The position numbers and the translations under genes were made by a program. A stretch of DNA of 64,000 nucleotides. Origin: Azolla caroliniana. Taxonomy: Eukaryota; Plantae; Polypodiophyta. Below the pieces are notes generated by a model that did no database searches, was not told the origin of the DNA, and saw nothing but the letters and a program-made list of their open reading frames with translations. This document shows positions 1 to 64,000 of the stretch, one piece after another (the first letter of the stretch is position 1; the number at the start of each line of letters is the position of its first letter). The DNA lies in NCBI GenBank assembly GCA_043228905.1, contig JBHGNT010000022.1:7874001-7938000 (forward strand), in the 5' to 3' direction.

Positions 1-840
1 TCTATGTGTGGAGCATGGAAAGGTTAAGTTGTATGACTTAACAAATGGATGTAGCCAAATGCATATAACTATATGTTTTGGACGAATCCAGCGACAGCGA
101 CCGACGGAAGCAACCAACGGCGGCAATCGACGGTGTCCGACGGTATCCGACGACGACGGGATCCGGCATCCGACATCACTCGGCGACCGCGACCAACGGA
201 GTTGACGAGCCGACGACCGAACGGAGAAATGCCTTGTAAAAATACATTAATAATAAAAAACATGTGTATATTCAAAAGGAGTGCAAGTGAAGACTTTATG
301 CTTGCACCTCCACATTGAGAGTCTATAGACTTACCACCAGGCTATGTTATTTCTTTAGAAATGTTTTCCCTATCATTACAATTTACATGTAAATTCTCAT
401 ATTAGAGCTTAATTGAGTGAGATGTGATGCATGAGCGCCAAATGGCAAACATGCATCACATGCATTCCATGCATTGTATGCATGTCTTGTACGCTCACAT
501 GCATCATATGCATGGGTGCGTCTATAAAAGGATGGATGAAAAGGATGAAAGGTATGTTGTGTATTATTCATGAATTTAAGAAGAAGAAAAATTCGTTCTC
601 CAATTGATGGTGTATCTTGTTTCCTAAATCTAAAGCCAAGGGTCCAAACTTAATCTCTCTCTATCTCTCTCACGCCATATCAATCTCTCTCGACCCAAAG
701 TCGAGCGTTAAAATCTCTCTCTCTTTTACTCTATCTTAAATCCTTTCTCACTAAAGCTAGCGCCAACTTCGAGTCCTTCCGGTCCAAAACCCCAGCGGTT
801 CCGCCTCACGATCCGCGCGTAGTGATGGATCTTCACGACA
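1..840 (+). mobile_element. Right-hand part of an LTR of a Ty3/gypsy family related to element D, inserted into copia A
   Basis: Ends in ...cacgaCA at 840, exactly where copia A homology begins. The U5 motif gtccaaaacc..gcggttcc and the gcatcacatgca motifs match the reverse complement of the D LTRs. It also has a tRNA-like A box (334-344, minus). Confidence 0.6.
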
Positions 841-1028
841 ACACGCAAAAAAAAGGAAAGAAAAAGGTGTCGGATTAAGGCACGGATAGGAACGAGTCGG
901 ATTGACGCAAGTCCGACTCCGAGGGAAACGATGACGAGTCTTCGAGAGCGAAGTCCGTGTCGGCTAAGAAAGCCTCAACTTCGGCTAATGAGCAATTACG
1001 CAGATCAACCCGCTAGAAGAACCCTTTT

Positions 1029-2514
1029 GTGTGGTTCAGTTACAACGAGTACATGGCGCATCACTATGCGTACATGACGCGTGTAACGGAAGTGCGTGAG
1101 CCGGAGTGCCTTGCAGAAGCGGTGAAGGACTCGAATTGGCGTGCCGCAATGGAGGAAGAGATGTGCGCATTAGCGGAAAATGACACTTGGGACCTGGTTG
1201 ACACATCGAAGGGTGTGAAGCCGATCGAATGCAGGTGGGTGTACAAGGTCAAGTACAACACCGACGGATCGGTCAACCGATACAAGGCCCGGTTAGTAGC
1301 AAAAGGCTACGCGTAGAAACACGGCATTGACTACGATGAGACATTTGTGCCGGTCGCGAAGATGACGACCGCCCGTGTTTTGCTCGCAGTAGCTGCGGCA
1401 AAGGGGTGGCACTTACATAAGATGGATGTAAAGAATGCATTCCTACAAGGTGAGCTTGAGGAACAGGTATAGATGGCCCAACCCCCCGGATTTCACTCCG
1501 GAACGAACACTTCGGCGGTGTGCCGATGGAAGAAGTCCCTTTACGGCCTAAAGCAAGCCCCGCGTGCCTGGGCTTTGCGATGTCGAAATCGGACTCCTCA
1601 CTGTTCATCTGGAAAGGTCGACTCGGGACGGTTAGTATTCTACTTTATGCTGATGACTTGGTCATCACTGGCGCTGACCTAAATGAAATAAACCGCGTGA
1701 AGCTCTAGCTTGCAGCATCATTCGATATGAAGGATCTGGGGGATCTTCATTACTTCCTCGGGATCGAAGTGATCCGCACCCCCGAAGGCATATTGTTCAG
1801 GCAACGACATTACATGCTGAGTATGCTCTTCAAATTCGGGATGGCCGACTGTAAGACCGTCTTGACTCCTCTGGATAGAACTGTCAAGCTTCGCCCTGAT
1901 TCTGGAAAGGTATGCGACCCGATGAGGTTCCAGCAGATAGTCAGAAGCCTTATATACTTGACCATCAGTCGACCAGATCTCAGCTACCCGGTCAAGATGA
2001 TTAGTCAATTTATGTCGCGACCGACCGAGGAGCACCTTTAGTGCACACAACGCGTACTCAGGTACATTAGTGGCACTAAGGACCGGGGGCTACTATATCG
2101 GGCTGATACTGCCACCCAGTTGGTCAGTTTCACCGATGCTGATTGGGCCGGAAACGCTGGCAATCGTTGATCCATGTCTGATTTCGCGTTCTCTCTCAGG
2201 AGTGTCGCGATCGCGTGGATTAGCAAGAAGCAACCGACTGTTGCGCTATTGAGCACCGAAGGCGAGTATAGAGGAGCTGCAGTCGCGACATGCGAAGCCA
2301 TATGGTTGAAGCGGCTACTTTAGGACCTGCAAGTGGAGGTATCCAATCCAACGACAATCTACTATGACAACGTTAGCAACATCCAGCTAGCTAAGAACCC
2401 CGTCTTCCATGCTCGGACTACGCACATTTAGGTGCACTACCATTTCGTCCGTGAGCGTGTCCTCTCTAGTGAAGTCGAACTTCAGTATGTTGACGTGCTG
2501 AACTTGAGGGGGAG
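1029..2514 (+). pseudogene. Copia A reverse transcriptase / RNase H remnant
   Basis: ORF fragments 1029-1316, 1473-1708 and 1727-2041 carry copia RT/RH motifs. Multiple TAG/TGA stops and small deletions relative to element C (near 1570 and 2490). Confidence 0.9.
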
Positions 2515-2599
2515 AGACGTTCCGGAAGACGCAGACCACGACGTCGAGTCAGATGATGAATTCAATCTCGGACCGACTGAAGAAGCCGAGGGCGGACCC

Positions 2600-3213
2600 T
2601 GTTAGGAAACAGGTCACTCCTGATGGGAAGTGAGAAGAACAGTACTGATGAGCAAACTCGGCCGTCGGATGATGAGTACCCGGCAACGGAAGACCCGGTG
2701 AGAACCGGATGACGAGTGCCCGGAAAGATCCGGATGAGGCAAGCCCGGTGAGGAGCGCTCACCGGATGAAGGGACATATTCATAAATATGTCTTTGAGAG
2801 TCCTTTGGGGCTATATTTGTAAATAGCCAAAAAGTCATATTATTATAAATATGACTTAGGGCATAAGAGAAAGTAGTGGTCATTCTTGTTGGTGCAAGAA
2901 GAGACGCGTAACTATGTATAGAGAGAGAGCGAGAGAGGAAGAGGTTGTTGCCTCTGTTGTAACCGCCTCCTGTGGTGAAGATCATGAGCACGAGGTCGTT
3001 GCCTCCGTGAGCTCACTGTTGTAATCATTGTGATATAGTGATAGTTTGAAGTGTGTGGGCTGCCGTGGTTTTTCCCTAGATTGGGTTTTTTCCACGTTAA
3101 CATCCTGTGTACTCTTCTCTCCATTGTGTCGTGCTTTCATTCCCGTTTTCTGCGTTTGATTCTAGGCTCGGTTGTGGCCGAGCGTTGTTCATCGGAGCGA
3201 GTAGTTCCTGACA
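2600..3213 (+). repeat. 5' LTR of element B (614 bp)
   Basis: TGTTAGG...CCTGACA, followed by the PBS. Confidence 0.95.
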
Positions 3214-3216
3214 AAG

Positions 3217-3228
3217 TGGTATCAGAGC
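3217..3228 (+). promoter_or_regulatory. Primer-binding site complementary to initiator tRNA-Met
   Basis: TGGTATCAGAGC 3 nt after the LTR end; canonical plant copia PBS. Confidence 0.9.
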
Positions 3229-3241
3229 GAAACGACAGAAA

Positions 3242-6200
3242 ATGGACGAATCGTTGGGCGGCATGTTCAAGCTCACCGGCTCCAACTATTCAGTGTGGAA
3301 GTCGAAGATGAGGGACATGCTCGTGGTTAAAGATCTTTGGTTGCCGGTTCAGTTTGGGGACAAGAGATCAGACAAAATCGATGCCGCAATATGGGAGGTG
3401 ATGCATATAAAGACAACGGCATACATACGGTGCTTCATCGACATGAACCTATACAACAACTTCAATGAAGAGAGCAAGGCTCATGAGCTCTGGGAGAAGA
3501 TCAACATTATGTTTTAGAACAAAAATGTTGTTAATCAGGTTTCGGTATTCCGGAAGCTAGTAACACTCCGGTACCAAGATGGCTCCAGCATGGTGGAGCA
3601 CATGAATGCCTTCCAAGGGGCTGATCCACTAGGAAACATCATTGGAAGTACCTCTCGCCGATGAGGTACTAGCACTACTCCTGCTCGGTTCCCTCCCAGA
3701 TAGCTGGGAGACGTTGGTTGTCACCTTGGGCAACGCCGGGCCGGAAGGGAAACAGTTATCCCTAGTGAGAGGGAAATCGAGCTTGCTAGATGTAGAGGTG
3801 CGTCGGAAAGATAAGGATACGAGCTCCGACTCCAAAGCGCTCCTTACCGAATCGGAACGCGGAAGACAAAGGAACCGTAGCCCCCAGAACCAGGAAAAGT
3901 CGGGGACACGGTCAAAGTCAAGGGGGAGGCCTACTTGCTTCTATTGCGGCAAGCCGGGACACTTCCAGAAAAACTGTCGGCACATTGGAAAAGACAAGGA
4001 ATCCGACGGCACCGATTCGAATCTGACTCCGGACCGGAACGACAAAGACCGGAGGGGGCCGGACCGGAAGGGAACGACGGCAATCGCGGCAATTGAAGAA
4101 GAGTTAATGCTCATCACTGAGGAGAGTGAGCTAAACCTTGCCGACGACGAGATGACCTGGGTGGTCGACTCCGGAGCATCGTTCCACCTTACCCCGGATC
4201 GGAAATGCTTCTCATCCTACACAGTCGGTGATCACGATTGTGTCCGGATGGGGAATGAAGGTACATGCTGAATTGTCGGCATAGGAGACGTGTGGTTGAC
4301 AACACCAACCGGATGCAAGCTGTTGCTGAAGGATGTCCGACACGTTCCAGAGGTTTGTCTGAACCTGATATCAGCCAGTCGGCTAGATGATGAAGGCTAC
4401 ACGGGTAGCATCCGGAACATTGTCATGAAGTTCAGCAAAGGGAGCCTGATTGTGGCTCGGGCCCGGAAGCTAAACACGATGTACCTGATGAATGCTCGGC
4501 TATCCTCGGAGGAAGTGAACGTGGTATCCGACACTACCGGTGAGCTATGGCACAAGAGGCTGTGTCACATGAGCGAGAAGGGGATGAAGAGGCTTGCAGA
4601 AGACAACCTCATTCCAGTGAAGAACGTGCACTTGGAGAAGTGCATTGATTGTCTAGCCGGTAAGCAAAATTGGACCTCCTTCCGACCAAGGACACCGATG
4701 AGACGTAATGCACCACTGGAGTTGGTGCATACTGATGTATGTCAAGTGGACACGAAGTCACATGCCGGATCGCAGTACTTCGTGACGTTCATAGATGACC
4801 ACAGCCAGAAGCTGTGGGCCACACCGTTGAAGACGAAGGATCAGGTGCTATCCGTCTTCAAAGAGCTCCACGCGAGAGTGGAAAGAGAGACCGGCTGGAA
4901 GCTGAAGGTGGTTCGAGCAGATAACGGAGGTGAATACCGGGGGCAGTTTGAGGAGTACTGTCGCTCGAAGGGAATTTGGCTCGAATTTACTGTGCCGAAG
5001 ACGCCAGAACTAAACGGACTGGTCGAGAGGATGAACCGGACCATAATGGAGAGGCTCCGGAGTATGCTGGCGCATGCAAAACTACCGAAGAAGTTTTGGG
5101 CTGAGGCACTGTCGACGACGACATATGTGATAAACAGATCACCCTTAGTGCCCTTGGACGGAGACACGCCGCAGAGAGTATGGACCGGTAAGGAAGTGTC
5201 CTACCTGCATCTGAAGGTGTTCGGGTGTCTCGCGTACGTGCATGTAGCTAAGGACCGGAGAGGAAAGTTAGATCCAAAGACTCGGCCATGCATATTCCTC
5301 GGTTACGGCGACGATGAGTTCGGCTACCGAGTGTGGGACCTGGTCGACAAGAAGGTATTCCGGAGTTGAGATAATATCTTCATGGAGGACAAGACGCTCG
5401 CCGACTGGGAGTCGGAGAAGACGATAATGAACTCCGAGTCGACCGGTAAGGATCGATTCTACGATGAGCAGACCCAACTAGCAAGAGACCGATTAGCACT
5501 CAAGGAAGCAACCGGTTACAGTGAGGATACCGAACCGGCAGAAGAAGAAGTAGAGGAAGCTGAAACCGGAACCGGCCAAGACCCCGAATCGGATTCGGAT
5601 GAAGAGCAAATGGAGGAGCCGGTTACCGAAGCCCAAAGACGGAGATATCCTCTCAAAGTGAGAAGGCCCCTCCGAAGATTTCCGGATTCAGAGCATGTGC
5701 TGCTGACCGATGAGGGAGAGCCAGAAAGCTTCGAAGAAGCGAAGGAAGACACCCACAGCCGCAAATGGTTAAGTGCCATGCAGGATGAGATGGATTCCCT
5801 GCATGAGAACCATACGTACGAATTGGTGGAGTTGCCGAAAGGAATGCGGGCATGCCGAAACAAGTGGGTGTACAAGTTGAAACTGGGAGATGCCGGCAAT
5901 CCCCCTAGATACAAAGCCAGGATCATGGTGAAGGGGTTCCAGCAGAAGAAGGGCGTGGACTTTGACGAGATATTTGCCCCGGTAGTAAAGATGACCTCCA
6001 TCCGGACGGTGCTGAGTATAGCAGCAAGCATGGACCTCGAGGTAGAGCAGTTGGACGTGAAGAGGACATTCCTTCACGGTGACCTCGAAGAGGAGATCTA
6101 CATGCAGCAATTGGAAGGATTCGTGGAGAAAGGGAAGGAGCACCTGGTTTGCCGGTTGAAGAAGAGCCTATATGGACTGAAGCAGGCTCCCCGACAATGG

Positions 6201-7289
6201 TACCGGAAGTTCAACTCCTTCATGACCGATCAAGGGTACCACAAGACGCAGGCCGATCACTGCGTGTTTGTGAAGAAGTTCGAAGGAGGCGACTTCCTGA
6301 TACTCCTTCTGTACGTGGACGACATGTTGATCGTCAGACATGACCAAGCCAAAATATGGATGCTAAAGAAGGCTCTCAACCGGACCTTCTCAATGAAAGA
6401 GTTGAGTCCGGCAAGACAGATGCTGGGGATGCATATTATCCGGGACCGGTCAATGAAGCAATTGTGGTTGTCACAGGAGAAGTACGTGACAAAGGTGCTT
6501 CAGCGGTTCAACATGTCAGATGCAAAACCGGTCGGATCGACACTCCTGACAAACTGCAGGTTATCTGGTAAGCAAAGCCCGAAGACGAAAGTAGAGAAGG
6601 CGGATATGATGAAGGTTCCATATGCCTCTGTTGTCGGGAGCTTAATGTACGCAATGGTGTGTACCCGACCGGATATAGGATACGTAGTTGGAGTGGTGAG
6701 CCGGTTCATGAGCAATCCCGGCAAGGAGCACTGGAACGCGGTCAAATGGATACTCCGGTACTTGAAGGGCACTTCGAATATGTGTCTCTGATTCGGCTCC
6801 GGAAAACCTCAACTTGACGGTTTTACCGATTCAGACATGTCGGCTGATGTGGATACCAGCCGGTCTACATCCGGGTATGTAATGACATATGTCGGGGGAG
6901 TTGTTTCGTGGTAGTCGAGGCTGCAGAAGACGGTTGCGTTGTCAACCACGGAGGCGGAGTACATGGCGGTTGTGGAAGCCGGCAAGGAAATATTATGGAA
7001 GAAGGACTTCATCGGAGAGCTCCGTATCCGGCAAGATGAATACCGGCTCTATTGCGACAGTCAATGTGCCATCCACCTTGCTAAGAATGCGGCCTACCAT
7101 TTCCGGACGAAGCATATCAAGCGAAGGTATCACTGGATCCAGGATAGAGTAGATGACCAGGAGTTCGCGCTAACGAAGATCGACACAGCTGAGAACGGGT
7201 CATATATGCTGACCAAAGTACTGATACCTGACAAGTTGGATGCATGTTGGAAGCGGATCGGACTAGTAAGACATCCCATGCCGGAGTGA
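3242..7289 (+). pseudogene. Element B gag-pol polyprotein, disrupted
   Basis: Zn knuckle CFYCGKPGHFQKNC, protease WVVDSGAS, integrase HHCC and D,D35E region (LVHTDV, VRADNGGEY, LVERMNRT), RT LLYVDDML. Stops at 3515, 4269, 5367, 6789 and 6912, and a frameshift near 3620. Confidence 0.92.
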
Positions 7290-7299
7290 AGGGGGAGTT

Positions 7300-8039
7300 T
7301 GTTAGGAAAGAGGTCCCTCGGGATGGGAAGTGAGAAGAACAGTACTGATGAGCAAACTCGGATGGGAAACCGGATGATGAGTAACCGGCAACGGAAGACC
7401 CGGTGAGAACCGGATGATGAGTACCAGGCAACGGAAGACCCGGTGAGAACCGGATGACGAGTACCCGACAACGGAAGACCCAGTGAGAACCGGATGACGA
7501 GTTCCCGGCAACAGAAGACCCGGTGAGAACCGGATGACGAGTGCCCGGCAAGATCTGGATGATGCAGGCCCGGTGAGGAGCGCTCACCGGATGAAGGGAC
7601 ATATTCGTAAATATGTCTCTGAGAGTCCTTTGGGGCTATATTTGTAAATAGCCGAAAAGTCATATTAGTATAAATATGACTTAGGCAATAAGAGAGAGTA
7701 GTGGTCATTCTTGTTGGTGCAAGAAGAGATGCGTAACTATATACAGAGAGAGAGCGAGAGAGGAAGAGGTTGTTGCCTTTGTTGTAACTGCCGCCTGTGG
7801 CGAAGATCGTGAGCACCGAGGTTGTTGCCTCCGTGAGCTCACTGTTGTAATCATTGTGATATAGTGATAGTTTGCAGTTTGTGGGCTGCCGTGGTTTTTC
7901 CCTAGTTTGGGTTTTTTCCACGTTAACATCCTGTGTACTCTTCTCTCCATTGTGTTGTGATTTCATTCCCGTTTTCTGCGTTTGATTCTAGGCTCGGTTG
8001 TGGCCGAGCGTTGTTCATCGGAGCGAGTAGTTCCTGATA
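7300..8039 (+). repeat. 3' LTR of element B (740 bp)
   Basis: Follows the PPT; ends ...cctgaTA (CA to TA) before the TSD GACCC. Confidence 0.95.
7371..7550 (+). repeat. 40-bp tandem repeat (4 full copies plus a partial) in U3 of the B 3' LTR
   Basis: Unit cggatgatgagtacccggcaacggaagacccggtgagaac starts at 7371, 7411, 7451 and 7491. The 5' LTR has only one full copy. Confidence 0.95.
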
Positions 8040-8431
8040 GACCCATGGAAGATTCTGAATGTAGACATAAGGGGGGCAGTCGAAAAAAAGAGCCGAAGCC
8101 AACCAAGGGCGAGAAGACCGAGGACGAGTTGGAGACAACCAACTCGGACGAGAGCGAAAACCGATCGGAGGAAGCCGAGTCAGTTCGGATCTTTGATTCA
8201 GATACACTGAATCAACCAAGGGCCAAGTGGAAGAGAAGGCAGTAGAAGAGGCGCCAACACCACAAAAGCAAGGAAGCTGAGATGGGCCGTGTGAGCAGAC
8301 AAGCCGACCGAAAGGGTCGAGGTGCGCGGAATCGAACAGGTCGAGGAGCGCGCGCGAGGCGTGAAGCCAGGAGGAACTGGAGAGCAGATCTGGAAGAGCA
8401 GATGGAACCTCAAGTTGAGCTTGAGGGGGAG

Positions 8432-8874
8432 TGTTGAGATACAAGCTCAACATTGGCCAGATCGGCTGTGCAAGCCGAGAACCAGATCCGTTGGGGCCGA
8501 TCAGTTAGGCCGGACCGATGCGTAAAACGGGTGCGTAAACCAGTACGCAAACTGGTGCGTAACGAGAAGCCGTAGCGGTGTGTAAACCACGAGGCTGTTG
8601 GAAATATATTCTGCGTAGGAATATATTTTGGTAATTAGCGTAGAGCTCAGTTATGAGCATTGAAGTACGTGTCACTACTTCTGTCAATTCGTATGGACTT
8701 GTATAAAAGTGCTCACTGAGCACATCCTTTGTACAGATCGAGTAATATTTTGAATTAAGTTCTCTGTGTTCTCTCTTGGTCTCTCCTGCGTATTGTGTAT
8801 ACCCTAAGCTCTCCATTAAACCTGCGTATTCTCTGTGTTCAGTTTTCTATTGCTTCCGCACATAATCTTTTACA
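8432..8874 (+). repeat. 3' LTR of copia A
   Basis: TGTTGAG...TTTTACA; homologous to the C LTRs; TATA-like tataaaag near 8702. Confidence 0.9.
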
Positions 8875-9546
8875 AACATGAACACATCTCTTTCAAGAGA
8901 CTAAACCTTCGAGCAACCAGATGATCTTTCAAATTGAGGAAATTGGCTCCTCCGAAATGTTTCGGGGTACATATATGAAGCCATGAACCCCAACGGATAC
9001 CAATGTTGGACTCTTTCTTCCATAACGTATACCTAAGAGCACTAGCCAAGTGATCAAGTGATTTCTTTGAGACGAGTAGCAAACGACCAAGCTTGGGACT
9101 TCCAATATATAAATTTATCTGCTATGGTCCTAGAAATCCAAGTTAGGCTTTGATTTGGTGAAATATCCACACCAATCGGGTAGCCCAAATGCCGACAAAT
9201 CTTCCCTTTATCTAATATTCTGCCACTCCAACCAAGATTAACCAAATGAAGTAGGAGAAGCAACTTTAGGTATAAGTTTGATGAGCCCAATCTTCCAGGA
9301 ATTAAGCATCTTACCAGAACTCCACACTTCTTGAAAGATTGTCATAAGGGGGCGTTTAAGATGTTGAACAAATGATTTAAAAAACTCATTCGTAATTCCA
9401 TCTCAACCTGGACTTTTATCATTCGCAAGATGTGATAAGACATACTCCACCTCTTCTTCTCTGTCCTCTTCTATACTCATCACAACCTGTTGGCTAACAT
9501 TTCCCTTGATGGATTGAAAAAACATTGCTCCTGCTTCTTTCATATC
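8875..9546 (-). pseudogene. L1/Tx1-type LINE ORF2, downstream fragment (RT N-terminal region joined to post-RT region)
   Basis: Minus-strand translation LSHLANDKSPG*DGITNEFFK...WKIGLIKLIPK, then RHLGYPIG and W..ICTPKHFGGANF. Continues the ORF2 cut at 23127 by element C. Confidence 0.8.
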
Positions 9547-9945
9547 TGTTGAGAGACAAGCTCAACATCGGCCGGATCGGCTGAAGAAGCCGAGGACCGG
9601 ATCGGTTGGGACCGATCGGTTAGGCCGAGTGCATAAACCAGGAGGCCGTTAGGAAAGATATTCCGTGAGGAATATATTTGGGAGTTAGTGTAGGAGCTCT
9701 TAAAGAGCATTGAAGTACGGTCAGTACTTCGGTCAGTGCTTCGAGGACTTGTATAAAAGTGTTCATGGAACACACATATGTATAGAGTGTGGTGAATAGA
9801 GATTTTAATATAGTTCTTGTGTTTTCTCTCTCTCACTCTCTCTGTCTCTCCCGTGTATACTGCGTAAGCTCAAGCTCTCCATTAAACCTAAGTGTTCTTC
9901 CTTCTGTTTTGTCTTCATACTTGCTTCCGCACGCTACTTTCTACA
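9547..9945 (+). repeat. 5' LTR of element C
   Basis: TGTTGAG...TTCTACA directly followed by tggtatcagagc; 14 bp longer than the 3' LTR because of a short tandem duplication. Confidence 0.95.
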
Positions 9946-10313
9946 TGGTATCAGAGCGCGAGGGTTGAGAACCTCTCTGCAGCCGACACAGCTTGACGAA
10001 GAAGAACAAAAAGAACGCTGGATAGGGGCATGGCGAGCTCGCTTCCAACAGAGAAGCTCGACAGAACCAACTACGCGTCTTGGTCTTACAAGATGCACTA
10101 GTACCTGCTCGGGCACGGCTACTAGAGTTATGTCGAAGGAGCTAATGACGCGGCACCCGAATCAACACACAAAGACTTCCCGTCGTGGGAGCAATCGGCG
10201 AGCAGGGTATTATACTGCTTCGCGTCATGTGTGGGCGAACAACTATTGAGCTATGTTCGGGATGCAAAGACGCCGAAGGGTGCGTGGGAAAATCTGAAGA
10301 AGATTTTTGCCGC

Positions 10314-11006
10314 TGTCGCGCCTTTCGGCTCTGGATCATTGCGTGAGTCGGGTGGGAACCGCCGAGGTTTTGGACTAGGAGGAAGAGGAATACCACTTAA
10401 GGCTAGTTATGAATAGTAGAAAGAGAAGTAAGATAGCAATCTCGTGAATCCCACGAGTTAAGTGTATTTAAAACAATATTTAGATTATAAGAGTAATTTA
10501 GATGGCAAAATTCGTGAATCCCACGAATATATTAGATTGATCAATCCTTGTATATTAATCAACAACCTTATACATATTTCTCTCCTCCTTATATAAAGAT
10601 GGAAGAGGCTAAGCATGGCTTCATGCTTTTTCACCAAAAGTGTCCATGCACACTAAATGTGCATGTGATGCTTTGTCATTTCCTAAGTATAGGGCTCATG
10701 CACTCTAGATGTGCATGAGTCACTTTTAATGTCACGTGTAAATAAAATATTCACACCCTAAAGAATACGTGATTTTTACCTTTTAATAAAGGTAAAATCT
10801 TATACGTGTTAAATCTATATGTATAACACTAAAGATAAGTTATTACAATGGTAAAGTTGAAGTTTATCTATGTGGAGGTGCAGGGTTCGAATCTTGCCCT
10901 ATGCACGTGATAAATATTTTGATATATTATTTATTTATTTATATGTATCTAAAATCGGATATATTATTTTATGGTTTTCACGTAGTGTGTGGAATACACT
11001 ACGACA
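10314..11006 (-). repeat. LTR-a of element D (divergent body, U3 tip like LTR-b)
   Basis: TGTCGCG...ACGACA on the plus strand; the last ~105 bp match LTR-b and the remainder is clearly diverged. Confidence 0.92.
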
Positions 11007-11012
11007 CTACTG

Positions 11013-11789
11013 TGTCGCGCCTTTCGGCTCTGAATCGTTGCGTGAGTCGGGTGGGAACCACTAAGGTTTTGGACTAGGAGAAAGAAGAATATGAGATGAG
11101 GCTAGTAATGAATAGATTATTAGAAAGAGAGATAGAAATTTCGTGAATCCCACGAGTGTATTGTATTTGATTAATCAATATTTAGATAAGAATATGTATT
11201 TAGATTGAAAGAAAGATATAAGAAACTTGTAAATCCCACAAGTATAGATTATATTATTTTCGTGAATCCCACGATTATATGAATCGGTTGGTGTTTTCGG
11301 AAATATATCCAATTTCCAAATATTTCACACACCTTTTACATTGTGCTCCTCATCCTTATATAGAGATGAGAGAGTCTTTTCCAACCCATGCGTTTTCTCT
11401 AACTATAGACTCCATGCTTTTTGTATAGATAGACTATATGCTTTATCTAAAGTGATCATGCTTTTTCTAACTTGTGCGTTTTTTATCAACTATAGCGTTC
11501 ATGCACGCTAGATGTGCATGCGTAGCTTTTTCTTTTAGCATGCGTTTTCTTTTAACTAAAGTTTATCCTAGGTGAACTAAGCTTTCTATGTGGAACATCT
11601 ATTTTTGAACACTAATGAAATGCTAGTGTAATGGTAAGACATTACATTATTAACATGGAGGTGCAAGGTTTGAATCCTACCCTATGCACGCGATAAATAT
11701 TTTGATATATTATTTATTTATTTATATGTATCTAAAATCGGATATATTATTTTATGGTTTTCACGTAGTGTGTGGAATACACTACGACA
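11013..11789 (-). repeat. LTR-b (3' LTR) of element D
   Basis: Adjacent to the PPT (minus-strand ggagggggcgag); body nearly identical to LTR-c. Confidence 0.95.
11624..11677 (+). promoter_or_regulatory. tRNA-like Pol III A box / B box module inside the D LTR (also 10841-10894 and 18056-18109)
   Basis: A box TAGTGTAATGG and B box GGTTTGAATCC (GGTTCGAATCT in LTR-a), starts 43 nt apart, with a T-arm-like stem GCAAG/CTTGC in LTR-c. Confidence 0.6.
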
Positions 11790-14700
11790 CTCGCCCCCTC
11801 CGAACCCGCACATCCTCCGGTATGTGCCGAAGTTCTCGATTCCTCATATCCGTCTTCACCCAAAGCTTCCTCCGATTCTCCCCTTATGTCGACTATGAGT
11901 TGTAATTCACTTTCTTCGCTTCCCGCATCACCGTGGTCTTCGTCCGATTGCTCCTCATTGTCGGCCTTGGCTTGGATCACATAGGGTTTGTCGTCGGTCC
12001 GCTTCTTGAAAATCTTCACCCGCTTCCCGGCTATAGGCACTCGTAGTATTGTTCCATCCAACTCGGACAGTCGGTACGTTGCGTTGTCGAAGACTTTCCG
12101 AACCTCGTATGGCCCGAACCACCTTTTCACGAATTTCCGCATCGTTGTATGTTGATGGTCCAAACTACTGTCATAGACGATCACCCAATCTCCTTCTTCA
12201 ATCCTCCTCGGTCGTAGTCGGTGCTTTGTGTCGAACCGGCTTTTGTTCCGAAACCGTGCTTCTTGTTGTCGGCGTATTGCTTCCGCTATGTCTGCCGGTC
12301 TTCCCTCTAGTTGTCGTATCCGAACTGCTAGTAGTTCTTCCCGGCTCATCTCTTCCTTCCACGGTAGCACTGTCCATGTTGCGATCGCTGTTTCCGTCGG
12401 CATTACCGGTGCTTGTCCGGTCATGAGTTCTGCCGGCATGTAACTGGTTACGGAACTATGCGTCGTCCGATCCGCCCATAGTGCATACGGAAGCATCTGC
12501 GGCCAGTCCTTCACCTTTCCATCGCATGCCTTCGCAAGTGCTTTCACGATCGGACTATGTCCTCGTTCGATTTTCCCATTGGCCTCCGGATTGTATGCCG
12601 TTGTCAACGATAACCGAACTCCGTGTTTGGCGAAGAATCCCCTAGCTTTGTCCGAGTCGAGTTCTCCCCAGTCCGCAATCACTTGCCCTACCCACCCGTA
12701 CCTGCAAAATACTTCCTCCAAAAGAAATTGGCATACCGCGGAACATGTTTTCCTCTGAAGCGCTCGACCTTCTACTTGATTCGTGAGATCTTCCCAAGCT
12801 AATACCAAGTATTTCTTTTGTCCGATCCCGGTCGGCATGGCCACTATGTCGACCATCCACTTGAAGTTGATTGTCGATGAGAATGTCGGATGTAACTCAT
12901 CTCGATGCCGAACCCCGGAGTAGACTTGACATTTCTCACAGCTTTCCGTCAACTCCGCGACATCTTTGTACATTTTCTTCCACCGATATTTTTGCTTGAT
13001 TCTTCACAAATGTTGCCCATGTTCCTCGGTGTCCAGCCCAATCGGATTCGTGAAACTCGGACATTATCCGGTTTCGTTGCTCTTTTGTCCCGACTACTCG
13101 AAGTGGTATACCATCCGGTCTTTTCTGCGCCCTCCATATTAATCCGTTTTCCAAGAAGAACTTTTGGACTTGCCTCTTCTTCCTTCAGATCTTGGCTCTT
13201 CTTCCTTTATCGTTTGTTGAATCCTCGGCCTCTTGTAACATCTTTCCGATCATCAAGCTTTCTCCCTCGTATTCTTCTTCCTGGAATTCTCGGATTACGT
13301 TCATTCGGCATATGTGCTCCGACGCGAAGTAGTCTTCAGAAACTTCTTCATTATCCGATTCGGTTATGTCGTCTCCGAACCGAGCCCTTGGTAACATATC
13401 CGCTACCGCGTTGTCCTTCCCCGAGATGTGTCGAACCTCCGGATTAAGCGATTTGACATATGCAACCCACCTTAGCATAGCTACATCCGGTATCGTACAA
13501 CACCGCATCATCTCGAGTATCGGAAGACAATCCGTCTCGATCACCACTTCGGCTCCGATCAAATAATCCCTATCCGATTTTATCGCCGACACGACTCCCC
13601 ACAGTTCTGTTTTGACTTGTGCATATCCACGTTGCCTTTCGTTGAGAACCTTTGCTCTGAATCGGATCGGATATCGCGAACCATCCGAGTCGGCTTGATT
13701 GATGACCCACCCGATACCGGTTGGACTTGTATCAACCGTTACTATGATCAGTCGGTCGTAGCTCGGCTTCTTAAGTGCTTCCGCCCTCCGAGGTGTCTTC
13801 TTCAATTTCTTCATGGCTTTGGTGTGTTCCGGTTTCCATTCGAATTTCTTACCTTTCCGCAACAAGTGGTAGAGCGGGTCCGCTATATGTGCATAGTGCG
13901 GAATCCATATGTGATAGAATGCACATGCACCGAGAAACCTTCGGACTTCGGATGTTGACTCACATACTTCCTCCATAGCTTGAATCACATCGATCTTTGT
14001 TGGTGACAGTCTTCGGCCGTAGGGCCCACATAGATTTCCGACCACCAATATTTCTTCTTGCCCGAATGCCGACTTCTCCCCGGAAAGTGTTAGGTGCACA
14101 TCTTCTAGCTTTCGCAACACTTTCTTGTAATCATGAATATGGTCGACCACGAACTTTCGGCATCCCCGATCATCCATAGTCTCATCTTTTTCTTCTACCG
14201 CGCATCCTTTCATCGGAATGTTATCGAGGAACGACATCGTTATCTCTGGAATGCAGTCTCGAAGCACCTTGTTCATCGCGTTCATCATATGAGCAACCGA
14301 GTTTGTCGCTCCTTGTGGTAGTCTGCACATTCGGACTAATCCTATCGGTGTTCGCATGGTTGTGATGTCTCGGCTCTCCACGGCTAGTTGGAATTGGTCA
14401 TACCCCGAGTATAGGTCTCCGATGGAGTATATCGCACGACCGGCAAAAGCTTCCGCAAATTCGTCCACTATCGGACCGACTCCCGAGTTCCAGATCGTGA
14501 CCTTATTCACCGGTTGCAAGTCTTGGATAAATCGATTCACCGGGAGTGACCCATTCTTCTTCGGAACCGTAAACCATCGATTTGAGTACGGAGCAGTTGA
14601 TGGCTCTATAATCCCCATCGCCACCTTCTCCTTGAGCAAGTCAATGACTTTCGGAATATGCGCTCATGGCACCGAAATCGGCTTCAGGTTCCACGGTACA

Positions 14701-17405
14701 TGGTCAATCGTGAAGATCACCATCGGCTCCACTATTCTCGGATCAACGCACCCTATCTCCCTTGATGTAAATGCAAACGCTTTGTCGTGTTGCTCCAACA
14801 TCTCGCGAAACTGTTCTTCTTCTTTTTGTAATAGGAACCCACCTCCACCGATCCGAAGTTTCTTCCGGGTCTCATCTGTGAAGGCATGTCCGATATCCGC
14901 GGACTTCTGAAGTATCGGATCTCCCGAGACTTCTTTCCTCTTTTGTTCGCTATCGGCGGGTAGTGGTACCGCGGCCGGTTTCACCTTCTTCTCCATGGTC
15001 TTGTATTTTGTACTTACCATTGCTTCTTCTTTGCGGAGCGTATCCAGCTCCATTTTCGCAATGATCTCGTACATCTCGACCGATTCCACCGGGACTACCC
15101 GGTTCCCTTGGCTTTTATCTTCCGCTAGCTCTTCAAGTCGTTGTAGCGTGCTCCCATAGAACACTTCTTCGACTATCCCCACGATTTCTTCATCTTCTTT
15201 TATTATTGATGACGACCGCAACTTATCCTCCACTTTTCGGTATCCTTTCTTCAATCCTCCGGTCACTGTCGTGTACGTAGATGCCCCATCCGGACCGATT
15301 CGTACATGTTTTGCTCGGAGAGTTTTCTTCCTGTGTGGGGTATCAGGGCTTCTCGGACTATCACTTCCCCACTCTACAACAGTCCGCTTAAAAAATCCAT
15401 TCTCACTTGGGACAAGAGTTCCCTCTTGTTCCTTTCGTGATTTGCCGGCACCGTTAGGATTTGGACGGATTTCCCACCGTTTTGGCTCCGAATTCACGCA
15501 AAAGCCGCACCGCTATCGAGCACCTTCATCTCCATCCGTGATGCCGTGATAAAGGGTTGGCCGAGGATGACGGAATGTGAACCCTCATCTTGCACGAAGA
15601 AATTTTGGTCGATCTCGACATCCCCGATCGTCACCGTCACATCCGGACAAGCCGCAAATAGATCTTCTGTTGCTTTGGTGGCCGCCCGAATCTTCCATCC
15701 ATGGTTGGTGTTAATAGGCCACTTCCCCTTCCGGTAGAACTCCTTGGACATCAAGTTGATCTCTGATCCGTGATCAATCAATGCTAGCACGGGTTCTTTG
15801 ATGTTGCCGATTCGGACCGGAGTCTCCGTAGTCGCGCGTGCCCAATGTGGCCTTGTATAGTGGGAGTTTGGAATTTCGTCCTCCACTTCGGTGTCGTTCA
15901 TTAAAACGGTGTTCGCATTCACCCTTGGAGCATTTTCCTCCGTACTTTGTCCTTTTCGCTTCACGAGATCCACGAGAAGATCGTGGAACTCCTTCTTTGC
16001 TATTCCGAGTAGATCCCGAAGCGAGAAATCCACCCGGCTATCCAAGATCCTTTCCTTGAACACTCTTTTCAAGTCGGTTTGTTGTTCTATGTCCGAGGCG
16101 AGCTTGAATGCCGGAGTCGCCTTTTCTTTTCCCTTACCTCTGGAGTTCCAGCTTTCCGGTATCTTTGATGGCCCGGCCGCATCCTCCATGCGTCGTCGTT
16201 TCTCGTCCACATACACCTCATGCAATTGACACAGGGCACTCCCATCCCGTAGCTTCCCGGACGCCTTCCGCGGTGCTTCGGATCTCGTTGGAGTCGGTTT
16301 TCTCGGTGTTTTCTAGAACTTCTGGCCAAAAAGATGTCTTTGCTCTCGATGACTCCCCGACACATATTCCCACGGTTGTCGCATAGTTTCTTCTTGCCGC
16401 CAATTCCTCCTCGAGCACCTTCTTCATGCCGCCTTTCCGGAAGTTCGGTCGGAGTGGCTTCCGAGAGTCCATCGAACGAATCCGGTTTCCCTCGTAGTAG
16501 ATGAGATCCCGCCGTAGCGCCTCCTTATGCTTGTCGCAATCCCTCCGATCGTGTTCGGCGCTATCGCACCATATGCACCGTCGGTCCGTATACTTGGAGT
16601 TTGTGGGGCGGTCATCCGACTTCTTCATCATTGCGATCTTCAGATTCTCCATCTCCTTTAATAGTTCCTCCACCGTAGATGCATCAATCCCCTTCTCGAT
16701 TGTAGTCTCCCGAGCCCTCAGTTGATGGTCTTCCAATCCGGTTCTCGGTTTCGGAATCGGTTCCGAAACCCTCTTTTCCTCGTTGGCAAGCCATTGCCCC
16801 CTCTTTGTGTATCGCGCGACGATATCCCGCACGCTTTCCCATGTTTCGGTGAGGCCACTCTCCGTGGTCGTGTCCTCCAAGAGCACTCCGAGATCTTTCC
16901 GGTCCCGGACGTCCACGGCTCGCAAGAACATGATCACCTTGTCCGATACGAGGATAGCTTGATCTCTCGCGGACAACCTCCCGAACCGGCTTTCGAATGC
17001 CGAAAACACATCAACGACCTTCAATCCCTTGTCCGGCGTCTCCACCCAATCTTCGAATCCCCTTCTCGTCGCCTTGGAGGAATCCTCAATGGCGAACGTC
17101 CTCTTTAGCTCTTCTTCAAACGCCTCCCATGTCGGATTTTGCTGTCGTAGCCCATGGATGCTTGCTTGAAGCCCGTCGGTCGCCACCCGGTTGACGGACG
17201 TCACTTGCAGTCCTTCCAATATTCCGCACCGTAGCATCTCCTCCTTGTAATCCCGAAGATACCGCGACACGTCTTTCCCGTTGAATTGCCCGTTTCGTTG
17301 CACGAGCCGCTCCACTGATGCCGATATCTCCGACATCGCGCGTTGTTCTTGTAGCATGCGCTCGAACATCATCATCATGTTGCTAGCCTCCGGTTGATTT
17401 TCCAT
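11747..17405 (-). pseudogene. Element D gag-pol, split into six ORF segments
   Basis: gag FNGKDVSRYL with knuckle CIWCDSAEHDRRDC; protease ALIDHGSEINLMS; RT DLYSGYDQ / PQGATNS / FLDN; RH TVDTSPTGIG, ETDCLP; IN H...H...CEKC, WMVDIV, NPEANGKIERG and GPY module WFGPYEV. Confidence 0.9.
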
Positions 17406-17422
17406 CTCCTTGCCACCCGGTT

Positions 17423-17440
17423 TTCACGTCGGGTTCACCA
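17423..17440 (-). promoter_or_regulatory. Primer-binding site complementary to tRNA-Trp
   Basis: The plus strand reads TTCACGTCGGGTTCACCA, which I recognise as the 3' end of plant cytosolic tRNA-Trp(CCA); it lies 4 nt from LTR-c. Confidence 0.8.
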
Positions 17441-17444
17441 ACTG

Positions 17445-18216
17445 TGTCGCGCCTTTCGGCTCTGAATCGTTGCATGAGTCGGGTGGGAACCACTAAGGTT
17501 TTGGACTAGGAGAAAGAAGAATATGAGATGAGGCTAGTAATGAATAGATTATTAGAAAGAGAGATAGAAATTTCGTGAATCCCACGAGTGTATTGTATTT
17601 GATTAATCAATATTTAGATAAGAATATGTATTTAGATTGAAAGAAAGATATAAGAAACTTGTAAATCCCACAAGTATAGATTATATTATTTTCGTGAATC
17701 CCACGATTATATGAATCGGTTGGTGTTTTCGGAAATATATCCAATTTCCAAATATTTCACACACCTTTTACATTGTGCTCCTCATCCTTATATAGAGATG
17801 AGAGAGTCTTTTCCAACCCATGCGTTTTCTCTAACTATAGACTCCATGCTTTTTGTATAGATAGACTATATGCTTTATCTAAAGTGATCATGCTTTTTCT
17901 AACTTGTGCGTTTTTTATCAACTATAGCGTTCATGCACGCTAGATGTGCATGCGTAGCTTTTTCTTTTAGCATGCGTTTTCTTTTAACTAAAGTTTATCC
18001 TAGGTGAACTAAGCTTTCTATGTGGAACATCTATTTTTGAACACTAATGAAATGCTAGTGTAATGGTAAGACATTACATTATTAACATGGAGGTGCAAGG
18101 TTTGAATCTTGCCCTACGCATGTTATATACATTTTAATATTTTCTACTATTTATTCATATTTATTAAATCGGTACTTTATAATTTTTTCAAGTAGTGTAC
18201 GAAATACACTACGACA
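17445..18216 (-). repeat. LTR-c (5' LTR) of element D
   Basis: Adjacent to the PBS; body matches LTR-b, while the last ~105 bp differ from both other LTRs. Confidence 0.95.
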
Positions 18217-21200
18217 CCGTGAGCACCATAGCCAGGAAGCTTCAACTCTGACAGGAGTTGAGCAACCTACGACAACCCGACTTGTCGGTGGCGGACTATA
18301 CCTCGAAGATCAAGGATATCTGCGACTCCCTCGCCTCCATAGAGGTGAACATCGAGGAGAGCGAGATGGTCCAGATCTGTCTCGGAGGTTTGGCGTCGAA
18401 GTTCGGAGCATTCCGGATGGCTGTGTGTACCCGGGAGAATACGTCGTCCTTTTTTGACTTACAGTCAATGCTCCTGGTAGAGGAGAACCACGCGGGTGCG
18501 TCTAGATGCACACACACCGACAGCAGAATGTTGTACACGGAGGGAGATAGGTCCCGTGGACGTGGAGGACGAGGCGAGTCGGCGCACAATGGAGGCGGCC
18601 AACGAGATCAAGGAAGAAGGCACCGAAGTGATGCCGACAGCAACTCCGAACCCTCCGGAAACAGGGGGAGTTGAAGCGATGAGAACTGGCAAGGGAAGGC
18701 CATCGCGGAGTGTTGGTACTGTGGCAAGAAAGGCCACAGGGAAAGTGAGTGTTGGAAGAAGCGCGCCGATTCGGAGAGAACTGATTCCGGAAATGGCTCC
18801 GGACACACCGACAAGCGAAATCGGCAGCGATCGCACTACGCCGAAGACTCTGGGAGAGCCGGAGAAGGGTCTGCCTTCGTGACGAAACACAAAGCAAACT
18901 CAATGAAACAGACCACCCCGAGATCGGACGAGGTGTGGTACGTAGACTCCGACGCGTCAAACCACATGACGAGCCATAAGGAGTGGTTCTCGTACCTTGA
19001 AAAACCGATACAACTTGGAGTAATCACAACTGGAGACGACACTCCGCATCTGATCGCGAATATCGGAGAAGTTCCCCTTAGCCATGTCGGGCAGAAAGGG
19101 AAACTCATGAACGTGTTGCACGTTCTGACAATCATGAAGAACTTGGTCTCGGTCGGACAGATCGTTGACCAAGGGATGGAGGTTTGGTTTACACACCTCG
19201 GGTGCTTCATTGAGGAAGAAGGCCGTGTGATTGCGCAAGGGCGCAGAGACGGGAGGATGTTCATCCTTGACTCCACTGACGGCGGCACCGCAATGTTCGC
19301 GAAGGGAAGAAAAACCGAATCAGACATCGACTTGTGGCACAAGCGGATAGGCCACGTCAACTACCAGCGGCTTCAAGATCTGCAATCGAAACAGGTAGTG
19401 TTCGGATTGCCCAAATTTAGTGGCCGAAAGGCACAAATTTGTGAAGCTTGCCAGCTCGGGAAGCAACACCGACTTCCTTTCCCCAACGAGCGAAACCGAA
19501 GCCGGAACAAGCTCGACCTTATACACTCCGATGGATGGGGGCTGGCACAAAACATTAGTCTTGGCGGGAGCCGATATTTCGTCTCCTTCATCGACGACCA
19601 CACGTGACACACGTGGATCTACCTCATTGAGAGGAAGAGCGAAGTCTTCGACTGCTTTCGGGACCTCAAAGGGTTCGTGGAAACGGAAACGAGACGAAAG
19701 ATCAAGTGCCTGCGGTCGGATGGCGGGAAAGAGTACTTCTCCGGTCAATTCAACGGCTATCTACAACAAATGGGAATTCAGCGCGAATTCAGTTGTGGCC
19801 GAGAGGAAGAATCGGTCAGTTGTGGAAGCGGCACGGGCAATGCTGGAGGAGAAGCGCTTGCCCAAGTTCTACTGGGCCGAGGCGGTAAGGACCGCGGTAT
19901 ACATCCAGAACCGGATCGGAGACAAAGTGTCGGCGCACGAGCTATATTTCGGAACGAAGCCGAACTTGCGACACTTGAGGGTGTTCGATAGCATTGCGTA
20001 TGTGCATGTACCGAAGGAGAAAAGGAGGAAGATGGATGCAAAGGCCGAGAAATGCATCTTGGTCGGTTACTCGGACGAGCAGAAGGGTTATAAGTGCTAT
20101 AACCCTCGCACCAAACAAGCGCGTGTTAGCCGCGACGTTGTGTTTGACGAGTCCGCGTCCTGGTACTAGCCCCCGACTCTGAACCCCGACTCCAATCCAA
20201 GCTCTGACGATGAGGTCAGCGAGGCCGAGATGCCTCTGGATGAGCCCGAAATCGAGACCTGCGAAGAGAGTCCGATTTCACTCCGTTTAAGCGGACCAAT
20301 AGGATGACTGAGTCGGTACGACCAGTCCGATGAAGAGCCGGCGAGTAGTGGAAACTCGGCCATGCATTCCCCGCGCAGGAAGCCGAGGAGACGGCTTACG
20401 CGCAAAGAGAAAGGGAAGAAGAAGGTGTCGGATTCCGGCACAGAAAGGAACGAGTCAGACCGACGCGAGTCCGACTCCGAGGGAACCGGTGACGGGTCTT
20501 TAAAGGTGAAGTCCACGTCGACCGAGAAGGCCTCGACATCGGCTAATGCGAGGTTACGCCAATCTACCCGCCAGAAGAATCTTGTTTTGCGGTTCGGATA
20601 CAACGAGTACATGGCGCATCATTATGCGTACATGACCCATGTAGCGGAAGTGCATGAGCCGGAGAGCTACACAGAAGCGGCTAAAGACGCGAATTGGAGT
20701 GCCGCAATGGAGGAAGAGATGCACGCATTGGCGGAGAACGAGACCTGGGACCTGGTTGACGCACCAACAGGGGTAAAACCGATTGGGTGTAGGTGGGTGT
20801 ACAAGGTCAAGTACAACACCGATGGCTCCGTTAACCGGTACAAGGATCGGCTAGTGGCAAAGGGCTATGCGCAGAAACACGGCATCGACTACGATGAGAC
20901 GTTTGCGCCGGTCGTGAAAATGACGACCGTCCATGTTTTGCTCGCAGTAGCTGCGGCGAAGGGGTGGCACTTACATCAGATGGATGTAAAGAATGCATTC
21001 TTGCAAGGTGACCTTGAGGAACAGGTGTACATGGTACAACCCCTCGGATTTCACTCAGGAACGAACTCCTCGGCAGTATGGCGACTGAAGAAGTCCCTTT
21101 TACGGACTGAAGCAAGCCCCGCGTGCCTAGAACGCGAAGATCACGCAACAACTGCGTCGGATGGGCTTCGTCACGTCAAAATCGGACTCTTCCCTGTTCA

Positions 21201-22741
21201 TCCGGAAAGGTCGACTCGGACCGGTTAGTATTTTACTATATGTTGATGACTTGGTCATCATCGGCGCCGACCTAGGTGAAATCGACCGCGTGAAGCTCCA
21301 GCTTGCGGCATCGTTCGAAATGAAGGATCTGGGGGACCTTCAGTACTTCCTTGGGATCGAAGTGATCCGTACCCCCGAAGGCATATTGATCAGCCAACGT
21401 CATTACGTGTTGAATATGCTCTTCAAATTCGGGATGGCCAACTGTAAGTCCGTCTCGACTCCTCTGGACAGAACCGTCAAGCTTCGTCCCGATACGGGAA
21501 AGGTATGCGACGCGACGAGGTTCCGACAAATTGTCGGAAGCTTCATATACTTGACCATCACTCGGCCTGACCTCAGTTATCCGGTCGGAGTGCTCAGTCA
21601 GTTCATGGCGCAACCTACCAAGGAGCATCTTCAGTGTGCGCAACGCATACTTCGGTATGTCAATGGCACTAAGGACCGGGGACTGCTATATCGAACCGGT
21701 GAAGCCGCGCAGTTAGTCGGCTACACCGATGCTGATTGGGCTGGCACCGCCGCCGATCGCCGATCCACGTCTGGATACGCGTTCTCCCTCGGGAGTGCCG
21801 CAATCGCGTGGAGCAGTAAGAAGCAGCCAACAGTTGCACTATCGAGCACCGAAGTTGAGTACCGAGGAGCGGCTGTCGCGACATGCGAAACCATATGGTT
21901 GAAACGACTACTTAAGGACCTGCAAGAGGAGGTGTTAGATCCGACGACGATCTACTGCGACAACCTCAGCAGCATCCAGCTCGCGAAAAACCCCGTTTTC
22001 CACGCACGGACCAAGCACATTGAGGTGCACTACCATTTCGTCCGTGAGCATGTCCTTTCCGGTGAAGTCGAACTTCAGTACGTTCCGATGGATCGGCAGA
22101 TTGCCGACATCTTCACTAAGCCCCTTGGTCTGGACAAGTTGCGGCAATTCTCCGGTGCGCTCGGATTGCGTCACCTCGACGTGCCAAACTTGAGGGGGAG
22201 AACAGTCCCGAATGACCAAGCAAAGCAGCAGGAAAGGAGCGGAAACCGCAACACCGAGTCCGTTGACTCGGTTGTTGACTCGGTTGTCGAGTTCGACTTC
22301 GGATCGGCTGACGAAGCTGAGGGCAGAGCCGCAGAAAAGTCTGGAAGCGGACAGAAGGGGAGCAGCCGAAGGAGAAAGCCGAAGCCAGCCATTCATGGGG
22401 AAGATGACGCCATCGAGGGCGAGAAAACCGAAGACGAGTTGGAGACAGCCAACTCGGATGAGAGCGAAAACCGATCGGAGGTAGCCGAGTTGGTTCGGAT
22501 GTTTGATTCAGATACACTGAATCAACCGAGGCCCAAGCGGAAGAAAAGGCAGCAGGAGAAGCGTCAACACCGCAACAGCAGAAGAGCTGATAAGGGCCAC
22601 GTGAGCAGACAAGCCGACTGGAAGGGTCGAAGCGCGCGGAGTCGAACAGGTCGAGGAGCGCGAGCGAGGCGTGAAGCCAAGAGGAACCGGAGTTGTGAGC
22701 CCGAGGATCCCGAAGAGCCTCGAGTTGAGCTTGAGGGGGAG

Positions 22742-23126
22742 TGTTGAGAGACAAGCTCAACATCGGCCAGATCGGCTGAAGAAGCCGAGGACCAGATCGG
22801 TTAGGCCGAGTGCGTAAACCGGGAGGCCGTTAGGAAAGATATTCCGTGAGGAATATATTTGGGAGTTAGTGTAGGAGCTCTTAAAGAGCATTGAAGTACG
22901 GTCAGTACTTCGGTCAGTCCTTCGAGGACTTGTATAAAAGTGTTCATGGAACACACATATGTATAGAGTGTGGTGAATAGAGATTTTAATATAGTTCTTG
23001 TGTTTTCTCTCTCTCACTCTCTCTGTCTCTCCCGTGTATACTGCGTAAGCTCAAGCTCTCCATTAAACCTGAGTGTTCTTCCTTCTGTTCTGTCTTCATA
23101 CTTGCTTCCGCACGCTACTTTCTACA
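22742..23126 (+). repeat. 3' LTR of element C
   Basis: After the PPT; few differences from the 5' LTR, mostly transitions. Confidence 0.95.
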
Positions 23127-25739
23127 ATATCATTATCTAGAATACTTTCATGACCTAGAAGTTTTGTAAAATGTTGAATACAATTATGAATAATTACTTG
23201 TGAATTTGTACTCAAAGTTCCATCAATTTCTATGCGTACCACATTCATTCTGGCTTGAGATGCATGTAATCCATGAAAGAATTTATGTGAGACAGATTTA
23301 TGATCATATACCTCTTGTTTCTTGTCCCTCACCCGAAACTGTTGATAACTTCTAACCACAACATCTTGTAGGTCTTGATTCAATGTAACTTGAATATCCA
23401 ATAATACGTCATCCACCGAGTTTGAGACCAACAAAGCATTACACCTGTGTAATAATTGTTGGAGTGCTCTCACGTTTTGTTTACGGACAATTGCATGAGA
23501 AATCCCATACTATCGAGCAAACCGTTGAATATTAGAAAGGCAAACATCCCAAGAAGAAGCACCACCATTATTATCTTGTCTTCTAAATTCTCCCACTAGT
23601 TGTCCCATAGCATGTCTACAACGTTCATGCTCAAGAAAAGAAGAATTAAATCTAAGTGAGTGTCTTCCCAATAAAGCTTTAAAACCATCAACCCCTTGAT
23701 GTGTGCATTCCAGCATAACTGGAAAATGATCAGACGATGCAATACCTCTATATACCTGCATAATCAACACTTCCGGCAACAACCATTCATCATGCATTAT
23801 ATATATGTGATCCAACCTACTCCATGTTGATCTGAATTGTGTGGATTGGAAAGTATACCCATAATCTGTTCCATTAATCCAAAGCCATGCATCATACTTC
23901 AAAACCTCTATTGCAAACAAGTCCCAAGCCGCTCTTTGTGGAGCATCCATCAAACTATGCATCGAAGCAGATTGCCCCACCTCTGAACACATATTGAAAT
24001 CACCCAATAAAAATCTTGGATTTCCATTACTAAGAACTTCATTCAAACATTGCCAAAGTTCAATACGTTGAGAAACTTCATTTGGTGCATAAATACCAAC
24101 AATCCAAACCCTTTGCCCTTCATAATTTATCTCAACCACTATGTTCCAACCATGTATATCACTTTGAACCACCACTGGTTGCAAGGTGTCTTTAACAATA
24201 AGAATTACACTAGAATAAAGTCCACTAGTGACACCTGCATAGCAAACATGATACCCATTATGCTGAATAAAAGACCCAGACTTAGCATGGTCCTTATGCT
24301 CTACTGCACACAATATATCCCATTGCCCCTCAAAAACATTTTTCCACATACCAAACTTCTTAGAAGGAGAACAAACACCCCTTACATTCCACATGACCAT
24401 CTTCATCAACACTAATTAGGTTACTTCATCAACACCTGATCGCGTTCCTGTTGAGCTAATATCTCTGGGATATCTCCAAAATAATCACTTAAGACTACAA
24501 AAGCATTTTGTATAGATGGTAGCTGGTTATTGACCAATGCCTCTATGACTCTTGAATTACCTCCTTTCCAAAGTTGCTTCTCTAATGGGGAAATGAGTTT
24601 ACCAGTGTTATCAAATCTAAGGTTAAAAGGTCTTGATCCTTTATTTGATTGATATTGAGACCTATGCCAGGGTTTTGATTTTCGTTGAAATTGATTGGAA
24701 ATCACATTTGATAACACCAAAGGCTTGCTAGATGAACCTATGAGTTCCTGTCTTTGTTATAATGGAATATTCTCCTTATGATATCGTGAGAACCTTCCAT
24801 TAGCACCAACCTTGGTCCAAGGTCTTTCCTCTGTTTCAGACTCTTCTAGCACTTCTTCTACAACACGTTTACCTTTTTATTCCGAAGGCACTATTATTTT
24901 TTCTGTACCTATATTTACCTCCTGACTTTTGATCCTCTCATGTTCTTGCGGTACTTGATTTAGCATTACCATATCAAAACAAGGGGTATTAGGACCCTCA
25001 CTAACTGGTATTTGTTGACATTCAGCCATAAAATGACCCAATCCACCACATTTGAAACAATGACCAGCAAATGAACCCCAATGCCATTGGCAAAGAAATG
25101 ATTGCGTTTCCTCCGATTTTATATTTAACCACAAAGGTCTCTTCTTAGTTGTATTCCACAACATACATAACCTATATCTATTACGCGCTTTTGGATCTAG
25201 AGAAACTATCACTTTTCCAAGTTGTTCCATTACACTTTGTATAATGGGCCACAAAAATGAGAATTCACACTCTACTTCAACCCATATTGGACACTCCTGC
25301 TTCAAAATCTATTCAAATTCTACTAATGGTCACCATGGAACAATGCATACCAACTTATTATTGAAGAAAACTAGGATACGAGATAATAATCTATCTCTTT
25401 GTTCTTCAGTATGAAATATAACCTCAAAAAAACCTATTGGACCTTTATACATATCCTCCACAGTATTTCTACCCAACACAACATTTAACCATTGACGCAC
25501 CCAATCAACTAGGGGAATTTTTCCAGTAAAGAAACAAATAATACCTCGATCATGGAACATGGTAAAGGCCTTCAAGATGTCCTTGCAGGGTAGCTCCACC
25601 TCCACAATATCATCGCCTCTTCCTCACCTTCAACCGCAACTTGGGCATATGATGGCTTCTACACCGTATCTATATCCTCCTTTTGCTGATTCGGATGATC
25701 AATCTTCTGTTTCTTCAAATTGATATCTTCAGTCACCAT
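23127..25739 (-). mobile_element. L1/Tx1-type LINE, 5' part: ORF1 (DUF4283-like plus zinc knuckle, ~25739-24421) and ORF2 endonuclease (24412-23510) and linker
   Basis: ORF1 GFFEVIF / PIWVE / HCFKCGGLGHFMAEC; APE motifs WNVRG, GIYAPN, LGDFN, WSRLDHIY, SDHFPV. In-frame stops present. Confidence 0.88.
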
Positions 25740-25791
25740 CGTGAGAGAAAGAGAAAGAGAAAGAGCATTCTCTCTTCCTCTTCTTCCCTAA

Positions 25792-25969
25792 TTCTTCTTC
25801 TTCTTCTTCTTCTTCTTCTTCTTCTTCTTCTTCTTCTTCCTCTTCGTCTTCCTCTTCTTCTTCTTCTTCTTCTTCTTCTTCTTCTTCTTCTTCTTCTTCT
25901 TCTTCTTCTTCTTTTTCTTCTTCCTCTTCTTCTTCTTCTTCTTCTCTCTCTCTCTCTCTCTCTCTCTCT
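25792..25969. repeat. Compound microsatellite (CTT)n followed by (CT)n
   Basis: Directly visible; lies between two head-to-head LINEs. Confidence 0.98.
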
Positions 25970-28900
25970 TGAAAGAAACACCAAAAATCACGCAAAAACA
26001 TCCTAATACCATGGATGTGTTAGATGTAAAGGAGCAATATGAAATCAAAAGAAGAAAGAATAATATTGTCATTAGAGGTATGCAAGAGAATGAAATAGAG
26101 AATGCATTATCTCTTGGACAAAATATTACGAAATTCTTTGAGGATCACTTTGCTATGAGAGATGTTATTGTATATGCCGCGCATCGGGTTGGCAAAAAGC
26201 AACAGGAGGGAAAGACATCTCGAGCTATTGTTTGTACAATCCTCGATTAACGTAAAAGGGCAATGATTCTAGATAGTAGTAAGGTGTACTTAAAAGGGAC
26301 AAGTTATTTTGTAACGGAGGATAGAACTCCACAAGAGCAAGAACGTAGAAGGCAAGCATATGCATCTTGGAAAGCAAATCAAAATGCATAGCAAGCAATG
26401 ACCTATGGGACTATAAGTGCTTCACAATTGAAAGTAATGTTTTGGAATTGTAGAGGATGTCCATGGAATAAGGGTTTAGGACTCAATGATGTAGCTCAAG
26501 GTATGGATATTATATTTTTGGCTGAAACATGGGAGCATGAGGCAAAACGTATACCTAAGATAGATGGTTACCTCATAAAATCAATATGGCCTCACTCCAA
26601 AGGGAATATTGGGCATGTCGGGATAGCATGTATCTACCATGAGAGCTTAGATCATTCTATCAAAGTATGCAAATATGATGACTATAAGAGATACATATGG
26701 ATAGAGGTTAATTTGGGGAAAGAGAAGTTGTATATAGTTGCATGTTACATTCCTCACAAAGACTCAAACTACTATAGTAGGTTTGCATTAGATTGTGATG
26801 ATCCTTTTACAGAGTTATGCCATGATATACTTTCATTTGAGAGGCTTGGTAAAGTTTTAATTATGGGAGACTTCAATGCAAGAGTTGGAAATTTCCAAAA
26901 CGTGGAGACATTTGAAGAAAATGTAGTAGAACATTGTCTATTGCGTGACTCAGAGGATTGTGTCATGTCAGATTATGGAAAACTTTTGATACATATGCTA
27001 AATTGCACAAACATGATTATCTTAAATGGTATAAAGGCATTCCCATTGACAAATGTGCTCACATGTTTACCATCCTCGGGTGGAGGAAGTGTGGTTGATT
27101 ATGCATTAATGTTGGCATGTGATCTATCATTGGTGAATGTGTTTAAAGTTGCTTCTCTATCTCCGGACTCACACCACAAGCCATTGTACTTAGAGCTTGC
27201 AATTCCACATTCCACTAGATGTCATGAAGTGAAAAACGAAAAGAGATGTATCATCCAACCTTGCTACGAAAAAGCTAAGATGTATGCAAATGAAGTGGAG
27301 AACCATTTGTTAAATTTTTCTCTGAGCAACGATGTTAAAGAAAATTGGAAACATTTGAAGGATATAATCCTTAAGCTTGGATATCAATGCTTTAAGAGAC
27401 ATGTGGGGGGGCATAAGGTGTGTAGTTTTCCATGTAATTCTTGGTTCGACGATGAATGTAAGATGTATCTCAAATGGTTTAAGTCCATAGAAGGGGGGAA
27501 TGAAAAGATTGTTGCATAACACATATACAAGAAAGTAGTGAGGAGAAAGAAAAGAAGATATTTCCAAATGCAAGAGATGAAAAAGAAAAACTTGTTTAAG
27601 CTCAAACCAAAATTAGCATGGGGACAACTCAAGGGTAAGAAAGAAGATGTGAAAGGTCACTTTACAAATGAAGAGATGCTAGACTATGTACAAAGGTTAT
27701 GTATGCATGAAGGTGTGGTTCTTATGGTTGAGAAAATTGAAACTCCATGCACTACATGTATCGATATTGATGATGTCAATAAGGGAATAAAGAAGATGGC
27801 AAGTGGGAAAGTAGTAGATTCAATCGACGTCTCAAGAAGGCTTTTAAAATGGACAATGCCACACACTCGTCATTGGATAATGACAATTTTAGAGCAAGCT
27901 ATAAAACAAGGATTTCCAAATGATTGGCTTATGAATTGGATTAAACCAATATTTAAAGGCAGAGATAAGAATCAAGTAGCAAATTATCGTACAATAATGG
28001 TGAGCTCAACTATTGCTAAATTATATAGTACTATTATGGAGCAAAAGATAAGCACATGGGCTGAGAGTACAAGCAAAAGAGCACTTAGGCAAGCCGGATT
28101 TAGACCAAAACACTCCACTGTGGATCATTTGGTCACATTAAGAGTAATCATGGAAGAGAGTCAACTACAAGGAAAAACACTTTATTGTTGTTTTGTTAAT
28201 TTCAAGAAAGCTTTTGATACCATACCATGAAGTGAGCTTTGGAATAGAATGGTAGTCATTGACATGCCATTAGAGTACCGAGTTGCGGTTGCACGCCTAT
28301 ATGAACAAGTTAAATGCCAACTAAAAATGGATAGTGGATTCTCAAAGAGACTTTTAAGTAACATGGGGGTCAAGCAAGGATGTCCACTATCACCCACACT
28401 CTTTGGCTTATGTATTGATAAATTAGAAGAAGTGGTGAATAAGGTTGCAAGAGAAGAAGGATTGAATGGCCCCAATTTGATGCAACATGTTATCTTATTG
28501 CTTCTATATGCAGATGATGTGGTACTCTTCTCATATGATGTTGATAGTATGCAACATTTACTTGGGGTATTAGAAGAATTTTGCCAAAGTAATGGACTAG
28601 CAATGAATGTGGAGAAAACAAAAATGATGGTAGTGCAAACCATCCAACCTCATCATTACCCTATGCTCACATATAAAGGTGAACATATACAATTTGTTCA
28701 AAGCTTTAAATATATTGGTATTGATGTACCCGCCACAAATAAATGGAGTGCATGCTTTGATTCTAGACTCCAAGCCGGTTGGAAATCATATTACCTTTTG
28801 GAGAACCAATGCAACCAAAGTGATACTTGTGGATGGGAAGTAAAATTAATGTTGATCGATGCCATGGTAACTCAAGTATTGCTTTATGGAGTAGAAGTAT

Positions 28901-29790
28901 GGGGTGGCACCATCTCTCTTAATGCATGGAATGAGATTGAGAAAATTCAAAAGATGTTTTTAAGGAGGCAATTAGGAGTTAAATGCACTACCTCTTACTA
29001 GGTTACTAGGTTATGCTATTGGCACTCCAAAGAGTATATAAATACATTATAAAAGTCAAGAATATGCCGAATCATCGATTACCACATCTTTCTTGGAATG
29101 TTGGATGTAAGCTACAAAAGAATCATAAAAGTAAGATTCTCTCATCTGGTTGGGTTGTCGACATAAAGAAATGGTTTAGAAGATGGGGTGTGGATGATCT
29201 TTTAGAGCTTTCAGGCAATGGTATGCAATATGTAATGATTGAGGAAAGGTTGGTGGAATCATTAAGGATGAAGTGGGAGGATGCTAAGAGGACAAAGCTA
29301 GAATACTACATTGCAAATGTCAACCCTGAATGTTGGTTTCAATACAAAGCAAGAATGTCTATTGATCGTATCCAACCTTATCTCATTACCAATAAGAGTA
29401 GCAATGCTCATAGAGCGCTTACACTACTTCGCACTCGATCTCACAAGTTAGGTATTGAAGTTGCATCATGGTATCAAAATGTAACGAATTTGAAGACATG
29501 TAAAGTATGCAATGAAGGCATGGTAGAGGATGAATGTCACTTTCTCTTCACATGCTCGACATATAGTGCAATTTGTTCAAGATATGTTGACATACTAAGA
29601 GGGAGTGATAACTTAAGATCCATACTTAAGACACCACCTAGAAGGTTGAGCTCTTATGTGTATGCTTAATTAACTCATAGAGACTTTGTGCTTCAACATA
29701 TGAATACCCCTTCTTAGGAAGGAGACATATATCAAGAACACATGTATACTCTGGTCCCATAGGTCAAAATTGATTCTCCTCAACATACTA
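25970..29790 (+). mobile_element. RTE-X-like non-LTR retrotransposon (5'-truncated ORF1 plus APE-RT-CCHC ORF2), decayed
   Basis: ORF1 RRKNNIVIRG..AHRVG..LKGTSYFVTEDRT. ORF2 FWNCRG, MGDFNARVG, SVVDY, QAGFR..HST.DH, FKKAFDTI, GVKQGCPLSP, LLYADD, LLYGVEVWG and C-terminal CKVC...EDECHFLFTC. Confidence 0.8.
26398..29669 (+). pseudogene. RTE-X-like ORF2 (endonuclease-reverse transcriptase)
   Basis: Four consecutive ORF pieces with stops at 27517, 28228 and 28999 and a frame break near 29005. Confidence 0.85.
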
Positions 29791-29799
29791 GAGGACTTA

Positions 29800-30740
29800 G
29801 GATTTTAGGGTTTGAGAGATTTGATTCTAGTATTTGACTTCTTACTCGGGATATTTTAGGGTTTGGATTTCTTAAAAAATGGCTTCTTTGGCATCTCGGT
29901 GATAGTCAACTCGGTGGCCGGTTGCGGAAGGGAAGTTGTACTGGCACGAGAGCTACTCCAAATCGAGGCAACATAACGGTCAGAAGTAGTCAGATTCGGA
30001 GCCCCCAGACTCACCGTCGCCGGTTTATTTTAGCCCCATTGGTTGATTTATAACCGATTATTGTAATAACTACCGAAATCGTGGTGTCAAGCCTAAGAAT
30101 TGTAAAAAATTAAAAACAAAAACCCTAATTTATATCAAAACTTATGGTTTATTTTAACTGGATTATTTTAGCCTTTGATAGGGTTTGAGAGATTTGCTTC
30201 TAGTATTCTACTTCATAGTCAAGATAGTTTAGGGTTTGGATTTCTTAAACAACGGCTTTTTCAACATCTCTGTGGTAGTCAACTCATTGGCCGATTGCGA
30301 AAGGGAGGTTGTACTGGCACGGGGGCTACTTCGAATCAAGGCAACATAGCCGTCCGAAGTAGTCAAGCTCAGAGCCCACTAGACTCGCCTTCAGTAGATT
30401 ATTTTAGGCTTTGATTATTTGATAACCAATCGTTGTAAAAACCACCAAAATCATGGTGTCAATCCTAGCAATTTTAAAGACAATAAAACCCCTTTTGCTT
30501 CATAGGTGTTTTTTATTAATCATGAAACTGATTCTATGTAAGAATGAAAACCACCAAAATCGTGCTATTAAACCTATCTGTTTATTAAAGCCTATTTTAT
30601 ATCATAACGTATGCATATTTTCCCCATGTCTTTGTCTTAATCTCCCATTTCTTCACCTCTTCTATCTCCTAGGTCTAAGGCCCCGGCGGTCCCATTCGAG
30701 CGACACACGCACACAAAGCTTTGCGACACCGGTTGAGACA
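29800..30740 (+). repeat. Two diverged ~375-bp tandem units followed by a D-family-like U5 end; probable LTR remnant
   Basis: Units start near 29803 and 30176 (tagggtttgagagatttg...gttgtactggcacg). The motif ggtctaaggccccggcggtccca and a terminal gagaCA at 30740 lie where copia E is cut. Confidence 0.55.
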
Positions 30741-33700
30741 TGTAAATGTCTTCTTCCAGATCTCCGTGTAGGAATGTTGTCTTTACGTCCATCTACTCAA
30801 GCTCTAGAACTTCTGTCGCCAAAACTCCTAGTAAGAGTCGGAGGGTGGTCATTTTGACTACTGCTAAGAATATCTCGTCGTAGTCGAACCCGTGTTCTTG
30901 TTTAAACCCTTTCGCGACAAGCCAAGCTTTGTACTTTGGTTTCTCTGATTCAGATACATACTTGTATCGGAAGACCCATTTGCAAGGTAGCGGCTTTCTT
31001 CCAGCTGGTAGTTCGACCAACTCCCATGTCTGATTCTTGTGAATTGAGTCCATTTCGGATTTCATGGCTTGTAGGCATGTATCAGCGTTTGGTGCAGGCA
31101 TAGATTCGTCATATGTGCCTAGTTCCCTACATCGGTGTAGTTGACATAATTGAGGCCCGGTTGATAGAACTCCATCGGCCTTCGAGCTCGTCCAGATCTC
31201 CTGGGTGCCGAGATAACTGGTTCGGGTTCTTCGATCGGCTCTGTGGGTCGATCACTATTTGTTGAACCATTTGTGTCAGGAGTCTTGTTAGATGACCTTC
31301 CCCCAAGTCAGGATTTCGGTGGTGTCATGTTGTCCTCCCCTATGGACTTTGTCGACTCGCATCTTGTTGACTTGCCTTGTTCGACTCTTGTCGAATTGGC
31401 TCTGTCTTTGATGACTTTGTCTTCAATTTTGACTAGTAGACTTCCTACTGATTCGGAGTCGGTAGGTATGTTGTTGGCTTGATCAAGTCTGACTGTTTGT
31501 TGAATCTATGAGTCAAACCAGTGGGTCGGTCCTTCTACAACGTCTCTGTCTTCTTTGAAGGATACCTTTTTACCAACTGTTTTCTGATGGTTCCGCTGAG
31601 GGAAGATAGGGTCTTCATTGAAGACTACGTCATTGCTCCAGATCAATTTCCGGTTCTCTAGGTCCCATAGCCTGTAGCCGAATTCCCCATTAGTTTTGTA
31701 ACCGAGAAATATGCATTTCATTGCATGGGGTGCTAACTTGGTCCTTTTCTCCCTGGGGATAAATGCATAGGCTTCGAATCCGAATATATGGAGCCTATCA
31801 TAGGTCGGTTGTTTGCCTCACCATAGTGCTTGTGGCACTTTGAGCCTGATTGCTTTCGACAACGAAAGATTTAGTAGGTATACTACTTGTGCAATACCTC
31901 AGCCCTGATTGCTTTCAACGGCGAAATATTTAGTAGGTATACTGCCTCTACAATGCATCGACCCTGAACTCTTGCTTTATTCCAGCTTGCTAGAGCATTG
32001 TCGTCACCCTCTCCTGAAGCGTTCGGTTGATCCGTTCTGCCACTCCATTCTGCATGGGTGTGTAAGGAACGGTCCTTTGATGCCGGATCCCTTTGTCAGA
32101 CAGGTACTATTTGAAGGCTCTAGAGGTGTACTCACCCCGATTGTCGAATCAGAGTGTCTACACTCTGTGTACCCACCGGTTCTCCACTTCAGATGCCCAC
32201 CGAGTGAAGACCTCGAGTGCTTCGTCTTTGGACCTAATCAAGTAAGCCCAAACCTTCCGTGTACACTCATCTATGAATGTGATGAAGTACCGGGAGCCTC
32301 CTAGTGATCATTCTGGCATGGGCCCACATATATTTGTGTGCACAAGAGCTCTAGGGGTTGTCTTACTGTCTTGTAGTGAAGAGAGTGTGGACTTCGGGTC
32401 TGTTTCCCGTATCGACAATGCTCAAAGAAGTCCATCTTTGCTTGGAGTTTAGGGATGTAGCCAACCGCCATCAGCCGATTGAGTCCGACTTGAGACAAAT
32501 GGCCAAGTCTACTATGTCATATATTTGGGTCAGTCTTTTTGGCTACGTTCACAGCCCCTTCTGAATTGATCGCCATTAATGGCTATAGGTTATTGTACTT
32601 GTGCCCGCCTCCTATCTTCAGGTTTCCTCAGTTGATCATCCATGTTGACTCAGTTAGAGTCATTCGATACCCATGTTCGGCTAACATGTAGATGGAGACC
32701 AGACTCCTTTTCTTTTCAGATCGGGTATGTGCCAGACTTGGTGCAAGGTGATCATGTTGTCATTGGGCTATCGGATGGGAACCTCTCCGGTCCGTGCAAT
32801 TTTGCACTCCTACCCGTCGGCTAGTCGGACTGTGCCGATGGAATCAACTAAATAGTTCGAAAACCATTCAATGTTGGGGGTCACGTGGAATGTGGCACCG
32901 GAATCCAGTAACCAATGTGTGCATCTTGTGCATTGTAGAGGACTTCTCCGATCATTGAATACTCTAAGGAGAGAATTTCCCTTGATCGGGTGTCGGCAAC
33001 GTTGATTTGCTTGCCGACTGGAGAGTGGTCCGAGTCGGGTCATCCTTGATTCCACTCAGATCATCTACCACTCTCTTTCCTCTTGATCGACCAACAGTCA
33101 GAAATATTGTGGCCAACTTTTCTAGAATGTGTGTAGAATCGCTTGATCGGCCTGTTCTCCACTTCGACTGTTGTCGGTCTCCCCTCGTTTTTTATCAACT
33201 ATGGTGTTGACTGGCTCTATCAGCTTGTTCTCTAGATTGACTTAATCGGTCAACTGACTCGGTCCAGTGGTTACATTGATTTTGAACGAATGTCCTTGAT
33301 GAGGATTTAGCCGATCGTCTCATCCAAGTTTAGGATCGGTCGGCTATTAGCGTATGTGGTGCAGAATACCTCCCAGCTCGTCGGCAAGCTCGATAGGAGG
33401 GCAAGGGTTTTCACTTCTTCTTCGAAGTTGATCCATTGTGAGTAGAGTTCTAACAACACCCGATTGAAGGTGTTGAGGTGGGAGGTAGCTGGATTGGTCT
33501 CTCTCATCTTCATGCTGAACAGTTGTTTGATCAAAATCAGTTTTGAAGATGAGGATTTTTTTTCGTACATAGCTTGTAGCTTCTCCCACAATGAGAATGT
33601 TGTCGTCTCTTTTGCCAGGCTGATGTAGACATTTTCGGTCAGATGCATTCAAATGGTAGAGAATGCGATTTCGTCTTTATATCTCCACTCTTCAGCTATC

Positions 33701-34222
33701 ATCGAGGCAAGTTTTTCATTGTGTCAAATGGCTTCGACTTGTCTTCTAATGATCAACACGTCCTACATCATCTCCTTCCATAGGGCAAAGTTTTTTCCAT
33801 CGAATTGTCTAATTTCAACTCCTGTTCCGGATGTTGAAGCCTTGTTCTTCTTTGAAAGTGAGATTTTCTTACCTAGTCTTTTTCCTTTCAGCTTTTTCTT
33901 TTGTTTGTTGCCATCGAGTAGCAAGTTGCTCTGATACCGGTTGATGGTCCAATGTGCGTGCAGAAACGTATGTGAGGACCTGTCGTATGTGCTTGGCAAA
34001 AAACATAGAAGGAAGACAAGAGAATAGATAGAAGATATACACAATTTAAGCTTTAATGGAAGCTTTGTTATTACATTCTCTCTCTCTCAGAGACTCTGTA
34101 CAAGAATCATCAAGAGTTCTTCTTTTACAATGTTAGGTTATCACTTATATACTAAACCCTAACTATATGGACAACTTCACACTAGGATACAAAGTAGAAG
34201 GAGTCGGCCTTTTATGCCAACA
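30741..34222 (-). mobile_element. Ty1/copia element E (Tork-like), 5' LTR to mid-RT, heavily decayed and 3'-truncated
   Basis: LTR 33942-34222 (minus TGTTGGC...CATCA) and mutated Met PBS 33928-33939. gag FDGKNFALWK, protease WLLDSGATFH, KCIFLGY, and RT TWELVELP...DVKTTFLHGDLEEDIY ending at 30741. Confidence 0.85.
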
Positions 34223-34225
34223 AGA

Positions 34226-35353
34226 TTTTGGGAAACATGTCCCTCCAGATGGGAAGAGAAGTGCCATGTTGGTGAGTATCGAAACCAAAACCAAAACCAA
34301 AACCAAAATCAAAATAAAAAACAGAAATCGTTTCGGAAGACTATAATTGTAAATAGTCTAAAATGCCTTTGGGGGTTATAGTTGTAAATAGACAGAAAGT
34401 TGCTTTTGTTTATAAGCAACTAGGGCAAACTTTATAGATGTGTGTGCACGATCATTATTGAAAGTTAGAACGAGGTAGTTGCCTCTGTAACCAGGAGTGA
34501 GAGAGACAGAGTGTAACTCTGTAGCCGTCTGTCAGACGAAGGAGAACTCGAGGTCGTTGCTTCCGAGTTCCATATTTGTACTTCCTCTCTACTATAGTGA
34601 TATGTTTTCTCGGCGTTTGTGGGCCCCCGTGGTTTTTCCCATTTCAGGTTTTCCACGTAAAATATCGGTGTCTTAGTGTCTTCATGTTTTTCTACCTGTG
34701 TACTAGTTCTTGGTTTCTACGCACGAATACGAACATGAAACCGATTGTGGACAGTCGATTCCTAACAAGTTGTATCAGAGCAATGCAAGACTCGTTCGGT
34801 GGCATGTTTAGGTTAACTAGATCCAACTACTCAGTGTGGAAGTGGACGATGAGAGACATGCTCGTGTGCAAAGACCTCTGGCTGCCAGTGTAGTTCGGAG
34901 ATAAAAGACTAGACAAGATCGATGCAACGACTTGGGAAGTGTTGCATCTGAAGACGGCCGCATATATAAGGTGTTTTATAGACATGAATCTATACAACAA
35001 CTTCGGTGAAGAAACAGAAATAGACGTCCTATGGAAGAAGATCAACATCATGTTCGAAAACAAGAACGTCGTGAACTGAGTCTCAGTATTTCGAAAAATC
35101 GTGAGGCTCTGGTATCACGATGGCTCCAGTATGGTGTAGCACATCAATGCCTTCCAAGGATTGATGAACCAAACCACCTCTCTAGAAGTACCTATTGCCG
35201 ATGAGGTAATCGTATTATTGTTGCTAGGATCCCTTCCGAACAGTTGGGAAACGCTCGTTGTCACTTTGGGCAACGCCAGGTCGGAAGGGAAGCATTTATC
35301 CCTAGAACAAGTGAAGTCGACCTTGCTGAATGAAGGAGCTCATCGAAAGAAGG
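34226..35353 (+). mobile_element. Ty1/copia fragment F (relative of B): 5' LTR 34226-34767, PBS, gag start
   Basis: The LTR start and U5 resemble the B LTR, followed by ttgtatcagagc. gag MQDSFGGMFRLTRSNYSVWK is near-identical to the B gag start. Confidence 0.85.
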
Positions 35354-36370
35354 TGACACGATTTGGGAAAGAGGTTGACATGCGGAGAATGACAACCCAG
35401 GAAGAGGGTCGGGAAGACGAGAAGCCCGAGGAGGATCCTTCATACCGGATCTAGAGACTTCGGCGGTCAGCACTGGAGCCGGCGTAAGACCAAGATACTG
35501 ACGGTGTCGGCGAGGGGACGAGGGAAAGGCAGCGGAAGACCGGTCCTATGGGGTCCTCACACCAATTCCGGAGACACTGGCAGTGCAAGCCAACGAGGCG
35601 ACGTAAGACCAAGGAGAAAGACGGTGGCGGCAGGAAACAGGAACTGGCGATGAAGGGATTGTGGGGGGGCGATCCTACGCCGATCCTCACGCCGATCCGG
35701 AGACACCGGCAGTTCAAGCCGACATGGCAACGTGACACCAAGTGAGAAGGATGGTGGCATCAGGTGAACAAGATCAAGTAGGGTTGACGAAGGCAGGGCG
35801 ACAAGGAGGTATCGGGCCGGCAAGACGACCACAAACCGAAACAGACCTTCCAGCAAGGTCATGAGGATAAAGGAAGTCGATCCTATGGGGTCCTCACATA
35901 GGTTCCGGAGACCCTGGCAGTGCAATCCGGCGAGGCGACGTAAGACCAAGGAGAAGGACGGTGGTAGCGGGAAACGCGACCCGACAACAACGAAAGCCGG
36001 CAAGACGGGGTAGTCGGGGTGCGAAACCTTTACCGGCCAGTTACGATTTCTGAAGGGCCGACAAGGCAAGCATGAAGCGGTGTGTCGGGTCGGAAAGGCA
36101 CACCTAGAGCTGAAGAAGGATCGTGTGAGTGGCCATCAAGGGCTGAAATCAAAGCACGACTAAGGGGGCGACGTTCAGTGCGGGCGGCACCGAACAAGGG
36201 AACAAAAGACGGCACACAATGATGCCAGGAACATGGATGAGGGCGGGCTACAAGCTGCACGGTTGAAGACAGGAGGCAATATCGACGTCCGGAGGAGGAT
36301 CCTCCACACCCGCTTCGGAGATCTCGGTGGCTCAATCAGATTGGCAACGACTGGCGTGGCGTGCTAAACC

Positions 36371-36463
36371 TGTCAGGAACAGTACCAAGACAGAGAAGGA
36401 ATTAGTACTAAAAGAAGTATTAGTACTAAGAGAGGTGAAGAACTCTCGAGAGAAGGAAAGAGT

Positions 36464-36503
<40 letters not shown>

Positions 36504-36804
36504 GAGATGATAAGAAAAGATATATATTATGTGAAGAGAGTGTACAGTAATAACTAGGAGGCTTAAGACTGGCGTTGAACCGATTTGGTTTGAAATAATG
36601 CCTCGTGCCTCCTTTTATAGTGTTCTAAGGAATACTCTTGAAGTTTCTAGAATGTTCCAGAGAAATCTGGAATATACATCAATTTTTCTATAATAAAACA
36701 TAAATGAAAATAATATTTTATGTATTACAATGTATGGTCTAATGGTCAAGAGCTCGACCCATGTAGCATAAGGTCATGGGTTCGAGTCTTGCCATATCAT
36801 GATA
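36371..36804 (-). mobile_element. Solo LTR of a Tcn1-like chromovirus family (related to LTR 58595-59004)
   Basis: TGTCA...catgaTA (CA to TA) with 5-bp TSD AAACC on both sides. Removing it restores colinearity with copy 2 (39115-39160). Confidence 0.85.
36735..36789 (+). promoter_or_regulatory. tRNA-like A box / B box module in the solo LTR
   Basis: TGGTCTAATGG ... AGGTC ... GGTTCGAGTCT, box starts 44 nt apart. Confidence 0.65.
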
Positions 36805-39395
36805 AAACCCGAGATAACAAGCTGGTGGGGGCGAGGGGATGACAGCAAGCGGAAGGCTCCAAACCGGTGGCAGCAGCGCAAGACGAAAGTGGCCAAGCAG
36901 GCTACTACGGAGTGTTCATGGGACGCGGAGGACACTGGTACACGAAGAAGCGGCGATGCATGATCTGGCCGGGCGAGGGTCGACAACGCGTGCATGGGGG
37001 AGTAACCAGAGCTCGACACGGATGGTACCGAGCACAAGAACGGGAATGCAAGCGCGAAGAGGGGTTGCCAGTCTAGGTGATCTCACGTAAAAAGTCGGAG
37101 ATGGAACACACGCGGTACACGAGGAGCGGCATGCACAATAGGCGAAGGAAGAGAGATCGGATCAGTAACGGTGTCCAAGAAGGCCGGTCGAAGAAGAAGG
37201 TGCGTGCGGTGGACGTGGTGGATCGGATGGAGCCGACGGATCATGGCTGGTAACGAGCCGGCGAGACGGACGGGTGCCGATAAGGCAGAGGACCCGGTTG
37301 ATCACCATGGACAGAATCTCTCACCCTTCTCCGAACTTGGCATGTACCGGTGGACGTGCGGTTTAGTGGGGGCGGATGTCGTGAAGATTTCTGGCTATAG
37401 TGTGAAACTGGGGTGGAATAGGGCAAATTGGCGGTGTGCAACACATGCATATGTATAGTAGGAAAACGTTGTATAGAATAAGGGGGAGTATTGATCCCCA
37501 TTGTAACATTCCCCCCTCCTTGGGCTATAAAAGGAAGGGAGGGGTCACTTGTAATGGGTTGCCCATTTTTGTCGTAAGGGTATACCATTTTGTAGAGGGT
37601 CATTTTGTTAAGGATTTATAGGGTTAGTAACTGTCTTGTGTTCTTCTTCTTCTCCTTCTTGAGAAGTCAAGCGTCGCAGCTATGGCAGCAAAGCTGTTAG
37701 GTTAACTTCCTTTTCTTGGGAGCGTAGCCAACTCGAAGCTAGGGTTGTATCTTTCCTTTGTTATATATACACTTATACTTGTTTGTGCATACTGGTGTAT
37801 CTGGGGGTGTCAGGAGCATAGCCCCTTTTTGTTTCCTGTGCATAAGAGTCAGTGCCGCGCACATGCTTCTTTTCTCTCTCCCTCTCTCATGTTCAGTCAC
37901 CTCTGGGTCGTGTCCTGAGTAGGTTTTCTTGTCTCTCGAGCTCCCTCGTCCGAGACCCCGTGGTCCCGCCCCTTTCTACACACACGCGCGTAACAACGTG
38001 ACAACGTGACAACGTGACAACGGTACGGCGGTACCACGGAAGAGGGTGTGGAGCAAGCCACCCTCTCGACTTGCGAAGAAGGATGACCCAGGGAAGGGTC
38101 GGGAAAGATTGAGGCCCACGATGGATCCTTCACACCGGGCTAGAGACTTAGGCAGTTGGCAGTGGAGCCGACGTAAGACCAAGAGACTGACTATGGCGGC
38201 AAGGCGACAAGGCCAAAGGCAGCAATGGGGCGGTCCTACGACAATCCTCACACTAGTCCGGAGACTCCGGCGGTCGGCCCGAGAGCCGGCGTGAGACCTA
38301 GAGAGATGGATGGTGGCGGTAGGTTAACGGGATCCTAAGATGCGGCATGGAAGTGCGGATGGGTGATCCTACGGCAATCCTCACACCAATCCGAAGACTC
38401 TGTCGGTCGGCCGGAGAGCCGGCCTGAGACCTAGAGAGATGGACGGTGGCAGCAGGCGAGCGAGATCCGACAAAGTAGGGACGGGAAGAGCAAAAAGAGG
38501 TATAAGGCCGGCGACACGGCCACAAACCGGATACAGACCCAATCGGCAAGGTCGGGAAGGATGAAGACTGGACGCACTTGGTGCACGAGTCGGTGGCCTA
38601 ACAGATCAAAGGCCCGAGAAGGATCCCCCACACCAGATCTAAAGACTTCGGCGGTCGGCAGCAACAGCCAGCGTAAGACCAAGAGACTAACGGTGGCCGT
38701 GAGGGGACAAAGGCGGTAGCAACAGAGGCACCAAGCAACCAAGGCGTCGCGAGGGCAATGGAGACCAGGTGAGCCGATACGGGCGAGGGCGATCCTTCAC
38801 GAGTGGCAACACGGGAAGCTACCAAGGACACCCAAGCGGAGTATGGTGTGCCAAACCGGAAAGGGCACACCCGGAAGCAGATCGAAATACGTGTGTGTGG
38901 CCATCGAGGGCTGAAGTAAAGCACGAGTACAGGCGGTGTTCGGCATAGGCGGTGCCGACCAAGGAAGGTGGAAGACGGCACACGTTGGTGCGGGGTCGAA
39001 AACCGGGTGCGAGATAGGCTGCATGGGTCGGTAGCCGAAAATGGTATCGGTGACCGAAGGAGGATCCTCCACACCCACGTTAGAGGTCTCGGCGGCTCAG
39101 TCAGAGTGGCAATGACTCGCGTGGCAAGCCAAGACCGAGATAACAAGCTGGTGGGGGCGAGGGGACGACGGCAAGAGTATGGCGCCGAACGAGTTGCAGT
39201 AGCGCGGAACAAAAGGGACTAAGCAGGCCGACACGGGGTGTTCCTCGGATGTGGAGGACACTAGGTACATGGGTAAAGCGGCGATGCATGAATCTGGCGA
39301 GACGAGGGCCAACAGAGCGTGCATGGAGGAAGACTGGAATTCGGCACGGGCGGTGGGGTTACTCTCTTAGAAGGGTTTTATGATTTTGTCCCTCC

Positions 39396-40044
39396 TATTG
39401 GGAGAAGTCAGCAGCCAAAGTCTGGTCAGTCACTCAAATCAACCCGCGAGTCGATTTGGTAGTCGATTGTATTGGTTTGATGTGGGGGATAGGCCGACCA
39501 AATGGTCGATGACAAAGTATGCTAGATGGACCAACTTGATAGTTGACATAGAAGTCAGGTAGTTTAATCGACTAGATTGTTCGACTTGTGGGTCAGACAG
39601 TCGAGTCGATCAATTCGGTGAGGGTCGGATAGTCAATTCGATCAGTTGGCTGATTAACAACTATTATTATTATTATCTAATAATAACTTATTCCCATCTA
39701 TAAATATGCGAAGTTAGGGCAAACTCTATAGAGATGATGGAGTAGAACTGTGTAAAACAGTTGAGTGCAGCAAAGTGCAACAAAAAGGAGAAGTGTGATG
39801 CAAGAAAAGAAAGTGTGCGTGTAGGCATAGTTCAGTGAAACTTGCCAAAACCCTAAGTGGTGAATACTCTGTTTCAGCAAAGTCTTTGTAATCACTTCCT
39901 TTCTTTTCTTGTACCTAAGTGGTTTTCCCATTTTAGGGTTTCCACGTAAATCTTGTGTACTGTGTATTTTGTTGTTTTCTACTTTCTGTTTTGTATATCA
40001 TTTGAGTCTATTTTGCTTGTTGATTTATGGTCCACATCACAACA
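39396..40044 (+). mobile_element. Copia-type LTR remnant
   Basis: U5-like motif gtggttttccc..gggtttccacgtaaatcttgtgt, as in the B and F LTRs, ending caaCA. Left boundary uncertain and no TSD seen. Confidence 0.45.
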
Positions 40045-40818
40045 TGTAGAATATTAGAAAGTTAATTTAATGCTTGTAAAGTGTGTTGCACCCATTTCCA
40101 ATACTATTTAAAGGCGTTAATCAAGATACAAAATGGTGACTTGGCCATGCCATTACAACTTCTTAATTGAGGGAGGGAGGGGTTTTGTGTGTTGCTAAAC
40201 AACGATTTTTTTAATTTTTCTCTTCCAAAAAATAAATAACGATTTTTTTATTTAAAATAATCCAAAATAAATTCAAATAAATATCATTAAAGTCTTCCAA
40301 CCTAATGTTCAAAAATTCAAATATTTTTAAATGATTTGCATATATTCAAAGAATAGAAGAACACTTAACACTTGTGCTTTGTTTAGGAAATTGTAGAGAT
40401 GTGGTTAAGCTTGAATCAAACAAAGTGCCCATTTGCAATATCCACTGGAATGCTACAACACATCATCACGAAGGAGGGGAGTTTAATAGTAAAACTGATC
40501 CTAAGGGGCCTTATCCTAAACATAAAGTTAGCAACATATTATGGAGTTCGATTCAAACATTGTATGATTTCATGGGTGGAACCTCGAACCACATGTTTGC
40601 ATATATGTTTCTTTCTTTCTTGTTGATCCACAATGTCTTCCTCCAAAACATTATGATGCCACATACGCTCTTGTTTTCAAATTGTTGCAAAGGAGTGAGG
40701 GCATGCGGGTAGTGGGTGTATATATTTATAGAGATACATGAATATGCCTACACTTGAAACCTAGTTGGTGTATTCACACATAAGACAACCCTATGCAACG
40801 AACGGAGGAGCCTTTTCA

Positions 40819-42355
40819 CTAGGATTTTACCTCAAGGAGTTCATCTACAAACTCTTGGAATGCCAAGGTGGAGGTTCCTAAGGGCGAAATGGCGGCACGT
40901 GCAGCTGCGGCCATCTCAACCAGCGTCTTTCTCAATTTAACCTGAGTTAACGATTCGTTGACACCTACTGTTCCCATTACACGTTGCAACGCATTTACGA
41001 GGGTGGTGCTACGTACGCTCCCTATGCCGCCCATCATCGTGTCCACACCCGCCACCCCAATGCCCCATTCTTGGGCAAGCCACATGTTGGTGTTTTGTTC
41101 CGCCATGCGAGGGCACCCCACGACTGGAACACCATTCCAAATGCTCTCCAACAGGGAATTCCACCCACAATGGCTCACGAAAGCTCCCACCGATCCATGT
41201 CCCAATACCTGCCTCTGGGGCGCCCACGACACTATGAGGCCTTTCTCGGTAGGAAGGTTGCCGGAGCGGAAACTTGCAGGGAGCGATTCGGTGGCGGAGC
41301 CATCCCGAATCGCCCACAAAAACGGCCTCCCGAATGCCTCCAATGCCGCTGCTAACTCCCGCAGCTCCTCCTCAGACAAGAATCCGGCTGACCCGAAAGC
41401 CACATACACCACCGATTTGGGTGCTTGCTTATCTAGCCACTGCAAGCATTTAGATTGAGCCTCATCCAAAACGCTAGGGCTGTTCTTTTTAAGTCCTACC
41501 CCAAATGTTGGGCCAATGGGGGTCATCTTCACATTCTTTGCTCTCAATGCCTCCACTGCACCGGCCTCGAGCCCATGGAAGGAGTTCACCAGGACTCGCT
41601 GAGAGTCGGCGCCACGCAAGAAGGATCGAACAAGGATTTGAAAGAATGGTTGTGTAAGATCCTTCGTGCTCAAGGTGTCTACAGGCACGTTACCCAATCG
41701 GGAGGTAGAGATGCCAGGCAGAAAGTCAAGCACAATATCCTGTGTACCTGTTGGAGAAGAATCAGTAATGAGGAGACATGTGGGGAGAGAGAGAGAGAGA
41801 GAGAGAGAATGTACCTTGAATGAAGGGTAAGAGGCCCTTTGAGATAAGTGGTATCATGGAGGAGCCGAAGACATAGGCGGTGGCGGAGGCGGTCCACATC
41901 TCGACCCTCGGGATGCCCATCTCTTGGGCCAGTTCAACGGTCCAGGGCATGAAACTGTCCGAAAGGAGGCAAGAAATGGGCGGCGGCGGCTCACTTAGAA
42001 TGGCACCCGCACCCGAATTGGCGGCAGGATAAGAGCGAATGAAGGTCCTAAGATGGCCGAGGAGCTCCGTGTCCATAATCTCAAAAATCTCCCCCAATTG
42101 CTCGCCCGATGACAGCTTTGCGTCGATCTCCGGCGGGAGGTCTAGAGCTGCAAAGCGGAGGAGGAGGTGCTTCTCGGGGACAACAAGCCCCTTGGACAAA
42201 ATGCCCCGTGGGAGGACAAGTGTGGACAATATGCCCGAAGCGCCCAATCGTTCCCCTAAGTCGAGAAGAGGGTTTATGTGGCCTTGTGCCGGGAACGGGA
42301 AAAGTAGGACATGTGGTTGTCGTTGTGATCGTGGATGTGCCAACACCCCTTCCAT
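40819..42355 (-). CDS. Family-1 UDP-glycosyltransferase (UGT), 2 exons: 42355-41815 and 41747-40819, 489 aa
   Basis: N-terminal HVLLFPFPAQGHINP (catalytic His), CLLSDSFMPW (Asp), complete PSPG box WAPQRQVLGHGSVGAFVSHCGWNSLLESIWNGVPVVGCPRMAEQ. A 67-nt phase-1 GT-AG intron (41748-41814) joins the two ORFs in frame; no internal stops. Confidence 0.93.
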
Positions 42356-43569
42356 TGCCTCTTCTACGAGCCTCTCTTACTTCTTTCTTTACACAATGCT
42401 CACTCTTTGGCTATATTCATGGAGTTGTCACCAATTCATATAAGATGGGATAATAATGCCTTGAGGAAGAGGTTGCACCACGTACAACCAAGCAAGCCCA
42501 CTACTTAATTTTCCCCCACCCACTCCGAATTTGTGACCATAGTTCTCTTTTAGAACTTTGATTTGCCATGTGTGAGAGAGCTATTAATCTAACAACCAGA
42601 GGCCACTATTTCCTATGCCATAAATCATGCCGGTGTTCACATCACATACAGTACTGACTGATGACAACCAAACATTTCAATTATGGCTCAATTAAAGGTA
42701 CAAATAAATATAGCTAAGAGAAAAAAATGGTTTAATAAATATCTCAAGAAATATAGCCAATGATAATAAAAGGAAACCATCCAATATAATATATATATAG
42801 AGAGAGAGAGAAAAGAAAGAAAGATATCTTAACGTCTTCTAAGGCCAAAATTTGGCCGATGAGACAATTGGTGCACAATAAAATAGGGTCTCTACCCATT
42901 CATCGAAATACAAATAAAAATAAAAATAGAACTTAAGCAAAAAGAGTTATAATATTTGTACAAAACGTGTTATGTTGTAACATATTCGATAAAGGAAATA
43001 ACTTTATACTACTTGTTTCATTTTCATCCAAGCTTCTCAAAAAGAAGTTGGAGGTCAAAGGGTTTAGGTGTGGGTGTGTCCCGTGGTCCCGATGTAGAAG
43101 GTACCCAACCATGGCTTTTAGGCGGGATGTCCCCAATCATTAAAAATAAAGTAAAGTAAAGAAAGAGAAATTGATCACAACCCCTATTGGGCAAATTTTT
43201 TGATTCCTTTTTAAATTTTTCCCTAATACTCATTAACCTAACCTAAAATATCATTTTCATACTAGTGTTAATGTCATCCGAAACTATGATATGTGGAATA
43301 ACATAAAACAATATATTCTCTAATCCCTTGATTAACGAAAAATTTCCTAGTGCATGGATTACATCTATTATTGTAAGAGTTTTGAAGTAGTAAATACTAA
43401 AATAATCATTCATGATCAAAAGATATACACATAAACAAGTTTCCTTGTATAATGAGATATAATAAAATGTTTGTATACAACTATAAGATTACTGAATTTA
43501 GAATTACATATGTGAATGCATAATTTCAAGACAGTAAACATCTTAAAAAGGTTGGATTTTTTATATTAT

Positions 43570-46500
43570 TGATGTAAACATGGGGCCCTGGATATATTGT
43601 TGTTGCAAGAGCATCATCTAAGTGCGAATAGGATCTTCAATATTGGCAATCCTCTTGAGGAGGATTGGCAAACGTTCTGGTCCCCAACTCAAGGTGAGCA
43701 AGGTAGGAAAGGGGGTGTCTGTACATCTATAAGGAAGTTTTTAGATGTCGTTGTGGTGGGACAGGACACCATAGTGGAGGGACGTGCTATCTATGTGACT
43801 ATTAGATAGTCCCAATGTATAATTGGCATAATAAATGTGTATGCATCCAATTCGTCAAAGTACCGGGCCCTTTTTTGGAGGCAATTGGCCGATGGCTTGC
43901 CAATTGCAGATGCATGGATCCTTGTAGGGGATTTTAACATGACTTTGTACAAAAAGGACAAGGTGGGGGCTATGCAAATGGTGGTGCAGGGGGTTGAGCT
44001 AGTTGCATGGGATTTGTTGATGGGTCGAATGGGGGTTAAAGATGCATGGAATGTATAAAAAAGCCTCAAAGTTTGCTAAGTTTTTCGAGAGCAGGTTGCA
44101 GTATGCATATCTCGCATAGACAAAATATACATCAGTTCGGAACTAGAAAAATTTGGAACCAATGTTGAAATCATTGTAGGTTCAGCCTACTCCGATCATA
44201 TGCTGGTTAAGATAACGATAGAACGAAGAGGAGACCAGCAAGGAACTGCAATATGAGGTTCAACAAAAAACTTTTTGAGGATGCGGAGGTGAGTAGAAAC
44301 ATAAGGTGTATATGGGAAAACAATTCGACTAGGTGTGGCGCAATTGATAAACTTCGAGGGAAGATTATCGAAACTTAAACTTATCTCCATAGGGCGACTA
44401 AAAGTAGAATTGCGAGGTCTAAGGAGAAAGAAATGTGTTTAAGGAGATCAATAGCGGCTGCCCAAAGGCTATTATAGAAAGATCCCTGATGCCAATGGTC
44501 TAGGGCCAGCCTTGAGGCTGCCAAAGAAACGTTGCAACGCTTGATTGCATCCAGAAATATGATGCTATTTAGAAGTTCGGCGGCATGGTCGAGCAAAAAT
44601 GGGGATAAGGTGAATAAACAATTTTTCAGGCATAAATAACCTAGAACAAATTGTAGCTACAACCCGAAGTTGGTTAAGGAAGATGGCTCTATGTCGGAGG
44701 ATATTTCGGAGATCTTGGAGGTGGTCACCTTACACTATCATGAGTTGCTTTCGGATAGTTACAGTATCCCCGAACAACCTGCTATGATAGAATATGTGCT
44801 AGAGGGAATGCAACACAAAATTTCTGATGCGGCACAAGCTAATCTGGCGAGGCCTCTCTTGGAATAGGAAGTGGTTGATGCTTTGGCAGGTACTTGCAGA
44901 AGATCCTGTCTAGGCTCTGATGGACTATCAAGAGATTTTTTCGAAAAATTTTGGGACGTGATCAAGGTAGATTTGGTTGACGGGGTAAAAGAGGCATGGG
45001 ATGTTGGGTACTTACCTACGCAATTTCAAGAGGGGATGATATTTCTAATTCCTAAGGTACAAGGTGTAACAACTAATGCAAGGCAATGGAGACCAGTCAC
45101 GCAACTCACCACAATATATAAGATATTTGCCAATATACTAGCCAAGAGGGTAAAGCCCTACCTGCAGGAACTAATCCACGTTGGAAAAACGGGGTTCATG
45201 GAAAACAGATGCATAATTGATAATGTGTTGACATTTTGGGAGGCGATTGCCTGGCAAAGAAAACCAATCAGCACATTACCTGTCTCATGCTTCACTTTGA
45301 GAAGACATATGACAGAGTTCAGTGGCCTTTTTCAGATAAAGTCATCGAAAGGTTAGGATTGCCTTTAAAATGGAGATCAATTGCGTTGGCCTTTACAAAG
45401 GAAGTTCGAGTAGGGTGTTAATGACAGGGCATCGTGGCCCATCGATTCCATTACGTAGGTTTGTTAGACAAGGATGCCCATTGGCCCCCTATCTTTTTTT
45501 CTTTATTACAAAGGCATTCTCTTTCTTTTTGAACAAATCGGATGCAAGAATAAGGGGTTTAGTTATTCCACATGCAAGCAAGAATTTGCTGGACTCTGAG
45601 TATACCGATGACACTATGCTTTACTTGCAAGGCAATGATGCTAATTTACAGAAGGTTGAAGGACAGATTGAGTGGTTTTGCAAAGCATGAGGGGGAGAAA
45701 TTAACTAGAACAAAAGTAGAGGATTCTAGGTAAGTTCAAACCCACAACCGTTATGGTGTCCTAATGTTGATTTTCAATGGGTCCCCAATGGCATGGTTGT
45801 TAAGTATTTGGGCTTTTTGGCGGGAGTTGAGACACCTAAAAATCAGCGGCTTGAGCAGGTCAAAGAAAAAATTAGAAAAAAGCTTCGGCTATGGGCATCA
45901 GTAAAGCTCTCCCTTGTTGGTAGGGTTGTGTGGTGGTGAACCATATTTTGTTGGCCACCATGTGGCATTCAGGGGCATATTGGATGTTAGACAAAGCTTG
46001 CATAAAAAATATTAAGGCAATGGTAAGAGGGTTCCTGTGGTCGGGTAGAGACAATGAAATGGCGTCAGCTAAAGTGGCATGGAATTGTTTAATTAAGACA
46101 AAGAATCAAGGAGGACTTGGACTGATGGATCCGATTCACCAAAGTAAGGCTCTCCCTGGTAAGATTTTGGTGCAAAGTCTGCAACCCGGACCATAATTGT
46201 GGAAGGTGCTCCTTAGGAATAGAGTTGACCTTTGGTGACCCAAGAATGGTGGTCCTTGGCAAGCAAATACATGGTGGTTCTTCAGCCAGCTCTAAAGTTG
46301 AAAGAACCGGCTAGAATGGAGGATAGGGTGGTTCACGCCATAATGAAGGCATGGTCAAGTTTAAGAGAAGGGTTGGTCTTAATGCAACCGAAAACACTGG
46401 ATGAACAACTATGACAACCGTTGTTTTGGCACCCTAAGATTAGAAGTAAAGATGGTATGATTCTTGGACAACAAAATTACTTGCCTTGGGGGAGGATGTT

Positions 46501-48050
46501 AGGGTACAAGATTAGGTCGGTACACGATTGGGAGGTCTTCAGCATGAAGAGGTGGGTGGATCAGGCTGTTAGTTGTAGGATTACTAGAAGACTAGAGAAG
46601 GTGACTGTTGATGTATTAGGTAAGTTGACTACGGAAGAGGCAGTTTGGTTAGGCTACTTTGTAGGTGAGGGTGATGCACAACTTATCCGTGGCAGGTGCT
46701 CAACTAACGAGCATTGTTTGTGGGGTAACATAAGTTCTTTGACAGATGATGGTAGGTGGTTGGCAGTGCGGGTGGTAGTGTTGGAGGGTAGGAGGTGGCA
46801 ATTGAGTCCAGACCCTAAGACACTGGATCATGATTGTAAAATATAGCTTTTTGATAACAAACCTTTGGATGATTTAGCGTGGGATCCACTGGAGGTATGG
46901 TGGCAGACAGAAAGAACAAACAACTTGAAAAAGTTTTTTGAGTACAATACCAAGCTAGGAAGATGAAATTTCATTGGCTCCCAAACCGTGGGTGTTGTAA
47001 TGATTCGCAATAGTTGGAAGGATAAAGGCATTTCAGACGACGATTTGAAGTCGTTTTGGAGGAGACAATGGGCATTGGATATGCCAGAAAAAATTAAGTC
47101 TTGGTTGTGGGTTCGTAGCCATAAGGCGGCACCTGTAGGTGAGTGGTTGAGTTCTTGTGGTGATGAGGCTGGCTGTAACTTACATGGATATGCTTTGGAA
47201 TCAATCTCGCACTGTTTTTGGAATTTTACAGAGGCGATTACCATTTGGAGTAGAAGCCTTCGAATCATGGTAGCCAGTGGTGTGAAAGGGAATGTTGTGT
47301 GGGGTTCAATACAAGGACTGTCTCTAAAAGGGGAAAGTTAGGGTGAACGGTTAAACCCACAAAGACATGGATTTATTGTGCAAGGTGGTGGCGTGTTCCA
47401 ATGTGATGGGGTGAGATCGGGCACAAATTCTGAATTTTTTGAGGAGATTTGGCTTATGGTGGCGTGTTTAATGGCCTAGCACATATGGATCAAGCGTTGT
47501 AAGTTTGTTTTTCAATAAGCAAAAGCTCTCATGTGGGGAGATGATGTTAAATATCTGGTTTGATTTTGTGGCTTGGTTGTGCAGTCGATATGATTCGATT
47601 CAGGGGGAATCAGAAGAAGCAGAAAGGGCAAGGTCAAAGTTCTTGCTGAAATGGAGTAGCTCTCTCATGATAGTCAAATCTTCATCGAGGCCTAACTGGA
47701 ATTACCAAGCGCCTAGGTGGTTGTTTCCAACGATGGCTCCCAATATTGTACATGGGTTGTAATTATGTATGTATAGTTGATGCAAACGCGGGTTAGTATA
47801 GTCATGTTATGCGGATAATGTTGTTAGGAAAGAGTTAGTTGGGAGATGTAGACCCGGGGTAAAATAGGGTTTATTTTAGTTTTGTTTGAGTTAAGGATCG
47901 GTTGAGTTTTTGTTGTTTTTGTTTGATAGTTTTGGAGTTGTTCCTCCAAGTTGTATATGTTGATCCCATTGTGGATTATGGTAAACTCTGTTGTATTCTA
48001 TCTGCTAACTAATGCGAAGTAGTGTTTTTTTGGAAAAATAAATAAATAAA
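43570..48050 (+). mobile_element. L1/Tx1-type LINE ORF2, 5'-truncated and heavily decayed, with 3' UTR and A-rich tail
   Basis: LLQEHHL, VGDFN, SRIDKIY, LIPK..WRPV, FEKTYDRV, VRQGCPLAPYLF, YTDDT, GGLGL and zf-RVT-like ESISHCFW; (taaa)n tail near 48035-48051. Confidence 0.85.
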
Positions 48051-48339
48051 TAGTATATATAAATAAAATTTAGACATAAATAAGAAGGGAATACTTGTCA
48101 AACTCTAGATGCCCACTAGCAATTAGATATATAACATTATTTTTTTCATGAAATCATAATAATAAAAAAGGAAACCACTAATGTTCACCATTAGTGCAAC
48201 AAGATTCTTCCAAATGTCTAGGCTAACTAGAAGACTAAATAACTGACTCACCAATTGTTCAAATGTATGGGTAGAAATTATGTCGTTTGATTGGGCAATA
48301 GACCTTACCCTTGCATATGGCCATATATGTAGGGATATC

Positions 48340-48554
48340 TCATGTTGGATACTTTCAACACAACCTACAATTACATCATTATAAGACGCGACATTAAAGA
48401 ATATGCCTTCCCTTTGCATTTGAAAGAAACAATGGACCACTTCTTCACCAAGCTCTAATTCAACATAAACTTCAATTAGAGGTATCCATGACACCACATC
48501 ATATGCTTGAATACATCTTCCAAAACATTCAAAGTTTACGTGATTGAGCCACAC
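48340..48554 (-). pseudogene. Pentatricopeptide-repeat (PLS-type) gene fragment
   Basis: DVVSWIPLIEVYVELELGEEVVHCFFQMQREG resembles a P-type motif of PLS PPR proteins; isolated and degenerate. Confidence 0.55.
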
Positions 48555-49641
48555 TTGAGGTCGTAATCAACCATGGCACCTGTATTATTAAAACCCAAAT
48601 TTCTTATGACGACAAAATGTATGAAATTTTATTTAAAACTACATTGAAACCCTTATTTTATCTAAATGATCACAAACATAGATTGCCACATGCGCAATAT
48701 TCGTAATATTCTTCATGCGGGATATTTGCAATATTCGAGAATACGAGATGGCCCCACGTATATTATAAAACCATTCGTTTTGTATTATATAAATATACAA
48801 AAATTTAATTAATTAATTTTTTTTTTAAAAATTTAAAAATAACTAGAAAAAGAACAATCATTAATTACTAGATTATAAAAATATGATTAGTATTAACTCT
48901 CCTTTATAGTGTCAAATAAAAAAAGGGGGAGTTTATGAACCTCTATTTAATTTAATTAATCAATTAATTTATTAAAAAAACGAATATTTTTATATTTATT
49001 ATAGAATTATGATGAGTGAAAGTCCCATTTTTTATGTCAAATAAAAATATCCATAAATTTTGGGCGAATAAAAAGTGAGGAATTAATGAACCTTTATTTA
49101 TTTATTTATTTATTAAAAATAAAACGAATACGTTTACATTTACTATAAAAATTTATTAGTGTCAACTTTGAAGTCCCTCTTTTATTGTCCCCTTTTTATT
49201 TTTAAGTTCCCTTTTCTATATCCTAGGAAACTAAAAAGGAGTTCATGTACTCTCTCTTTTTTCTTTTCTTTTTTAAAACGAAAACTTGACAATGCATTCG
49301 TATATGTAGCCGTTTGCATTCAAATGGGAAACCCCACGAATGCGAATATGTCAATCTATGATCACAAATATCTCTATCTCCCTCTAGAATCATTCTAATT
49401 CTTTGTCCCAAACTCTAGAGAAGGCATGTTTGTATGCGCTTTTAAGGCACCCAAAAATGTTGTTTAACTGCTAGACCTTGGTCTTGCCAAAATTCTTAAA
49501 TAGTCAACAAAAGAGACACGTGATGAGTAAGTGACATGTTTAAATGTGCACTTCAATATAGATTGTACAACAGTTGGAATATAAATTGAGTCAAACCTTT
49601 TCCATGAAGGGAAATATATAAATAATATAAATAAGTATAAT

Positions 49642-50165
49642 ATAATCATTGTTGGTTCTCTTATATATGGAAAATTTATTTGGAGAAGCAATGCAAAGTT
49701 TAGGTTTGTGGGTGATTGGGGGTTGTAGAATTGGGGGATGTGGTTCATAAAGAATATCAAATATTGATAGATTTTAAAGATGCTAAACGATGGTTATGGT
49801 TATTTATTTGGGAGAAATTATAACATTTACCATCATTTCATGGATCTTTGCCAATGAAAACAAATTTGGGGATTGGGGGTTGTAGAATTGGGGTATGTGG
49901 TTGATGAATCTCAAATGTTGACAGAATTTAAAAATAAGTACAAGATAATCATTGTTGGTTCTCTTATACATTGCAAATTTATTTGGATAAGCAGTGCAAA
50001 TTTTATGTTTGTGGGTGATTGGGAGTTGTAGAATTGGGGGATGTGGTTCATAATGATTATCAAATATTTTTAGAATTTAAAGACGCTAAACAATGGTTAT
50101 GGTTATTTATTTGTGAGAAATTATAACATTTACCATCACTGCATCGATCTTTGCCAATGAAAAAA
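49642..50165. repeat. Imperfect tandem duplication, period about 300 bp
   Basis: ataatcattgttggttctcttata...gatctttgccaatgaaaa occurs at ~49643 and ~49945, with a partial third sub-copy near 49868. Confidence 0.85.
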
Positions 50166-50909
50166 ATGGTGCATATTGGATGGATTGGCAATTAAAGGAT
50201 GGTACAAACATACTATAGGTCAGTACAAATATATTGTGTCATCATGCAGTGACATCATTATCTTGGTTATGACCTAAAACCAAAACAGGTGAGGGATGTA
50301 TGGAAGTCAAATTCAAGCTAGTGGCAATTATTACAAAGTGGTTGGCATTTAGATTTGTCATATCGTGCAAAAGTATTTATATAGAGAATTATGATTTGTG
50401 GGCTCTCATTCGGTTCAAACATAAGGAGACAAGGACTAAGGTCAAGTAGGTGCTTCTTTTGCACCATTCTATTGGAAGATAGTGTACATAGGTTCATTAA
50501 ATGCCCTATAGTTCATATCATTCGGAAGTAATTATCAAAGATTTGGCAAGTTTTATCCAATTGTTATTTGAGGCCTCAACTATGGGTTTTTTCTCAAGAT
50601 GTTCAAAATGGTACAAATGATGAGTTAGATATCTTCTTCCAATTTTTACGATATTGTGAACTACAACATAGTTGGAATATAGATAATGCTTTCATGTTTA
50701 ACTATAGGCATGACTGAAAGTGTATTTGAATATGTTGAAAGTTTTGGATGTTAGAGCATGATCATTTCTAGAAGTGCATATTCAAGTTTTCTAATGGCTT
50801 AGCAAGATGTTCGTTTCCCTAAATAGGTAGAGAAGACTATGAAGTTGTAGCAAGTGGGTTTTACATACAATTAATATAATTGTGTGCTTTTATCAAAGAG
50901 AGAGAGAGA

Positions 50910-51500
50910 GAGATGGTTGTTTTGTCCATATATAGTCTATATAGTCTATAATGATCCATATGGACACTTTTTGGTGATGGAAATCAAGTACTTTGAGGTT
51001 TTGATTTGGTTGGTAAGAATTTATGCACCCAACAATGTTAGACAACGCATTGAGTTGTGTCTTCTATGTATCCAAGGTTATCAGGGGGTTGTGTTGGTTT
51101 GTTAATGAGTGATTTCAATATGTGTATTGATACATCACAATCTACTTCACGGTTCTCATTGATGGATTCTTCTGAACAAGCAAGTTGGGACAGATTAGCA
51201 TCATAGGTTTTGAAGTTGGATACATGGAACTAGTTCCATCAAGATAAGCTTGGGTTTACATTTCAGTCTATGCAATATAAAGAAACATGGAGTAGGTTGG
51301 ACAAAATGTATGTTATGCCTGATGAGTCCTTTTTGCAAGAGATTCCTAATATGTCAATTGTGCAAGAGGTTGTGACATTGGATCCATAGGTTTTGAGTTT
51401 AATAAACATATAGTAGATATGTACAAAACATTGTTTGATAGAGTTCCATTGAGGTTTAATTCTTCTTTATTATTTATTCATTATTTGATGCTTATATGCA
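50910..51500 (+). pseudogene. L1 endonuclease fragment related to the LINE at 23510-24412
   Basis: IYAPNNVRQRIEL, SDFNMC, TFQS.QY.ETWSRLDK and LRFNSS parallel the minus-strand LINE. Confidence 0.75.
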
Positions 51501-52001
51501 ACAAATTTTCGGCATGTTTTCAGACCATGTTAATTTAAAGGAATGGCATGCATGGGGTGTTGGAAGTAGTTGTCTAGATGTGAAACAAAATCAACACTTC
51601 TCCTATGAAGATCTATATTTGATGATGAACAAAGTCATGGCATCCAGACAGCCGCTTCCAACATTTGGTATCAGAGCTCGGTGTTTTTGGTTCTACAACC
51701 GTCTGCCTTCTTTTCATCATCAACATTTCTCTTTAGTATCTCTTGAAGGTCTTCTAACTGATTCCATCTTATAGAACAGACTCTGAGATTCCAATCGGTC
51801 TTAAATCTCCCGTCTGACAACTTTTATATGATCATTCTTCCTAAGAAGAAACACTTGGAAAACTGAATGACCATATAAAAGTTATTAGACGGCCTACTTC
51901 AGGTGTATCTTTCTTGTAGCGACCTTCTTTTATAAGTGTCTGAGAGGGTCTTCCACAATTGAAAGGTAGTCAAATACGATTGCACTGTGAAGTATGTTGA
52001 T

Positions 52002-52314
52002 TGTTGAGAATCAAGCTCAACTTGGTCTAGTGTGTGAACTCACCTTGAGAGTGAAGAGACACTCTGACGGTCAAGAGTCACCATTATGTCACCACTTTGT
52101 ATTCTAGCATTTAGTATGAGTCATAGAATCATATTCTATGACACATAACTTATGAGCTTTCACATTCCCCATGCTCCATGAGGCTTGTAGTTAATGAAGA
52201 GAGAGGGTGACTACATAAAGCACCCTCCTCCCACCTTGTATAATGTTGAGTCTTTCTCCTTTGTTAATATACTTTTACCTTGTGTATTCTCTATGTTTTA
52301 CTCACTCTCTCTCT

Positions 52315-52346
<32 letters not shown>

Positions 52347-55300
52347 TAACTCACATCTCTTCCGCTTCACAAGAATCCATCTCTTGATTCTTTACATGGT
52401 ATCAGAGCGATTTGGTAGCTCGATCTAGCCCATTCGCCTCATCGTGATCGTGTGTTGTGCTCTACGCCGACGACCAAGAACCAGCTCATCGCTATCGTAG
52501 CTTCGCTACATAGCTCGCATTCGAAGAGAGAAGAAGAAGAAGAAGAATCGACATAATGAATACTCAAATGGGGAGCGCTCTCCCTACCGAGAAGTTGGAT
52601 CGAAACAACTTCACATCTTGGGAGTACAAGATGCACCAATACCTTGTCGGACAAGGCTATTGGAGCTACAACAAAGGAGCGCATGAAGACCGACTCGCTG
52701 AAGCGGCTCCCGGATACGCGACATGGGAGCAAGCCGCAAGCCGCGTGATGTATTGTTTGGCGACATGTGTTTACGACCACATGCTTGGTTACATTCGAGA
52801 AGCCAAAACTCCGAAGGAAGTGTGGGAAAATATATGAAAGATTTTCGCTGCCAACACGACCGCGAGGAAGCTCAACTCCGCCAAGAGTTGAACAACATTC
52901 AACGAAGGGACATGTCCATCACGACATACACCTTGAAAATCAAGGAGCTTTGCGACTCGCTCAACTCAATAAGAGTAAGTATAGATGATGATGAGATGGT
53001 GCAAATATGCCTCGGCGACCTCGCACCACAGTTCGGGGCGATGCGAACCGCCGTTCTAGCACGGGAGAAATCTGCCTCCTTCTTCGAGCTCCAATCAATG
53101 CTATTGGTCGAAGAAAACCACGTGTGTACAAGGAGCAATGAGTCGGAAGGCCACATGCTCTACATGCACTCTAATGGAGGAAGAGGACGCAGACGAGTGA
53201 GAGGCCGATTCGGCCAAGGACAAGGTGGACGAGGTCCGAACTACGACATCAGCTCCCAATTTCGGCCGCAAAATGGAAGCCAACGAGGAACCTTCGCAAG
53301 AAGGGGGAGCTTCCACTCCGGCCCAAGCCTTCAAAATGCAACCGAATGCAGATATTGCGGAAAGCTTGGCCACCACGAAGAAGAGTGTTGAAAGAAGATG
53401 CGTGAATCGGCTTCCAAAAGCCGACAACTCACGAATTACGCACACAATTCCGACTACGAAGAGTATAGCGGAATGTATGGGAACAACTCCGACTACGAAG
53501 ATCGTGGTGGAATGTATGCGCACAGCTCCGACCGTGGCGGTATGTTCATGATAAAACATAGAGCAAACTCTATGTCGGTCTCTACCTCAACTAGTTCCTC
53601 CGGTCCGGAAGACGTATGGGTCGTCGATTTCGATGCCTCGAACCACATGACATCGCATCAAGAATGGTTCCGAGAACTTCGAGAGCTAGACTGACCCGGC
53701 TATGTCGAAACCGGAGACGACACTATGCACCCAATTCGGCACATCGGCAATGTTCCGTTCAGAAAAGAAGGTAAGCAAAATTACATTAAAAATGTCTTGC
53801 ATGTACCGAACATTACGAAGAATTTGGTCTCCGTCGGCCAAATTGTAGAGCAAGGGATGCAAGTTCGATTTAATCAAGCCGATTGCTTCATCAAAAAAGA
53901 GGGTCGACTCATTGCACGCGGACGAAGAGAGGGCCGGATGTTCATTCTCGATTCACGCGAGATGAAATCCGCCATGTTCGCGAAAGGCACGAAAGCCGAC
54001 TCCGACATAGAGCTATGGCACAAGCGAATTGGCCACATCAATCTCAACAAACTCAAAGCAATGAAATCGAAAGGAGTTGTCATCGGACTCCTGACATTCA
54101 AAGAGAAGGAGATTGAAGGTGTATGCGAAGCGTGCCAATTTGGCAAGCAACATCGACATCCATTCCTGAAAGAGCGGAATGTGAGCAAAGGCCTACTCGA
54201 TGTAATCCATTCCGACGTATGGGGACCGGCGCAAACGGCTACATTTGGCGGATGCCGATAGTACGTGCTCTTCATCAATGACTTCTCTAGGCACACTTGG
54301 ATTTACCCAATGCGGCAAAAGAGCGAAGTGTTCGGACACTTCCAAAATTTCAAGAATGAAGTCGAGAAAACCATGGGCCGACATGTACGATGCCTTCAAT
54401 CGGATGGCGGCAAGGAGTACTTCTCGGATGATTTCACGACGTATCTCCAAAAGGAAGGAATTCGGCGAGAATTCACTTGCCGACACACTCCGCAAAAATC
54501 GGCACATCCTTGAAGTAGCGCGGGACATGATGAACGAGAAGCATATGCCCAAGTCATATTGGGCCGAAGTTGCAAATACGGCCGTCTACCAAATGAACCG
54601 GTGCACAACATCCGGCGTGTAGGAGGTCAATCTGCACGAAAAATACTTCGGAAAGAAGCCGGACTTATTGCACATCCGCATATTCGGAGCGATAGCGTAT
54701 GTGCACATCCCCGACGAGAAACGTCAAAAACTTGACCCGAAGTCGGAGAAATGTATCCTTGTAGGATACTCATTGGAGCAAAAGGGGTACAAGTGCTACA
54801 ACCCTTCAACCCGAAAATCTCGAGTAAGTCGAGACGTCGTTTTTGACGAGTCCGCATCGTGGTACGCACCAGAGACAACTCTGATTCCGACTCCGCTCGA
54901 TCTGGAATCTGCCAACCAGGAGATCGAGGATGAAGATCACCCTACGTGCATGATCGAAGAAAGTCCAATCACGACCCGACTGAGTGGACCACAAGAGCCG
55001 TTGAGCGATCAAAGCACATCATGGCCTAGCCCGAAGATGGACAAAGGCAAGTCAAAAATGGTGGAATACGAAGACGATCGCTTCAACGACGATGAGTCGA
55101 CTCACTCACTCGACAGTGAGTTCGGCGGTTTCAAGGTACCAATCGGAGCTAAGAAAGCCCTCATCTCTGCAAATGAAAACCTCCGCCGATCCACTTGTGA
55201 AAAGAACCCCGTAAGCCGATTCGGCTACAACCATTATATGGCGTACCATTACGCCTTTATGATGAAGGTAGCAACAGTACGGGAGCCGGAAACCTTTTCC

Positions 55301-57350
55301 GAAGCAGCCAAGGATCCGCGACGGATCGAAGCCATGAACGAGGAGATGCAGGCACTATGCAAGGACGAGACGTGGGATCTCGTTCCCACCTCACCACACA
55401 AAAAGGCGATCGGATGCAAATGGATCTACAAGGTGAAGTATAACGCCGATGGCTCCGTAAACCGCTACAAAGCTCGACTCGTAGCGAAAGGATACACTCA
55501 GACGCATGGCGTCGACTACGAAGAGACCTTTTCCCCAGTGGCAAAGATGACGACGGTGCGGACTGTAATTGCGCTTGCCGCGGCGAAAGGGTGGCACCTC
55601 CATCAAATGGACGTCAAGAACGCCTTTCTACAAGGCAAATTAGAAGAGGAGGTGTACATGATCCAACCACCCGACTTCAACTCAAGCACCCATCCAAAAG
55701 CAGTTTGCTGACTCAAGAAGCCACTCTACGGCCTCAAGCAAGCACTGCGTGCTTGGCATTCGAAGATAACGCAATATCTTCATCAAATCGGCTTCTGTAT
55801 GTCAAAATTGGACAATTCCCTCTACATACGAAGCGATTCCGCAAGTCCGATCGTCATCATTTTATATGTGGATGACCTAGTCATTGGAGGTGAGCATCTC
55901 GTCGAAATCATTAAGGTCAAATCCCTCCTTTCCGACAAGTTCGAGATGGCGGACATGAAGGAGCTCCACTACTTCCTCGGCATCGAGGTAATTCGAACAC
56001 CGACCGGAATCATGATCTCTCAACGGCACTACATCCTCAACTTGCTATACAAGTTCGGCATGGCTGAGTGCAAATCCACGGCAACCCCGCTCGATCGTAA
56101 CCTCAAACTAGATGCGAACTCCGGCACCAAAGCGTGTGAGCCGACTCAGGATCGGCAACTTATCGGGAGTCTCATCTACCTCACGATCACTCGACCCGAT
56201 CTCATTTATCCGGTCGGTCTCCTTAGTCAATTCATGCAAACACCATGTGATACTCACTTGGATTGCGCTAAGCGAGTTCTACGATACGTGAGCGGCACAA
56301 TGGATTGCGGCATCCTCTACAAGACCGCGATGCCAATACGACTCGAGGGGTACATCGACGCCGATTGGGCCGGCTACAAAGCCGATAGAAGATCAACCTC
56401 CGGATTTGTTTTCTCCCTCGGTAGCGGAGCAATATCCTGGAGTAGCAAGAAGCAGCCTACCGTCGCTCTTTCGAGTACGGAGGCGGAATACAGGGGCGCA
56501 ACCATAGCTGCGTGTGAAGCCATATGGCTCAAGAGAATTTTGAAGGATCTGGGCATACCCATCAAGGATCCGACTTCCCTTTACTGCGACAACATGAGCA
56601 ATATCTATCTGGCTCGAAACCCGGTGTTCCACGCATGGACAAAGCACATCGAAGTGCACTACACTTCATCTGAGAGCATGTTTTGGCTGGCGATGTCGAC
56701 CTACAACACATTAGCACCAATCTTCAAACAACCGACATCTTCACTAAAGCCTTAGGAGCTGACAAGCTATGGCAATTCATGACCAATCTCGGATTGACGG
56801 TCCCTGACTTGCCAAGCTTAAGGGGGAGTACTGAAGACACTACGCAATAACGCGTGGATTCCGCAACCACGCAACAAAGCAGCGAAGAGCGGACGCACGC
56901 AAGCCGAAGCACAGACTTCGTAACTACACACAACGCAAGCTGGAGCACGAATTCCGCAACTCCGCATAAAGCGAGCCGACACGGACTCCGGAACGCGAGT
57001 TGAAGCGGATTTCGGATACTGTCTGAAACCGACCCGACTTGAGCTTGAGGGGGCGTGTTGAGAATCAAGCTCAACTTGGTCTAGTGTATGAACTCACCTT
57101 GAGAGTGAAGAGACACTCCGACGGTCAAGAGTCACCATTATGTTACCACTTTGTATTTTAGCATTTAGTATGAGTCATAGAATCATATTCTATGACACAT
57201 AACTTATGAGCTTTCACATTCCCCATGCTCCATGAGGCTTGTAGTTAATAAAGAGAGAGGGTGACTACATAAAGCACCCTCCTCCCACCTTGTATAATGT
57301 TGAGTCTTTCTCCTTTGTTAATATACTTTTACCTTGCGTATTCTCTGTGT

Positions 57351-57392
<42 letters not shown>

Positions 57393-57450
57393 CACACACA
57401 TAACTCACATCTCTTCCACTTCACAAGAATCCATCTCTTGATTCTTTAGA
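52002..57450 (+). mobile_element. Full-length Ty1/copia element I (same lineage as A and C, different LTR body)
   Basis: LTRs 52002-52396 and 57056-57450. TSD TTGAT/TTGAC. PBS 52397-52408; PPT 57044-57055. Confidence 0.95.
52556..56830 (+). pseudogene. Element I gag-pol, disrupted
   Basis: MGSALPTEKLDRNNFTSW, CRYCGKLGHHEEEC, WVVDFDAS, VIHSDVWGP, LQSDGGKEY, ILYVDDL, DADWAG; several stops and frameshifts. Confidence 0.92.
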
Positions 57451-58594
57451 TTGACTTCGACAAGTGCATCGAAATGGTGGTGCAAACAATTCTGTCTAGG
57501 TTCGTCCACTCATTCAGCTTGTATCCTTCTAGAGTGTTTTTAGTCTCGATTTGGTCGATCTAACTCTTGACTATCAGATAGTCTTGCATCTATTCCTTCC
57601 AGAAATTGAAGTTTGATCTGTTGAACTTCCATAGACTCATCTTGGATGAGACGGATGTTGATGTCATTTTACGTCGGCTAAGGAGGCTTTGTCTAGAGTG
57701 GACTACAAACAGTGGCGAGGTGTAGCCGACTGGCTCACCGAATATCATTCTAGTTGGATTCGGACACGAGTCGAATTGGCTTCGATTGTCAATGGGTTCT
57801 GTTTGGACTGGCTACAGCTAATTGACTTTAGCCAAATTGGACCTGAATTTACTAATTTAATTGTTGATTGGATTTCGAATGTAATTTGAGTACTAAACTT
57901 GCTCGGAGTGACTACAACAAGTGGATGGATAGAGGAAATTGGTCTTTCCGAATATCATCTAGACAAATTGAGCATAATCAATTGCCAATCGGATTCTGAT
58001 TGCCGATTTTACAGGCTGATAACAGATTTGTGTACCTTTGTGCCATTTTCTATGTCGATCCTACTTTGGGTGAATACAAGGACGAGAGACAAAGCCAACT
58101 GATCCTCCCGAATTTTGTTTAGTCGAATGAAGCACAAATGGGGGTTGTTCCTAGGATTGAATCTGCTTTGAGTAGTTACAACGAGCAGGTGGGCATGATC
58201 GGATGGTCTGATTGATTGCCATCTAACTTGATGAAGCACGATTTATAGTTGAATCGATGGAAAGACCTAACTTCAAGCGGTTACAATCACGAAGGCAAAG
58301 TACAGTTGGATGGCCTACTTCAGGAGTGATTTAGCTAAGTGAAGTAGGCCATCTGACAACTTTTATATGCCTTTCAACTATCGAAGACACTCTCGGACAC
58401 TTATAAAAGAAGGTCGCCACAAGAAAGATATACCTGATCCGGTGCCTCTACAACCTTCGGATGAAAGAATCTGACTCAGCCTAAGCAACCTTCGGCTCAG
58501 GGGACGACAATTGAAGACGAACTAAAAGCAATGTTGCTAATGAGTAGTCTCCCCCCTTCATGGGAAACTTTCGCCACAACTGTGTCCAATGCAT

Positions 58595-59208
58595 TGTAAG
58601 AACCAAGAATAAAATATAATGTGATGGAAGAAGGATATAAGAGAACATAAGAAGAAAGGAACGAAATGATAAGAGAAGAATGGGTGAATTAAGATAGAAA
58701 GAGAATGGATACAAGATTGGAAATGAGGGCTTAAGATTGGTGTAGATTTGAATTGATTTGAGAAGACATGTATGTCTCTATTTATAGGCTCCCATAGAAT
58801 AGCTTAGAGATTTCTATAATGTTCTAGAATGTTCTAGACCAAGAATATTCTAAGAGTTTTTACAATAGTCAATATATTTAAAAAAGTAGCTTTTATCTTC
58901 TCATATGACAATAACCTATGTTAATGGTTGGGGTTTTCAACTATGTATTATAAGGTCCTAGGTTCAAGTCTAGGTGACGCCATAATGTTTATGTGTTCAT
59001 GACATTATCCCTCTTTCGAGAATGACAAGTGGAAGTCGGCGTTCACAATGTAGAGGGCCGGGTTTGTATGGATAGTTGCGATGGAAGTTGTCGACAAGAG
59101 CTTCACCATAACAAACGTTATCGACAAGTTCCCAATTACGATAAACTAGATAATATAGCTTATTGCACACAATCTTAGAATCAAGAATAACAGCTACCTC
59201 ATATTCGG
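58595..59208 (-). mobile_element. 3' end of Tcn1-like chromovirus J: chromodomain remnant, PPT, 3' LTR (58595-59004)
   Basis: Minus-strand translation PEYEVAVILDSKIVCNKLYYLV..WELVDNV...ALVDNFHRNYPYKPGP; PPT gaaagagggataa directly before TGTCATG. Confidence 0.8.
58917..58971 (+). promoter_or_regulatory. tRNA-like A box / B box module in the J LTR
   Basis: TATGTTAATGG ... AGGTC ... GGTTCAAGTCT, starts 44 nt apart, stem CCTAG/CTAGG, followed by tgacgCCA. Confidence 0.55.
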
Positions 59209-62200
59209 GGACGTACCGGGTTAAGGTAACACGGTGTCGGATACTCGTTCCTTCAGTATCCGACTCAATGTCATGTGGTGGGGTAAAAGCATGCTACGGT
59301 GTACCAACTTTTGGCCAAAAATTTAGTACTAAATTGAGGAAGAAAATAAACATAAAAAATTGAAAATAAAACAATTACTCCAGAAAATAGTGGATTATCA
59401 TCCATTGAATGAGGTTCAAATTCAAATAACAAATTCAATACGAATGTACAAAGATATTATATGTCACAATCGAAGTGTCCCAAGGCCGTATTTAATACAT
59501 TAACTATAACTTCATTCTCCTAGGCAGAGTTGTATAAAAGCAAACCTGGAGAAGGTTTCGAACGTGTCAGTTGGTTAGTCTCTCTTTCTCTCTTTCTCTC
59601 TGTCTCTCTCTCTCTCTTCTGTCTCAAAATTGTCAGTTAGACAGTGGCAGAAAGTTAGAAATCAATTGCATGTATATTACCTATCCTGTTACCGGCCGGC
59701 AAGAAGGCTTAAGGAGGTCCAAACCAGAGTGTGAAATGAATAGTTTATTCGGGAACTGTTGTAATTAGTAGTCTTAAAATATATAGTAACATATGAGAAG
59801 ATGTGGACGGACGGACCAGAATCGGTATGATGATCCGGATCCGGACCGATCCCGAAAAGGTGCCAGTTGGCACCGTTTTGTATTTCGCACCGCAGACCTA
59901 TATAAAGGCCCAGTTACAATGTAATCGAGAGCGGATAATTAATAGAACTTATTGCTTTAATCTTTTAGCATTGATTACCGTTCTGTACTCATTGTTATAT
60001 CTTACACGTGTTCATGATGTGTTGCTAAGTAATCGATTAAGGTCTAATTAAGTGTTGTGTCGTAAGTCATCTTGCCATAACACCCTTTGGTGAAGTGTCT
60101 TGAGTGGACACCCTGTGTTAGGCTATTGTCCGGCCCTAGGATTAACACAGTTTTTGGCGACCACGATTCCTGCACAATCGCAATGAACAGTGGCAGGAAT
60201 GGATGACTAGGCCAACAGACGACTCGGTTACGGAGAGAGCACGAAGACTTGCTGAACGGAGAAGGCGGCGAGAGGCTTTCCAGCAAGCAATAGAAGAAAT
60301 CCGAATGGATTGATCATTTTCCAAAGTGATCCGGAAAGTGGCGGAGGAGTCGCTCCGTTTGCAACAAAACGCCTACCCAGACGAAGGAAGCAGCTTAAGC
60401 GGTCTCCGGGAAGCGGAAACCCTTCTCCAGGCCTTGGCCGGAAGAGACGGCGAATCCGAAGCATTTTCAGCGCTGGAATCGGATTCAGAAGGGGGTTACA
60501 ACGCGCACACGAACTATCGCAGCAGTAACGACACCCCAGGAGGACCAGAGGACCGGAGGACGAGGAGTCGGATACCTTACTGACACCGGAACCAGAGTTG
60601 GCAGACCGGGAACCTCCAGCACTAGACGTGGAGCAACCTCCGGAGACGGAAGAAGACCAGCAAAAACCTCCAACACCGGAAGTCGAGCCGGCAACACCAA
60701 AGGAAGACGGGCAAAGACCTCCAACGCCGACAGAACAGCAGGAAAGACCACCGACACCGCCAGTCTGCGTACCGACACCGGACGACGACATGTCGTTCCA
60801 GTACTCCAAGTATAGGGATGATCCGGACGCAGAGGCTCATGTTCACGCGTTTCAACAAACATGGGAGGCGAACCATGTGTCACAACGGTTAACCGCGGCA
60901 GAAGAGGAATGATCTAAGATAGCCGAATTCGGCGTGACATTGGAAGGACCGGCCACCAGATGGCACCGGATGCAGGATCGCAGCACCATCACCACCTTTG
61001 CGGACCTGAAAGATAAATTCTTGCACTTCTTTCAAAAGGAGGTGGACCAGAGAGAAATGGTGGGCCTATTTTATACCATCCGGCAGGACCCCAGGGAGAG
61101 CATTCCGCAGTTTGTCATCTGGTTTCAACGGATGCAGAGTCAGCTTACCCGCGCACCTCCGGAGGAAGAAACATGGGCTATATTCTTAGCCGCGGTCCAG
61201 GAACCTCTACGAATGGTATGCACGGTCATCAACTTTCGCACAAGCACTGTCGACCAAGTCATCGACCGGGTTAGAGAAATGGAGAAATTGAGCTCTTGGC
61301 TAACAATGGGAGCCCTCCAACGAACGTCACCAATCGATGAGGATCTCCGGTTCCGGCAAGCAATCCAATGCACGACCTGCTTGAATTCCGGACACTAGTC
61401 ACTGGAGTGCACCATGCGGATGCACTGCTTACTCTGTCAATCTACGAGCCACACGATGGACTGGTGCGAATATAACTTATTGAATCGACAAGCACCACCA
61501 GTCCGGCAAATCGAGCCACGTAGCAGTTGAGACGAAGAAGAAGATCGCTGGCGGCGAGAGGAGCGATATCGACCGGCACAGGATGTCCGATACGACAATT
61601 GGCGAGACAACTATGACCGGTACATAAGATATGACAAGTACTGAGATTACGATGGATGGTACAAGCATCACAACCGGGATCACTCCCTCAGGTATCACCA
61701 ACAACGGGAAGATTACGGGAGGTATGACGACCAACCCCGGCAAGGGTACCGCAACAAAAAGAACTTTAATAAAAAACGGAACTTCAAAAACGGGAGCCAT
61801 CGATGTGAACCGGAAAAAGGTGCCTCAAGCAACCAACCGGACCAGAGCCCCGCGGTTACCACAGGCAATGCTGAATCCAGCAATACCTGGAAAGCATATT
61901 GCTATTACTACCGACAAGAAGGACATTGTACTAATCAATGTCTGGCAAAGAGCTATGATAAGCGACCGACAGTAAACATGGTAGTCGCCGAAGTCGCAGA
62001 CCTACAGCAGGTCACCACAAGGTCGAAGGGCAAGGCGACGGAATGGGAGACACAAGAGGCCATCCGAAAACAGGCAACAGAATGGGTGAAAAAGGCAAAT
62101 GAGCGAAACGTAGCAGAACTTGCGCAGCAAAAGGAGAACATCGAAGAGCTCGCCGGCGGCAATCAGTTCGAAAACGCGACATGGCAAGCATTGCAGGAAT

Positions 62201-64000
62201 GCCAGATCATGTTGCCGTTAGGACGACTCTTGCAGCTAGTACCAAGATTCACAGAAGGACTCAAGCCCGGCATGACGACAGGCGGCACACCACCGGCTCT
62301 GGCATTCTTCTCAAATCCGGAGGAGGGACCGGTGGTGGTGGACACCAACAGTCCGGCAATTACGACCATTGTGAAAGGGAAAGAACTCCCTGGCACGATA
62401 ATAGACGGAGGCTCCGGCGTTAATGTAATAAGCCTCCAGACGTACGATGCTCTTGGAATCCAAGAGTGGGAGCCATGTCCGTTCTGGCTCCGAATGGCGG
62501 ACACAAGCTCGGTGCAACCGACAGGATTAATACGGGACTTAGAAGTAACCATCAGCCATAGTTCTCCAGTTGCAAGCTCAAGGAGCATCCCCATTATTGT
62601 TGGGACGCCCTTGGTTAAAGACGGCACACATCAAGCAGAACTGGAGGAGGAATATGATTACGTTTCGGCGGGGAAAAGCGAAGGTACAGGTACCAACACA
62701 ACCAAGGAAGGGTACCGGCAAGGATCTGACACCGTTATATGCGGAGTGCATCAGTATGATGGAAGGATTAGCAGACGAAGAAGAAGATCAGTACTTGCTG
62801 GAGAACCCGAAGATTGTACCCCTATTCGAAATTGACGTCGCTGAAGCGGTATCACCCTACTTACTACAACCGGACGGAACCGAAGCAGAACCAGATAAAG
62901 AAGCAATCCGGGAGTTACGGCAAGCGCAAGAGGCGTTGGAAAGGGAAATGGCCATATCACAGCGCGTAAAAGCGTCTCAATTAGAAGAGGTAAATCTAGG
63001 AACGGCGGAGGAGGCAAAACCGGTGCACATCGCCAAAGAAATGAATGCAGAGAACAAAACGGCGATAATTACACTCCTCAACGAGTTTCGTGACGTATTT
63101 GCCTGGTCTTATGAGGATATGAGAGGGCTGGATCCTCAGTTGTATCAGCACCAGATACATCTGAGCAAAGACACCAAGCCGGTAGCAAAGCGTCGGTACC
63201 GAATGAACCCAAACTACGCCGCCAAAGTCAAGGAGGAAATCGACAAATTGTTGAGGGTTGGCTTCATCCGTCCCGTAAAGAAATCTACATGGTTGAGCCC
63301 GATCGTAGTCGTACCGAAGAAGAACGGCAAAATTAGAGTTTGTGTCGATTACCGGAAGCTCAATGCGGCAACGGTAACGGATGCATTTCCACTTCCGTTT
63401 ATGGATGGAGTTTTGGATGCCGTCGCCGGCCATGAAGTCTACAGTTTCTTCGACGGATTCAGCGGGTATAATCAGATCCGGATGCACCTTGATGATCAAG
63501 AGAAAACGGCTTTCGTCATCGAATGGGGAGTGTTTGTTGCCGTGGTGATGATGTTCGGACTGAAAACGGCACCGGCAACATTCCAACGGATCATCATGGA
63601 GATCTTTGGCGAATACATACTAGCTTTTATGCAGGTGTTCCTTGACGACTTCGCCGTCTATAGCTGAGAAGAAGATCATTTGCATTACCTCAGACTATGT
63701 CTAGAGAAGTGTAGGGCGTACCAGCTAAGCCTGAATCCGACGAAGTGTGTATTTGGAGTGTCCAGCGGAACGCTACTAGGGCATATTGTGAGCAAGGAAG
63801 GCATTGCCATAGATCCAGACAAAGTAAAAGCAATCCTGGAGGCACCGGCACCAACAACGGCAAAGGCATTGAGCCGTTTCTTAGGACAAATCCGTTGGCA
63901 TAGCCGAATGCTCCGGTATTTGGCGGACCTAGCTACACCACTGCATGCTGCAGTACACCGAACACCGTTCTAGTGGACCGACACCAAAGATAAGGCGTAT
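59209..64000 (+). mobile_element. Ty3/gypsy element K (non-chromovirus type): 5' LTR to ~60149, tRNA-Arg-type PBS 60155-60165, gag, protease, RT; runs off the window
   Basis: PBS TGGCGACCAC; gag DPDAEAHVHAF / TLEGPATRW with three Cys/His knuckle-like motifs; protease IIDGGSGVN; RT WLSPIVVVPKKNG, CVDYRKLN, DGFSGYNQI, FLDDF. Left LTR boundary uncertain (59205-59235). Confidence 0.85.

Follow-up and report, generated by a model that had tools for sequence, protein, structure and literature searches.

A Ty3/gypsy element of Azolla caroliniana with three LTRs and a junction as in a 2-LTR circle: a candidate for circle capture by a resident LTR

2-LTR circles of retroviruses and LTR retrotransposons arise from end-joined unintegrated cDNA and are normally regarded as end products that serve only to mark recent reverse transcription. 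Recombination of cDNA with resident copies is known for Ty1 and Tf2, and the ends-in integration of circular plasmids by single crossover or gap repair belongs to classical yeast genetics. In plant eccDNA studies, 2-LTR circles serve as a marker of active elements (PMC9324142). Tf1/Tf2 can insert at resident copies independently of integrase, by Rad52-dependent single-strand annealing (PMC11042837). Complex three-LTR elements have been described in plants (bioRxiv 10.1101/452573, which cites the models of Devos 2002 and Sabot & Schulman 2007; PMC11899658), and Drosophila population data contain reads across LTR-LTR tandem junctions (PMC5932611). In the literature searched, we found no description of a 2-LTR circle being captured by a chromosome. 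Here we describe a locus at which such a capture may have taken place.

As in 2-LTR circles, the locus has a head-to-tail U5|U3 junction in which the terminal nucleotides of the cDNA are preserved unprocessed on both sides; unlike in circles, this junction is chromosomal and lies inside a target-site duplication (TSD) that also encloses a third LTR, and the LTRs form reciprocal chimeras. Tf1/Tf2/Ty1 resemble the history proposed here in entering the genome via homology to a resident element and leaving hybrids at the target, but they do so as linear cDNA and produce tandems sharing one LTR or simple conversions, without an LTR-LTR junction. Ends-in plasmid integration likewise leaves two reciprocal hybrids flanking the insert and chromosomal information to either side of the break, whereas the homology at this locus is short and poor (homeologous). 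The plant three-LTR elements also hold three LTRs in one TSD that are not pairwise equidistant; they have two interiors and a shared middle LTR, in contrast to the one interior and two abutting LTRs found here. The Drosophila junctions, too, consist of adjacent LTRs unexplained by unequal exchange, but are known from short reads only, without locus anatomy or mechanism, and the double-insertion model of that study (PMC5932611) would place a target site in the junction, where this locus has none.

Anatomy and coding content of the element

The window, to which all coordinates refer, is the whole stretch of 64,000 nucleotides that was analysed. It contains a Copia element on the plus strand (9547-23126, with LTRs at 9547-9945 and 22742-23126 that differ by 7 mismatches and one 14-nt indel), the gag of which is interrupted by a Ty3/gypsy element on the minus strand. 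In element orientation, the latter consists of LTR-c (17445-18216, 772 nt), one internal region (11790-17444, 5655 nt), LTR-b (11013-11789, 777 nt), the hexamer CAGTAG (11007-11012) and LTR-a (10314-11006, 693 nt). All three LTRs start with TGTCG and end with CGACA, and each combines one of two tips (first ~106 nt) with one of two bodies: T1 with B1 in LTR-a, T1 with B2 in LTR-b and T2 with B2 in LTR-c. The PBS, starting TGGTGAACCCGACG with TGG at its start, lies 4 nt past LTR-c, behind a CAGT spacer (17441-17444; spacer and PBS together at 17423-17444). The polypurine tract (PPT) GGAGGGGGCG (11792-11801) is followed by AG (11790-11791) and ends 2 nt before LTR-b. A query with the internal region gave a single match in the window, i.e. 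there are one internal region and two abutting LTRs. Order and coordinates agree exactly with those of a preliminary description of this DNA, and the observation itself, a three-LTR element with a junction as in a 2-LTR circle, is confirmed.

The domains of pol follow the order RT, RNase H, integrase and are collinear with the intact pol of a relative (L002). The Pfam models RVT_1 and RT_RNaseH_2 reach their curated cut-offs on the ORF at 13185-14639, the integrase core model rve remains below its cut-off on the ORF at 11747-12973 (26.1 vs 32.6 bits) and the gag-like part has a sub-threshold match to DUF4100 (27.3 bits vs a curated cut-off of 27.9). The element thus has the pol order, TG...CA LTR ends, PBS, PPT and TSD of a Ty3/gypsy element. 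Its internal region is 92-95% identical to those of intact relatives (L001-L003) and is defective, with frameshifts near 16230-16237 and 12990-13003 and in-frame stops that split pol. Exact-product look-ups of two ORFs of the element gave no match, and the closest copy in protein searches was about 91%, so the B2 subfamily's own genome is absent from the searched collections.

The element is flanked by CCGC (10310-10313, plus strand, in the Copia gag) and CCGT (18217-18220, plus strand), the right copy having a C-to-T change at a CpG. Mapped on a paralogous Copia gag (52848-52851), the two flanks overlap by exactly 4 nt, so the TSD is a genuine 4-bp duplication with one CpG transition; the earlier placement of the three LTRs within a 4-bp TSD holds, but the duplication is imperfect. 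One change in its 4 nt, set against a single one in the 658 nt of the LTR-b and LTR-c bodies, would fit a duplication older than this LTR pair, weakly given the CpG site.

The LTR-LTR junction and the LTR mosaic

The junction is composed of CAGT, identical to the 4 nt that separate LTR-c from the PBS, and AG, identical to the 2 nt that separate the PPT from LTR-b, and the identity with the two spacers ends directly past these 4 + 2 nt. The preliminary description had proposed that the hexamer is the two element spacers joined, and the match is exact; a random hexamer would equal the predicted one with a chance of 1/4096. CAGT is specific to this element, the first spacer of relatives being CAAG or CAAGT, and the PPT-AG-LTR arrangement is the same in L001-L003. 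As in a 2-LTR circle, U5 is joined head to tail to U3, and spacer bases alone separate the two. Judged by its letters, the junction is exactly what blunt end-to-end ligation of unprocessed cDNA ends is predicted to leave behind, and is probably the signature of such a ligation. An end-to-end dimer of linear cDNAs would carry the same junction as a circle, and it is the chromosomal copy alone that is visible.

The window contains a single occurrence of the 18-nt junction pattern, where 0.08 would be expected even when 3 mismatches are allowed. The preliminary description had looked to further junctions of this type; the window holds this one only, and a scan of viral contigs and fetched loci, both plant-free collections, gave no match. 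The ORF that crosses the junction matches only ordinary T1-tipped LTRs beside unrelated flanks (P0161 and L009, P0162), and no second junction was found in this search.

The mosaic was scored by informative columns on an alignment of the three LTRs. All 33 columns in which LTR-a equals LTR-b and LTR-c differs lie within columns 15-106, and all 305 in which LTR-b equals LTR-c and LTR-a differs lie within columns 120-780. The pattern is reciprocal with a single in-register breakpoint, its exceptions being confined to columns 100-114: the switch falls at columns 106-120 in both LTR-a (between window positions 10896 and 10902) and LTR-c (between 18103 and 18109), without an indel. Three positions private to LTR-b flank the switch (columns 100, 112 and 114; window positions 11691, 11679 and 11677), and one change, a CpG transition at column 771, is private to LTR-c. 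The B2 bodies of LTR-b and LTR-c show 1 difference in 658 nt (95.9% identity over the whole LTRs); the B1 body of LTR-a is ~68% identical to them, the T2 tip is about 75% identical to T1, and the tips of LTR-a and LTR-b are near-identical. Reciprocal chimeras with one body difference between LTR-b and LTR-c had been noted before and are upheld here, but the private positions of LTR-b number three, not one.

Other LTR pairs in the window have evenly spread differences without such clustering. As in ends-in integration, in-register hybrids of target and donor repeat flank the insert. In the standard scheme of reverse transcription, both LTRs receive identical sequence in one cycle; since LTR-c differs from LTR-b, an event at the DNA level is needed. 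Column 114 is G in LTR-b and all T1-tipped relatives, and A in LTR-a, LTR-c and all T2-tipped relatives, so LTR-a changes lineage inside the conserved core at the switch.

Tips and bodies in related LTRs

Tips and bodies were compared separately. The relatives available for comparison are distant and come from metagenome contigs, with only 2-3 LTRs that have a B2 body. Their combinations are a-like (T1+B1, in L002, L003 and L009), c-like (T2+B2, in L005) and T2+B1, the type predicted below for a resident LTR. A b-like T1+B2 LTR was found nowhere outside the locus among these 2-3 B2-bodied LTRs. The relatives touch on the situation that the preliminary description had set against its own reading, namely common a- and c-types with LTR-b as the unique mosaic, but fall short of it. 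The LTR-a body is nearest to that of the L002 5' LTR (90% vs 85-87%), which has a T2-group tip, so a relative does have the combination predicted for the resident; by the AU test, a grouping of the LTR-a body with T1-linked bodies stays allowed (p = 0.35, not significant).

A pattern linking T1, core and B2 had no match in genome_contigs, and a B2-specific pattern had none in genome_contigs or viral_contigs; as these collections are plant-free, the negatives, like that of the junction scan, are uninformative. The Logan contigs of public runs, at ~85-140 nt, are too short to reach across the junction, the switch from tip to body or either flank, and the best run contains 0.46 of the words. The public runs bear at least four organism labels, and under one of these the B2 body is almost missing. 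These contigs have in-register B1/B2 switches at other conserved blocks, which indicates that mosaics are common in this LTR family.

A proposed circle capture and its alternatives

We favour, as a probable though not a secure reading of the sequence, a history in which a b-type 2-LTR circle was joined to a resident LTR (T2 tip, B1 body) by one homology-directed event. A member of the Ty3/gypsy family would have integrated normally in the Copia gag, giving rise to the 4-bp duplication, and would have been reduced to a solo LTR of the T2+B1 type; the resident may also still have been full-length at capture and have lost its interior afterwards. The cDNA of a related defective element with T1+B2 LTRs would have stayed unintegrated, and ligation of its blunt unprocessed ends would have formed a 2-LTR circle with the junction U5-CAGT|AG-U3. 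The circle would then have joined the resident LTR in register at a short conserved core, ~107-134 nt into the LTR, by a crossover or by repair of a break through copying once around the circle. The predicted product is LTR-c (resident tip, circle body), the internal region, LTR-b, the junction and LTR-a (circle tip, resident body), located wholly inside the old duplication; LTR-b alone would stem in its entirety from the circle. Among one-step models, only a single crossover between a b-type circle and a T2/B1 resident leads to this order, and none of the other combinations of parents and crossovers that were worked through yields it. The circle, the type of the resident LTR and the recombination mechanism are what we infer from the observed anatomy.

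If this history is true, a germline locus has kept the intact junction of the circle, the two reciprocally recombinant LTRs and the older TSD, and would be direct natural evidence that 2-LTR circles can return to chromosomes through host recombination. The integrase-independent pathways known from yeasts would gain a further substrate, and capture would be a source of abutting LTR pairs, which could potentially grow into LTR-derived tandem repeats. It would also be a warning for dating by LTR divergence, as the outer pair (LTR-c and LTR-a) and the pair flanking the interior (LTR-c and LTR-b, 95.9%) would both give wrong ages. We regard it as unlikely, if conceivable, that circles of this abundant family return repeatedly without integrase, via break-directed recombination at the LTR core; if they did, LTR-LTR tandems would be seeded and tip/body modules shuffled between subfamilies, and this would be a second heritable path of amplification, not a one-off accident.

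LTR-b could instead be the sole recombinant. A T2+B2 circle would have joined a T1+B1 solo LTR, both types being known in relatives, within the first 14 identical nucleotides, a run that exceeds any exact run at the core. In the resulting c-INT-c-junction-a arrangement, the middle LTR would later have acquired its T1 tip by conversion from the adjacent LTR-a, and the three changes private to LTR-b could be errors made where the conversion tract ended. One of these supposed errors, the G at column 114, is however the normal T1 allele, and it is LTR-a that has the T2-group allele; the LTR-a body is nearest to that of a T2-tipped LTR. Two rare events are required, the first relying on a one-sided homology of 14 nt, and we consider this course of events quite improbable.

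A further alternative, which we rate as very unlikely, supposes a composite linear DNA, formed by end-to-end joining of one cDNA to another or to a free fragment of LTR length, that integrase inserted in a single step; the TSD would date from this insertion, and deletion and conversion would have followed. End joining of two molecules does yield a circle-like junction, integrase-type processing is seen at the outer ends of LTR-c and LTR-a with the 4-bp TSD around the whole, and a study of three-LTR elements in rice has proposed that recombination took place extrachromosomally, ahead of integration (bioRxiv 10.1101/452573). The reciprocal mosaic is however unexplained without extra conversions, making 3-4 steps in all, and the TSD appears to be older than the LTR triplet, weakly so at a CpG site.

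An artefact of assembly or polishing, in which the three-LTR layout or the LTR-b tip would be absent from the organism, might be suspected in so extremely repeated a family, with thousands of short contigs per run on this stretch that do not span the junctions. An assembler has no reason, however, to make a junction of exactly two biological spacers, nor would it create two in-register reciprocal chimeras of 25-30% divergent sequences together with a matching TSD, and we hold an artefact to be highly improbable.

Plants and yeasts commonly contain tandems of the type LTR-INT-LTR-INT-LTR (PMC11899658, PMC11042837, PMC5932611), but loss of the second interior would need a deletion running from the first PBS base to the last PPT base without microhomology at its ends, and double insertion at one target site would leave that site in the junction, which reads CAGTAG rather than CCGC (GCGG in element orientation); the probability of either is negligible, the junction sequence effectively refuting both. 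Other candidates were rejected as well: a strand-transfer chimera (the switch lies outside R, and the two LTRs should then not differ), a reverse-transcribed read-through transcript from a circle (doubled LTRs expected at both ends), integrase insertion of c-INT-b beside LTR-a (the flanks ACGG and CAGT differ) and a tandem element with a shared LTR (two internal regions needed, one present).

For capture of the circle at the resident LTR, the identity of the partners was counted with a column-wise proxy of the predicted resident LTR. They are ~57% identical counting gaps and 68-75% without gaps; exact runs at the core stay below 12 nt, and runs of 17-22 nt occur in U5. The inferred partners lack the extended high-identity homology of homologous integration, and classical homologous recombination would be strongly disfavoured between them and expected to fall in U5. 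The single crossover of the preliminary description agrees with junction, order, mosaic and TSD, but its partners are too unlike for strict homologous recombination; break-directed homeologous repair fits better. The positions private to LTR-b would be expected if a short heteroduplex or conversion tract had formed, with the resident allele kept by LTR-a and LTR-c. LTR-a is patchy: column 100 has the resident allele, columns 102 and 106 have those of the circle, and from 112 on the alleles are resident again, a pattern that calls for mismatch repair in patches or for one additional mutation. A core hairpin as break hotspot was rejected, the folds being weak (z -1.0 to -2.2), and ARAGORN and Rfam detected nothing pointing to a tRNA origin of the core. 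Read off the alignment, the breakpoint lies ~300 nt upstream of a TATA-like motif in U3.

Layout, junction and interior of element D

Element D, a three-LTR Ty3/gypsy element on the minus strand at 10314-18216, begins in element orientation with LTR-c (17445-18216), directly followed by the spacer CAGT and a primer-binding site starting TGGTGAACCCG. The internal region (11790-17444, 5655 nt) ends in the polypurine tract GGAGGGGGCG and then AG, directly before LTR-b (11013-11789), and the hexamer CAGTAG (11007-11012) separates LTR-b from LTR-a (10314-11006), the last of the three; all these features lie on the minus strand. A TGTCG start and a CGACA end are common to the three LTRs. The assembled sequence bears out the order given in the preliminary description (c, internal region, b, 6-nt spacer, a), and no second copy of the family was found within the window.

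The hexamer was compared with its counterparts by direct-repeat analysis. The sequences around LTR-b and LTR-c stay identical for 4 nt beyond the U5 end (11009-11012 = 17441-17444), and those around LTR-a and LTR-b for 2 nt beyond the U3 start (11007-11008 = 11790-11791); both identities end at once, the next base differing on each side. The hexamer is therefore exactly the LTR-to-PBS spacer plus the PPT-to-LTR spacer, the origin first proposed for it (CAGT + AG). The LTR-to-PBS spacer is CAGT in element D versus CAAG or CAAGT in L001-L003, three relatives from metagenome contigs, so the junction carries the element's own spacer variant. In the standard scheme of reverse transcription, such spacer bases are the unprocessed ends of full-length linear cDNA, one marking where the primer is removed and the other where the PPT is cleaved. 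They can come together only when finished cDNA is ligated end to end, be it a single molecule closing into a 2-LTR circle or two molecules joining. A search of the whole window for further junctions, as had been suggested, returned the pattern once, at element D itself.

The interior encodes a gag-like protein followed by RT, RNase H and integrase, the Ty3/gypsy order. The match of the gag-like protein to Pfam DUF4100 was sub-threshold (27.3 bits, curated cut-off 27.9), and the integrase-core match was likewise under its cut-off. The element is defective: with the intact gag and pol of the relative L002 as reference, frameshifts were located near 16230-16237 and 12990-13003, and in-frame stops leave pol as three ORFs (277, 484 and 408 aa). 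Despite two frameshifts and several stops in 11790-17444, the LTR-b and LTR-c bodies differ at only 1 of 658 positions, so the defects were probably already present in the template RNA, that of a non-autonomous copy mobilised in trans.

Mosaic LTRs and their recombination history

In the alignment of the three LTRs, LTR-a and LTR-b agree against LTR-c at 33 columns, all in 15-106, and LTR-b and LTR-c agree against LTR-a at 305 columns, all in 120-780. With two types each of tip (T1 and T2, the first ~106 nt) and body (B1 and B2), this pattern makes LTR-a T1+B1, LTR-b T1+B2 and LTR-c T2+B2. T1 and T2 tips are ~75% identical, and B1 and B2 bodies ~68%, with many indels. The switch between tip and body is one in-register point within a 28-nt conserved core. 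LTR-c has one private column (771, a CpG transition), and LTR-b has three (100, 112 and 114). The reciprocal chimeras of the preliminary description thus stand as to the shared b/c body and a/b tip, but not as to a single difference between the LTR-a and LTR-b tips.

Both LTRs of one reverse-transcription round derive from one minus-strand copy, so the difference between LTR-c and LTR-b across the whole tip should need a DNA-level event. In one scheme, a resident LTR (R) would meet a circle carrying one LTR type (L) twice, and a single exchange in the LTR following the junction would yield R-left/L-right, internal region, L, junction and L-left/R-right. Fitted to the observed order, this scheme has one solution, with L = T1+B2 (LTR-b) and R = T2+B1; the b-type circle and the resident with the body of LTR-a and the tip of LTR-c, as originally suggested, are the sole single-exchange solution. 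The best reading, which we consider somewhat probable, is that a resident LTR captured a molecule bearing a 2-LTR junction in a homology-directed manner. The evidence comes from one assembled locus, the single case seen in the window, and the capture would be a variant within known integrase-independent cDNA recombination.

A break in the resident LTR, repaired by one copying round of the circle, would give the same product as a crossover, and the two would be indistinguishable in sequence. With an a-type or c-type LTR as resident or circle, the wrong LTR falls in the wrong place; such parents work only with an exchange in the first 14 nt plus a second conversion event. An exchange in the other LTR of the circle would place the junction ahead of the internal region, which is not observed. 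A strand-transfer chimera would be expected to switch at the U3/R boundary, and the switch falls elsewhere, ~300 nt upstream of a TATA-like motif in U3 as read from the alignment.

The three private changes of LTR-b lie within 15 nt, with none elsewhere in its 777 nt. Such clustering would be odd were LTR-b a bystander, and is expected under capture, where both recombinants kept the resident allele there. Column 114 is G in LTR-b and every T1-tipped relative, and A in LTR-c, LTR-a and every T2-group relative, so LTR-a changes lineage inside the core. The LTR-b states at columns 100 and 112 are unmatched in any relative. In LTR-a the alleles alternate (resident at 100, circle at 102 and 106, resident again from 112); either patchy repair or a single later mutation would be needed to account for this, and we do not count the unexplained detail as support.

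With gaps counted, LTR-b is only ~57% identical to a column-wise proxy of the resident LTR. No exact run at the core reaches 12 nt (29 of 36 positions identical in columns 100-135), and those in U5 are longer, at 17-22 nt. Between such homeologous partners, canonical homologous recombination should seldom occur, and U5 would be its expected place; because of this, the switch position more likely reflects the site of a break. No tRNA or Rfam match was found in the core, and a search there for hairpins as a cause of breakage gave weak ones only. The T1+B2 cDNA need not represent an established subfamily, since it could arise in one cycle by copy-choice if T1+B1 and T2+B2 RNAs were packaged together.

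Known three-LTR 'complex' or tandem elements have a second interior and an LTR common to both (bioRxiv 10.1101/452573; PMC11899658). Insertion of Tf1 at a resident Tf2 by integrase-independent, Rad52-dependent single-strand annealing gives tandems with one shared LTR (PMC11042837), and integrase-independent, Rad52-dependent insertion has been reviewed for plants (PMC12786077). Element D differs from these in having abutting LTRs and one interior. LTR-LTR junctions serve as eccDNA markers (PMC9324142; PMC4751563), and unexplained LTR-LTR tandem junction reads occur in Drosophila (PMC5932611). The literature searched, which did not extend to older subscription papers, yielded no account of a 2-LTR circle junction preserved at a chromosomal locus together with reciprocal recombinant LTRs.

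Target-site duplication and host Copia

Element D sits in the gag of a Copia element with LTRs at 9547-9945 and 22742-23126, which differ by 7 mismatches and one 14-nt indel. The uninterrupted gag of another Copia in the window served as reference for placing the flanks. The left flank aligns on this paralogous gag up to 52851, and extrapolation of the right flank to its first base puts its start at 52848, so the same 4 nt are in both. The 4-bp TSD reported initially is therefore real and of that length, but its copies are not identical (CCGC left, CCGT right), a C-to-T change at a CpG having affected the right copy only. With one copy collapsed, the gag frame is kept. Each B2 body has 17-18 CpGs, yet there is one change between the LTR-b and LTR-c bodies; a CpG change in the TSD would be mildly unexpected were it as young as this pair (roughly estimated probability ~0.06), which faintly suggests that the TSD may be the older.

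Two related Copia elements (841-8861 and 9547-23126) lie ~700 bp apart, each interrupted by another LTR element, the second by element D and the first by one with LTRs at 2666-3211 and 7491-8037. A 40-nt tandem repeat (4.6 copies, 7368-7551) runs across the 3' LTR start of the latter. ACGG (element orientation) adjoins LTR ends in three unrelated insertions (18217-18220 upstream of LTR-c, L002:599-602 and L001:6650-6653), a hint that the integrase of this family may favour certain target sites.

Relatives and public sequencing runs

Protein searches found no member of the family in annotated genomes. Its closest named matches came from two liverworts, Riccia (integrase ~50-65% identical, gag only 28-32%) and Calypogeia, and from the fern Ceratopteris (integrase ~51-54% in the latter two), which makes a non-seed land plant the probable host. 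Among metagenome contigs, the interiors of L001-L003 and L008 are 92-95% identical to element D, and L004-L006 were retrieved with a B2-specific 25-mer. These contigs are short-read assemblies of other genomes, may be chimeric, and have LTRs 78-90% like those of element D; their LTR combinations bear on plausibility and are not a same-genome census.

Tip and body trees were built separately. The tip tree separates T1 (LTR-a, LTR-b, L002 and L003 3' LTRs) from T2 (LTR-c, L002 5' LTR, L005) with support 100/99, and the body tree separates B2 (LTR-b, LTR-c, L004, L005) from B1 (LTR-a, L002 5' LTR, L001, T1-linked bodies) with support 100/100, the T1-linked bodies forming a clade inside B1 (99/97). 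T1+B1 occurs in the L002 and L003 3' LTRs and in L009 (assigned by match to LTR-a, outside the trees), T2+B1 in the L002 5' LTR, T2+B2 in L005, and a third tip type with a long insertion is joined to B1 in L001 and to B2 in L004. T1+B2 was seen in LTR-b only and in none of the sampled relatives' LTRs from metagenome contigs. The predicted resident type T2+B1 thus has an analogue in the L002 5' LTR, whose body is the nearest to that of LTR-a (90%, versus 85-87% for others); placing the LTR-a body beside the T1-linked bodies was compatible in an AU test (p = 0.35).

The LTRs of the otherwise intact L002 (603-1308 and 6979-7703) have T2 and T1 tips, respectively, and bodies in different B1 sub-clades, and its flanks, ACGG and ACGC, match at 3 of 4 positions; the contig is chimeric or the element is another recombinant. 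The unusual tip with a long GGCATACCGGCAAGGA-like repeat insertion precedes a B1-type body at L001:5844-6649 and a B2-type body at L004:2739-3613, and, barring an assembly artefact, the family seems to have shuffled tips and bodies repeatedly. In L003:1-7230 an LTR, the internal region and another LTR are followed by the internal start again. Short-read assemblers usually produce such a path by collapsing repeats, although it could also come from a tandem or a 1-LTR circle. Near its end (2441-2764), L007 has the LTR core a second time, in inverted orientation.

Parts of the window are contained in 20 runs from 12 studies (Logan contigs), the best run covering 0.46 of its words. We compared 10150-12150 with contigs of four runs, which are ~85-140 nt long, none spanning the junction or switch. 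Thousands were placed on this interval, which shows the family to be extremely repetitive. Three runs (organism labels A and B) contain many copies of the B2 body (about 11155-11690), which the organism C run almost lacks, whereas the B1 body (10418-10900) is present in all four; B2 therefore seems to be a subfamily restricted to certain lineages and amplified recently. At other conserved blocks, several contigs change between B1 and B2 sequence in register, which indicates that mosaics are common in the family. LTR-b and LTR-c jointly depart from the family majority at 11281, 11335, 11422-11423 and 11607, as a common template for the two bodies would predict.
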